64,000 nucleotides of DNA from Rhynchobatus australiae. Lineage: Eukaryota. Positions 1 to 64,000 of the stretch are shown in pieces; the stretch's first letter is position 1, and each line of letters starts with the position of its first letter. A model generated the notes under the pieces. The model saw nothing but the letters and a program-made list of their open reading frames with translations, did not search any database and was not told the DNA's origin. The stretch spans positions 13,215,951-13,279,950 of the forward strand of contig JAUZTB010000065.1 in assembly GCA_034780895.1 (NCBI GenBank), written 5' to 3'. The translations under genes were made by a program, and so were the position numbers.

Positions 1-1264
1 ATGCCTACTGTTCTTACCTACATTTACAGAGACTGTAGACGCCAAGATATCATGGCTCTAAGCAAAAGTGTAGTCAGAGATAAGAAAGTTGTAGTCTGAG
101 GTCTTTTCCCTCTGGTAAATCTGCATCATAGGAATAGCTAAATTGTGACACTGCTAGATTGACTAACATAACCAGAGGACTCTGAGCTTGAACCCTCTAG
201 GATGCCCTTCAATATTACAAAACACCCAGCAAAACAAAAGAATAATTTCTGCTTCACTAAGTAGTCTGCGCTAATTTGTGTAGCTACAGCTGCACAGTGT
301 AAGAAACAAATAGCCCATTAGAATTTCCTCCTTGGAGGTAGACAGCAGCCTTGGCAATAATGTGTTTAGGGATAATGGGGTGAGAACTAGAGTGGTTCCC
401 ATAGTAAGAGATGGCTCTAGAGTGCCCTCCGAACACCAACATACCTAAGTGATGAGGTCTGGTCATGAGACAAGGTGGAGTTGTTGCCACATGAGCTGAT
501 CAAGCAGAGCTGTTGATGGTGAAAATATCTTAGCATGCACTCTTCTGCACCTGATAGACTTAGTGTGAATAATTGAACACTTGTACATTGATGAGCATGG
601 TGATTTATATCTCCAACTAAGTACAAGAATGTGTGTAGATTGCAGCTACTGAAGATGGATTGGCTCTTCTCCCTCCTACAGATGTATGAAATTGGTTGAA
701 TAAATATATTTCTGCCTGACCTGGGAAAGGAGATGTTTGAGTGATTCCTTGCTCCACAGCAATAGTGTCTTAAATCCTGTCAGGATTCCAGGAAAAAGCT
801 CTTTACTCAGACTATTGAGAATATGGAACTTGCTATCACGCAGCATAGGTGTATGTGAGGGAGAAATGAACCAAAAGCTGTGTCGACTGGGGAATTTGAA
901 CTTTTCCATTTTGGTGTCCCACCATAATGTTTGCATTGCTGTACCCAACAAATTACTGGTATGGCCCAGCATTAGCTTACTGTAACGTTCTGTCAGTAAC
1001 CAGTGAATTGGGAACAGAGCCCAGCTGAAGTATATATTCTGGCACTGACCCGTATCGTCTAAGTCAGCCAAGGCTGAAACTTGAGGCCAAACCAATTGGT
1101 TTGCTTTATTAGAAATTGCATTTAGTGATTAATCATGTTAAGGTCCACTTTTAAAAAACCATGTTGAAAAAACTTCAGGCCTTCCCAGCTTGTGGGGGTG
1201 GGGGAAGTGTTAGTGAAATAGAGTTCAATAGCTTTGTGTAAACTTGTGCTTTCAATTTTTCTAG

Positions 1265-1441
1265 GCTTTTGGATGATTTTATAACAAACATGAAGTTCAA
1301 TGTCTCGTTCACATTTAATCGATTCCCATTACAAATGCAGCACCGAGCAACATATTTAGCAAAGGCCTCCGGTCTAACCAATGTGCTCTTTCCAACTTAC
1401 TCTGATGGGATTTGCATCCATCCTTTGGACCGAAGGTTGAA
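1265..1441 (+). CDS. MOV10: MOV10 RNA helicase, first coding exon visible in window (LLDDFITNMKFNVSFTFNRFPLQMQHRA...VLFP...)
   Basis: ctag| acceptor and |gtgagt donor; resembles the MOV10 FKVNFTFNRQPLRVQHRA segment; phase joins the next exon. Upstream exons lie outside the window. Confidence 0.9.
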
Positions 1442-1699
1442 GTGAGTGAAACCAGCTAGAGCCATGGGGCTTGAATTGGGTGGGCTGGGGGTGGCATGGA
1501 GCATCAAAAGGTTTATTCAGTGCTATTTAGCACTTTTCTGGATTGTGTAATTCCTTTAATGCCATGTAACAACCCAAAGGGGGCTTTGTGGGTGTTTTTA
1601 ATCAAAAGTCTGACACTAAATTGCAGAAGGAGCTATTGGGACTGTTGTGCAAAGGCTCGGCTTCTTCTATTCATTCTCCTTGAACCACTGTAGTCCTAG

Positions 1700-2950
1700 T
1701 GAGGTGCTCCCATGTGATCGTCAGGGAGGTTGTTCCAGGAATGTTGACACATTTCCAAGTTGGGATGGTGTTTAACTTGAAGGAGAACATGCAGATGGTG
1801 GTGCTTCCAATCACCTGAAGTCTATGGTGGTAGAGGTGTTTGGAGAGGTTCCTGAAGTAGTCTAGGTAAACAACTCCATGCATTTTGCAGATGCCAAGCA
1901 CTGTAACAATTGTACACCACTGCTGGAGGGAATAGATATTTATGACAGTGGATGGGGACCAGTCAAGTGGGTTGCTCTGTCCTGCTTTTGTTCTTAGAGC
2001 TGCATTTGTCCAGGAGGTTGAGAGTATTCCATCGTGCTCCTGAGTTGTACTTTGTGGATGGTTCTCACCACTAGATGCCCACTGTCTGACCTTCACTTGG
2101 AGGTGCAGTATTTGTGGCTGGTGCACAACTAACGGTGACCCCGGGATGATGTTCAGGGGACTTGCTGATGATAATGCTATTGAACGTCAAGGGTAGGTGG
2201 TTAGATTCTCCCTTCTTAGAGATGATCATTGCTTGATGCTCTTGGGACACAAATGTTACTTACTGTTTACTAGCCCATGCTTGAACGTTGTCTTGGCCTT
2301 GATGTGTGCAGACAAGGGCTGCTTCATTTGCTGATGAGTTGTGAATGGAATTAAACATGGTGCAAACTTTAGCATTTACTCTTATGTTGACTTTGTGATA
2401 GAAGGAAAGTCATTGATGAAGCAGCAGACATTGGTTGGGCCTAGGACACTGTCCTGAGGAATTTCTGCCACAATGTCCAGGGATTGGGTTGATTGACTAC
2501 TAAGAACCACAACCATCTTTTCTGTGAGATGTGATTCAATCATGGTAGTTCTTTCTCCTTGATACCCATTGTCTTCAGTCTTGCCACGCTTGGCCAAATA
2601 CTACCTGTTGTCAAGGGCAGACACTCTCACCTTGCCTCTGGAATTCATCTCTTTGATCCATGCTTGAACAAAGGTTTGGTATGGTCATGATGAAACCCAA
2701 AGTGGGCATTAGGAAGCAGATTGTTGAGCAGTGCCACTTGAAAGCACTGACAGTGACACCTTCCATCACCTTGCTGATGATTGAGAGTAGACTGAGTATA
2801 TGGTAATTAGCTGGATTGGATTTGTCCTGCTCTGTATAAACTGCATGTATCTGGGCAGTTTCTACATTTGAGTAGTTACCACTGCTGTAATTTTACTGCA
2901 ACAGCCTTGGCTCAAGGCTCAACTAGGTGTGGAATGGGGGTCTTCAGGAC
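1700..2950 (-). mobile_element. Decayed CR1/L2-group LINE RT fragment
   Basis: Remnant IPQDSVLGPT..CFIND matches RT motif VPQGSVLGP..FIND. Confidence 0.75.
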
Positions 2951-3510
2951 TACAGCCAAAAGATTGTCTGGTCCCATAACCCATAACATCATTTGGGTGA
3001 CGTTTTCATTTGATTGGAAAAGAATGTCCATCTTGAAATTGTGCTCTATCCCAATATTGTTAAGAAGCCTCTTTAGACCGACATTGTCTTCGCTGTGGGA
3101 TACACCAACCCAAAGGTTTTTACTTTTTCCTCAAGAAATCTGGTTCCCAACTGTGCACCTCCAATCTCTTCAACTCGTATTGACCTCCACTGTCTGGGTC
3201 CCAGCTGTAGAAGTGCCTCCTGAAACCCCTATGCCTCCACCTCTTCCTCTCTGATGCCCTTCAAACTTTTGATGGAGCTTCCAATCACCTGTCCTTCTCT
3301 CGTTGTCTTTGACTTCTCAGTTTCTGTGTATTGATGTTTTACTATTGCGAAAGTTGCTAGTAAATCCAATTTAACAATTCGAGCAAGGTCTGAAAATTGA
3401 AGGCCTGGGTAGGGGATTCTGAAATTCTTATTGTTAAACATGAACATAGAACTTGTTGGGCATTCAGTTCCATGTGTTTATATTTTCTATGTTTTATAAC
3501 TTTTTTAAAG

Positions 3511-3658
3511 CTTTTATGATCGGTCCCTTGAGGGAAATCCCGAACAAGCCAGAGCAGTCAGTTGCATCGTTGCTGGGATCTCCAGACCTGCTCCGTACTT
3601 GATATTTGGTCCACCAGGAACTGGAAAGACTGTCACTATTGTGGAAGCTATAAAACAG
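3511..3658 (+). CDS. MOV10: MOV10 exon with Walker A ([12 protein letters not shown]...[24 protein letters not shown])
   Basis: aag| and |gtacc; GPPGTGKT P-loop of UPF1-like SF1 helicases. Confidence 0.97.
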
Positions 3659-3774
3659 GTACCATCTGCTCTCATGCACAAAACTGGATGGATTTTGCTT
3701 TCATAAATTTCCTGTTTGTGAATGATACTGATTCTGAATCTCAGTGTTTATAACAGAATACTAGATTACCTAAA

Positions 3775-4030
3775 CTCTTGGTATGTGCTTTCAGGTTTTT
3801 GTACCTTCTGCCCAGTGGGAGGGGAGAGAGGAGAGAATGTCTGGGATGGGTGGGGTCTTTGATGATGTTGGCTGCTTTGGCGNNNNNNNNNNNNNNNNNN
3901 NNNNNNNNNNNNNNNNNNNNNNNNNNNNNNNNNNNNNNNNNNNNNNNNNNNNNNNNNNNNNNNNNNNNNNNNNNNNNNNNNNTGGGATGGGTGGGGTCTT
4001 TGATGATGTTGGCTGCTTTGGCGAGGCAGC
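3775..4030 (-). mobile_element. Rex1/Babar-type LINE 3' fragment spanning an assembly gap
   Basis: AANIIKDPTHPRHSLLSPLPLGRRYK resembles the Rex/Babar ORF C-terminus. Confidence 0.7.
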
Positions 4031-6164
4031 AAGAAGTGTGGACCAATTGTAATAAGAGTTTGTAAGAAGAATGAACATTTTAGTAGTACCATTCACAAAC
4101 TCTGTCTTTAAGAGCGAGCGAAGTACTTTCTGAACTACAGTCACTAGTTGCCATTGTAATGTAAGAAATGCAACAATCGACATGTACACAGAAAGATCCC
4201 CAAAACAAAGGTGACAACCATGTTAAGGAAAATGTTGGCCTGAGATCTCCATGCTTTCTGTTTGAGATGGTGCTGGAAAACTTTTATGTACACTTGAAGG
4301 GTGTTTAACTGCTTGTCTAAAATACCAACTTTGAGTGAACACTCTCAGTACTGGAGTGAGAGCAGTTGTCTGGATCTTTTGCTGGAATCTTTTGGCATGG
4401 AACATGAACTTTCTGACTTGGGCAGGTGAATCACCTGGAGCACCAAACGTAATGAAATGGAAGCTTGTTTTGTTGGGAAGGTGGTGGTTGGGGGGAGAAG
4501 GGAAGCTGAGAGTAAAGTATTTCTTCTCCTTCCTTCTGATATCACTGTCCTTTTGAGTGTTCATGTACCTTTTGAGCGACTTTAATATTAAGCCCTTCAG
4601 CAGAATTATGGACACAACTCTAGGAGCAAGCTTTGGAAGAAAGGTATTGGACATTTTACCTTGGTTGACTGTATAAATATCAACCTACATTTAAACAAAT
4701 GAGATTTTCCTTTACCTTTCTGTAGACTTGGTTTAAAAATGCTCTGTGTAGATTCTGAAATGTAAATGCAATTTAAGATGGCTTTGTTTAACTTTTTCTT
4801 TCTGAGAACAAAGTCTTCAGTATGTATGGTTCCTTATCCAGTGTTGAAAGAGCAGGTACATACTAGCCAGTTGCTCCTCAGCCATGCACTTCCATGAATT
4901 CCAACTTCAAGTAAGCACTTGTCATTCACTGTGACCTGCCTTGCAGTCAGTGCCACAGTGCAAAATTTGATCAACATACCTCAGAAGGTACTAAAATGGA
5001 ATCAAAACTGGAAGATTGCATCAAACGGTAAAGTGTGAAGTGGGACTTTTTTCAGTTTTTAAAATTTGAATTTGACAGAGTAAATATAGAATATAGAATA
5101 TTTTTGCTGCTGGTTAGGAAACTAGATGACTAAATGCAAGATGGTCACTAGACCATTAATGTTGTTTCTCTTTCCATGGATGATGCCTGACCTGGGTATT
5201 TCCAGCATTTTCTGTGTTTATTTCCTTCCCCACAGTGTAGTTAGTGTGAACCTACTCCTGTGTGGAGTACTGAACTGTAAACTATTGCTATATTTAGAAG
5301 GAAGTTAACTAGGCAAATGAAGAAGAATGGGATTATAAAGAAAGTGGGAAGGTATTTATGCAGGGATATCAAAGTTCAACCAATCAGGGCTGGATATTTT
5401 ATACTTTAATTTTTTTTGGAATGTTCTGCTGAATGTGTTATACTATTAACATGTTTTCTAAATATTTATAACAGGATATTACATATTTCCCTATTGGGGA
5501 ATGTATCTAAGCTCCATCAGGAGAAATGAGTTTATTTCCATTGCTCATTGAAATTGTTTTCCAAATTATAAATAACCAACATTATGTTAGACTAAATACT
5601 CTATTTAAAAAGCAGACAATTAAAATTTCATGAGCCTACAGGATGATGGACAAGTAAAGGCTCAATGGTTCATCCAGCCTGCCCTACGTAAATGTTGGAT
5701 TTTGTGCAGCACATGGTTCTTCTTGGCAAAGAGCTATGTGATATCCAAAGGGAGGTAGAAAACTTTTCAAAAAAAAAGTTGATTTCAGAGAAAGGGGATA
5801 ATAATTCCTATGAACAACTTTTTTCTTTTAGAACTTGCCTAAAGCACTGGAGGCTGTAACTGAAAAGGTCAGAGCCTTAATTCCTGGATTGTCTTTTTCT
5901 TCAATTCTTCACTCCAGCCAGGAACAAATCCAGTTCTCATTCAAATAGGCCAGAGATTTAAAAAAAACTCCATGGATTTGCAACTTCATTGCAGCTGTAG
6001 AAAGGAAGTGACAGCAAACTGTGTTCAGTGTTTAGACCTCCATCTGGAACAGGGTCTGCTCTGGAAATACACTTTAGGGAGGATGGCAAGGCTTTGGAGA
6101 GGATATCTGAGAGAATGGCACAAGGAACTTGGGTTGTTGATCTAACAGCAGTGAATAGAGATAG

Positions 6165-7325
6165 GGCCCATTTCCATGCTGTGTGACTTTGGTCCAACTT
6201 ATCCATTCCGACCAAGCTGTTTTTCAGAGCTAATCTGCCTGTGTTTGACCCATATCCCTCGAGGCCTCTTCTATCCATATACCTGTCCAAATATCTTTTA
6301 AATATTGTAACTGTAGCTGCCTTTACAACTTCCTCTGGCAGCTCATTCCNNNNNNNNNNNNNNNNNNNNNNNNNNNGGGGAAAACATTTCTCCTTGGGGT
6401 CCCTTTTTAAACTTGTCCCCTTACCTTAAACCTATGCCCTCTGGTTTTACACTTCCCTACCCTCGGAAAAAGACCCCTTCTCTCCATGGCGTATAAATTT
6501 TATATACCTCCATAAGGTCACCTCTCAACCTCCTCCACTCCAAGGGGGAAGAAGTCCCAACCTACTGAGCCTCTCTGTAAACTCGTGCCCTCCATGAAGC
6601 TCTTCTGCACCCTTTTCAGCTTAATGTCACCCAGCTATAAGAAGGATGTCAAGAACTGGTGAGACCACTCTTGGAGCACATAATACTCCAAGAATGGTCT
6701 CACCAATGACCTGTACAGCTGTAACATGACGTCTCCAACTTCTGTACTCATTGCCTTGACTGATGAAGGCAAGTGTGCCAAACTTCACCTTCACCACACT
6801 CTACCTGAGTCACTGGATTCACAGAACCAAGTACGTGTACCCCGAGGTCTCTATAACAACACCCTCCTGGGCCCTGCCATTTACTGTGCAAGTCCTGCCC
6901 TGGTTTAACTGACCAAAATGTAATACTTCACATTTGCTAAATTCCATCTGCCATTCCTTGGCCCACTTCCGCAGTTCATCTAGATCCTGTTGTAATCTTA
7001 GATATACTTCATCGCTATCCAATTTTGATGTCATCTGTGAACTTACTAGCCATGTTAACAACATTGTGATCCAAATTGTTAATATAGATAACGGTGAACT
7101 CAGCATTGATTTCCTGTGGCACCCCATGTCACAGGCCTCCGATCTGAGAAACAACCCTCCACTACCACCCTCTGAGTCCTTCCACTAAGCCATTTGTTGT
7201 TGTTGTTGTATCCAATTGGCCAGTTCGCCCTGGATCCCATGTAATCTCACCTTCCAGACTAGCCTACCATGAAGGACCTTATCGAAGGTCTTGCTAAAGT
7301 CCATGTGAACAATGTCTACAACCTG
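6165..7325 (-). mobile_element. CR1 LINE, 5'-truncated (RT to 3' end)
   Basis: LQQDLDELRKWAKEWQMEFSKCEVLHFG and DRYMDRRGLEGYG remnants. Confidence 0.9.
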
Positions 7326-7863
7326 CTCCCTGAAGGTTAATGAAGGTCTTCAAAATGAAAAGTGTTGATAGAGAAACTGTTTTCCTGGTGGGGTCAGGAA
7401 CCAGAGATGCAGAATTAAGATAATTAGCAAAAAAAAAGCTTTTTTTTGACCTGTTATGATTTGGCAAGACTGAAACTGATTCATTGGTTTAAGTTTCAAA
7501 AGGAAATAGGATAAATACCTGAAGGAAAAATCTGATGGACTGAAGAAAAATTGCAGGAGGAGTGTGATTAAATTGGATAACTACTGAAAGGAGCCAGCTT
7601 TGGCACGATGGACCACTTTNNNNNNNNNNNNNNNNNNNNNNNNNNNNNNNNNNNNNNNNNNNNNNNNNNNNNNNNNNNNNNNNNNNNNNNNNNNNNNNNN
7701 NNNNNNNNNNNNNNNNNNNGGCACGATGGACCACTTTGCCACTACCCATATTAGATTCTGTAATCACTGTTTTCCTAAGAAGCATCAATTTCTTCTAAAC
7801 TTGTTTGTGCACATCTCAGAGCTGCTGTGTTTTATATATATTTATCTTGGATTTGACTTCTAG

Positions 7864-8025
7864 GTGCTGAACTGTATACCAACAGCCCGTATCCTCGCTT
7901 GTGCACCATCTAACAGTGCCACTGACCTGCTCTGCCAGCGAATTAAGAGGTCTGTTGAGAAAAGACACATTTACCGCCTCAATGCCGTCAGTCGGAGCTG
8001 GGACACTGTCCCGTCAGATGTAAAG
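7864..8025 (+). CDS. MOV10: MOV10 exon, motif Ia (VLNCIPTARILACAPSNSATDLLCQR...VPSDVK)
   Basis: tag| and |gtagg; 162 nt, phase 0; ACAPSNSA motif. Confidence 0.96.
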
Positions 8026-8245
8026 GTAGGACTTTCACCAGTACTCCTCACTCGATTAGCTGGTGTTTTTGCCGTTGTGGAGTGAGTCCAAAACTTGGGT
8101 GCATGAGTGAAACAAAGCCACTAACAAGTACAATAATTAGTGATTTTTACTCTGGTGAAAATGTGGAATTGTACTTCAGGGAATCATAGCATTGTATATA
8201 TGCATTTAAGAAGAAGCTAGAAAAACAAGGGGAGGAAAAATAGTT

Positions 8246-8441
8246 GAGACACAAGAGACTGCAGATGCTGGAATCTGAAGCAACAAACAATCTGCTGGGG
8301 CGACTCAGCTTGTCGGGCAGCATCTACGGGAAGGCCTCAAGACTCCTAATGCAGGGTTTTGACTCCAACCATTGACGATTCCTTTCCTCCCACAGATGCT
8401 GCTCAACCTGCTAAGTTTCTTCAGCAGATTTTTTTGTTGTT
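8246..8441. mobile_element. Palindromic Penelope-derived short element with degenerate hammerhead motif and 15-bp target-site duplication
   Basis: Inverted arms (..TCTGCTG..GGCAGCATCT / AGATGCTGC..CAGCAGA); flanks GGAGGAAAAATAGTT (8231-8245) and GGAGGAAAAGTAGTT (8442-8456). Confidence 0.7.
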
Positions 8442-9009
8442 GGAGGAAAAGTAGTTTATGCTGATGCATTTAGGTGGTGAGGATCATTGTGTAATATATA
8501 AACCCTTTCGTAGACCAACTAGGCCAAGTGGCTCATTTCTGTTTTGTATCATTGAGTGTAATTCAAACTTTGGAATTACTCAGCTTAGCCCCAGATATTA
8601 ATCAGAAAGGAGGCAATAGAATAAGTTCCTTCCTTGATTTAGTGTTACATAGTCACCTTTTCTGCCTGGAGAGTGGATGCTGATTGTGAAATGCCACACC
8701 GTGACTGTAGGAGAGCTCTTTGAGATGGTGACTGAAGCACATTGTCAATGCAGATGGGGGAGCTTTACTCTTTGCCATTTTGTGTTTGATGAAATGGCAT
8801 GGAGAGCCTTGCTCTTCGACCTTGCTGTAGCTGTATTTTGGGACAGTGAGAACTTTAACTTTTGAAGTGAGGTAGTGTTTTAGGTTGGTTTATTTTCTCT
8901 TTTTTTTCTCTCATCTCTCATCACCTTCTTTTGGATGTTGTGTGTCTTGTGCACTACCAAATTATAAGGAAAACAATCCTGCATCTCTATAATATCTGTT
9001 AAACAGTCG

Positions 9010-9330
9010 GGCACTGCTTCACAGTCAATGAATTACTAAATGTATTGTAAATGTAGTACTACTTTTGTAGTGAAACGGGGCAGCCAAATTGGTGCAAAGA
9101 AAGCTCCCAGAGCTGCAATATAATTACAACTGATGATTTGCTTTGGTGAAGGTAGTTGCAAGATAAATGTTTAAGACAATGGGGGAGAAACTCTACTCTT
9201 AGAGTTGCTGTGGAGTCTTGTGTCCACCCTTCAGGCAGACAAGGCTTTGACTTAAGTTCCTCCAAACTCCCTCAGCACGTTCTTGGTAATAGAGTTTGTG
9301 CTCAGTTCTCCACAATGAGACTAGAGTCCA
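9010..9330 (-). mobile_element. Deu-domain SINE (SacSINE/AmnSINE-related); similar remnants near 4110, 24130, 25450, 45830 and 63800
   Basis: Reverse complement reads GGGAGCTT..TGCACCAATTTGGCTGCCCCGTTTC..ACTAC, resembling the recalled Deu core plus L2-type tail. Confidence 0.6.
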
Positions 9331-9702
9331 TAATCCTCCCAGTGAAAGTTGTGTTTATAGACATATTATTTCAAAATGCTTTACAGCCAATGAAATGCTC
9401 GTCATTGCAAAGTACAAAATTCTTACCAGGCTTGATAGAATTTGATGTGGAGCTTGTGTTTCCCCTGGTTGGGGTTTAATACCAGGATCAACAGACTCCA
9501 AATAAGGGTTGGCCAGACAAGACTGAATTGAGATTGGTTAGTCTTTGGAATTCTATACTCCAGAGGACTGTATTCAAGCCTGATCAAATAGGTTTTTATA
9601 CATCAGGTGTAATGAAGCATTACCTTTTGAGTGAAAAAAGTTAACGATTGAGTCGTGTCTGATAACTTGATGCCAGACTAATACATGACTGCTTTCTGAT
9701 AG

Positions 9703-9806
9703 GAGTGCTCAAACTGGAATGAATTTAGTAGGAGTTATGAGTTCCCATCCAAAGCAACTCTAATGCAATATCGAGTCATTGCCAGCACTTTGATAACTGC
9801 TGGAAG
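9703..9806 (+). CDS. MOV10: MOV10 exon (ECSNWNEFSRSYEFPSKATLMQYRVIASTLITAGR)
   Basis: tag| and |gtgagt; matches MOV10 CNW...YRVLITTLITAGR. Confidence 0.94.
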
Positions 9807-10573
9807 GTGAGTAATGAAAATGGTGTGACTTGTGGTAATGTTTCTATAGTGTTAGAGAAACCTACAGAACTGAAGGATATCATTGGCACAGCTCGTAAGT
9901 GCCTATGCCACTTTTTTTTTCAATAAAGGGCTAATTTGTCCCACTCCCTACCCTTTCCCAAAGCTCTGAGAGTTTTGTTGATTCAAGCATTTATCTAAAT
10001 CTCATTTGGAAAGATATTACTCAATTTTTCTTTCATTACCCTTTCAGAGCCATACTATGCTATGGGTGAATGTATCCCAGTCATTAGTACTCTATCGACT
10101 GATGTGGGCAGGAATGTTGTGAGTTTATAAACTGCACAGCCAGTAGATAAGTTACCTTTAAAAGCAATTCCCTCTTCTACTCTGCCACGCGAGACAATGT
10201 ATTGCATTATACTTTGGGTCCATGTTAGCCCCACTCTCCTTTCCATTCCCATATCATATCAGTATCCACCCTTTATAATACCAATGTCTCATTCACTTCT
10301 CATAGCCTTTTAATATTGTACCTAGTCTGATTCCACCCTACACATGACAGTGAAGCCCAAGCAGTAGACCCACCATGATCCTGGAGTGTATGGAGAGCAG
10401 ACTCCCCTTTCAGCTGATACACAAGTATTTTAGGAAGATTTGTGTCTGGCAGTAGAGGGTTTTAGGACAAATGCTACACATTTGAGTGGAGGATGTGGGT
10501 TTCTGAAATAGGTGGGAGTGATGGTAAGGATTGCAGTGCATTTTATTGTTATTTATTATCTACTTTTAAACAG

Positions 10574-10671
10574 ATTAGCTTCTGCAGAGTTCCCACCTGG
10601 TCACTTCTCTCATGTATTCATTGATGAGGCTGGACATGCTGTTGAACCTGAAAGCATCATTGCTATTGCAG
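10574..10671 (+). CDS. MOV10: MOV10 exon, Walker B (LASAEFPPGHFSHVFIDEAGHAVEPESIIAIA)
   Basis: cag| and |gtaaaa; DEAG box. Confidence 0.97.
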
Positions 10672-11129
10672 GTAAAAATGTGTTGATGATGTATAAATCT
10701 GCTTTATTTTCCTGTGTTACCAGCCCTCAATTCTCCACTTTTTTTTATTGCATGCGGTCAACGCTGTTTCAAGAATAAATAGCACCTCGATTTGACTTTT
10801 AAGGTCTTAATAACTTCAATACTCTGGAAAGACTGTCAACAGATCAATGTCTTGCACTGTAAGGATCCTTTGGCATGTTATACTTGTGCTGTCTCTTTGA
10901 AAGATGTGTCCAGTTCAGTCTTACATCCTGGCCTTTTCTCCCAAATCCTATGTATGCATCCTTTTCAAGGACATGTCTTTGAAATTTAATGTTCTAATTT
11001 GATCACGCTTTCAGGTAGTATTTTGGATCTTAACTGTGGATACAGTTCTCCTCATCTCTTTTCGCTAATTATTTTAAAAGCTTTGAGCACTAACTCATTA
11101 GCAGAAACTGTCTTGTGGTTTTAAAAGCC

Positions 11130-11240
11130 TTCATCCACATTCTAAAGACATATGGGTAGGTTAATTTGGGGTTTAAAATGGGCGGTGTGGACTCGTTGGG
11201 CCGGAAGGGCCTGTTACCACGTTGTGAATAAAATAAAAAA
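11130..11240 (+). mobile_element. V-SINE (HE1-like) 3' part with CR1-type tail
   Basis: CACATTCTAAAGAC..GTAGGTTAATT followed by TGGGCCGGAAGGGCCTGTT and an A-rich tail. Confidence 0.6.
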
Positions 11241-12049
11241 AAGGGGAGGAAAAGATCCTGAAGATGAGATTCACAATAACAGTGCATGTTTATAGAAGCA
11301 TTAAAGTACAAAAATGCTATTGCATTTGCTTAGAGGAGAACAGAATTTAAAAATCCATATATTGTAAACTAATAAAGAACCTTGGTTAAGACCCTCTTAC
11401 AATACTGTGTGCAGTTTAGGTCTCCATATTACAAACAAGATATTTGAAAAAGAAGGTTTGACCTAGGTGATGTTGAACTGAGATAATACAACTCTTCCGA
11501 AAGACTGGACAGGCAGGAGGTTTTCTTCACTGGAGGACACCGTCCTTCAATTTCCACAGAGAACCTTTTCCACTTGTTAAATAGTCCACAAGGGGCCTAA
11601 AATCCAACAAAGATGAGGGAGAAAAAGTGGCATGGGGATCCTGTGGAGGATAAATCTTAGCATGGACTAGTTGGACCAGGTAAATCTATTTGTGCTGTAA
11701 TTACTGCAATTATACATATTGTCTCTTGATCATCCCTGAATTTGGCTGCTGCAGTATTGGCAGCTGTCTCTTCAGCAGCCAAAGCAATAAGATCTAATAT
11801 TCCCTCCATAATCATCGTCCTCTTGCAGCCTGCAGGACTCGATATTGAATGCTCCAACTTCAGTTAATTTGTGACGACTTCCTGTTTGTATCAGGACTGG
11901 CCATTTGTGCTTGTCAGTCCTCTCCTCTTTTTATTTATAACATTCATTTCTACATTCTGGCCTGCTCGGCGTGTCCAGCAGATCAGACTATACAACATCC
12001 CCTCAGACTTCACAACACTAACAGCACATTGCACAGGCAAAGGGACTTA

Positions 12050-12290
12050 AGTCAGCTGTTCACTGGCTACATCATTCCACTCTGTTACAGACATTCCCTT
12101 TATTCCACCCAGTTTCCTCCCTACCTTCTCAGTTAGACCAACTTGCTTTCTTTGTTTCTCAGTTCTGGCGAAGGGTCTGTGACCTGAAACATTAACAGTT
12201 TCTCCTTCTGCAGATGCTGCCTGACCTGGTGAGTTTTTCCAGCATTTTCTACTTTTAATTTCAGGTTTCCAGCAGCTACAATTTAAAATT
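12050..12290 (+). mobile_element. Penelope-derived terminal repeat with hammerhead-like core (12161-12196)
   Basis: AGTT-CTGGCGA-AGGGTC-TGT-GACCT-GAAAC-ATT-AAC, then the AGATGCTGCCTGACCTG..TCCAGCATT family body. Confidence 0.7.
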
Positions 12291-12439
12291 TTTTTTTCTT
12301 TNNNNNNNNNNNNNNNNNNNNNNNNNNNNNNNNNNNNNNNNNNNNNNNNNNNNNNNNNNNNNNNNNNNNNNNNNNNNNNNNNNNNNNNNNNNNNNNNNNN
12401 NTTCATACGTTAGGCTAGGCACAGCACTTTGAACCCGAG

Positions 12440-13750
12440 GAATGCACATCCTACACCGTGGGGGAACTCTGGGACACGGTTCTGAACGACCACAGGTGCA
12501 ACGTGTCATGAGCCGGAGGAGATCGAGCTCAGAGTTTCAGAGCTTGAGCAAGAGCCGTGATCCATCCATGAGGCTGAGTACTTTGTGGTGGCATGTTTCA
12601 GGAAGTGATCACCCTGCCCCTCCAGTGCAGATGGGGAGAGCCACAGTGATGAGCAGGTAATTCAGGAGACCCCTGAGGGCATCCTGCTCTCTGGCCAGTA
12701 TTCATTTCTGTCTGTCGATGGGAGAGAGCTGAACTACGCCCAAGAATAAGAGAAAAGAGCCTGTCTGTCCTTAAATGTATATACCTAAATTTATAAAGGT
12801 TTTTGTGAACAAGGCAAGTGAGGGCATTGGACAGGAGTGGCAGCTTAATGTCTCTGGTTACAGAGTTTTCAGATATAACACGGGGCTATAACAAGGGAGG
12901 GCAGTGATGAGGTGGTTATTTTCATTATAGAAACAATCACTAGCTGTGAGAAGGTATGAAGTGTTTAAAAACCCATTGTGAAATTGTCCTTTATTGTTTC
13001 TTGGTTCAGTCTCAATGTTGGGAGTCTATGTAGAGCTCCAAACCATCTGAGGGAGATGGAACAAATTTCTGCTGAGTGCACAGACAAGGGCAGTATTAAT
13101 GGGGGATTTCAATTACTATAATATTAACTGAAGCCAATGTAGTAAGTGATCAAAATCATGAATTTGGGATGTGAAGTTGATTTACATCAAGCCTATGTCC
13201 ACAATACACTCAGGGATGAGATTTACTAGAATGGAGTTGAGGATGAGAGACTGGTTATGTGGAGAGACTGGAAAAGTTGTGGCTGTACATAGAGCAGCAC
13301 ACACAAAATGCTGGAGGAACTCAGTGGGTCAGGCAGCATCTATGGAGGGAAATGGGCAGTTGACATTTCTGGCTATACTTAGAACTGGGAAGTTAAAGGA
13401 GGATTTTAATACAGACTCAACATCATAGGAGTCTTGGAAAGAATTGATAAGGTAAACATTTCCCTCTCTTTCCAGAGATCACAATTCTAAATAATTGACA
13501 AAAATGCCTGGGGCAAAGGATAGGTGAGAAGTTTTTAATGAAACAAGTTGTAATCTAGAATACACTGTCTGAGGGCTGGTGGAGGTAGATCAAACAATAA
13601 CTTCCAGAAGGTCATTCAATATCTGAAAGGGAGGAATTTACAGGATGAAGAAAAAGAACAAGATAAGTGGGACTAATTGAATAGTTCCTTCGAGGGTCCC
13701 CATGTGGCCATGATTGAGGAATGATCTCCTGTGCTGTATTAGACTATGTT
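12440..13750 (+). mobile_element. Heavily deleted CR1: ORF1 remnant, endonuclease remnant and 3' tail
   Basis: ORF1-like EC..C..WE region; WQLNVSGYRVFR and VLMGDFN endonuclease motifs; CR1-like 3' end near 13700. Confidence 0.7.
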
Positions 13751-14164
13751 GCACTCATGTTTTTAATATTTACTAATTCACTCTGGGTAGCAGCTGGTGT
13801 TGTTTTGATCATCATTGACCCACCTTGTTGCAACATCTTGGTTTTTCTACTTAATGAGGCTGGTACTTGTATGGTGAATGCACTAGAATTTGAATCTAGT
13901 CACAATATATCATGCAGAGCTATTTTCAAATGGTCTAATGATGATGACATGGAATGATATAGCACAGAATGAGTCCATTCAGCTCATTATGCGTATGGTA
14001 GAGCTGTCCATGTTAGTTCCACTCCACTGCTCTTTCCCTATTGCTCTGCCTTATATGTGTTTATCTAATTTCCTTTTGGGAATTGCTGTTCCACCTTTTC
14101 TCCCCACAGTTTTTTCCAGATCATAACAACTAGCTGTGGAAATAAAATCTTATCATTTTGTTGT

Positions 14165-14440
14165 ACTGAGAGGTCATCCACCTGAAACATTAACTTTTTC
14201 TCTCTCCACAGAATCTGCCTGGCCTGCTGAGTGTTTCCAGCACTTTATTTTTAGCAGGTGTTTAGTCTGTAGCCTGGTTACCAACCCATCTGCCACTAGA
14301 ATCAATTGTTTCTTATTCAAAATTCAGAAACTTAAGTCCAGATAAAGGGTCTGGACCTAAAACGTCGACTCTCCATTTCCCTCCATAGGTGCTGTCCGAC
14401 CCGCTGAGTTCCTCTATTGATTATTGTATTGCTTCAGAAA
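14165..14440 (+). mobile_element. Two tandem Penelope-derived repeats with hammerhead remnants
   Basis: 14335-14370 reads AGTC-CAGATAA-AGGGTC-TG-GACCT-AAAAC-GTC-GACT; a second copy lies about 170 nt upstream. Confidence 0.7.
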
Positions 14441-15006
14441 TGTTAAGTGTTTCTTATAAATCTCTCTCAAACCTTTTCTGTTCTGAAAGAGAACAGAACC
14501 AGCTTTACCAGTCATGAATTACAACTGTACCAGATGAGGTGACTACTTGCACCATTTCCCTTGTTGACCTTCCCCTGTTCAAAAGATATAAAACTAGTCA
14601 TGAAAATAGTTTTGAAGTGTGTGTGCTGAGGGAGATTTAATAACTACAGCTGAAACTGAGCAGTGGAGAGCCACTGGCTATTCATCTCTGTGACATGGGC
14701 TCCATTTTGGTCCAAATACTGGGCTGACTCTCTGCTCCATCCGTTACTTGGAAGGATTGATGGAACATAACCTTCAGTGGGNNNNNNNNNNCATGTACAA
14801 TTGCCCCTGTTTTGCCTTCTTTGAACTGACAGTATTATGTGACATATTAAACAAATATCTCATGGTGTAGTAGAGGGAGCTCTACTGAGATTAGGGTAAG
14901 GTGAATTGGTGGGAGTAGAGTGAGCTTGACTCTGTATCTTACCCATGCTGTATCATGCCTTTTGCACAGTTCCCAGTGTATTGATGCCCACTGTTTACTA
15001 TTCAAG

Positions 15007-15126
15007 GACTGCTAAATCCAATGAATTCAGAAACCAACAAAGATGGTGGACAATTGGTTCTAGCTGGGGATCCAAAGCAGCTGGGACCAGTGCTGAGATC
15101 CCCCATCGCCATCAAGAATGGACTAG
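15007..15126 (+). CDS. MOV10: MOV10 exon, motif III (GLLNPMNSETNKDGGQLVLAGDPKQLGPVLRSPIAIKNGL)
   Basis: aag| and |gtaagc; GDPxQLGP motif; phases match neighbouring exons. Confidence 0.96.
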
Positions 15127-15689
15127 GTAAGCGTGGATTGAGATTGTCTTTCTGCTCTCCTTCTCCCTACCTCTTCTGTGCAAACCTTTTAACTGGACTA
15201 AATGTTCCTTTGGTGTTGGATCCTTTCTGATATCTCGTGCTGGTGCCACAGTTTTATCCAATTGCAAATATTTACGGGAAGTTCCAGTGCTGCTTTGCCA
15301 AACTCTTTTACATCCTGTCAGCAACCTCTCATTCATTCCCATTTTTTTGGATCACAAACTACATTGACCAAGTTTTTGTTTTGGGTTCTTGTGTTCACCA
15401 AAGCTCAATAAAGGAAATTAACAAGATGGTTTCTGATTGTTGCTGCAAACCACACACACTTAGATCACGAGGGTGGGATTGAGGTTTTGCCGTGGGACCT
15501 TCATTGATAACCGCAGGATACCAGCATTGCCTGTCTGAATGAGTGAGTGATGGGTCTGCGCAACCACGTAATGCTTTTACTGTGGTTAATATTTTAAGGT
15601 GCTACAAGGGAACATGATCAAACCACATTTTACATAAAGCTAAAGCTTCATTAGAACAGTTGACTAAAAACTTGGTGCATGAATTGGGG

Positions 15690-15960
15690 TTAAAGAGACA
15701 CCTTTAAGAAGGGCGATGGGGTGCAGAGATTTAAAGAGGGAATTCTGGAACTGGAGATCTCGGCAGTTGAAGGAAAGGCCAGCAGTGGTTGAATGGAAAA
15801 CAAAACTGAGGATGTGAAAGCATTCAACATGGGAGGACCAGAGATCTTAGAGGGTTGCAGAGCTGTAGCAGGTGACGATGGGGCCAAGTGCCAACGAGGG
15901 CTTTGAAAATGAGAATGAACATTTTGAAATACATTTGTCGGGCCAGGTGCCACTATGGCT
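15690..15960 (-). mobile_element. L2 LINE 3' fragment (similar pieces at about 16780-16990, 23680-23900 and 62190-62330)
   Basis: Degenerate resemblance to the L2 C-terminal AFS..P.LWNSLP..FK..LKT region. Confidence 0.55.
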
Positions 15961-17111
15961 CCGTGAGGGCACAACCACCAGTGGTTTAAGGTGAGAGTTG
16001 CTCCTAATCGGCTATTTTATTCACTTGCCATAATGTATCACTTTTAATGGTGCAGTTCCTGCTTGTTAGCACAATACAGATGGAGGGATTACTACACTGG
16101 TGTATTCTAAGCACCTCTGTTCTCATTTTACTTACTTAAAAAGAAAGATGCAGGAGGAGGAGGTGCAAAAAAAAAATTCAGCGAAGACACCAGAGCATTG
16201 GAGGTGGCTCTGTCTGGAAGGATGCATTGGTAGGGTCTTTTCTCAAGATAAGTGGCCAAGGTTGGAGATCTTCATTGAGATGATGTTTCCATTAGTGGGC
16301 AAGACCAGAACAAAGGAATGTAAACACATTTCTCAAGTTCTTTACCATCATTGTGGACCCTGGGCTGTTTGAGCTGCTTCTGTACGTTGTAACTTCCTAA
16401 AATTGGATGTTTGTACACATTATATAGATACTTAAACGCACAGCTCCTGATCCACAAAGTTGACACCCGTTGGTCACTGTCAGTTGACTCGTTGGCTTTT
16501 AAATCCTTTGTTTTCAGAGAGGCACGGAGGAGTCATCAAGCAGCAGTAGTGATGTGTACTCTCTGTGAGACTGAGTAATGATTTGTAATCAGTCTACTTA
16601 ATGGGGACTGTCTGTTGTGTTATGAACCTCCCAGCTATCCTCGATCACCTCCACTGATGAGGGGCGGGAGCCATTGCCCTCACTGGCATCTCCTTGTGGC
16701 CATGTGGAAGTTGTCTGGCACAATGTATGCAGAACAAGATTCTTGGTGGCATAATTAGGTATAACCAGATACATGATAGCATTAGGAAAGGTGGCCAATA
16801 GTAGGGTTTTAAGGAACATTTTGAAGGAAGAGAAATGAATGGGGAGATGTAGAGTTTGGGATGAAAGGAGTGTATTTTGCACTGGAGGCTGGAAGAGTGC
16901 GGAGATCTGAGGATTGTGAATCGGGAAGGAGATGGTGAGGATGAAGCTCAGGAGCAATTCAAATACAATGATTGTTTTGAAACTGTGGTATCCCTTGAGA
17001 GAGAGAAATAAATCAAGACTTGATGCAAATCATGTTTTCAGGCTCTGTTCTTCAGCTTAGAAGGAAGTCTGCTTCATTGCCTAAATTACAATCACTCATG
17101 GTGTCTTTCAG

Positions 17112-17220
17112 AATTGTCATTGCTGGAGCGGTTGATGAACACCAACACTCTTTACCAGAAGAATTCAGCCAACGGATCGTACAACCAAGATTTTGTAACA
17201 AAACTTCTTCGCAATTACAG
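17112..17220 (+). CDS. MOV10: MOV10 exon (ELSLLERLMNTNTLYQKNSANGSYNQDFVTKLLRNYR)
   Basis: cag| and |gtgaga; SLLERL and KLLRNYR motifs. Confidence 0.96.
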
Positions 17221-18639
17221 GTGAGACCTGTACAGGTCCTATCTAGAAAAGCTAGGCCTGTGATGTCTGACCAGTCTTGGGTTTCTTGACTTTATACTCC
17301 CCCTTTCCTTTCCCTTGCTTGAATATGGTTTCATTTGCCTTCTGGTGGCTCACCTGAATATCACTAATTGAAGAATGAGCCTTGATCGTGGGCTTTTATT
17401 TTGCAGGCTATTTAACCAGAGTGGGCACTGCATAAAAGCCAGATCCCATATCTCGCTTCCATACTTTACCAGTAATTTGTGTGTATATATTTTTTGTTAC
17501 TCTTTCTCCTCGACTTGTTTCTTTCTCTCCAAAAAAGCTCTCCATCACTTTGCCCTACAGACGCTCTTTATACCCCATTGAAATTGACATTGTCTATAGC
17601 GCAAAGTGGCTGTCACGTGCTGACCTAATCCCAAACGATGCCTGCCAGTGTAGGGATTGTGACTGGACCTTCAGACCTGCTCCTACTCAAACTCGGGCTC
17701 AAGGTGAATGCAACCCAACTTGCTCCCGAGACTGCCTGCCTTGGATATCAGCGAACGTTTTCTTGGATGTCAGGCACATTGTGAAATGACCCATGGCTCA
17801 AGGAAGCAAGGCTTCCCTTTCCTGTTGTCTTTGAAATAGACCTTTTGAGGTGGAGGAATAGCTCCTGGGGACTGCAGAGGAACCAGGTTTTGCATGCCTG
17901 CAAGATTGAGTTGAGTGGAGGATGGTGTGGAGCTTACAGCAGGTGCCTCTGGCTGGAAAGACCAGCATAGCTGGACCATACTGAATGGCCTACAAGGGAT
18001 GAGCCTGTTGGTGTGGGATTCTCCTAAGTTGCCCGGATCTTGGTCACATGTTTGAGTCTGGAGCATTGTCAAATAGCAGGTGTCATCCTTGATTACTTGC
18101 CTCCCATGGTGATGGCTCAGCCAGGGGCTTAAAATCAAGACAGTTCCTTGTGGAGATGGCTACTTTATTGTGTTGAGGTCTGGGGTAAAGCATGTAAAAC
18201 AATTGTAAACCCTGTTTTNNNNNNNNNNNNNNNNNNNNNNNNNNNNNNNNNNNNNNNNNNNNNNNNNNNNNNNNNNNNNNNNNNNNNNNNNNNNNNNNNN
18301 NNNNNNNNNNNNNNNNNNATGGAGAAGGAGCAAGACACTGAAGATCTTAAGATGGATGCTGTCTTCTACCTGGTGGGGGAAGGTGAAATCCCCTCAGGTC
18401 AGTTTTCCTCCCTTTTGTAGTGGGTTTTGCTGGCTGTAGAGTATACTGGTCAATGGCCGTTATTTGAAGATGTGGTCAAGAAGTTCCTGATACTTGCTCA
18501 CTTCTTCTGAAATGCATGATGTTAATCAGATTTTTTTTGACAAGTTTTTAGGGCAGGAAGACAAATTGAGAATAATCTGAGAAACCTTTCCTGCTTCACT
18601 TCTCTCTCTCTTTCCTGGGATGGGTTAGCAACCAACATC

Positions 18640-19410
18640 CATTATGTGCAGCCAGACACCCACAATAATCTTGACTACCTCTTTTCTTGCTCTGCTTCCT
18701 GCAAGGACTCCATTCTACTCTCCCATGTTATCTCCTTTTGTGCCTGAGACTTTCTATAGCCAATGCACCCCGTTTTCTCAATCCAGGCTTCCCCTCGACC
18801 ATATTTGACTGGGCTCTCACCGTCTCCTCCATGTCCCACACCTCTGCTCTCAGCCCCTCTCCCCTTCCACCCCACCGGCCTTGATGTTCAGTCGATCGCC
18901 CTCTAATTTCTGTCACTTTTGATTCCATCACCAGACGTTCCTCCTCCTCTCCCAACATTCTGAAGGGACCATTCCCCTGTGACTCCCTGGTTCAGTCGTT
19001 CACTGAATTTCTTGCAGCAGGTTCCCTTGCAATTGCAGGAGATGCAATCCTTGCCCTTTTACCTTGTATCTTCCCACCAGTCAATGACTCCCTCAGTCCT
19101 TCCAGGTGAAGCTGGGAGTCATCTGCACTTCTTTCAATTTAGTGCACTACATTTGATGTTCCAGATGGGTGCTCATCTACATTAGAGAAATTAAATGCAG
19201 GTTGTTGACTGCTTTACAGAATGCCCCTGTGCAGTCTGCGAGCACAACCCTGACCTTTACAGTGAGCTGTCAGTTTAATTCTCCATCCTACTCCCATTCT
19301 GACCCCTGTCTTTGGCCTCCTACACTGTTTCATCAAGCCCAACACAAGGACTGGGAACAGCAACTCATCTTCCATCTTGGCATGCTGCAGTGCTTGGGAT
19401 TCCATTAGAA
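18640..19410 (+). mobile_element. Penelope-like element remnant (RT C-terminus plus GIY-YIG endonuclease)
   Basis: LDY..S.SASCKDSI; FQVK..CTSFNLV..I.C..C.LIYIRE.K; C-terminal EQQLIFHLGMLQ..G. Confidence 0.8.
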
Positions 19411-19644
19411 CCATAGAACAATACAGCACAATACAGGCCCTTCGGCCCACCGTGTTGTGCCGCCCATCAAACTACACCTCCTGCCATCTAACCCTTTCCT
19501 CCCGCATATCCCACTATCCCACACTCATCCATATGCCTGTCCAACAACCTCTTGAACCTGTCCAACCTATCTGCCTCCACCACCACCCCAGGCAGCACAT
19601 TCCATGCACCAACCACTCTCTGGGTGAAAAACCTCCCTCTGACA
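19410..19644 (-). mobile_element. CR1 3' end, little diverged (closely similar tail at 20510-20570)
   Basis: CATAGAACAATACAGCACAATACAGGCCCTTCGGCCCACC terminus. Confidence 0.85.
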
Positions 19645-20724
19645 NNNNNNNNNNNNNNNNNNNNNNNNNNNNNNNNNNNNNNNNNNNNNNNNNNNNNNNN
19701 NNNNNNNNNNNNNNNNNNNNNNNNNNNNNNNNNNNNNNNNNNNNGATTCCTCTTCTGATCTCTGAGGCAAGATTCCTTCCAGTTGCTGCCTGTGTTTGTC
19801 CTGAGGAAGTATCCTGACTCTTGTACCAGTGTGCTGCATTTAGGTTCTGAGTTTGCTCAACATTGTGACAGAGGAGGGGTGGTGTTACTGGTCAGGGACA
19901 CTGTTACAGCTGCAGGAAGGGAATTCACTGGTCCTCCACCTTTTCTGACTTAAACCCTGGGATATTCTCCCCAGTGACACAATGCGAGCACCTTCACCAG
20001 GAGATCTGCAAACATTTAAGAAGACAGCTCACGACACTTTCTCAAGGACAGTTAGGGATTGCTTGCACATGCTGGCCTTGCCAATGACATCCAGGTCCTG
20101 AGCAAAGAATCAATTGAGATGGAGCTGCAGAACAATCGCACTGAACATTGTGCATCATGGCACGCTGCTCTGGGGCCTGTTCCCAGGGACAGGCATTGAG
20201 ACAGTACCAACTGTTGCCAGTAAATTATTGACTTGATAATTGGCAGCCTCCAAACTGCCTCAACGTTGTGCACTAAACACTGCTGTCTGGCACATTCCAG
20301 AATTCAAGACTATCTGCAGAGGAATGCACTCAAACTGGGTGTGGTCACCACAAAGGTTCTGTAGGGTGGAGCTGCAGTTTGGGCTCGCTGATCATTGCAC
20401 ACTGAGAGCCTGCATTGTAACATCCCCTCATCTGGGCCCAAGAAACGTATCTGAAGTGAGGGAGAGACCGTGCTGATGTAATGTGAATCTCATCGGCAAA
20501 TGGAATGCCATAGAACAATACAGCACAATATAGGCCCTTCGGCCCACCATGTTGTGCTGCCCATCAAACCACAACCCTCTGCTTTCTACCGTCAAGCCAA
20601 TTCCTAATCCACACAGCCAAGCTTCCCTGGATCCCGTGGCTCCTGACCTTTCTATAATTCTATAATTAATTCGGTATTTTCAGATAATCTGCCTTTCTTG
20701 TCCGAATCAGAATCAGTCCATTCA

Positions 20725-21135
20725 GGTTTAAGGTCAGCACCTATAACATTGTTGTTCTATCTCCATAGATGCTCACTGATCTGTTGAGTATTTTCAGCAT
20801 TCTCCTTTGTTTCAGATTTCCATGGACTGCTGTAGTCCTGCATTTAGTTATAACAATTTTATTTTCCTCTGTACTTCCCTTATTCATCTGCTTCTATTTA
20901 CATCTCCGGACTGATCAGCTCCCTTTCTCCACCTAGACAATGGTGGTCTCCACCCTATCACATACATTCCTTTTATTCCCTTCAACTTAAAACACACTGG
21001 TTTCTTTTTCCGATCTGATGAGGGGACATTTGACTTGAAAAGTTGATTCTGTTTCTCTTTCCACAGATGCTGCTTGACCATGAGCTTTTCTGGTATTTGT
21101 TTTTATTTCAGATTTTCCAGCATCTGCAGTTTTTT
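20725..21135 (+). mobile_element. Two tandem Penelope-derived terminal repeats; the second keeps CTGATGA...GAAA (21015-21040)
   Basis: CTGATGA-GGGGAC-ATTT-GACTT-GAAA, then CCACAGATGCTGC..CCAGCATCTGCAG. Confidence 0.7.
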
Positions 21136-21625
21136 GGTTTTTAAACACTGCTCCTTGGGGAGTTCTGTACCAGAGCAGGAGCTAAGCAGAACTTAGCTCC
21201 TGAGTTATTGAACAATTTTCAGATGCAGAGAATTTGGAAAAGTTTTGGGAATGCATCTGTAAACAGCAGTAGGCAAACTATATAGTTAATTTCAAACAGG
21301 AGACTGTAAATCATGACATAATGGGGTGGGGGGAATTGTGTTTATAGAATTGGGTTACAATCAGCCATGATATACCTGAACGATAAAAATGTCACTTGGG
21401 GTTAAACTGCTTCCTCTTGTTTGGATCTTCTGCTGGGTAAACACAAACGAACGGACAGATACATTGTTAATTGGGTTAAGTGTGAACTTCCCCACACTCT
21501 TCACCCAACCTTTAACCTGTTTGGGCAAATGGCCTGTTCTTGTGCTTTAATTTCAAAATGAATGGAAAAAGTTTGCAATATGTTTGACTATTTGCAATAG
21601 CATTTGTGGTTGCTGTGTTTATTAG

Positions 21626-21743
21626 GTCCCATCCCGAGATCCTCAAGATTCCTAATGAATTGTTCTATGACAGAGAGCTCCAGAATCACGCTGATGAAAT
21701 AATAATCAACTCTTACTGCCAGTGGCAATATTTGCCTAAGAAG
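21626..21743 (+). CDS. MOV10: MOV10 exon (SHPEILKIPNELFYDRELQNHADEIIINSYCQWQYLPKK)
   Basis: tag| and |gtaagt; completes the YRSHP motif. Confidence 0.96.
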
Positions 21744-21989
21744 GTAAGTTTATTGGGCTCAAGTGTATCTTGTGCTTAGTTATCAGTTATGTGTACTACA
21801 CACTAGCCAAGTTTAGGGCTTCTCTTGTGGTGGAGACATTCCAGCAATGTTGTGGGAAGTTGATCGCTTGGGGGGGTGGGGGAAGAGGGTAAATTAGTGA
21901 CTGGTCACAAACTAAATATTAATTTCAATCTGTGCATTAAGCTTGTTTCGGTAATTGGGATCCTGATGTTGAATGTTTTGGAATTCCAG

Positions 21990-22181
21990 AATTTCCCGTT
22001 AATCTTCCATGGAGTTCTTGGACAAGATGAGAGAGAAGAGAAGAGCCCATCCTTCTTCAATAGTCATGAGATCGAGCTAGTGCTGTTCTACCTCAAAAAC
22101 CTGCTGACCAACCAGGGGAAGAAAGGTCTTGCCAAGATTTCACCCAAGGAAATTGGTGTGATTGCTCCTTACAGGAAACAG
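21990..22181 (+). CDS. MOV10: MOV10 exon (NFPLIFHGVLGQDEREEKSPSFFN...IGVIAPYRKQ)
   Basis: cag| and |gtttgg; 192 nt, phase 0; IGVIAPYRKQ motif. Confidence 0.96.
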
Positions 22182-23415
22182 GTTTGGAAACTCCATTTTC
22201 AATGAGATGTTGATAAATAACTTTCAGAGAATATACAAGGACAGACTCCCAACCATCTTTTTCACTGCCTCATCTTCAGAGTAACAATCTTCCTCAAGTT
22301 TTCAGTCTGTCTGTCATCACTGGCACCCCACTCCCACCCTGCCTCCCAAACCTGCTCACCATAAAAGAAAAATCATTGCCCCCTCCCTGATTCTAACCTC
22401 CTCCCTGATTCAGAATATCTGAATCGTGGACATCCTCCTCCTTCACCCTGCTGTAATCCCAACAGGTTTAACAAACTCTAGTGCAGTGAGCGTCCCCCCA
22501 TATTCCACTTCTCTGCCCTTTCTCACCTCCCTCCACAACCCTCATAAATAAATACTACCTTCAAGTATTTATCTCGTTATTCAATCTGCTTCCATCGTTC
22601 TTTAAGATGATGGAGAACAAATCAGAGCCTCTCTGCTTCTTTAAAACATTATCTTGTCTCCCACCCTGGTTCTTCCTTCAATTTCTTTTTAAAAAGCACC
22701 CTTTCAATATTGAATGAAATGTTCACAGCGCATCAGAGATGTAATTACTAGCTTGGAGTCAAAACAACAGGGAGATGCTTGCTTGAAGTGTAAGGTTTTG
22801 GAGGATGTAGAGAAGAGTGACTAAAAGCTTGACCGGAGGTAGAGCTTGGTGTCAGGATATCATAGAGAAATGTGGCACGGAAACACATCCTTTGGCACAA
22901 CTCCTCCATGCCAACCAAGGTGCCTATCTCAGCTATCCATATAAAATATCTGTAAGATGGAGCCCATTTGACCAAAGACAACTGCCGGTGGTGGAGTGAA
23001 GTGTGAGGTTGTGTGCAAGAAGCTGTGGTCGGAGAAGTAGCTGTTATGAAGGGTTGTGGGTTAAATGAGTTGGACACGTTATTAGATGCTGGTAAGTTGT
23101 GGGAAGCTTGCTTAAATATCCCCTCTTCCAAATGACTGCACCCCCTCTCCGTCCCTAAATCTTAAGGGACGCTGAAGCCAATTATGTAGCCCTCGCACAC
23201 AGGTCAATATTAGATGAGAATGCGAAGTTTTTCAGCTCTAGTTACTAGATGAGGATATTGAAGATGTGTAGAATTAAGAAATAGCCAATGCATATTGAGC
23301 ATGGTCTGTCTGAATGGCAGAATATGATCAAGGGGCTGAATGGTTGCTCCTGCGTTATTCGCCACCAGAGGGAACTCTGAGCAGTGATGTTTGATTTGCT
23401 TCTCCCTTTCCACAG

Positions 23416-23490
23416 GTGGAAAAGATCAGAAAGGCAATAAACGTATTCGACAGGGAGCTGAAGGCAATGGATAACATCAATGAGTTGAAG
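23416..23490 (+). CDS. MOV10: MOV10 exon (VEKIRKAINVFDRELKAMDNINELK)
   Basis: cag| and |gtatgt; matches MOV10 VEKIR...DREL...IKDLK. Confidence 0.95.
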
Positions 23491-24610
23491 GTATGTGTTC
23501 CTGAAATGTCTGCTAATATTCTTTCCCTGGATTCCTTCTACTTCCCCTTTTTTCACTATCTACAACTTTGTTCACATTGTGTTTGCAAATGGATACAAAT
23601 CTGTGATTACTTGTTGCCAGGGTAAAGTCCTATACTCTGCTCCCAGATAAATTGCTCATTTTTAAAAAAAATTCTCATTGTTTTCAAATGTCTTCATGGC
23701 TGCATCCCCATCAATCTCTGAAACCCTTCGATCCTGGAATCTCAAATTATTATCTCTTGACCATGGGTTTAGTAGCTGTACTATTATGGCTGGCAAGGGC
23801 CTAAGCTCTGGAATTCCTGCCCTAAACTTCCCTACCTCCTACCTGTTCCTCCTGATTAAGTTTTTGGACACCTGCCTTGAAATCTCCTATGTGAGTCAAT
23901 GTTTTTAAGTCTTATGAAGTCTCTGGAATTGTATGGCAACTTCGTACATAAAACCAGTACACATGCAGACACAGCAGTTTCAAGGCTAGTTTCTAGGCGA
24001 TGGAAAGCATCTTGCATTTACAGCATGGTACATAATCTTGTTTCTGCAAGCCATCATGGCATTGACTTAGTTCAGCAATTTCCTTGCAGATCACATAAAC
24101 ATAAATCTAATAATTATCAGACAGTCTGTTCTAGTGAAAGGTGAGGGATAAATATTGATTCTGCTTTTCGAATAGTACTTGGAATTGGTTCTTAAAATGT
24201 CCTTCCATTTAAATAGTTCATGTCTCGTTCAGCGCATCCCACAGTGAGCACTCCTTCATCACTGCACTGGGGGCATCAAACTAGATCTGAGTGGGAGATG
24301 ACTAGCAAGCTCGCTCTTGAATGAGAGTGCTATGTACTGAATCATGGGTGTACTAGTGTTGATGAGAATGAACCATATTGCCTGCAACTTGATAGTCATT
24401 TGTACAGTAGCCTCTTAAGACAAGGTGGTATACCTAAGGATGATGGGTTATAATTAATTGCTCAAGGAGTAGTATAATTGATATAGACTTTATACTCAAG
24501 CTCTGGCCTTGAAGGCAACAACACCAATAGCTCAGGATCGGTGGCTGCTTGACTGAGCGGAACAATGTGAATGGTGTATTTTGTATTTTCATGCATTTGC
24601 ATTTCATTAG

Positions 24611-24736
24611 GTGGGGTCGGTTGAGGAGTTCCAGGGGCAGGAACGGAAGGTAATCCTCATCTCCACTGTCCGAAGCAACTCGGACTATCTGCAGATGGAC
24701 GAGAATTTCAATCTAGGATTCCTCAAAAACCCAAAG
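24611..24736 (+). CDS. MOV10: MOV10 exon, motif V ([22 protein letters not shown]...[10 protein letters not shown])
   Basis: tag| and |gtaaat; EEFQGQE motif. Confidence 0.97.
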
Positions 24737-24774
24737 GTAAATTGGCACTACTTTCTCCCTTCCACCTCTCATTC

Positions 24775-25340
24775 TTCAGCCCAGCTTTAATACTACAAGA
24801 CGTTGGTAAGGCCACATTTAGAGTATTGCATAGTTCTGGTCATCCTGCTACAGAAAGGATGTCATTAAACTGGGAAAGGGTACAAAAAAGATTTAGGAAG
24901 ATTCCAATTACCAGGACTGGAGGGTTTGAGTTACAAGGAGAGGCTGAATAGGCGAGGACTTTTTTTCCCTGGAGTGTAGGAGGTTGAGGGGTGAGCTAGA
25001 GATTTATAAAATCATGAGAGGAATAGATAAGGTGAATAACCACAGTCTTTTCCCCAGGATAGGGTAGTCTAAATTTGGAGGTCAAAGAATTAAAATGAGA
25101 AGGGAAAGATTTAAAAGGGATCTGAGGGGCAACTTTTTCACACACAGAATGGTGAGTATATGGAACGGGCTGCCGAAGAAAGTGGTAGAGGTAGGTACAT
25201 TTGGACAGTTGTATGGATAGGAAAGGTTTAGAGAGATATGGGCCAAACGCAGGCAAATGGGACTAGCTCAGTTAGGTGACTTCGTCAGATGGACGAGTTG
25301 GGCCAAAGGGCTTGTTTCTGTGGTGTATAGCTCTATGACT
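24775..25340 (+). mobile_element. CR1 LINE 3' fragment
   Basis: ERVQKRF remnant; CR1 3'UTR ending TTGGGCCAAAGGG..CTCTATGACT. Confidence 0.9.
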
Positions 25341-25779
25341 ACTCTTCTCCACTAACCACTCCCAAACTGTAATCAACCTGGAATAATCTGTGAACTGCCC
25401 TACTACAGGTGGGGTGGGTGGGGGGTGGTGGAATAACAAGTTGCCTTCAGGAAGTCCTGAAGCATTTTAGAATCAATTTAGTACTTTTGAAGTACAGTCA
25501 GATGACCATTTGAGGAATGTCCACATAATCCAGGTTGGGGTGTTGGTTGGGGCCTCAGTGTTAGCCAATGGTACTCCATGCTTCACTTCCAATTATACCA
25601 TGGAATCCTGAGAAGATGGCCTTGGTTTAACACTAACTGAAAGAAGGCAATTCCAACTCAACAGCATCCCCTATATGACTGACTGCAGACTATCCATGTA
25701 TAATGGTCTCAAGAGGGAATTGAACGTTACAACAGTGCAAGTGCTCCCCACTTATCTGAGTCTACAAGAGCCTTTCTAG

Positions 25780-26200
25780 AATTGTACAGAAACTGGCCCT
25801 TCAGCTCACCATATTCATGCCAACCTTTTTGTCAGCCTACACTAATCGTATTTGTATTAGCTATTCAGGTTGGAGAAACTTGGATTGTTTTCTCTGGAGC
25901 ATCACAGGCTGGGGGTGAGCTGATAGAACTGTATAAGATTAAGAAAGGTGTAGATAGGGTAGATGGTTAGAATCTTTTCCCATGGTGGAAAAGTCAAATA
26001 CACAGTGGTAGGTGCCTGTAATGCACTGCCCAGGGAGGTGATAGAAGCAGATACAATAGCAACATTTAAGAGGCATTTAGACAGGCACATGAACAGGTGG
26101 AGGAATACAGACCATGTGCAGGCAAATAGGATTAGTAAGATTGGAATCATGGTCAGTACAGACACAGTGGGCTGAAGGGCCTGTTCCTGTGCTGTTTTAT
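25780..26200. mobile_element. Back-to-back CR1 3' fragments (- tail, then + fragment)
   Basis: NALPREVIEADTIATFKRHLDRHM remnant; tails in opposite orientation. Confidence 0.8.
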
Positions 26201-26332
26201 TTGCCCCCATTTTCCTCCTTTCTTTCCTTCTCCCCCTCTTGCACATCAAATCAGATTGCTTAAAGCACTGTTAGTAATACAATGTGAAAACATGAATGAA
26301 TCCTGAGTAATTTTCCTTGCTCTTCTCAACAG

Positions 26333-26421
26333 CGGTTTAATGTTGCACTGACCAGAGCCAAGGCCCTGCTGATAGTGATTGGAAACCCTGTAATCCTTAC
26401 CAAGGACCCAAACTGGAACAA
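26333..26421 (+). CDS. MOV10: MOV10 exon, motif VI ([29 protein letters not shown])
   Basis: cag| and |gtaggt; NVALTRAK motif. Confidence 0.97.
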
Positions 26422-26579
26422 GTAGGTGAAGTCTCCTCCCCCATTAAAATGTAGCTGATTCTGGTAGTAATGCCTACTGCCTATTGTTCTTGTGACTTTC
26501 TAAAATCTGGTCCCAGGTGGGGCTGGTGGTGTTGCTGGGGTCTCCCAACCCTCCAGATTATACAGGAATCTCAAGGAAA

Positions 26580-26655
26580 TTTATCTCTGGCATTTCCACA
26601 GTGTTCTGGAAACTCATCTTCATTTCTAGAACACTGTTGAAATGCCAGAGATAAA
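26580..26655. repeat. Near-perfect inverted repeat: 33-bp stem, 10-nt loop
   Basis: TTTATCTCTGGCATTTCCACAGTGTTCTGGAAA / TTTCTAGAACACTGTTGAAATGCCAGAGATAAA, 31 of 33 pairs Watson-Crick. Confidence 0.95.
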
Positions 26656-27226
26656 ACCCCATGAGCTGGGGTGTGAGAGTTGTTTAGATTTTTAAGTGCA
26701 TTCATTTACTAATTGTAAAAGTTTACCAAGTATGGAAAACTTTTTTCAGCACATTGACGTTGTGTCTTTCAGCCTGGGGTCAAACAGTCAGAAGCAAGAG
26801 AACATGTTTCTGTCTAGCCTGAAATCTAGTTTATGGAGTGGGATGGTCAAGTTCATTCCTGCTTCAATTACCTGGTTCCATCGGGGGCAGTGAGAATGAC
26901 TGTTTTCCTTTGGATCAAACACTGAAACACCCTGTATGTTGTTGTCTGTGTTCATTGTCTGCATTTGGGGAAAGACTAGGAATAGAAGGCAGGAATGATC
27001 AGAGCCATCAATTTACCCTCCCGACCCGAGCCAGAGGTCGTAACCTTTTGATACCTGATGTCAGCCAGCCAGGCTGTAGCTGGAGTCACATGCACAAGTA
27101 GTCAGATGGTCTTGGGGGAATAGAGGGACAGGGTTGAGGAGAGATCTGAACAGGATTTTGGGAGTGCATTACAAAGGAGCTGTACAAAGGTTACTTGCCA
27201 CTGATTCTACTCCTTTTCATTGTCAG

Positions 27227-27345
27227 GTTTCTGGATCACTGCAAGGTCAATCAAGGTTACACTGGCTACAGAGATGAAGATGATGATATTGAAAATGACC
27301 TCATTGATCACCTTGATCAGCTCAACCTTGGCACAGAATCAACAG
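27227..27345 (+). CDS. MOV10: MOV10 penultimate exon (FLDHCKVNQGYTGYRDEDDDIENDLIDHLDQLNLGTEST)
   Basis: cag| and |gtgatg; FLxxCKxNxGYTG as in MOV10. Confidence 0.9.
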
Positions 27346-28220
27346 GTGATGACCCAAGCTACTTTGAAGTAGCTACATTTTAAATGAAATCTGCTGTCCA
27401 ACCACAAACAACTGCATGGCAGGAACATTGAACTTTTCTGTTCCCGGTAACCCACATCCCGTGTTTCTTTCCCACTCTCACCAGTCCACCCAGATTCTCC
27501 CTCCCACTGTTCACCTTTTCCATCCATCTACCACCTGGTTCCAACTGCCCACTTATCCACCTGGGTTTCTTATCCTTTGGGTCATCTTTCCCTGCCTGGT
27601 TCCATCTCTCCCATTTCTTTACCTCCAAGATGCTGCTTCATCTGCTGACTTCTTCCAGCAGTTGTCTCTAGATTCCAACCTCCAAACAACCTTCCCCGCT
27701 GCACCATTTTTGCTGTATAATACACATAGAATCTCCTTTAAATGGAACATGGCCCTTGAGAAATGCAGTGTTTGCCTTTAAGTTTTTTTGGTACTTCTGA
27801 TACCTGGTTATGGTGCTTAAGGATATAATTAAGTTTCAGAGGCTGAATTAAATTATTTTGCTTAATAATGGGTAGAGCACAGGTCTTGAGAGTTTAGAAA
27901 TAAGTCTGAACATTTAAAAAGATTTTCCACTGAGTAGTAAATGGGAAGTAAACACCTATTCTTTGAAGTTTGAAGGGAAAAATTGAAGTATTAAAATCAA
28001 AGTTCATGTTTGTAACTGAAGAAATAACTGCAGAATCAATATAATGTGCAGGTCAGAAATAGACATCAGCTTGGAAGGAGGATTGGAGGAGCTAGTAGTT
28101 CATTCTGATTGGATTTTCCTGTATGAAACACTATCTACTGTTCAAAGTACTGAGGGGATAAAAACCATTGAACTGGTGGAATATTGTGCAATGAACTGAT
28201 TATTTGTTTTGACTTGTCAG

Positions 28221-28285
28221 GAGATCCTGATGATATCAGCGTTATCCAACAACAGCTAGAGCCAGAATGGAGAAGTGAAGTTTAA
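28221..28285 (+). CDS. MOV10: MOV10 terminal coding exon (GDPDDISVIQQQLEPEWRSEV*)
   Basis: cag| acceptor in phase; EPEWRxE C-terminal signature; TAA at 28283-28285. Confidence 0.93.
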
Positions 28286-29461
28286 TTGTCACTGGACAAG
28301 ATGTGAATATTATCTTGATACGTGGATGTCAAAATTTAAGAAAATGCTGCATTCAGGAAATCTTTATACAAATATTTAAAACAGAAACTGATCTCAATTG
28401 AATCCGAATCAAGAGTAATTTAATACATTTCAGAAGTGTAATTTTAATAGCTTTCTACTAATGAGAAATTTTGCAGTTTTATGTCATTGCTTCAGTTCTT
28501 CTCAGAATATTTTTCTATGGCTGCATGAGTACAGATTTGCATTGTATGTAATTCAAGTTTGTCTTGTGTAAATCTATTGTAAATTATTTGGGCAGTTTGA
28601 CACAGACCAATTAGTTCGTTCAGGCAGGAGGTTACAGGGCCTAGCAATCAGGGTGGGAGTGCATCAACCAGTGATCCTTATTGCTATTTGAGACTCATCA
28701 CAGTAAATACAGACTTTAGAAAAGGGTAGGATTGGAGTTAACTATGAGGACTTAGTCAGACTAAGAAGCTGGCTGCTCTATTGAGATACTGGACCTTTGC
28801 TAGTATTTTATTGGTGGACTAACTAATGCAGAGACTTAAACCATAAAATTTACCTATACCCTTAATTAAATTACCTGTACATTGTGTTTAAGAAGATCCT
28901 TTATGCCAGACTTGCATACAAATGTATTTTCATTACATATTTTCAGAAACTCTTGCTCCAATTATATATAGGTCAATGAAGACTTGTATAACATCCATAC
29001 CTGTGTACTTTATTTCGGTTTAACTGGTCATTGGCAAAATGAGTGGGAGACTTAATTATTTTAACTTTGGTTTAAGTTTGCTTCATTTAATTGGCTTTTC
29101 TCCCAAGTAGTCAACCTCAAAGGGGGAAGATAATACAAAACAACAAACAAGATAGCATTTAAAAATCTCATTTTTGAGATTTACACAAAATGGTTGAATG
29201 AGTCTTAGCAATACAGTGGATACATGCATAGCAAGAGCCTATAATGATGGTTAATGTGTTGGTTGCAGCACTTGGTATTTCAAAGTAGTTCTAAATGCCT
29301 TGTTATTGGAATTCATTTTAAACATCACCTTCCTTAAGGTACTTTTAGTTACTAGTCTTTAATACATGATAATCCAGTGTTAAAATTGGTTGGCATTTAT
29401 ACTGGAATAGTTGATGCCTTGCTTGTAAATTCATACACAAATGGCCTGTACCTCTAATTCC

Positions 29462-29467
29462 AATAAA
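29462..29467 (+). terminator. Candidate MOV10 polyadenylation signal AATAAA (3'UTR about 1.2 kb)
   Basis: AATAAA at the end of an AT-rich stretch without recognisable repeats following the stop codon. Confidence 0.55.
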
Positions 29468-30609
29468 TGCAATGCTAAATGTCAGTTGCATGTCCTAGTC
29501 TCCACTGTTAACTGATTTCTGCTGCACAAAGAACCATAGAATTGGTGGGAATGAATGACAGACAGGTGGTTGACAGGACAAGCATTCAGCAATATTGGAA
29601 CTCCAGCACCAGCTTGATATCAGAAAGGATCCAACACCTAAGGAACATTTAATCCAGTTAAAGGTTGGAGAGGAATAGGAATAGCTGTTGGATTGAGTTG
29701 GTTGTGTATTGCATACAGCTACCTTACACTAGTGTATTATTGAGTTATTCACACTGACTATGTGGATGGGAAAGGAAAACTTCNNNNNNNNNNNNNNNNN
29801 NNNNNNNNNNNNNNNNNNNNNNNNNTATGTGGATGGGAAAGGAAAACTTCTCTAGCCAACCACTTAAAACAAAATGCTGGAAAAAACAGTACATCAGGTA
29901 GCATCTGTGGAAAAATAAGTAACATTTCAGATTCCTCCAAAAACCAGAAATCTAGGAGAAAAATTCACATTGCTGAGAAAGCCAGGCAGCTTGTTTTTTC
30001 ACCTGCACAGTGCAATGCAGTCAATGATAGTGGAAGTGAGTAGTAACAGCAGTAGGAAAAACCCAACTTACACTGACAGGAAACAAGATCATGACTGATT
30101 TTGCACCACTTCCCCATAGTGTGTACAGGAGAAAGGTTCCTGCCTCTGCTACTTGAGTTTATGCAACTGTCTGCACCCATCTGACCCAACATCTGAAAAT
30201 ATCACCAGGGTCCAGAGAAAGCAAGTGTTGAGCAGTTAACCACATTTAAAGCTAAAAGGCAAAATGTCAGAAGTGGATGTTTGGGAAAGCATTGGTATTG
30301 CATAGGATGATAGCAAGTCATTTGCCATCCACTTTGTACATGGCCAGGGTAAAGGTAAACCCCTCTAGCCAACCACTAAAAACAAGTGAAAACAAAATGC
30401 TGGAAAAAAAATTCAGTACACCAGGCAGCATCTGTGGAGAAAATAAAGTAACATTGATTCCTCCCATGAATGCAAGTTTTAAATCAGGGGGGCTGGTAGA
30501 ACAAAAGGGAATCTGATAGGACAAGATTAGGCTAATGTTGTTGAGGTAACAGCCATTTACAGATCTGTCTGAATGAGGAAGCAAGAGTGGAGGGAGACTG
30601 ATGTGACTC

Positions 30610-31745
30610 TAAGGGCTACAAGGACAAGTCAGAAGTACAGGCCAGGGAGCCTAACAGTGGTGGGAAAGTTACTGGAAGGGATTCTGAGGCACAGGATTTC
30701 AGAAAGGACCTATTATGAATAGTCAGCATGGCTTTGTGTATGGGAATTAGTCTCATGAATTTGATTTGAGTTTTGAAGATGTAACCAGGAGAATTAATGA
30801 GGGAGGGTGGTAGACAGTCTATATGGACTTGAGCAATGGTTTAAACAAGGTCCCACAAGGTCTGGAAGGTTAGGTCACATGATCTGAGGTTGTTTTTCTA
30901 GATTCCTGTGATTCTTGGCATGCTACAGGGATCAGTGCTGGGTACATTGCTGTCTGTCATCTATATTAATGATTTGAATGAGAATGTAGGTGGCACGGTT
31001 GGTGATTTTGTTGGTGACACCAAAATCAGTGGTATGGCAAAGAAGGTCATTTAAGATTACAACAGAAGCTAGATCAAATGGGAAAATAGTCCAAGGAACA
31101 GCAGATGGAATTTAGCTCTGACAAGGGCAAAAGTTGCATTTTGGAAAGTTAAACTAGGGCAGCTAGTTTAACCTAGAGTGTTATAGAACAGAGACCTAGG
31201 GAGGAAACAAGTACATAAAACAGGGTGGTGAAAGCAACATTTGGCATACTTCAGTTAGCATTGAGTACAAGAGTTGAAACATCATGTTACAGCTGCCAAG
31301 TCATTGGTGACCTGTACTTGGTGTATGTGTGCAGTTCTGGTCATTTAACTGGATGTCAAAGCTGGAAAGGGTGCAAATAGATTCATAAGGATGTTACCAG
31401 GCCTGCAGGGGTAGAACTGTTTTTCCCTGGAGTGTAGGAGGCTGATGGGTGACCTTAGTTCTACAAAATCATGAGCAGCATACACAAGGTGAATGGTCAG
31501 ACTTGAGATAGGAGTCTAAAACTAGGACAGAGGGGAAAGATTTAAGGGGTGGGTATATAGAATGAACTAGCAGCAGAGGGGGTAAAGGTGGGTACAATTA
31601 CAACATTTGAGACATTTAGACAGGTGTATGAACAGGAAATTTGAGGGATATGGGCCACACAGAAGCAAAATGGAATGAGCTCAGAAAGGCACCTTGGTTG
31701 GCACGGACAAGTTGGGCCAAAGGACCAGTTTCTGTGCTGCATAAC
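30610..31745 (+). mobile_element. CR1 LINE, RT to 3' end, with many small deletions
   Basis: SQHGF, YMD..KV, QGSVLG..YINDL motifs; CR1 3' tail. Confidence 0.9.
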
Positions 31746-31889
31746 AAGCATTCTGCAGGTGTTCAGCGTAGTTCTCAGATGTCCAGCATTGTTTTTCCAA
31801 TTTTTAAAACTTTAAAACTAGCTAAATCACACAACACATTGGGGTTAAATACAGCATTCTACCAAATCATAAGTGGGTTATGTTACTTT

Positions 31890-32180
31890 CAATGAAACTG
31901 GGCCATTCAGCCCATCAAGTCTATGTTGACAATTAGGCACCATTTACACTAATCTCATTTTATTTTTGCTTTTGCCATCATGTCCCTCCACATTCTATCC
32001 TGCACAGTAAGAGCAATTCACTATTGCAAATTAATTTACTAATTACATGCTTTAGGATATGGAGGAATCCTACAAGGTAATAGGATAAACATTGCAAACT
32101 CCAGTCTATACTGGAGGTCAGGATTGAACTCTGATCACTGGAAGTACAAGGCAACTGCTACCAACTGTGCTATGGTCCTG
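31890..32180 (-). mobile_element. V-SINE-like element (second copy about 36420-36660)
   Basis: CR1-type tail plus TGCAAACTCCA..AGGATTGAAC tRNA-head remnant in reverse orientation. Confidence 0.55.
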
Positions 32181-32999
32181 GTATAGGACTTGTGCTTTAT
32201 CTATTCAGCAGGGTCCAGTGACAGTTTTGAAGTGTGGCCAAAATAGATGGTTTATTGCAAGTGCAGCCATTTCCCCAATCTACCCTATGCTTCATCAGGC
32301 TGAGATGAAGCATTCTAGCTGAAGCCAAGATGAACCTCCTTCTGTCTTAACTGCAGAAAGTAAAACTAAGTTAAAAATACCTTAATCTTGAGTTGAGAAA
32401 CTGGCATTTAATCCAAGTAACTCAAATATGCAGAAATCATACAGATGGCTTAAATTATGGACAGGCCAAAATGAAATGAAGACTAATTGTACAAGTGAAA
32501 TTTTCCATGAAGGTCAGAAACTAAAGGACATAACTGGAACCAGCACCCAAGGAGGAAGTTTGTTAGCTGTAACAAGATACTTTACCTTAGTAAAAGTGGA
32601 AAGATTTGAGAGAAGGATGGAAGAGGCAAGTGCAATTAATAGACTGCTTGTTGACATACACTAAGACATGGAACATTTGTTCCTGGGTTTTGCTTATCCC
32701 AGAGTGAACAACATTAGGAAATTCTGATGTTCCATTGTCACCTATAATTAGAATTCAAATTAAGAGCCAAACCCTTAGTTTGGTTGAAATATAACACCCA
32801 TCTCTACCCACAAAAACAAATATCCCATTCATTTCCGCAACACAGCAGCCAAATGAGATAGCTTGTTTGCATGTGTACCATATTATGAATTCACAGGTGT
32901 ACCCATCAACTTGCACAGACTACATTTGTTCAACTCCCTTCCAAAATGGCCACTGACCACTAGCCTATTCCCCTTTGCCAAGTTAAAAACAGTCACATT

Positions 33000-34095
33000 T
33001 ATACAACAGAAATAGGCCCTTTGGCCCACTGCATCTATGACAGCCATCATCCCCATCTCCACTAATCCCACTTGCTTGCATTATGATAGAGAAATGGAGA
33101 GCTGTGGGAGGGAAGGGTTATAGATAGAGCAAGATAAAATGTCAGCACGACATTGTGGGCTGAATGGCCTGTACTGTGCTGTAGTGTTCTGCAATTCCAT
33201 ATCCCTATGCCCTGCTCATTCATGTACTGTCTAGATACCCCTTAAATGTCATGTTCCTGCTTTCATCACTCGCTTTGGCAGCTCATTCCAGATACCAACT
33301 ACTTAAAAAAATTCATCCCTTGGATCCTCTTTAAACCTCCTCCCTCACCTTAAACCCAAGAGTTCTAGTTTTAGGCACCCCTACCACAGGGAACAGACAC
33401 TGGTTACCTACCCTATGCCTCAATCTTGTACACTTCTTGGCTTCCTTTGCTCCACAGAAAACAGATCCAGCCCATCTAATCTCACAACTCAGGCCCCCCT
33501 AATCCAAGCAACATCTGAAATATTCTGCACCCTCTCTGGTTTAATCACATCTTCCTTGCAGTGTGCAACCAGAACTGCACAATATTCCATGTGCAGCCCA
33601 AGGTTTTGTCTGTCTAACAAATTCTTTGTACTCAGTGGTTTAGCCAATGAAAGCATGCTATACACTTTCACCACCATCTGTTGCCACTTTTAGGGAACTG
33701 TCTACTTGTACCCCAAGTCTGTTCAGCAAAACCCAGGGCCCTGTCATTCATCATGCATATCCAACCATGGTTTAACTTTCCAAAAAAAATCACTTCACAT
33801 TTGTCAAAGTTAAATTCCATTTGCTATTACTTTTGTCTAGGATTGCAACAGGGTATTGATCAATTAAGTGGGCAACTTTCACTGTCCACCAAACTGCCAA
33901 TTTTGGTGGTATGCCACCTACATTCTCATCCAAATCATTAATTAATATACTACTGGCTCCAGGCCTCCAATCTGAAAAACAACCCTCCACTACCACCCTG
34001 CACCTCTGACCACTAAACCAATGTTACATCCAATTGGCTCTCATCCTGGATCCTATGTTTCAACTTTTTGGACCAGCCTAGCATGTGGGACCTAA
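33000..34095 (-). mobile_element. CR1 LINE fragment with a nested + strand CR1 tail (about 33085-33190)
   Basis: VVEGCFSDWR, INDLDENVGG, HMEYC..KEDVIKPERVQ remnants. Confidence 0.85.
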
Positions 34096-34099
34096 TGAA

Positions 34100-34520
34100 A
34101 ACAAGGGAATGCAGATACTGGAATCTGGAGCACAATCTGCTGTAGGAACTCAGCAAATCAAGCAGCATCTGTGGAAGGAAAGGAATGAGAGTTTGGGCCA
34201 AAACCCCACATCAGGACTGAGTGGGGATTTTGGCTGTTTGTACAAGATGGCATCTGAAGTGAGGAATTGCAGAGTGAATCCTTGCATCCTTTGGTGCAAA
34301 ATGGCACCCAGCATAAACAGAGGGGGAATGGTGAGAAATGAGTTAAGGTGATTGGTGGACAGGAAGGGTGTAAGATGACACCAGTCCTCAGTCCACCAAT
34401 CTCAGACTCCTTTCTTACCACTCCTTTATTACTGGCCATCTTACCTCAGTCCAATGGTTTTGGCCCAAAACATTGATCTTTCCTCCTCAGATGTTGCTCC
34501 ACCCAAGTTCCTCTAGCGGA
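34100..34520. mobile_element. Inverted pair of Penelope-derived terminal repeats
   Basis: GCAGATACTGGAATCTGGAGC..GCAGCATCTGTGG..TCAGGACTGA on the left; reverse partner at 34445-34520. Confidence 0.65.
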
Positions 34521-35379
34521 GGGTCAACATGGATTTTAGCAAGCAATGTCTACTATTCAAACTCAAATTCAAGACAATTTCCCCATGCACAAAGCCATGG
34601 TGACAATTCCTTGCCTTTCCAAATAAAAATGAAGTCTCAATCTCTTCCAATAACTTTCCCACCACCAATGCAAAGCTCAGTGTAGTTCCCTGGTTTATCG
34701 CTGCTGCATATTAGCTCTTCCCCAGTCTTCTGGTACCTCCCATAATTAAAGATATAAAAATCTCTACCAGGATCCCAACCTCATTCCTCACTTCCCCTAA
34801 CATTCTGGGATAGGCCTTGCTTAGGCCCCAGGGATTTATCCACCTTCATGCATCAAGACCTCTAACACTCCCTCTAATCTTTTAGATGCTCTGGAGCATC
34901 ATTACTTCCATCCCACCTCAGACTCACTAAGTTCCACATCCTCCTCCACAGTAAATTTAGACAAGTATTCATTCGAGACCTCATCCATTTCACATAGCTC
35001 CACACAGATTACCCCAGTGATCAAGGGGATTGACTCGCTCCCTTAACCCTTATGTGAAACTGAAATGCACACAATTAACCAGACCATAAAGTAACTAGGT
35101 TGTGACTGAACTTTAGAAAGCCATTTTGCACCAAATGATGCAAGGATTCACTCTGCAATTCCTCACTTCAGATGCCATCTTGTACAAACAGCCAAATTAA
35201 ACAATCTTAGATTGGAAGATTCAGATAACCAGCCTCCTTGACAATGCCCCCATTTCACAACACTGTGGACTTGACACTTACCACAAGCCAAAATTGCATA
35301 GTGGGCAACTTTGTCAAGCACCTCCACCTAGTTCAGATGGTTGAGTTTCTAGTTGTCTTGTTCTTTCATTGAACAATTC

Positions 35380-36180
35380 CACTTATTCTCTAGCTCAAAA
35401 GCATGGCTATGGGAATATGCAAGGTCCAAGCTATTTCCATCTCAGAGGACAAGTCTTCCTTTTGTCCTAGTCAGGTCCCCCACCTTAAGTACTTGGCAAC
35501 AATTGATGCAGCTTCCTGCACTGAACTTGAGTTACTTCTGCTGCCAATTTCCATACTGCCCTTCTGGAATTTGTCAAAGGATTATCTCTTAAGCAGCATC
35601 CATTGCAAGTTCAGATACCGAAATCTTGACTACACTTCCTCCCAACTTGCTCTTTGCAAGAACTGGTACCTTCTGCTTTTTCCATCAGATGAGCCTCATC
35701 ACACCAGTGCTCCCAAGGGGGGTCTCCACTGTGGCTCCCCCATTATCACAAACAAGATGCAATTTAGGCCCTGACCAGTTGTTTCCTATCTCTACCCTTG
35801 GACCTACCGAAACTATGTATTCTATCAATCCTCATTTTCCACACCAAATTCAAATAGATTGTTTTGCTATTTGGTACCTTGAGATTTCACTAGAAATCTT
35901 TCCCCTCTTAGCATTCCAACTTTGGGTCCACCCTTCCATCTTCATCTTTCCACAGCCTTTTCCCATGCAACAGCAGATGCAATATCCTCTTTCCATTGTT
36001 AAATGGAACACAAGTCCTTTTACATGCACATCTGCAATTACTCATACTGTGGTCCCCACCACATTGCAAAGTAGTCACCTGATTTTCTCCGGAGTACTTG
36101 CTTTCAATCTGCATGTGCAACCAAACTTCCATTTTGTTAGTAATTTTTCATCCTACTAACATGTGGTCTCCTGCACAGCT
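35380..36180 (+). mobile_element. Old Penelope-like RT/GIY-YIG remnant
   Basis: AMG motif and LDYTSSQLALCK (compare LDYTSSHPxSCK). Confidence 0.6.
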
Positions 36181-37291
36181 CCAACAAGTCTCAAGGTTTA
36201 GGAGTAGCACCCCTCTGTTGTAGGCTGGAAGACAATACAGAATTCAACTTGATTAAATAAAGATTCAAACTGGCCAGTTTTACAAGGTTACCACCTGCAA
36301 TATTAACTCAGTTTTTCTCCAAGGACATTGCCCAATCTGCTGGGCATTTCCAGAATTCTCAAATCTCTTCCACACCACCCCCAACCACACACATTAGTCC
36401 TGCATTTCAAGGCTTTTACATCAGAGGCAGACATACAGCACAGAAACAGACCCTTCAGCTCACCAACTATGCCAACCATCAACCACTGCCTACATAAAAT
36501 TCAATTCTCCTCTGCATACATGGCAATTTAGTGGCCAACTGACCCATCAACCCACACTTTTGGAATGAGAAAATCCATGCAGTCATGGCGAATTTGTAAA
36601 CTCCACACAAGGAATCTGGGTTTATAGTGCTGCTACAGCAGCACTACTAGTTGCAGTCCTTTAATGAAGGCAGCTAGGGAAATAACCAAATGGCTTTGTA
36701 AATGGAATCCTGTAACAAGCAAGCCTGGCCTCACCCTATCCATCTCACCCACCTTTCAACTTTTCTTCCCAGTTCTGATAGTCTTCTACCCAGACATTAA
36801 CCTCTTTCCACTGTTGCAGCCTGGCCTGTTAAGCATTTCCAGACTTTTTCCATTTAGAATCTCCTACTATAGGATTGTAGAGTTGTAAAGATACACAAGC
36901 TAGTGGGAAGCTATTGGTCCCAAATTGTTACAGAACAGTACAGCACAATACAGGGTCCTTCAGCCCACTATGTTGTGCTGACCTTTAAACCTCACCCAAG
37001 ACTATCTAACTCCTTCCTCCTACATATCCCTCAAAATAAAATCTCTTGCATTCAAAAAGATGACTGCAGACCATTTTCAAAAGATGGTTAATTCAACCCC
37101 ATTGGTAACAGGTTTTACCAGTTAGAGCAGATATGGGACAAATGACAGCTGTAAACAAATCATGCTACATCTGTTAGGTTTACTGTAACTTTCCATTTCA
37201 AATTCCAAGTACTTTCATGTGAAATCTTGAACAAAATGAAAACTTTTACTGCAATTTCAATTACAGGCACAGTTTAAAGTGTTCCATTGAA

Positions 37292-37297
37292 TTTATT
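37292..37297 (-). terminator. Candidate RHOC polyadenylation signal AATAAA (3'UTR about 1 kb)
   Basis: tttatt on + strand near the end of the non-repetitive region downstream of the stop codon. Confidence 0.5.
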
Positions 37298-38300
37298 TCT
37301 AGTTTTTTTTAAACATTTGGTAAGTGCCAACTGTCTGAATGTTGTAACCCAGGATGGAAGCAAAATGATTTTGCATTGAAGCCACATCATTGGTTATTGC
37401 ATACAAGAGAAAGACATGCTAGCTGTGCAGGCTGCAGATAACCGGAGCAAATGTCTAGGAACATTCTTTGGGTAAACTGCTTCAGCAACTTGTCTAGCAA
37501 TTGATTAACAAGGCAATTACAAGTCTATTATACAAAGGGAGCAGAGCCTCAGCAATTGTAACTGTGCAGGAAATATAGCTCTGTCACAACAGAACTCAGA
37601 ACATGTTTACAACTGTAAACCTTTAGAATAGATGCTTATGGTCAGGTGTTGACAGTTAGCATTTTATATAAATCAGCTTCAATACAAATGAATCTCAATA
37701 CAATAAATCTACAAGAAAATCAAGATGCTTAACGGAATGCAATTATACAAAAGCCATTACACTACCATTCACAGAGTCCATTGCACTACTGCGAGATTGG
37801 CTTGCGATACTTAGAATGGAGGGAAAAATGTAAAATGTAGAGAAGTTTTTTTTAAACTATTTCAGCAAATAGTGATTAAGGTTACAGAATAAAATGTTTA
37901 CACAAACTAATTCATGCTTTGTATCAAATGTTCAAGTTAATGGAACTATGCAGAAAAGTTGTGTTTGACACTACGGTTACTTTGTTTTATGATGAATTTA
38001 TAACAATGTAGATACCCAAATGGTACCAAATCCCACCATTTCCCCAACCCCTGATCTTACAGTACATAAACCCACACTGTCATGAGGTGCTGGTGTTCAT
38101 GGTCAAGTCAACACTAAACTCCTCCCATTGCCCTATTTCAGATACTAAGCATTACACAGCAAGTCAAAGGCTCAGACTAAAGTGTTTGAAAAGTAGCCAT
38201 TTGGAAACCAGGGGAAGAGCAAGTCTCCATATACTGTGTAAAGAGTTTGATAAATGTTATTACGTCCAATACAGTACATGCGATAGTATGCTTTAGATCC

Positions 38301-38492
<192 letters not shown>

Positions 38493-39319
38493 TTAACAGT
38501 CATTGTGAACAATCGACCTTAAACACATCGCTTCTGGGTCAAAGCTAATGCAAGCTCCTCACACTGATGTTATATTAGAAACAAGTATTCACTTCACTAT
38601 TGTGTCAGCGCAAGGCCAAATTGTTAATCCTGCATGAGAAAGCTTTGCCCAAGAGATTTAGGAATTTGAATTGGAAAATATACCAGTTCTGTGCAGCACT
38701 GGAGGCATGCCAATAACATTGTAGGAGGCAAGCCGCACCATAGCCATGGATGGATTTAAACTTAATTTCAACTAGAGTATTGCTGGACTGGAAGATCATG
38801 CAGGTCAACCAACATGGATAATGGAACTTGACACAAATTAAGATGGTCAAATACAAGGTGCAATCAAGATTTTATCGTAGTATTCTGCAACAGGCAAAAT
38901 GCCAAGGATGCCATTCCTCACACACCAATGTAGTACTGAACTGCAGCTCAAAGGGCCAAGTGGTTATATCACATGAACTAACAGGGACTGGTAAGAGTTG
39001 TTCTAGTAAGGATAAGTCAGTTAAAAACCAAATTGCCTCAAGACAGCAAATCTGACAAAGCAGAACTACTGGGAGAATTGCTAGCATATCAGATTACAAA
39101 AACTAGTATGCATTTCCTTTAACACCAAAACTAAGCCAATTTTAGCTCAACTGGGAGGGCAAGTGCCTGAAGGCAGATACATACAGAGAGGGTGGAGCAA
39201 ACATCCTGCTATATTAAAGTCTTAAAATAGCAATTCATTTCAGCTGGAGGTCTGGAATTAAAAATGAAAGCAGTCGTTATGACAAGATTTCCATTCAAAC
39301 ATGTAAAATTTGAGACATA

Positions 39320-40215
39320 AATTACCTGGATGAAAACGGATAGGTAGGTTAGTAAGTTGTAGACGATATGAAGACTGGTGTTGCGGATAGCATAGAAGAC
39401 TGCCAAAGGATACAGCAGGATATAAATCAGTTGCAGATATGGGTGGAGAAATGGCAAATGGAGTTTAACCCAGCCAAATATGAAGTGATACACTTGATCA
39501 ACTGCAAAGGGACAGTACACTTAATGGTAAGGTCTTTGATAGTGTTGATTTAGGGAGATCTTGATGTCCAAGTTCATAGCTCCCTAAAGTGGCTACACAG
39601 GTTGATTGGGTGATAAAGGCAACATATAGCATCCTTACCTTTATTAGATGAACTGATTTCAAGAGTTGGGAAAGTTATGTTTCAGCTTTATGAAACTAGT
39701 TAGGCTGCATCTGGAGTACTGCATTTAATTCTGGTCACCCCATTACATGAAGGACATGGATGCTTTGGAGAGGGTGCAGAAGAGGTTTACCAGGATGATG
39801 CCTGCATTCAAGAGTATAGGATACAAGGAGAGGTTGGACAAATTTGGGTTGTTTTCTCTGGAATGGTTGAGGGGGAGATCTGCTAGATGTTTATAAGATT
39901 GAGAAGCATAGATAGAGCAAACAGCCAGGGTTGAAATGTCTAATACCAGAGGGCATGCATTTAAGGCAGGGGAAAGAGTTCAAGATGTGTGGGGCAAGTT
40001 TTTTTTATGTACACATATACATAGTGGTGCTGCTCGAAATGCACTGCCAGTGGTGGCGGAAAATATGATAGAGGTGTTCAAAAGACTCTTAAGATAGGCA
40101 CATGAATGTACAGGAAAAGGAGGGATATAGACATTGTGTAGGCAGAGGGGATTAGTTTAGTCAGGCATTTCGTTAATTAGTTCAGCACATCATTCCTGTG
40201 CTGTACTGTTCCTAT
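39320..40215 (+). mobile_element. CR1 LINE, RT to 3' end
   Basis: DCQRIQQDINQLQIWVEKWQMEFNPAKYEVIH. Confidence 0.9.
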
Positions 40216-42949
40216 TTCACTCATTCAAGTTAGAAGTACAAGATTTGGTCATTCATCTTGATGTTTACAAATAGTTGCTTCAGAGTAATTTAGTGGCTAG
40301 AGACTAAAAAAGCAAGCCTCCACTTTCCCCAAACCCAAAATTAAGCTCAATTCAAGTCTGTCTTATAGACTTGAAGGTATTGAGAAAAGATGAAACAGCA
40401 ACTATTGTCACATCTGTTGCAAGACAGTTGAGATGAGCAGAACTGGTGAAAGTTCAGATGTNNNNNNNNNNNNNNNNNNNNNNNNNNNNNNNNNNNNNNN
40501 NNNNNNNNNNNNNNNNNNNNNNNNNNNNNNNNNNNNNNNNGTACCTCTTCCAATCTCTGCTCATTTCCTTGCCCTTCTAATTCTTTTGACTGGCAAAAGA
40601 TGGAGAACTAAGTTCTGCCTTTGAAGCATAAAATGCAGATTAAATTGATAAGAGTGTCCAAGCTGCTAACCACAAATTTTGCAATTCTTTAAATGTTCAA
40701 AGAAAAGGCAATGCAAATACTTGGTTTTTGCACTTCCTCCTTTGGATATTTCATATAGCCACTGTGACTAATGTTTTGAACAAAGTCTGGATAAATAGAC
40801 AAGTGGCCATTTGGTGCCAATGTTTTGGGAAGGACAGATGAATGCTAATAAATAGACCCCAGAGCTCAAATATCATTCCCTCAAAGTATTTAAAAATGTC
40901 TTATACAGGTGTCATGAATTTGCAGAAAACCCAGAGCATCAAATATAGATTCACTTGAATGCCAGGAATAGGGTAAATGGTTACAATATTGGAAACCTTT
41001 CTATCAAATGGGAAACTCCAGGAAAATGAAGTAAAAATGCTTAGAACCAAGGCAGCAAATATTTTGCATCAACTTTTCAGCAAAATTCCAACACCACAAA
41101 GCCTTAGTTAATTACTGCTAAGTCACCTGTAGCTGTGATTATAAAGTTGGACACCTACATACAATTCAGAATGATCAACCATGGAGTGGGGTTTCAGCAG
41201 ACAGTAATTGGCCCAATCTCTGGTCTCAGTTTTGCTGAATTACTGAGATAAAATATCCATATCACTCCACTCATTAAGCTAGTCAAGTCTAACACATCTT
41301 GGGGTAGGTTTCAAGTTAGACAGCTGGCAAATTTTCCAAATTCCTAGCCCTAGATATTAAAGGAACAGTTTCAGCTACACAATCAGATCTGTTAAGTCAG
41401 ATCCAAATTGCCAACACTTGCACATACAAAGTTTTGAAAAGGAGCAATGGCTCCAAGCCACAATGGTTATTTCATCTAGCCTGCCACTGAGCCTTTTCCA
41501 ATTAGACTGGCTTAACATTGCAGAATAACTAATTAGGAAATGTGCAGTAGTTATTTTTTTAAAAACAAGCCTAATCCTTGTTCAGGGAAAGTGCAAGCCA
41601 AACAAGCAATTAGAAAGGCATCAGAAGCATTGAAAAAAATAAACCCCATCACTTGATATGACACATGAATTGCAGCCATTGAAAACTTAAAGCCATCATT
41701 GAGGTCAAGATTTGGTGTGCTCAAAATTATACATGCTACAAGCAGAAAGTCACCCACTTGGAGTTTGAAGTTAATTAGCAAAGTTATGTTCTAGAAACTG
41801 TTTGAATTTGCTATGAAATCTTCATTTTAAATGTTAAAGTATGAGGAAAAAGACATATGCCTTCAGAACACTGAGAAGGCATAATGGGTTAAATAGCCTC
41901 AAGCTGTACTAATCAGGATAGTGCATAGCTATTCAGCTTATTCCCTTTAATCCAAATATTAGAATATTTCTGGCTAGTATTATGGAACAAAGTGGTATCA
42001 ATGGTGATTTTTACTATTGTGAACTAAATGANNNNNNNNNNNNNNNNNNNNNNNNNNNNATTTAGACAAAATCTCAAGTGCACCAAGGAAGCACATGGAC
42101 ATAGAAAAACACCATTGCCTATGGATACTACAGTACAGATTGCCACCTTCAATAAAGTATATCAATACATTGGTATTACCTATTTTTATCTGCTGTGAAG
42201 TGGAGCCATTTTAATACTATTTTAGCACCATCTATTAGTTATAACAGACAAATTCATCTCTGGAGCAATCTTCATTCAAGAAGCCAAGATCTCAAACCAG
42301 CATGCCCCAGAGAAAGGTGATAAAGTTGGTCATTGCATTCTAGTGCCAAGTTTGAAGAATACAATAGAAAGGCTGTCCTGCATTTATAATAGCTATTAAT
42401 TAGCTCAAATTTTCATACAAGGGTAGGTAGTATAATGTCTTGAAAATTTGAAAACTGCAGAAGCTAGAAACACGGGTTAGGAACATCTGTGGAATCAGTT
42501 GATGTTTCAAAAATTGAAAAGCAATGATCATGCAAAACTGATTTTGAAAGGCTGTACTGTGCAAGTTAGGTGCTGTTACTTAAGCTTCTGGGGTCCATTT
42601 GAAATGTTGAGGGGAGGAAAGGTTAACTGGGAAGATTAAAGTGTATGAGTAAACAGTGCAGAATAGTGGTACCCTGCAGAGTGATAGCCAATTCTCATTT
42701 GGTCTCTCCAAACTGCTTTGAGCAGCAAAATTTTACTGAATTGAAGGACTTATGGGAAGAGAAAAGTTAATGCTTGAGTGGGCAAAGAATGGATAGAACA
42801 AGAAATCTGATAGGGAGAGGATGGGCTACTGAGAGGATATATTGCAGACATCATTCAGGCGGTGTTAATATGGGAAGTTAGAGAAAAAAAGTGAGGTTAG
42901 CTAGAGCAAGAAACAAAGGAATGCAATTTTGAAAATTAGAGCCAGGTCA

Positions 42950-43520
42950 GGATAGGTTAGGAGGGGAACAGGCCCCTTGGTCCATCTGTGCTGTACACAA
43001 TGCCAAATTAAAAATCTCTTGCCTGCACATAATCCATATCCCTCCATATTCATGTATGAAAGCCTCAAACATGGCCAATGTAACAGCTTCCACCACTACC
43101 CCAGCAGCCTGGTCNNNGGCACCTACCATTTCAATCCTTCACTTGTCCACGTCTCCTTTAAACTTCCCCATCCCACCTTAAATGCATGTCCTCTAGTATT
43201 TGAGATTTCTACCTTGGAGGGGAGACTGACTGTCCACCTCATCTCAGCCTCTCAATGTTCCTGAGAAAAAATACCCAAGTTTGGTCACTCCCTCCTTGCA
43301 GCTCATATCCTCTAATCCAAGTAGCATTTTGGTAAACATTGGTACCCTTTCCAAAGCCTCCATATCCTTCCTTTAACAAAGTGACCAGAATTGCACACAA
43401 TCCAAGTGCAGCCTAACTGAAGTTTTATAGAACTACAACGTGACTTCCTTATTCTTGTACTCAATGCCCTGACCAATGAAGGCAAGCATGCCATGCGCCT
43501 TCTTTACCACCCCTCTACTT
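42950..43520 (-). mobile_element. CR1 LINE 3' fragment
   Basis: VVKKAHGMLAFIGQGIEYKNKEVTL. Confidence 0.88.
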
Positions 43521-44419
43521 GAATCATTTAAGCTGTTATTTGGTACAAAATACTGCCTTGTACATTTGTGCTTTTGATGTGCATTTAGGTTTCCATCCAC
43601 AGTTGGAAAGATCAATCAGTTCAATCCCATTTCTTGCTGTTCTCTCGGGCCCATTATCCTCAAACCAATAAGGTTCATCACCTTCCATTCAAGGGGTCAT
43701 TTTGAACCCAGTAAAATATCTTCCAATATTCCTTGCAACCCTTTGTCATTACCGTGCTTCCTCCCTCTTCTCCCCTCCAAACACGATGTTCTCAACTTTA
43801 CAGATAAAAGCTGAGATTTCCATTTAGTAAAAATATTGCTGCTTAAAGCAGTTTGGGAAACAATCACTTTGCAGAGTACCATTTTGCACTCTACATTGAA
43901 ATTTTAATATTCCCTCAACATTTCAAATGAACCCCAGAAGCACAAGGAATATCTAACTGACCTTTCAAACTTAGTTTCACACAATTGCTCTCATTCTGCT
44001 AGAAATATGGCAACATCATTCACATGTTTCTTTTCTGGTCACAATACCAATCATACTGTAGAGCACCCCTCAATTGAACTGTTTTATCCCAGGCCTTTCC
44101 CATTGCTTTTCCCCCTCTGGTTTTCTTGCCAAAAACCTAACAATCAATCTTGATGATTCAAGATGTTTCTTTCAGATTTTAGCATCTTCTGTATTTTATG
44201 ATACCAATTGCATCAGCCAAACTAATGATGGGCCCTTGAGGGGATACTCATCTGATCACTGGTACAGCTTTCTAATTGCATTCGTCTCACTAAAACTTAC
44301 AACATTAACACAACAGGTTAAAATATTACAGCATGAAACCAAATGGAAGGTCTAATAAAACAGGCCAAAACAAATCCAAAATTAGACTGATTAAAGTTTC
44401 ACTATAGTTATCCAACTCA

Positions 44420-44587
<168 letters not shown>

Positions 44588-44666
44588 TTAAAGATTGTTA
44601 ATATAGTTGCCACATGATCTTTTATATATTGGCATTGTCACAAAATTGTTTTAATAATGAACTTAC

Positions 44667-44787
44667 CCAAGCTGTCTGGACTATCAATTGAGAAACACAT
44701 TAAAATAACATCAGTGTCTGGATAGGAGAGAGGTCGGAGTCTATCGTAATCTTCTTGCCCGGCTGTATCCCAGAGTGCAAGTTCAAC
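44667..44787 (-). CDS. RHOC: RhoC coding exon 2 ([40 protein letters not shown])
   Basis: WDTAGQE switch II; 121 nt; cag| and |gtaagt. Confidence 0.95.
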
Positions 44788-45236
44788 CTGCAACATAATG
44801 CATCTTACTAGCTGAAGCACAAAACAAGCCATTCTGTAATGTTACATTTTAACATAGGAAATTTAGCTCAACCATGGCAAGGAATTGTGGTAATGAAATC
44901 TAAACTTTATACCTCATCCATCAGATCTTGACCAAAATTGAAATTAGATCAACTCCATCCCACCTGACCAACATTAAACAAACAATGCCAAGATTGACTC
45001 TTACTGACCATTGCTCTTAATTTAAGAATTTGTACTGTTCAGATGCTAATCTTATTAGCAAGATCCATTGCATTGTAGTCAGGAGCCAGATGTGTAGCAT
45101 TCAAATGCCAAAATACTAACTCTCCTCTTGATGTTTAAGAAAATACAAACTAATTTTGGTTCAGAAAATGCATAGAAAAATTTGCAAGCTTTGTTTTACT
45201 ACAATTGCTGGCAATGAGCAATTTGAAATCAATTCA

Positions 45237-45452
<216 letters not shown>

Positions 45453-45959
45453 TTAGTAAATGAGGACAAAAAACTGAAGTTAGGGGGCAAGTACCAATGG
45501 CAAAATTTGGATCAAACTGAAGCCTTGTGACATGGGGAAGATGAATCATCAATTAACCTCAGTTCAATGCCATGGAAAACATGTCATTACATGTTAATTC
45601 AAATCCCACCCATCTTCCATAGCAAGTCTTTGCAAAACTAGGTGTTTCAATTGGAGACTGTCAAATGCATCTATTGGACAAAGATTCTTGGTGTCTGACT
45701 GGTAGTTAGATGTAGATGTTGGGCTTGGTTTGATGCTAATCATAGTTTGCCAACACTATGGTTCCTTTCAACTGTCCCCAACCAAAATCATCCCAATGTT
45801 TAAGCAATTGGGTACTTTGGAGCACATTCTTCCACTACTGGAAGTATGGCAGTCAATTTACACAAAGTTCCATAAACAACAAAACAATGCCTAGATGAAA
45901 AAAGCTAGTCCATGCTGGCCATTGGAACTCTGCTGCACTGGTGAAAATATTTCATAAGG

Positions 45960-46400
45960 CAAAATGAGGCACTGACCACCAAATGTTTATCCTAAGGTTG
46001 TTAACTACAAGCAAATGCAGAGTATTACTTAGCGGTGATGGATTGAGAAGTGTTGCTACACAAGGGACTTGGATGTCATTGTACATCAGTAATGAAATGC
46101 AAACATGCAAGTGTAGCAAGCAGTTAAGGTAGCAAATGGCATTGCATCCTTGTTTGCAGAAACAGGGCCTTCTGGGTAGTTTTGACCTCCTTACCCAAGG
46201 ATGTGGATGCCAGAGCAAGTGCAGCAAGGATTCACCAGATTGATTCTTGGGGTGGCAGTATTGTCACAAGTTGGGCCAAGCTAGGATTTATTCACTGGAG
46301 TTGAGAATTAGAGGGGATGTCACTGAAGCATTCAAAATTCTGACAAGGCTTAACAGATTGCATTCAGAAAGGATATTTCCTTTGCCTACAAGTGGGAGGG
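45960..46400 (+). mobile_element. CR1 LINE fragment
   Basis: YSLELRIRGDVTEAFKIL..ERIFP remnant. Confidence 0.8.
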
Positions 46401-47918
46401 TGCTAGGACAAAAAAGCATCAAGTATGAGGCATCAGCACAATTACTTTGCATTCAAAAGCAGGGTCAAATAGCTTCCTGCTTTCATTCAATACAGCACAA
46501 TGAGATGCCAAAATTCTGTATGTGACTGAAGCTGGACTTGAAGCCCAACCAGTCAGTACTTCCATTAGCCAAGTACTATATCACTAAAGATGGCATCCAA
46601 GTGGGAACCTTGATGGCTGGGTTCCCTGTGCATCTGCTGGAAGCCAGTCAAGGTTCATCACTAAATATAGCCTGATAATTTCTTTTCCCATTGTAATTTT
46701 AATGGCCTTAAGGCTTTGAAGAATCAAAAAAGCTTGTGCTACCCACCACCACAAAATAGTCTACGCTTTTCGAAGTCCACAAGCCATGAAGTTTTCACAA
46801 TGCCTTTTGCAAGTTGAGAAAGTGAAAACATTGAAACTCAAAAGCATTGCATTCACAAAATGATTTGGTCAAACAGTTGGCCTGTCCATGACTAGATAGC
46901 CCACAAGCATTGCAGAAAAACTAATTTCTATTGGAACTAGCAATCATCCTACCAAAATTTAAATGTTAGTTATGCTGTGGGCGGTGGGGAAGAAATAGTA
47001 ATAAGCCTCTGACAGAGCCTACAGATTAGTCTGTATAACATGCCAAGTCCAAGGGTACAAAAGTTCCCTTCTCACCACACCCACCAAGCTAAAATTCAAA
47101 CTTCAAGAGTTAGGAATGAAGTGTCTATTTGTCGAGTTGCAGCTGTGAGTCAGAAATACCATTACTTATGGGTTTTGGTTTGGAACAAATGTGCTTCCTG
47201 TCAGGAGACAGGCCAGCCAAGCAGTGGAAGAGGGAGGATCACCCATAAGAAATAGCAACAGGAATACAACTTTTATACATTGGTAGCCCAGACAAATATC
47301 CAGGAAATAATTTAGCTGTGGCTATGTTCAGTTTGGAAAAGGAACAGGGTGAAGGAAAGACTTTATCCAGAGGGACTATTGCCAATTGTTCATTTGGAAA
47401 TTGTTACACCCTTAAACCAACTTCAATAGAAGTACACACTACTGCATGGCCAGGAATACAAAAGTCATTTAGACCTCACTCCACTCCAAGGTAAGCAAGC
47501 AATAAAAATCACCTAGTCTATTTAATAGTTTGCCATGTGCTCAGCAACTGATAATAGAACACACCTAGGACTCATTCAGGTCAATGAATTAGTTCAACAC
47601 TATTAGGGAGGTGGGACAGTAAAAAAAACAATCAACCTTAGGTCTTGCAGATCAAGCAAACCTCAGGTCATCCAGTGATACAATTTCTGAAAAGGTAACT
47701 CAAAGCAAAGTACAATTGGATTCAGCTGCTCTCAAACTTGAATAATGATGAAGATCCAGCTTGAAATCAGTTAAATGCCAATCAATTCATATTGAAATAA
47801 CTATTTAGCATCCATCTGCCTGTTAAAGAATAACTTTCAAGTAGCTTTAATGAGGAACCAGCTACTGCTGATTAATTTGAAATGATGCAATTTAGACTTG
47901 GTTAACAATCCACATATA

Positions 47919-49523
47919 CAGTGGCATGCAAAAGTTTGGGCACCCCTGGTCAAAATTTGTCACCGAGTAGCTAAGTAAAAGATGACCTGATTTCCAAGAG
48001 GCATAAAGTTAAAGATGACACTTATATTTTTGAAAAAGATTTTATTTCTTTTACAGTTTCAAGATAAAAAAGGCCTGAAGTTTGGGCACCCAGCAGTCAG
48101 TAGCACCCCCTTTGGCAAGTATCACAGCTTGTAAACACTTTCTGTAGCCAGCTAAGTCTTTCAATTCTTGTTTGGGGGATTTGTCCATCCTTCTTTGAAA
48201 AATGCTTCTAGTTCTGAGAGACTCTTGGGCCACCTAGTATACACTGCTCTTTTGAGGTCTATCCACAGCTTTGATGATGTTTAGGTCAGGGGACTGAGGG
48301 CCATGGCAAAACCTTCAGTTTGTGCATCTTGAAGTAGTCCATTGTAGATTGAGGTGTTTGCGATCATTATCCTATTGTAGAAGCCATCCCCTTCATCTTC
48401 AGGTTTTTTTTTAAAAAGTGTGATGTTTGCTTCCAGAATTTGCTGGTATTTAATTGAATTCATTCTTCCCTCTACCAGTGAAATAGTCCCCATGCCATTG
48501 GCTGCAACACAAGCCCAAAGCATGATCAATCCACCTGTGCTTAACAGTTGGAGAGGTGTTCTTTTCATGAATTTCTGCACCTGTTTTTCCTCCAAGCATA
48601 CCTTTGCTCATTGCAGCCAAAAAGTTCTATTTTAACTTCATCAGTCCACAGGACTTGTTTCCAAAATAGATCTGGCTTGTTTAGATGTTCCTTTGCAAAC
48701 TTCTGACACTGAATTTTGTGGTGAGGACACAGGAAGGGTATTCTGATGACTCTTCCATGAAGGTCATTTGTGCAGGTGTCACTGCACAGTAGAACAGTGC
48801 ACCACCACTCAAGTCTGCTAAATCTTCCTGAAGGTCTTTTGCAGTCACAGGGGCTCTGATTTGCCTTTCTAGAAATCCAACAAGCTGTTCTTGGAAAGTT
48901 TTCTTGGTCTTCCAGACCTCAACTGTTCCTGTTAACTGTCATTTCTTGATTACATTACAAGCTGAGGAAACTGCTACCTGAAAACACTGCTATCTTATAA
49001 CCTTCTCCTGCTTTGTGGGCATCATTTTTTAATTTTCAGAGTGCTAAGCAGCTGCCTAGAGGAGCCTAAGGTGCTGATTGTTGGCACAAGGTTTGAGTCA
49101 GGGTATTTTTAAAGCTTTGAAATTTGCATCACCTGGCCTTTCCTAACGATGACTGAACAAGCCATAGCCCTAACAAGCTAATGAAGGTCTGAGACCTTGG
49201 TAAAAGTTATGAACTCAAATCTCTTGGGATGCCCAAACTTNNNNNNNNNNNNNNNNNNNNNNNNNNNNNNNNNNNNNNNNNNNNNNNNNNNNNNNNNNNN
49301 NNNNNNNNNNNNNNNNNNNNNNNNNNNNNNNNNNNNNNNNGCCCAAACTTGCATGGTGCTCCTTTCTTTTTCACTCATTGTACAGAGGAATACACTAATC
49401 CTGCTTAAAGTGTTGAAAAGAACATTTCTTCTTTGACTTTTGGAGATCAGTTCATCTTCTACTCACTTAACTATTCACAGTAAGAAATTTTGACCAGTGT
49501 GCCTAAACTTTGGCATGCCACTG
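47919..49523 (-). mobile_element. Full-length decayed Tc1/mariner DNA transposon, IR/DR type
   Basis: TA|CAGTGGCATGCAAAAGTTTGGGCAC...GTGCCTAAACTTTGGCATGCCACTG|TA; imperfect TIRs of about 180 bp with inner direct repeats; transposase remnants SGRPRK, WTDEVKIELF, GGLIMLWAC, Q*DND.KH, SPDLNII, AKGGAT; frameshifted. Confidence 0.95.
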
Positions 49524-52500
49524 TACCTTTCACATCAGTACAAAGCAGAAACTTGAGGGGGTTGGTAATATTAGCTCCACAAGGAAGAGTTCATAAACAT
49601 ATCTAGAGCACAATACAATTTGCAGTCAAAGATTAGATCTAATGTTGGAAAGTAAACCAAATTAGTTTTAAAACTACTGGTGATTCTGCTTTATGACCCA
49701 GAAAACTCAAATAAGTGACAAATGCAAAGTAGACCTACAATTGAATCAGCTGATTTTAGTCAGATTAGCTACCAGAGGTTAGCAAAACTAGCGATTCTGA
49801 CACAATATCCTGGAAGTAGCATATTTCAATGGGGCAATAACAATGAAATGTGGCCAAAAGTAGTTCCTGTATAACCTGCAGATAACAATACCTACAGCAA
49901 AGTTTAAGTTTCCCCTTGACAGTAGGGCATACAAATTGCCCATTTCAATGTTGATAGTGTAATTATATCATGCAGCTAGCTCAGCAAACAATTTTCCAAG
50001 TCTTACAGTAAAGCCTTCTGGTGACTGAAAGTTTTGGATCAGTGTTTCAACCATCCCAATTCTGCACTATGAAGACTCACTGCTAGCCATATCTTACAGA
50101 TAAAATCCAAAATTTTACACTGTTGGTATAGGGGAATTAGAGAGCTTCCTGTATACAATGTGCTGAATTTGAAAATTTCTCAACTCAAACTGCCATTCCA
50201 CAAGGAATCCAAAAGCCAAGTGCAGGCAAGTGTTTCTTCCATTTTCCTCCTCCCTCAATGTTTGTGCTTTAATTCTTTAGTCTTTGTAGAGCACAGCTCA
50301 AGTGAGCAAACTTGCATCAAAAAGACTAGGTCAAAATTAAAGGGAATTTTGGGCAGTGAAAGCTGTGGCAAAGCATACAAATGGAAAACTGACAAGGCAA
50401 AGCAGGTCATCTGTTCTGCCATTCAAGATCATTACTGATGTATCTCAACCCCATTTTCCTGCACTGACCCCATTTACTTTCAATTACTTTAATATGGTTT
50501 CACCAACTTCTCCTGATAGCTAATCCATCTAAAATCAGCTGATCCAATCATAGGTCTGCTTTGCATTTGTCATGTTTTATTTCTGCTGAATTGTATGGAT
50601 CAATGTATCCACTGATTGAGCCTCCACTGCACCAAGGTAAAGATTTCAAGATTTGCCACTAACCAAGTGAAGATATTTCTTCGAAGTGGCCAATCCCTTC
50701 AGAATATTTGCTGGTTCTAGCCAGGGGAACATCATCCCTACATCCAACTTGTCAAGATTATAGAAGTTTGATCTAAGATTTTCTTCTAATTAGCAACATG
50801 TAGACATCAACTTTTTAAGCATGCCATGGGAAAGGTGCTGTCAACCTCAATTCTTGCTCTGGAAGAACTCATCACTACACCAGTGGAGCATTCAACACCT
50901 TGCAAATTTAGCCAAAATGTCTTATTTACTGAACCCCAAAAGGAAATGAAAATTTAGAGGTTTGTAAGGTCCTTAAGAATCATTATGAAAACTACATAAA
51001 ATTCAAGCATGCCAGACTGGATATAAAAGACAAATATTGACAGCTAGACCAGAAATGCAAATAGTATATCAAACACAAATGGCATCTTTAGTACCAGTGC
51101 ACTATTAGGCCAGAACACGTAGGAAAGTGCAAACAATTCTGCAGAAAACAGCAGGCATCTACACAAATCACCCCCTCCCCCCCCCCCACCAATCCCCTTT
51201 CACCCCACCACACCAAGTGTCAGGGAGTTTAGATTAGCCATTCAGTGCCCCAACATTGGACTCCATTAGTTAAACCCAACCCAAAGTCAGTGATTTAAAT
51301 GCAGAAGAATGGTTTAAAAATGTTTAATCAAAGAAACTTGTAAATTAATTCCAGTGATCTTCAACAGTTTCTGCATGTCAGGAATATCCAGAAGCAGGGA
51401 AGTGGTCAAGCGAACTTTCAGCTGTTTAGCTGGCAGTTTGTTCGGGACACCAATTGATGGCATTTCATTACACCAAAGACCTTGCCAACAGCAAATAAAC
51501 TGGAGTTAATATCTTTCATTGCCACAAGTTAGGTTGCAGTATATACAAATATCAAGGATTTGCTTAGAATGCAGGTGCACTATAGACAGAGAAGATTCCC
51601 ATTTCCCCAATCTAATGGGCTGTGATCTCAGATTTTTCATCACTGACATGTGAAATTTGTTGTTTTATGGCAGCAGTACAGTGCAAAAACAAAACAATGG
51701 TGGGAATTCTGCTATTTACTATATCTGTCCATCTCTTACTATTGGCCATATCAACAATTCTTAATTTCCAGAAGAGAAAACAGGCTCCAACTCAAAAGCA
51801 AACACTGGAAGTAGCTGGTAACTCCATTGGTCTACCCATTGTTGTATAGGTAACAAGAGTATCATTTCTTGGTGATAAATCTCAGACCATGATAGTTGAC
51901 AAATTTAATTGTCACAGCACATGACAGTATCAAATGAGAACAAAATTCAGTTAAAACAATGTAATTTAATCTAACTTGCATTAACACAAAGCATTGCTAA
52001 TACATTGAATACTTATCACAAGCAAAAACAATTAGAGGAATCTACTTTCTGCAAATGCTGAAGTTACCAGGGAGCCTAAAATAGTAGTACAATTTTATTA
52101 GCCAGTAAAATGTTACAAGGGACCAATAACTCCAACTGAATAATAATCCCCATCCTGGAATAGATGGAGGACAATTATGTACCAGAGACAAGTGCTAAAC
52201 AATCATTTTCACATCACTCCCTTTCCACTAGTTTGGGAGCTGGCATTTATCTCAAACAATTCCTCTTAGCAAGTTGAAGGTTACACAATGTATATTACTA
52301 TGGAGCAACTGAACTTTACCTTGGATCAAAATTTATGTGCCACCCCCAGGGTGAATTAGGTCAATATTTTTGACTAGATTAAGCAAACTACAAGAAAACA
52401 GAAGGAAATTAACCTTCCTTAACATGCAGCAGAAAACTGCATGTCATGGACATGCATCTTAGTTATTAACTCATGAAGGACTGAAATCCATTTGAGAAAA

Positions 52501-53881
52501 GTTACTCCAGTTCAATGAAAAAAGCATTTACTGGAGATAAAAGACTGTCACAAATGGATGGATGTAGGTTTTAATACTATTAAAAGTCAAAACAAACAGT
52601 GAAGTCATGGAAAGGTACTTCATGACCAAAAGGAATTACTCAAATATTACCTTGAAAGTTATAGTAACTACTACTGGGAGAAAAGTGCCATGTTGAAATG
52701 GTTTTTTTTTAATGGGATGGACTAAACTTTAGTTGAAGTGAATTGACCAAACAGCTTACTGAACTGCTCAGCATAATGTGATATGAACAATGTCACACCT
52801 TTACAACATCTTCAATATAAACTCAAAGCAGGCAACTTAAAAAATATTGCCTTCAAAGCAGCTACACCAAATATAGCTCAATTACTCAAGTAATCACAGC
52901 CATTTCAGAAGCAATTATTGCAGCACAGGTCCAAATAACCAAGGTTTCTCAGCAGCTTAATGCACCCATCACTCAAGTCCCCTCCAATGGCAAAACTACT
53001 GGAAATAACTAAGCCAATACACAGTTCCAAAGGGCACAGCTGCAATCAACCAATGTCAAACTTCAGATGTCATCAGGAAAGCAAAGACAACAGCAACATT
53101 TGCAAGAAAAGTCTAAGACTGCACTTCAGCAATGCATCCCAAGTACAAGATTCCATATCTAGCCTCAAAGGTTGGCATAGGGGGGAAGAAACCCTCAGAT
53201 GTGCTTACCATAGCAAATAGGGTCCTTGGCTTATTCTCTGATTACAATGTAATCAAATACTGAACCATCACACCTCTGGCTGCCTACTTGTAAATAATCT
53301 CAGCTGTCTGTTAAAGTCTAGTTTGAAATGCAAATGTTATTTTGCTCTATATCTCCACCCATTCTTCTGTCCAAATTTCACTCTTATCCACATTGGGCCA
53401 TCTAGCTTTGCCTTCTCCCCTTTAAAGAATCCAAAAGACATCCTGTACATCATACTCCATTTCTTATCAGTCTACTTTTTGCTGCGCATGTGGATGCTTA
53501 CAACTTCAGAATTAACTCGCTTGCAAGTCCTTAGCTTCACCACAACTTGGAACACGGGATTTTTCCTGTCTGCCTTCTTGGGGGGGGGGGAGGGGTTCCA
53601 TCTCACCCGCCTTCTGGGGCGGTGTCTCTCTCCCTTCTGTATTGGGGGAAGTGTCAGTCTCGCTCTCCCGCCCACCCCCCCCCACCTTCTAAAGTTCATC
53701 TCCCTCCCGCTCCCTTGAGCCACTGGTGTGAGCCCGACGTAGAGGGTNNNNNNNNNNNNNNNNNNNNNNNNNNNNNNNNNNNNNNNNNNNNNNNNNNNNN
53801 NNNNNNNNNNNNNNNNNNNNNNNNNNNNNNNNNNNNNNNNNNNNNNNGTCATCTTATTGTAAAAATAAGCTTGATATCTAA

Positions 53882-54223
<342 letters not shown>

Positions 54224-57200
54224 TGATAGCTTTATGTTTGTCTCAAGCAATCCCTGATTCTGAAGTTTGCTTTGAATAATTCCTCTGTTCACTTAAGTAT
54301 GCTCTTTCCCAATGAATCAGAACTAAATAGAAGTGCATCTACTTCTAGAAACTGTTATTCTTTACAGACATCTAGTGACAATATAAAAGTCACAAAAATG
54401 ATCATTTTTAATTAGCACTGACTAACTAAAGCAATAGAAATGCCCTGTAGAGTTGTACCTGTATTTCACATTGCAAAAGAATGACCACAGACAATAAACT
54501 TGGGAGTGATTTAGAAACTAATTTCAGATGGTGATATTAATTCACTTCAAAATAATTATGAAGTAATAATAATGTATGTATTAAATTGGACTTCATATGG
54601 CTGAGGATATGTGGATAGTGGTGATCCAGCAGAATATAATTGAAGACATATTGTAGCTAATTATGGTGTTATTAAGCTCAAAGATAAAAGCATCCTGTGG
54701 CATCTGTAATGTTACACATATCCCACTGAGTAATTTCATTGATCACTACAGAATAGCTCTGTTCACAATAAATTTTGTTGAGTTGAAGTAAAATAATCAT
54801 TCTTCCTTGACAACTGCAAGGCAGAATGCAGAGGCCCAGAATGATTTCTCGTTATTGTGTGTAATTTTCTGGCTCAGGAGTCCTGGTTGTCAATTCCGTC
54901 TGCCTAATTATAAACAACATTTGTTGCATGGGTAGCCTTTATCCATGCTGAGGCTCTTAGCTTCCTTTCCTTCTCCACCAAGGTCTGATGTAGAATTTGC
55001 CAAACAGGTTCATTTTAACCAAAAGGAGATGGAGCAAGCTGTTCTACAATGTGCAACATTCTCTGTGCAATACATCCCCTGAGGTTAAATGTTCCATGAT
55101 CCATCAACCCTTGATATGAAGAGATTCTACTTACTCCTTCTCTTAGTGACAATTTTGATGTGGTGAACTGTACAACGACTAAACAGCTAGAGAAAACAGG
55201 CTTTCAGCATTTAGTCAATTAAAATCCTTGATTGTTTTAAAAAGCTTTTATTAAGTCTCTCAAGTCTTTCAAATATTCCTAACCGTTGTCACATTCTTTA
55301 AAAAATTCAAGCTTTTCTTTCAAGGCATTACAAACTCAATGTACACAGATCTGATAAAGATGTTTTAATTTCAGGGTAGACAATAATAGAACTAGCTAAT
55401 ACCAGATAAACTGATAAATCCTCATGCACTTATTTTCTGACAAATAACTGGTATTCAATTTAAGTCATTCTAAGGAGGCTACTGTATTAACCAAGCACTG
55501 GGAACAGTTCATGTAGTATCTGATGGACAAGCAGTTATGGTTCATGAAAGGGAAACCTAAATTAGCCATTGCTCCATAACTGTTGCCCTTATTTAAGCCT
55601 TTCCAACATTTTATTCCTGAAATGAAAGGGCTACAGCAATAAACAACCATACTAAAAACAATAAACTAAGACAGAAGCAAATTCAAGTAGTGTTGCATTT
55701 AGTTAAAGCTGAAAGGGTGAAGCACTAATTAGAAATTTTTGATTTCACTACAAAAACTAATTAGCCTAAAGAAATTTCTTCTGATTTTGAAATCATAGTA
55801 TGGTACATGCAAGCCTGAAAGGAGACAAATTAGCTCAAGGTCAAGCACAGGAGACAAGTCCCATTGATGCAAGGTCATTCCATGGCAAGTGATGGCAGCC
55901 AAGCAAGATCCTGACCCAGAAGATTCTGCCTCTCAGCCAGGAAATCCCATGCAAAAACCCATTAACCACAATCCAAACATCAGGAGACACCAATCTGCCA
56001 TTTCCAGGCAGGTGGCTGAAGATGAGATTTGGTGTGGTTCTGGGCCAGGCTGCAGGCATCAACTGGCATTGGTGCACAGGGTGATTGTGGTAGTAGGTAG
56101 GGAGAAGCTTCACCTGCAGCCAGCAAGTAGAATTTGAGGGAGAAGGAATAAATGGGAAGGGGCTTAGAGCAAAATTGGGTTTGCACTACACCCAAAATGT
56201 TTGCCATGTGCAACAGACCTTGGTCTCTACCTGCTATGGACCAAACCCTCACTGTACATCAGTTATCACATGGTTTTGAGAATGGTCAACCATACAAAAT
56301 AAATTCACACAACTTCCACTCAATTGGAAGAGATCCTCAACTGAAGGAATGCCCAAGACTACTTTTGCTGGTACAAAGCATTTATTCAAAGTTTGCTAAA
56401 CAGCTTTTAAAGCTCTCAACTTTGGTAAAATGTGTTCAGATACTGATGCTTACTTTCATTGCTTTTGCCAAGATTACTCTAGGCTCTAAAATCATGTTAG
56501 GGTAGTTCTGAAAACACTATTCTACAATACACTCAAATGTGTCATTATTCACACAATGTCAACAGCTGTTCATTGCTGTCTAGTCCAATCCTACAAACAG
56601 GTTGTATTCAAGTACAAATCTTTCTACTACTCAGGAAGCAGGGATTGTATACCCATTCAAGTGAAATCAACTATAATCAGGGACCAGAGGTTTCTTCCTT
56701 CCCCACCTAAAATGTAGGAATTTTTATAATTTTACCAAGATGATCTTTTGATCAGAAACCAAGGCCACTGAAAATAAAAATTAACTTTAGTAAATTTCCA
56801 GTGTGGCAAAAGCTTTAAAGTCAGACAGACCATTTCCTCCAAAGCTGGGGGAATTCCAGAGGACCAACACCAACTCCACCCAATTATATTTGTAACTGAG
56901 CAAAGTTACTGGACAACTGCCATTTCTATTTCAAAGCAATTCAGTGCAGACTTGCAAGACAAAAGCTAAAAGAAACTAGGCTATGCACAAAAATTATAGA
57001 ACAATTCCAACAGCACCATTTTCCTTTCTATCCTCCTCCTCCTCCCCACCCCCCAAGACTTTCTTGCAGTAGCACTGAAACACCATTAAGGCAACTCCCA
57101 ATTCTCCACTGATACCATCTGTCAAGAACTACAGGCAAGCAATCAGTTTCCACTGGATACAAGAAAACACCTACCAATCATCTGCTTTCCACCTTTAATG

Positions 57201-60200
57201 TTAAGCTATGGGTTCTTAGTTTACATTAAACATAACACAGCAGAGCAAGTACTGGAGGGTATCCAAAGTATAGTGAAAAAGAACATGAAAACAGAAGTGT
57301 TTAAGAGTAGCAGGTATGTGGTCTAACAGATTTATGATCCATATTTAAATTTAAAAAATAAAATTGTCATGTAGGATTTAAGAACCTTTGGACCCTTCAG
57401 GAGGACTATCTGCTGCACATCCACTCTGCCTACTCCAAGCTTAATTGCATGTGGAACTAAAGTTATCGAAGTCTTCAAGTGGATAGCACAAAATGCCGTG
57501 CCACTCACATTCCAAAAAATTGGGCTCATGGTCTATTTTAGAGGACAAGCACAGATCAGAGAATAAGGGCATAAAAGGAGGTTAAAAGATAGAAAAGACT
57601 CAAAGGCAAGCCAGATCAAGGCCTGTAGGAATTTAAGGATAGTTTACATTTTTAACACCAGGGACAGTCACTACAAGGCATGATAGTCATTTGTAGATCA
57701 AAATTATCTACTACTAATTACTACACAAGGGAAATTTTGATAAAGACTGATTATATTGCAGTAGGCTGCCAAAAACATGGTTTATAGCTCAAGTTAACAA
57801 TGAATAGTTAATGCATCAAATTGGTGACCTCATTGTTAGCTTACTGCAATTGTAAGCAGTCTGTTATACCAATGATCTCCATTCTATGACCCAAATGTTC
57901 AAGTCTAAGCATTAAGTACACTTGCATTTAATAGTGCTGTTGGCCTAATTTGTTCCCCTATCCTGGATGTGGACAACTTTGATAAAGTTACCAGATGTCA
58001 AATACAGTGAAAAAATTTAATATTTTCCCATGTTGATACATCAAGGATTGATCACCTGCAATGCAAGGCAGAATGTAAAGTATGAATTGCAAATGACAGT
58101 AGGCAAAAAGAATTAACCCAAAAATGCTGTAGACAAATTTTGCTCATGAACATCTGAAATTTCAAATTTCCACTGCACAAAAACAATATTAACTATAAAA
58201 TTGTTCATGGTTATAAATCCTTCTCCCCAACTGTCTCATACACCTGCAAATTGGCTGCTTAAAACAGATCAAACTTGTCATTCATCTGTCTATACACCTG
58301 TCAATGTTTTACAAGCATCAGAATATAGGGACTTGTTCAATGATGTAATGTAAATGAATTTTGGGTAACTGGTAACTAGTAACTAATTTGAAAGCATATG
58401 CAGCAGATGCCCATGTGGTGTTAAGATACTGGGGGGGGGGGGGGGGCATGGAGAGTAAGAGGGAGAGAAAACAAACAGAACCATTTTGTTTCTGAANNNN
58501 NNNNNNNNNNNNNNNNNNNNNNNNNNNNNNNNNNNNNNNNNNNNNNNNNNNNNNNNNNNNNNNNNNNNNNNNNNNNNNNNNNNNNNNNNNNNNNNNACAA
58601 ACAGAACCATTGTGTTTCTGAACAACATCACCGTCTCAAATTCTCTCTCCAGACACAGCCATCCTCCTCCCCCCACGTACCAAACACCACCTCGATGTCA
58701 GAAGGAATTTTCTGCCCTGAGGGCCTTACCACTTTCCCTACTAATCCAACTCTGGATGGCAGCAAGCACCAGTCTTGTTATCCAGATGATCAACTGCTGT
58801 GAACAAGCCCAGACTAAGTTTCTGGGTTATTCAACCACATCACAAGATAGCCCAATCCTTCTTTCAAATATATCCAGCAGTTCCTCACATACCCTAACAT
58901 TAGGGAAAGGCTCAAATGAACTTGCATTGTACTGGTCTGCAAAATAATTTAGAAGGTATATTGTGCAAGAAATTTATGCAGGTTAAAACTACACAACTAA
59001 AACCTTTGAAATAATAGGTCAGCCAGAAACAAAAAATGCTAGTTTAAACAGCTTGCATTAATATTGGACTCCAGCAGAAATCTCCTAAAGTGCTTTAGAG
59101 ACATTACCAAAAAAGTGTTTAAAGCTAAAGATTTAGTGGCTAAAACTCAAAGGTGAACTTTAAAGGAGGCTCTATGATAGAGGCAGAGAAGGCAATTATA
59201 TACTGGAAGCCAGAGGGAATAGGGGTGGATTTTTTTCCAGAAAGTATAGACCAAAACTTGCAATTTCTCAGGACATTCCAGAGCACTACACCAATGGAGT
59301 TCTTTAGAATCACAGTCACTGGTTTAATGGCATATGAAGTAGCAATGATTCACATCCAAGCGTACATCACTTCAAGTGAATGTCTGCCAAAAACACAAAC
59401 TGCCCTCACCAGACATTCATATACATTAACTTTTGGATCACAACCTGATTTTACTCATTTCAAAAGTTCTCGAAGATTGATAAACTTAACTTTGAAGTTT
59501 TATAAATTCTACTTCTCCCACCTCACCAACTTTTGCCATGTTTATTTCCTCAACTATCCACACTTCTCCCAACAACTCATTTCTATCCCAATCAAAAGCC
59601 CATTCATTTCCCATTTACTATCATACAATACCCACTACCACCATCCAGCTTACCCACACTATCTGCCCTCCATCACTGACCCCATCACTCACTACTTCCA
59701 CCACTTTATTAACCTTCATAGAGCTCAAATTTTTGCCCGCCCTATTTCCAAATCACGATTCTTACCCATTTAACTCATTTTCCCATTAATCTGTATCTAC
59801 TACAATCAACATGCACTACCATTTGTCTACAAGCATCTCTTCCACATTTAAATTTAGCAGTAACTTACCATTTCCCCAAATTCTGTATCTGACCTGCTTC
59901 CCCATAAAGCCATCCCACCAGTCTACTCAATGTTCACTATCCAACAGGTCCACAAACTTCACTTCCCCACAACTACCCATCACACTGAACTTTCCTAGTG
60001 GCCAAGGAAATTCTTTTAATGTTTCTAAACGTTTAGAATTCACCACCCCAAGTAGTAACAAGCAGGGTCACTGAAAGTATTCAAGGCACAGAGTGGCTGG
60101 TATTTAATCTACAATGGGTACAGGGAGAGAGGAGGAATAGACCGCCCAAAATGGGATCAGCCTAGTCTGTGGAATGACCAAACAGGCTCAAGGTTCAACT

Positions 60201-60469
60201 GCCCCACTCCAATTTGCATTCTTCCAGCTGAAAGCACAGCCACATTCCACTCCCTTTCACCCCCACACATTAATCACTACCAATCCACGGTAGTCTGGTC
60301 GAAAACCCCTCAACCTCCCACCCCAACTTTGCACACCTTAGCACCATGCCAGATCACCAACAGTCATTATTTCACTCCCCCGCACCCCCCCAACCACATT
60401 CCCCTATCATAGCCCAATACATCACTCCTCTGCTGAGGGCTCCCTATCACTTTCCCCTACTCCACCCAA

Positions 60470-61060
60470 CGGGACAGCACCCCGCCTGCCCGACGACCCC
60501 ACCTCCGCTTTACCCCCTCCCCACCGGCCCGACCGCTCGCCCAAGCTGCGAGGGGTGCTGCTCCCCAGAGCAGCGGAGGGAGAGGGGATCGGCCGGGCCC
60601 GGCCCGCCGCCACCGCCCGCTCTCTCCCTCCGGCCTCTACCCGCTGCGAGCAGCGCCGAGGCGGCCAGCAGCCTGGCCACCACCCAGCCCTGGGCGTGGC
60701 GGCCAACCAGCGGTCACACAAGATTAAAACAAAAACCGCCGGCCTCGGCGACACCGTCCGCAAACGGGGGCCCGGACCCGCCGACCTCACCTGTCCCGAG
60801 CGCTCAACTCGATGCCGGACCCGGTCAACGCGCGGCCTCCACCTCAGCTCCGCTCGGCAAGGAGAAGGAGGTTGGGGGGGAGACGGGGGGCGGTTAATGA
60901 GCAATTGCCCACACCCCTCCCCCACGTGACATCACCCCACGTGACTTTCCCCACTAGGAATCACGGGACAATCCATACGAATTGAGCATCTCCCGCCTTG
61001 CCTCTTAAAGGGGCACTCCCCCATGGAAAGGACCGGCCATTCAGCCCGTCGAATCTGTTC
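60470..61060 (-). promoter_or_regulatory. CpG island / RHOC promoter with two tandem GTCACGTGGGG E-boxes (CACGTG at 60923-60928 and 60938-60943)
   Basis: The main CpG-dense, GC-rich segment of the window; lies 5' of RHOC. Confidence 0.8.
60791..60900 (-). other. RHOC: Probable non-coding first exon of RHOC (5' boundary approximate)
   Basis: Strong donor ACAG|GTGAGG on - strand at 60791/60790 inside the CpG island; RHOA and RHOC have untranslated first exons. Confidence 0.65.
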
Positions 61061-61189
61061 TCCAGTCAACTCATTGTCGTCAAACGAAAGCGAAATACAA
61101 ATATGTGCTGCGAATAAAGGTGAAACGGTGGATGCACTGAACTTTCCTGGGCATTTGAGAAGGAGCTGCATCAAAGGTTATTCTGGAAA

Positions 61190-62050
61190 ACCAAAGTTCA
61201 GGCTGTAGAAGGTAAGGTGTTGGGGTGGATACAGGAATGGCTAAGAGGAAACTGAGAAGACACACATGGTCTTTTTCTGGTGGGCGAGATGTAACGTATG
61301 GCGTTCCGTAAGGATCAGGTTTTCCGACAGTCAGACAGCGGATTATTGGATTTTTGTTGTAAATGGTGAAAAATTGCAGAGCTCTGAGACACAGGGGTAT
61401 CTGGATGGCCTAGTGCATGATTTTCAAAAAAAATGCACGTACTGCAAGTAATTAGGAAAGCTAATAGAATGTTATTGTTTAATTCGAAGCAGGGAGGTTA
61501 TGCTTCAGTTTAAAGGGCATTGTGAGACCATATGAGAGTATTGTTAACAGTATTGGTCTTATTTAAGGAAGAATGTTAAGAGGGAGCATTTACTAGACCA
61601 ATTCCTGGAATAGACGGGTTGGACAGAGTAGGCTTATATTCAGTGGACTTCAAAAGAGTGAGCAGTGACTCGACTGAAACATATGTGATTCTGAGGGTTG
61701 ATGTTGAGAAGACGTGGGAGATCTAGAACATGGATCACTGTTTAAAAATAAAGGGTCACCCAAATAACGAAAAAGAAAATGTTATTTGTTTTTCCTCAGA
61801 GGGTCTTGAGTCTTTACAACTCTCTTCCTTTAAGGGCAGTGCCGGCAGTATCATTGACTATTTTTAAGGCAGAGGTGAATAGATACTTGATAAGCAAAGG
61901 GGTGAGAACTTATCTGGGTTGGACAGCAATATGTTGAGGTTACAATCAGCCTTAAATCTTATTAATCAGATCATATTAAATGGCTCAGCAGGCTTGAGAG
62001 GCTGAGTGGCCTCTTCCTGCTCCTAATTCATATATTTGTATGCATGAACA
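61190..62050 (+). mobile_element. CR1 LINE fragment immediately upstream of the RHOC promoter
   Basis: NGEKLQSSETQ..LVH and IRKANRML remnants; CR1 3' tail. Confidence 0.8.
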
Positions 62051-62163
62051 TATTCCCTCACTTTTAGATAGGCACAAGTAATAATGCTGGGAGGTGCCAT
62101 GAAACTTCTCTTGAAACGTCTTATTGCATTTTCCAGCAGTGTTAATACACATTATTTGAAAAT

Positions 62164-62190
62164 ACACACACACACACACACACAAACACA
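62164..62190. repeat. (CA)n microsatellite
   Basis: ACACACACACACACACACACA read directly. Confidence 0.9.
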
Positions 62191-62869
62191 AACCTTGGCA
62201 GCTAAAGTCATGACCATTAATGGTGCAGTGATAAATAGGGCATGTGCAACAGGTCTGAATTTTCTGTAACAAATGCACATTCCAGTCCCTCCAGTGGTCT
62301 CAAGTGTGCACACTGAATGTCCCTGCTCCAGGCCCACCAGGCACAGACAAGATCATAGAAGGGAGCCAGCCAGTTTAAAGAACATGAGAGATAAGAACAG
62401 AAGTAAGCTGTATGGCCCCTCAACTTTCTTGGCTGATCTGATCTTGCCTTCTGTTTCATTTTCCTGCCCTGTAAACTTTGACTCCCCTTTAGATCGGAAA
62501 TCTTTCTTGGCCTTACATAGTTCTCTGGAGTACAGAATTCCAGATTGACAACCATCTGAGTGAAGAATTTTCTCCTCAATTCTGCTTTAAGTGGACAATC
62601 CTATACTCTGAGACTAAGCCCCTATGTCTTAGACTCCACCACAAGGGGAAACATTCTCCCAACTAGAATAACCATCCCCATAGGTTCATGTACACTGTAC
62701 TCAAAAGTAAACATTCAACTATACCACACCATTCTCGACTGCCGAACATTCCAAAAGTGCTTTAGAGCCAAATATATTGCACTTTTAAAGAAAATGGTGT
62801 ATTATACTCAATTTGTGCAGTGCAAGCTCCATTGACCATGAATGGGATATTGATCTGATAATGGTTTAA

Positions 62870-63150
62870 AAATGACACAGCAATGCAGCAGGTAGAGCTG
62901 CTGCACAAATCTAGCAGCCTAGGCTCAAACCTGACCTCTACTGCTGTAGGTAGAATTTGCATCTTCTCCTTCTGACAGTATGGGCTTCTTCCGGGTGCAA
63001 AGTACAGGTTAGAAAGTTGTGGGCATGCTATGTTGGGGCTGGAAGCGTGGCGACTCTTGTGGACTGCCCCCCAGAACACTTCGCAAAAAGCTGCATTTCA
63101 CTGTGTGTTTTGATGTACATGTGACCAATAAAGATATCTATCTATCTATC
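62870..63150 (+). mobile_element. tRNA-headed V-SINE with a non-CR1 tail ending AATAAA-(TATC)n
   Basis: A/B-box-like GCAGCAGGTAGAGC..GGCTCAAACCTG; V-like TTTGCA..GGGCTTCTTCCGGGTGC; tail TTTCACTGTG..GTACATGTGACCAATAAA. Confidence 0.6.
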
Positions 63151-64000
63151 TTAAGGAAATAGGAGAATATGAGAGAGTTAAAATATTGAGGATTCATTGT
63201 TCTTTGAAACACTACTATGGTAAGTTTCTTTTATGATCAACAGACAGCAGATTCAGGTTAATGTTGCCTCCATAAAGGTATATGTCAGCTAAAACAGCAC
63301 TCCATCAGCATTACTCCAAAATATTATCCTATATTTTATGTTCAAGCAGCTGCAGTATAATTTGAACACTGAACCTTTTACTTCAGAAACAAAAGTGCTG
63401 CCAGAGAGCACGGCTAATCCTGTCTGGACTACCTTGGCTTTTCCTGGATTGTACCACATGATTCTGTTGCCACAGATGTACTGTGCCACATTGCCATGTT
63501 TCCTACTGTTACTAAAACGTAATCTAATGTGCCACACCGTCATATGGCCATGTTGGACTGTGCTCATCTTTTAAGTGCATCTCTCAACTGGGACATCTGT
63601 TTGGAAGATGAGTTCTCCTTAAGGGACAGCTTTGCAACTCTGATAGTAAACTTCAGTGTCTGACTAGGCTCAAGAATATATGTAGCTGATGCTACAAAAA
63701 TTATTACAATGGTGAAAGCCTGTGTATAATATAACCAGGAATCTGGTCTGTGGTGGAATACCCCATGGTTGAGGGTACACTGGAGAAAATTATGGGGATA
63801 GACCGATACCTGTCTGGTAAGGAAAAGGACAGTCCAAAGCACTTTACAGATAATAAGGTATTTTGCAGTCACTACTGTAATATTGGAGAAAAGAATCATA
63901 GAATTTTACCGCATTTTGTCAGTGCTAGCTCATTGGAAGTGTTAAACAATTAATTTTGTTTTTTCATAGGCTTGCAAAATGTTCCTCTTCTAATATTTAT

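What the first reader, a model, noticed from the sequence alone, without database searches (positions are those of the whole stretch)
14335..14370. Minimal type I hammerhead ribozyme architecture in a dispersed Penelope-derived repeat family
Seen: this copy reads AGTC / CAGATAA / AGGGTC-TG-GACCT / AAAAC / GTC / GACT. That maps onto stem I (AGTC:GACT), a mutated CUGAUGA box, stem II, a mutated GAAAC and a GUC cleavage triplet within an ACGT palindrome. Other copies keep complementary parts: CTGGCGA..GAAAC at 12165-12190, CTGATGA..GAAA at 21015-21040 and CAGTCCTGATG on the - strand near 34210. Together they imply the consensus CAGTC-CTGATGA-AGGGTC-NN-GACCY-GAAAC-GTC-GACTG. About 15 related copies occur (near 5140, 8250, 12160, 13300, 14165, 14335, 20725, 21010, 27630, 29870, 30390, 34100, 34445, 36290, 36770, 42460), some without the ribozyme part. 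Known: Penelope-like elements carry minimal type I hammerheads that cleave as dimers through a palindromic stem III. Inference: this is an abundant ribozyme-bearing family, possibly partly non-autonomous (retrozyme-like), mobilised by the Penelope RT/GIY-YIG elements whose remnants lie at 18.6-19.4 kb and 35.4-36.2 kb.
Basis: partly seen in the sequence, partly recalled or inferred. Interest (0 to 1): 0.7.

Follow-up and report, generated by a model that had tools for sequence, protein, structure and literature searches.

The report
Penelope retroelement ends with minimal hammerhead
This stretch is a worn, likely inactive copy of the small self-cutting RNA motif carried at the end of a known class of jumping gene (Penelope-like elements), one of an estimated half-million such end fragments in this genome, whose fixed start and end points suggest the RNA is usually copied into DNA uncut.

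Summary
The motif is real and of a known kind. It is the minimal type I hammerhead in the pseudo-LTR of a Penelope-like element (RT plus C-terminal GIY-YIG, Neptune/Nematis-type linker). The copy at 14335 has lost U4, G8 and G12 and is very likely dead.
Genome-wide, 2,586 plus 57 copies match intact-type core and stem patterns (some carry A9C). A 600-kb sample extrapolates to about 0.39-0.59 million copies, about 2% of the DNA. Four subfamilies keep the core and vary at free positions, with one compensatory stem I change.
The retrozyme reading is not supported: neighbours are head-to-head (18) rather than tandem (2), short and long copies share alleles, and the repeat runs straight into the ORF at both ends.
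Copies end at two fixed 3' sites (the PLE tail) and often start about 4 nt before the core, 32 nt upstream of the cut site, so templates were mostly uncut. Cleavage itself was not tested.
The scan has noted this family before in three other windows of this genome and in other genomes.

The parts
14335..14370 (+). Decayed minimal type I hammerhead: stem I AGUC/GACU, core with U4A, G8A and G12A, bulged A, 4-bp stem II, ACGU palindrome, GUC triplet (cut site would follow 14366)
14335..14439 (+). Whole short insertion: starts at A(-4) of the ribozyme, ends at the first tail end (about +100)
14323..14335 (+). Candidate target-site duplication, left copy (8 nt exact; extends to about 14 nt with one mismatch and one indel)
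   Evidence: read
14433..14446 (+). Candidate target-site duplication, right copy
   Evidence: read
11822..12283 (+). Endonuclease-end/3' UTR remnant (11822-11986) followed by an older-subfamily hammerhead and tail (12155-12283)
8245..8442 (.). Head-to-head pair of copies (minus 8332-8245, plus 8337-8442 starting at -4)
13290..13375 (-). Family copy lacking the 5' part of the ribozyme
14164..14251 (+). Decayed family copy
18601..19404 (+). Broken RT-thumb and GIY-YIG remnant of the element, cut off by another repeat before its pLTR
20715..21136 (+). Two decayed copies (20715-20822, 20999-21136)
34100..34230 (-). Decayed copy with long tail
34443..34518 (+). Decayed copy
35357..36359 (+). Broken RT/EN remnant running into its own decayed 3' hammerhead (36283-36359)
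36764..36847 (+). Decayed copy
5135..5224 (+). Decayed copy
27613..27679 (+). Tail-only copy
29867..30444 (-). Two partial copies (29932-29867, 30444-30389)

Best explanation
The stretch is a mutated, likely inert copy of the minimal hammerhead in the terminal repeat of a Penelope-like retrotransposon, and such short copies were likely made by that element's own reverse transcriptase from mostly uncut RNA. Shown: the motif lies about 325 nt after the GIY-YIG stop codon and again just before the ORF's 5' part; copies end at two fixed 3' points (about +97 and +132, counting C3 as 0); about 30% start at -8..0; many sit head-to-head. Inferred, by analogy with the anole element: the protein nicks both DNA strands and starts reverse transcription at the two tail sites inside the RNA. 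Initiation on the 5' repeat of a transcript would reach the RNA's 5' end (or a strong stop) after only 100-135 nt and give the short copies. Initiation on the 3' repeat would give 5'-truncated or full copies. Priming from both nicks would give the head-to-head pairs. The ribozyme is kept by selection in the source elements and would cut as a dimer or with protein help, but cutting is apparently not the step that defines the inserted copy.
For: Linkage: a same-strand copy lies 100-600 nt after the endonuclease match in 16 of 28 loci, opposite strand 0 of 28, same strand at 900-1400 nt 2 of 28. Ribozyme and tail run into shared ORF-proximal sequence in 5 of 30 loci. Pfam GIY-YIG passes its cut-off in 1 of 10 stop-free fragments and is weak in 3 more; RVT_1 is weak in 2. 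A CX2-5CxxC linker is present in 12 of 27 broken copies. 3' ends fall in two clusters about 35 nt apart, as for the PLE tail (PMC11167929, PMC8557442). 5' ends: 20 of 65 N-free intact-core copies start at -8..0 against 14 over -9..-50 (p 3e-7, run on 64 because one value was lost in retyping). 18 of 64 tail-selected copies start at -7..+2. By eye, 8 of 20 copies of a second subfamily with a different upstream sequence do the same. Orientation: 18 head-to-head, 2 tandem, 0 tail-to-tail among 147 hits; 14 of 30 short copies have an inverted partner. Target duplications of 9 nt or more in 5 of 31 short copies against 3 of 259 mismatched controls. Selection on the fold: subfamilies differ at N7, C17, loop 2 and downstream sequence but keep the core. 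The stem I pair next to the core is C-G in 84 of the first 100 listed of one form and U-A in 42 of 57 of the other (counted by eye; one event).
Against: No cleavage or RNA-end data. 4 of 64 tail-selected copies do start at +26..+28, where a cut RNA would begin (one is an inversion junction), so a minor cleaved-template route is not excluded. What fixes the -4 start is unresolved: it matches an initiator-like CCAGTCC, but also lies at a polypyrimidine-CAG acceptor and at the base of stem I, and a cap-G signal did not hold up. Arkhipova et al. (PMC3846280) explain head-to-head pairs by self-priming on an antisense template instead. No intact ORF was seen in the loci fetched. One subfamily has C at A9 or an insertion there (13 of 20). 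Covariation rests on one stem I change; the stem II closing pair showed none (p 0.51), and an unpaired control pair was also associated through subfamily structure.
Confidence: 0.8

Rival explanations
1. The short copies are a separate non-autonomous, SINE- or retrozyme-like element transcribed from -4 to the tail and mobilised in trans by the Penelope-like protein.
For: Short copies greatly outnumber ORF-bearing ones (coverage 90 at +80 against 1-8 upstream of -40 in 105 hits), have a fairly sharp 5' start and some have target duplications. One locus holds three hammerheads in tandem.
Against: No fixed allele separates 36 short from 61 long copies (five positions at p<0.05 among about 138, none fixed). 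The same short/long mix occurs in a second subfamily. The tandem spacer is unique in the genome. No arrays were found.
Confidence: 0.1
2. The ribozyme processes multimeric transcripts into unit-length or circular RNA that is then reverse-transcribed (model of Cervera and de la Pena 2014); copies span the cut site because circles are re-ligated.
For: The core is conserved across subfamilies. A re-ligated circle would also yield copies that span the site. A few copies start at +26..+28.
Against: A circle has no 5' end, so it does not explain the pile-up at -4. No peak at +28 relative to neighbouring positions among 100 of 221 copies lacking GAAA (by eye). In the anole element, core mutants did not affect insertion in vitro (PMC11167929).
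Confidence: 0.12
3. The -4 pile-up is not an RNA end but a preferred stop or template-switch point of the reverse transcriptase at the ribozyme hairpin or the polypyrimidine tract.
For: Many junctions there are inversions with microhomology, starts spread from -8 to +2, and the cap-G test failed.
Against: A hairpin would be expected to stall the enzyme at its 3' foot (+32), not after it has been copied (inference). One near-full-length 5' end also begins just before the core (L351).
Confidence: 0.3

Closest known systems
Minimal hammerheads (min-HHR) in metazoan PLE pseudo-LTRs (Cervera and de la Pena 2014, PMC4209133; parts 1-2 of 4 read: results, discussion, part of methods; 2 of 3 supplementary files searched, file 1 not searchable)
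   Same: Short stem I, unpaired nucleotide between A9 and G10.1, palindrome at 15.2-16.2 without helix III, position in the pLTR, mostly single dispersed copies, several families per genome.
   Different: Stem II here is 4-5 bp (7-8 bp in S. mansoni). Total copies number in the hundreds of thousands, though those matching intact-type patterns (about 2,600) are on the order of the 4,000-9,000 reported for coelacanth and Xenopus. The parts read name no cartilaginous fish, and five such terms had no hit in the two supplements searched.
Poseidon element of Anolis carolinensis, PAc (Frangieh et al. 2024, PMC11167929; parts 1-2 of 4 read)
   Same: Ribozyme at the pLTR-ORF junction, two RT start sites 100-150 nt downstream giving a 30-40 nt tail, both strands nicked and extended, uncut RNA as insertion substrate.
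   Different: This element has the CX2-5CxxC linker absent from Penelope/Poseidon. Its ORF likely starts in the tail rather than at stem II (inferred). PAc cleavage was shown to need the protein; nothing is tested here.
Neptune/Nematis-type EN+ PLEs (Craig et al. 2021, PMC8557442; passages read)
   Same: C-terminal GIY-YIG with two cysteines between the motifs, Zn-finger-like linker, DKG motif, inverted 5'-truncated copies, tail.
   Different: No tree was built, so Neptune versus Nematis is not decided; Neptune is the likelier one in a vertebrate (bioRxiv 10.64898/2026.07.22.740005 found Neptune and Poseidon in vertebrates).
Metazoan non-LTR retrozymes (PMC7229834, passages read; bioRxiv 10.64898/2026.07.22.740005, parts 1-3 of 5 read)
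   Same: Type I hammerhead, PLE-related sequence, many dispersed monomers.
   Different: Retrozymes are defined by tandem units and circular RNAs (canonical ribozymes in PMC7229834; the preprint also admits minimal ones). Here copies are single or head-to-head and continuous with the PLE ORF.

Membership tests
PLE minimal hammerhead (family level) | CUGANGA and GAAA core with NUH triplet | tested here: met
   639 exact; 2,586 (pattern allows A9C) and 57 with broader patterns; controls 0
PLE minimal hammerhead (this copy) | Intact catalytic core | tested here: not met
   U4A, G8A, G12A; G8 and G12 are the proposed acid and base (PMC6155905, passage)
PLE minimal hammerhead (family level) | Unpaired nucleotide between A9 and 10.1; G10.1-C11.1 pair | tested here: met
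   A after A9 in 76 of 85 sampled copies; G-C in the majority of three subfamilies, G-U in the fourth
PLE minimal hammerhead (family level) | Short stem I and stem II that fold | tested here: met
   5-bp stem I and 4-bp stem II are in the minimum-energy fold of 3 of 3 intact copies, z only -1.2 to -1.8; one compensatory stem I change
PLE minimal hammerhead (family level) | Palindrome replacing helix III | tested here: met
   ACGU, or its CpG-decayed forms, in all four subfamilies
PLE minimal hammerhead (family level) | Self-cleavage as dimer or with protein | not testable with these tools
   Computed double-hammerhead (-19 to -20 kcal/mol) is less stable than an extended duplex (-34 to -35) for 38-nt copies; energies omit tertiary contacts
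EN+ Penelope-like element | Single ORF with RT and C-terminal GIY-YIG | tested here: met
   Order seen in broken copies; Pfam GIY-YIG above cut-off in 1 of 10 fragments, RVT_1 below cut-off in 2; no intact ORF seen
EN+ Penelope-like element | pLTR at both sides of the ORF, 30-40 nt tail, inverted 5' copies | tested here: met
Neptune/Nematis clades | CX2-5CxxC linker before the endonuclease | tested here: met
   12 of 27 broken copies
Neptune/Nematis clades | Placement in an RT tree | not tested
   No reference PLE proteins were fetched
Non-LTR retrozyme | Tandem arrays of ribozyme-bearing units | tested here: not met
   2 tandem pairs among 147 hits; TRF 0 rows in the window; one unique local trimer
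Non-LTR retrozyme | Non-coding lineage independent of the ORF-bearing element | tested here: not met
   No fixed differences between 36 short and 61 long copies
Non-LTR retrozyme | Circular RNA | not testable with these tools
   Only contigs were available
Rfam hammerhead families | Covariance-model match | tested here: not met
   No hit at E<=1 in the window or E<=10 in 10 intact-core loci

The most novel reading that the evidence does not exclude
The short copies are a genome-scale record of the Penelope mechanism: the RNA begins at the first base of the ribozyme's stem I, reverse transcription starts at two fixed internal sites from both nicked strands, and only uncut RNA is inserted. The conserved hammerhead would then act as a switch on the 5' leader (removing the leader and start region, or limiting activity when RNAs dimerise) rather than as the processor that makes the transposition template.
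Probability: 0.3. Interest if true: 0.55.

Novelty: new member of a known kind. Interest (0 to 1): 0.28.

Why it matters
The motif and its host element class are published, so the finding as given is ordinary. Its value is scale. About half a million copies in four subfamilies give good statistics on insertion ends, and these bear on an open question: what the PLE hammerhead is for. The ends agree with the in vitro internal-initiation model from the anole element in a different clade. They argue against cut RNA as the usual template and point to one testable position (-4) as the RNA start or a strong RT stop. I found no paper describing this for cartilaginous fishes, but Lunse et al. 2017 (recalled) was not held, Repbase/Dfam could not be checked, and unseen supplements may list it.

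Tried and rejected
Rfam scans: no hammerhead hit.
Pile-up of 5' ends at the cut site: one search hinted at it (4 of 64). Among 100 of 221 copies lacking GAAA in register (by eye) about 15 start at +27/+28, about 27 at +24/+25 and about 13 at +29..+32; the rest are deletions or inversions. In 30 fetched loci, 15 were inversion junctions and all 4 clean +28 starts abutted another copy. Rejected as a main route.
Cap-derived G before A(-4): G in 23 of 48 non-C positions, p 5e-4, but 5 of 7 G cases in 30 loci came with an inverted partner. Not supported.
Spliced upstream exon: short copies share no upstream sequence and duplications often lie within 0-16 nt. Not supported.
Tandem family: the spacer at L371 is unique.
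Expression: no RNA holder listed. Contigs of 4 runs from 4 studies hold relatives but cannot show ends, strand or RNA status.
Pfam on the most decayed fragments: no relevant hit in 5 of 5. Protein atlas gave no result.
Formal pair counting on alignment A3 was not run because the rows were chosen by a pattern that forces the stems.
A strand error for L038 was corrected. My first reading 'Penelope/Poseidon' was dropped after the linker test.

Full report
Numbering: 0 is C3, the first C of CUGANGA (window 14339). The GUC triplet is +25..+27 and a cut RNA would start at +28.

1. Observation. The letters are as described. The intact form exists elsewhere: 639 exact matches to a 31-nt pattern, control 0; 2,586 and 57 matches to broader patterns. 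Three intact copies fold stem I (5 bp) and stem II (4 bp, tetraloop, after an unpaired A), with modest z-scores of -1.2 to -1.8. The window copy folds into an unrelated hairpin. It carries U4A, G8A and G12A; G8 and G12 are the proposed catalytic acid and base (PMC6155905, passage). It is very likely inert. Rfam does not detect these minimal forms.

2. Abundance. Sixty 10-kb stretches at regular steps on five large scaffolds (600 kb, 96 kb of it N) gave 105 hits with a long profile and 131 with an iterated short one; reversed controls gave 0. This extrapolates to 0.39-0.59 million copies and about 2% of the DNA, assuming the sample is representative. None of the 147 sampled copies passed a strict intact-hammerhead descriptor, so intact cores are under 1% of copies.

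3. What it is part of. Copies found with the window's remnant at 18.6-19.4 kb have a same-strand repeat 100-600 nt downstream in 16 of 28 loci, against 0 on the opposite strand and 2 at a control distance. Long young copies run from the endonuclease through about 325 nt of 3' UTR into the ribozyme. Walking upstream, 5 of 30 loci show ribozyme and tail continuing into shared ORF-proximal sequence. Chaining these overlaps by hand gives a unit of about 2.86 kb and an ORF of about 825 codons, close to the 838-842 aa in rotifer elements (PMC3846280, passages). Pfam GIY-YIG passes its cut-off in 1 of 10 fragments; RVT_1 is weak in 2. A CX2-5CxxC linker precedes the endonuclease in 12 of 27 broken copies, which marks Neptune/Nematis rather than Penelope/Poseidon (PMC8557442, passages). 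No intact ORF was seen. The host looks like a ray or shark from my recall of these repeats; I did not test that.

4. Selection on the fold. Four subfamilies, defined by letters downstream of the core, keep CUGANG, GAAA, the bulged A and the ACGU palindrome. They differ at N7, C17, loop 2 and downstream (11, 24, 10 and 65 of 274 copies assigned). The stem I pair next to the core is C-G in 84 of the first 100 listed copies of the short-loop form (12 are C-A, all in a CpG context) and U-A in 42 of 57 of the long-loop form (8 U-G, 3 C-G, 4 C-A) (by eye). This is one compensatory event. Against: the stem II closing pair shows no covariation (p 0.51), an unpaired control pair is also associated through subfamily structure, and one subfamily has C at or before A9 in 13 of 20 copies.

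5. Ends. 3' ends cluster near +97 and +132, matching the 30-40 nt tail, which in the anole element marks two internal RT start sites (PMC11167929). 5' ends pile up just before the core: 20 of 65 at -8..0 against 14 over the next 42 nt, mode -4; 18 of 64 in a set chosen only by tail sequence; 8 of 20 by eye in the older subfamily. Only 4 of 64 start at +26..+28, and a genome-wide look found no peak there. Neighbouring copies are head-to-head 18 times, tandem twice and never tail-to-tail among 147 hits. Among 15 inversion junctions the partner's 5' end lay at -4..+6 in 10. Target duplications occur in 5 of 31 short copies against 3 of 259 controls and in 5 of 16 without an inverted partner. The window copy starts at -4, ends near +100 and has a candidate duplication.

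6. Mechanism. Shown: geometry, ends, orientation and linkage. Inferred: the element's protein nicks both strands and initiates at the tail sites. On the 5' repeat this gives 100-135 nt copies ending at the RNA start or a strong stop; on the 3' repeat it gives longer truncated copies; priming from both nicks gives head-to-head pairs. The template usually spans the cut site, so it was uncut or re-ligated; the fixed 5' end favours uncut linear RNA. The cause of the -4 end is open. An initiator-like sequence, a splice-acceptor-like tract conserved in at least three subfamilies and the base of stem I coincide there; the D. virilis intron also ends at helix I (PMC4209133). The cap-G test failed. Self-priming on antisense RNA is a published alternative for the inversions (PMC3846280).

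7. Retrozyme reading. Not supported: no arrays, no fixed allele between 36 short and 61 long copies, and the single tandem trimer found has a spacer unique in the genome.

8. Novelty. Minimal hammerheads in PLE pLTRs, including fish elements, are published (PMC4209133). A preprint included one chondrichthyan when surveying tandem retrozymes. My searches found no description of this family; one supplement of PMC4209133, the preprint's supplements and Lunse et al. 2017 (recalled) could not be seen. The scan already holds similar unchecked notes for this genome and others; they repeat the reading and are not evidence. Verdict: new member of a known kind, interest 0.28.

Noticed in passing
window 34229-34305 and 35120-35196: 77-nt arms 99% complementary around 814 nt of old repeats, abutting a minus-strand family copy and the RT remnant; a recent inverted duplication or a scaffold artefact.
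   Followed up: no
window 26570-26665: Hairpin with 43-nt arms and 10-nt loop, MITE-like; Rfam microRNA hits below gathering score.
   Followed up: no
L371 about 580-760 (G000:C1:2828180-2828340): Three hammerheads in tandem (the first partial), about 71 and 76 nt apart, joined by a hairpin-bearing spacer found nowhere else; two intact cores could form an intramolecular double hammerhead.
   Followed up: partly
subfamily B, e.g. L105, L135, window 8337-8442: Core reads CUGAUGC-A: A9 replaced by C, or C inserted between G8 and A9, in 13 of 20 copies.
   Followed up: partly
just 5' of the core in long copies, e.g. L017, L407, L119: A polypyrimidine tract ending in CAG, like a 3' splice site, is kept across subfamilies whose upstream sequences differ.
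   Followed up: partly
listed matches: Recurrent internal deletions between the two TCGAC words of the ribozyme, removing half of stem II and GAAAC.
   Followed up: no
window 60274-60931: GC-rich stretch (51% in 60001-62000) with overlapping open frames, possibly a CpG island or first exon.
   Followed up: no
window 19411-19479, 20508-20576, 36954-36997 and 24955-26200: Other dispersed repeats, by eye the 3' ends of CR1-like LINEs (name recalled); one cuts off the 18.6-19.4 kb remnant.
   Followed up: no
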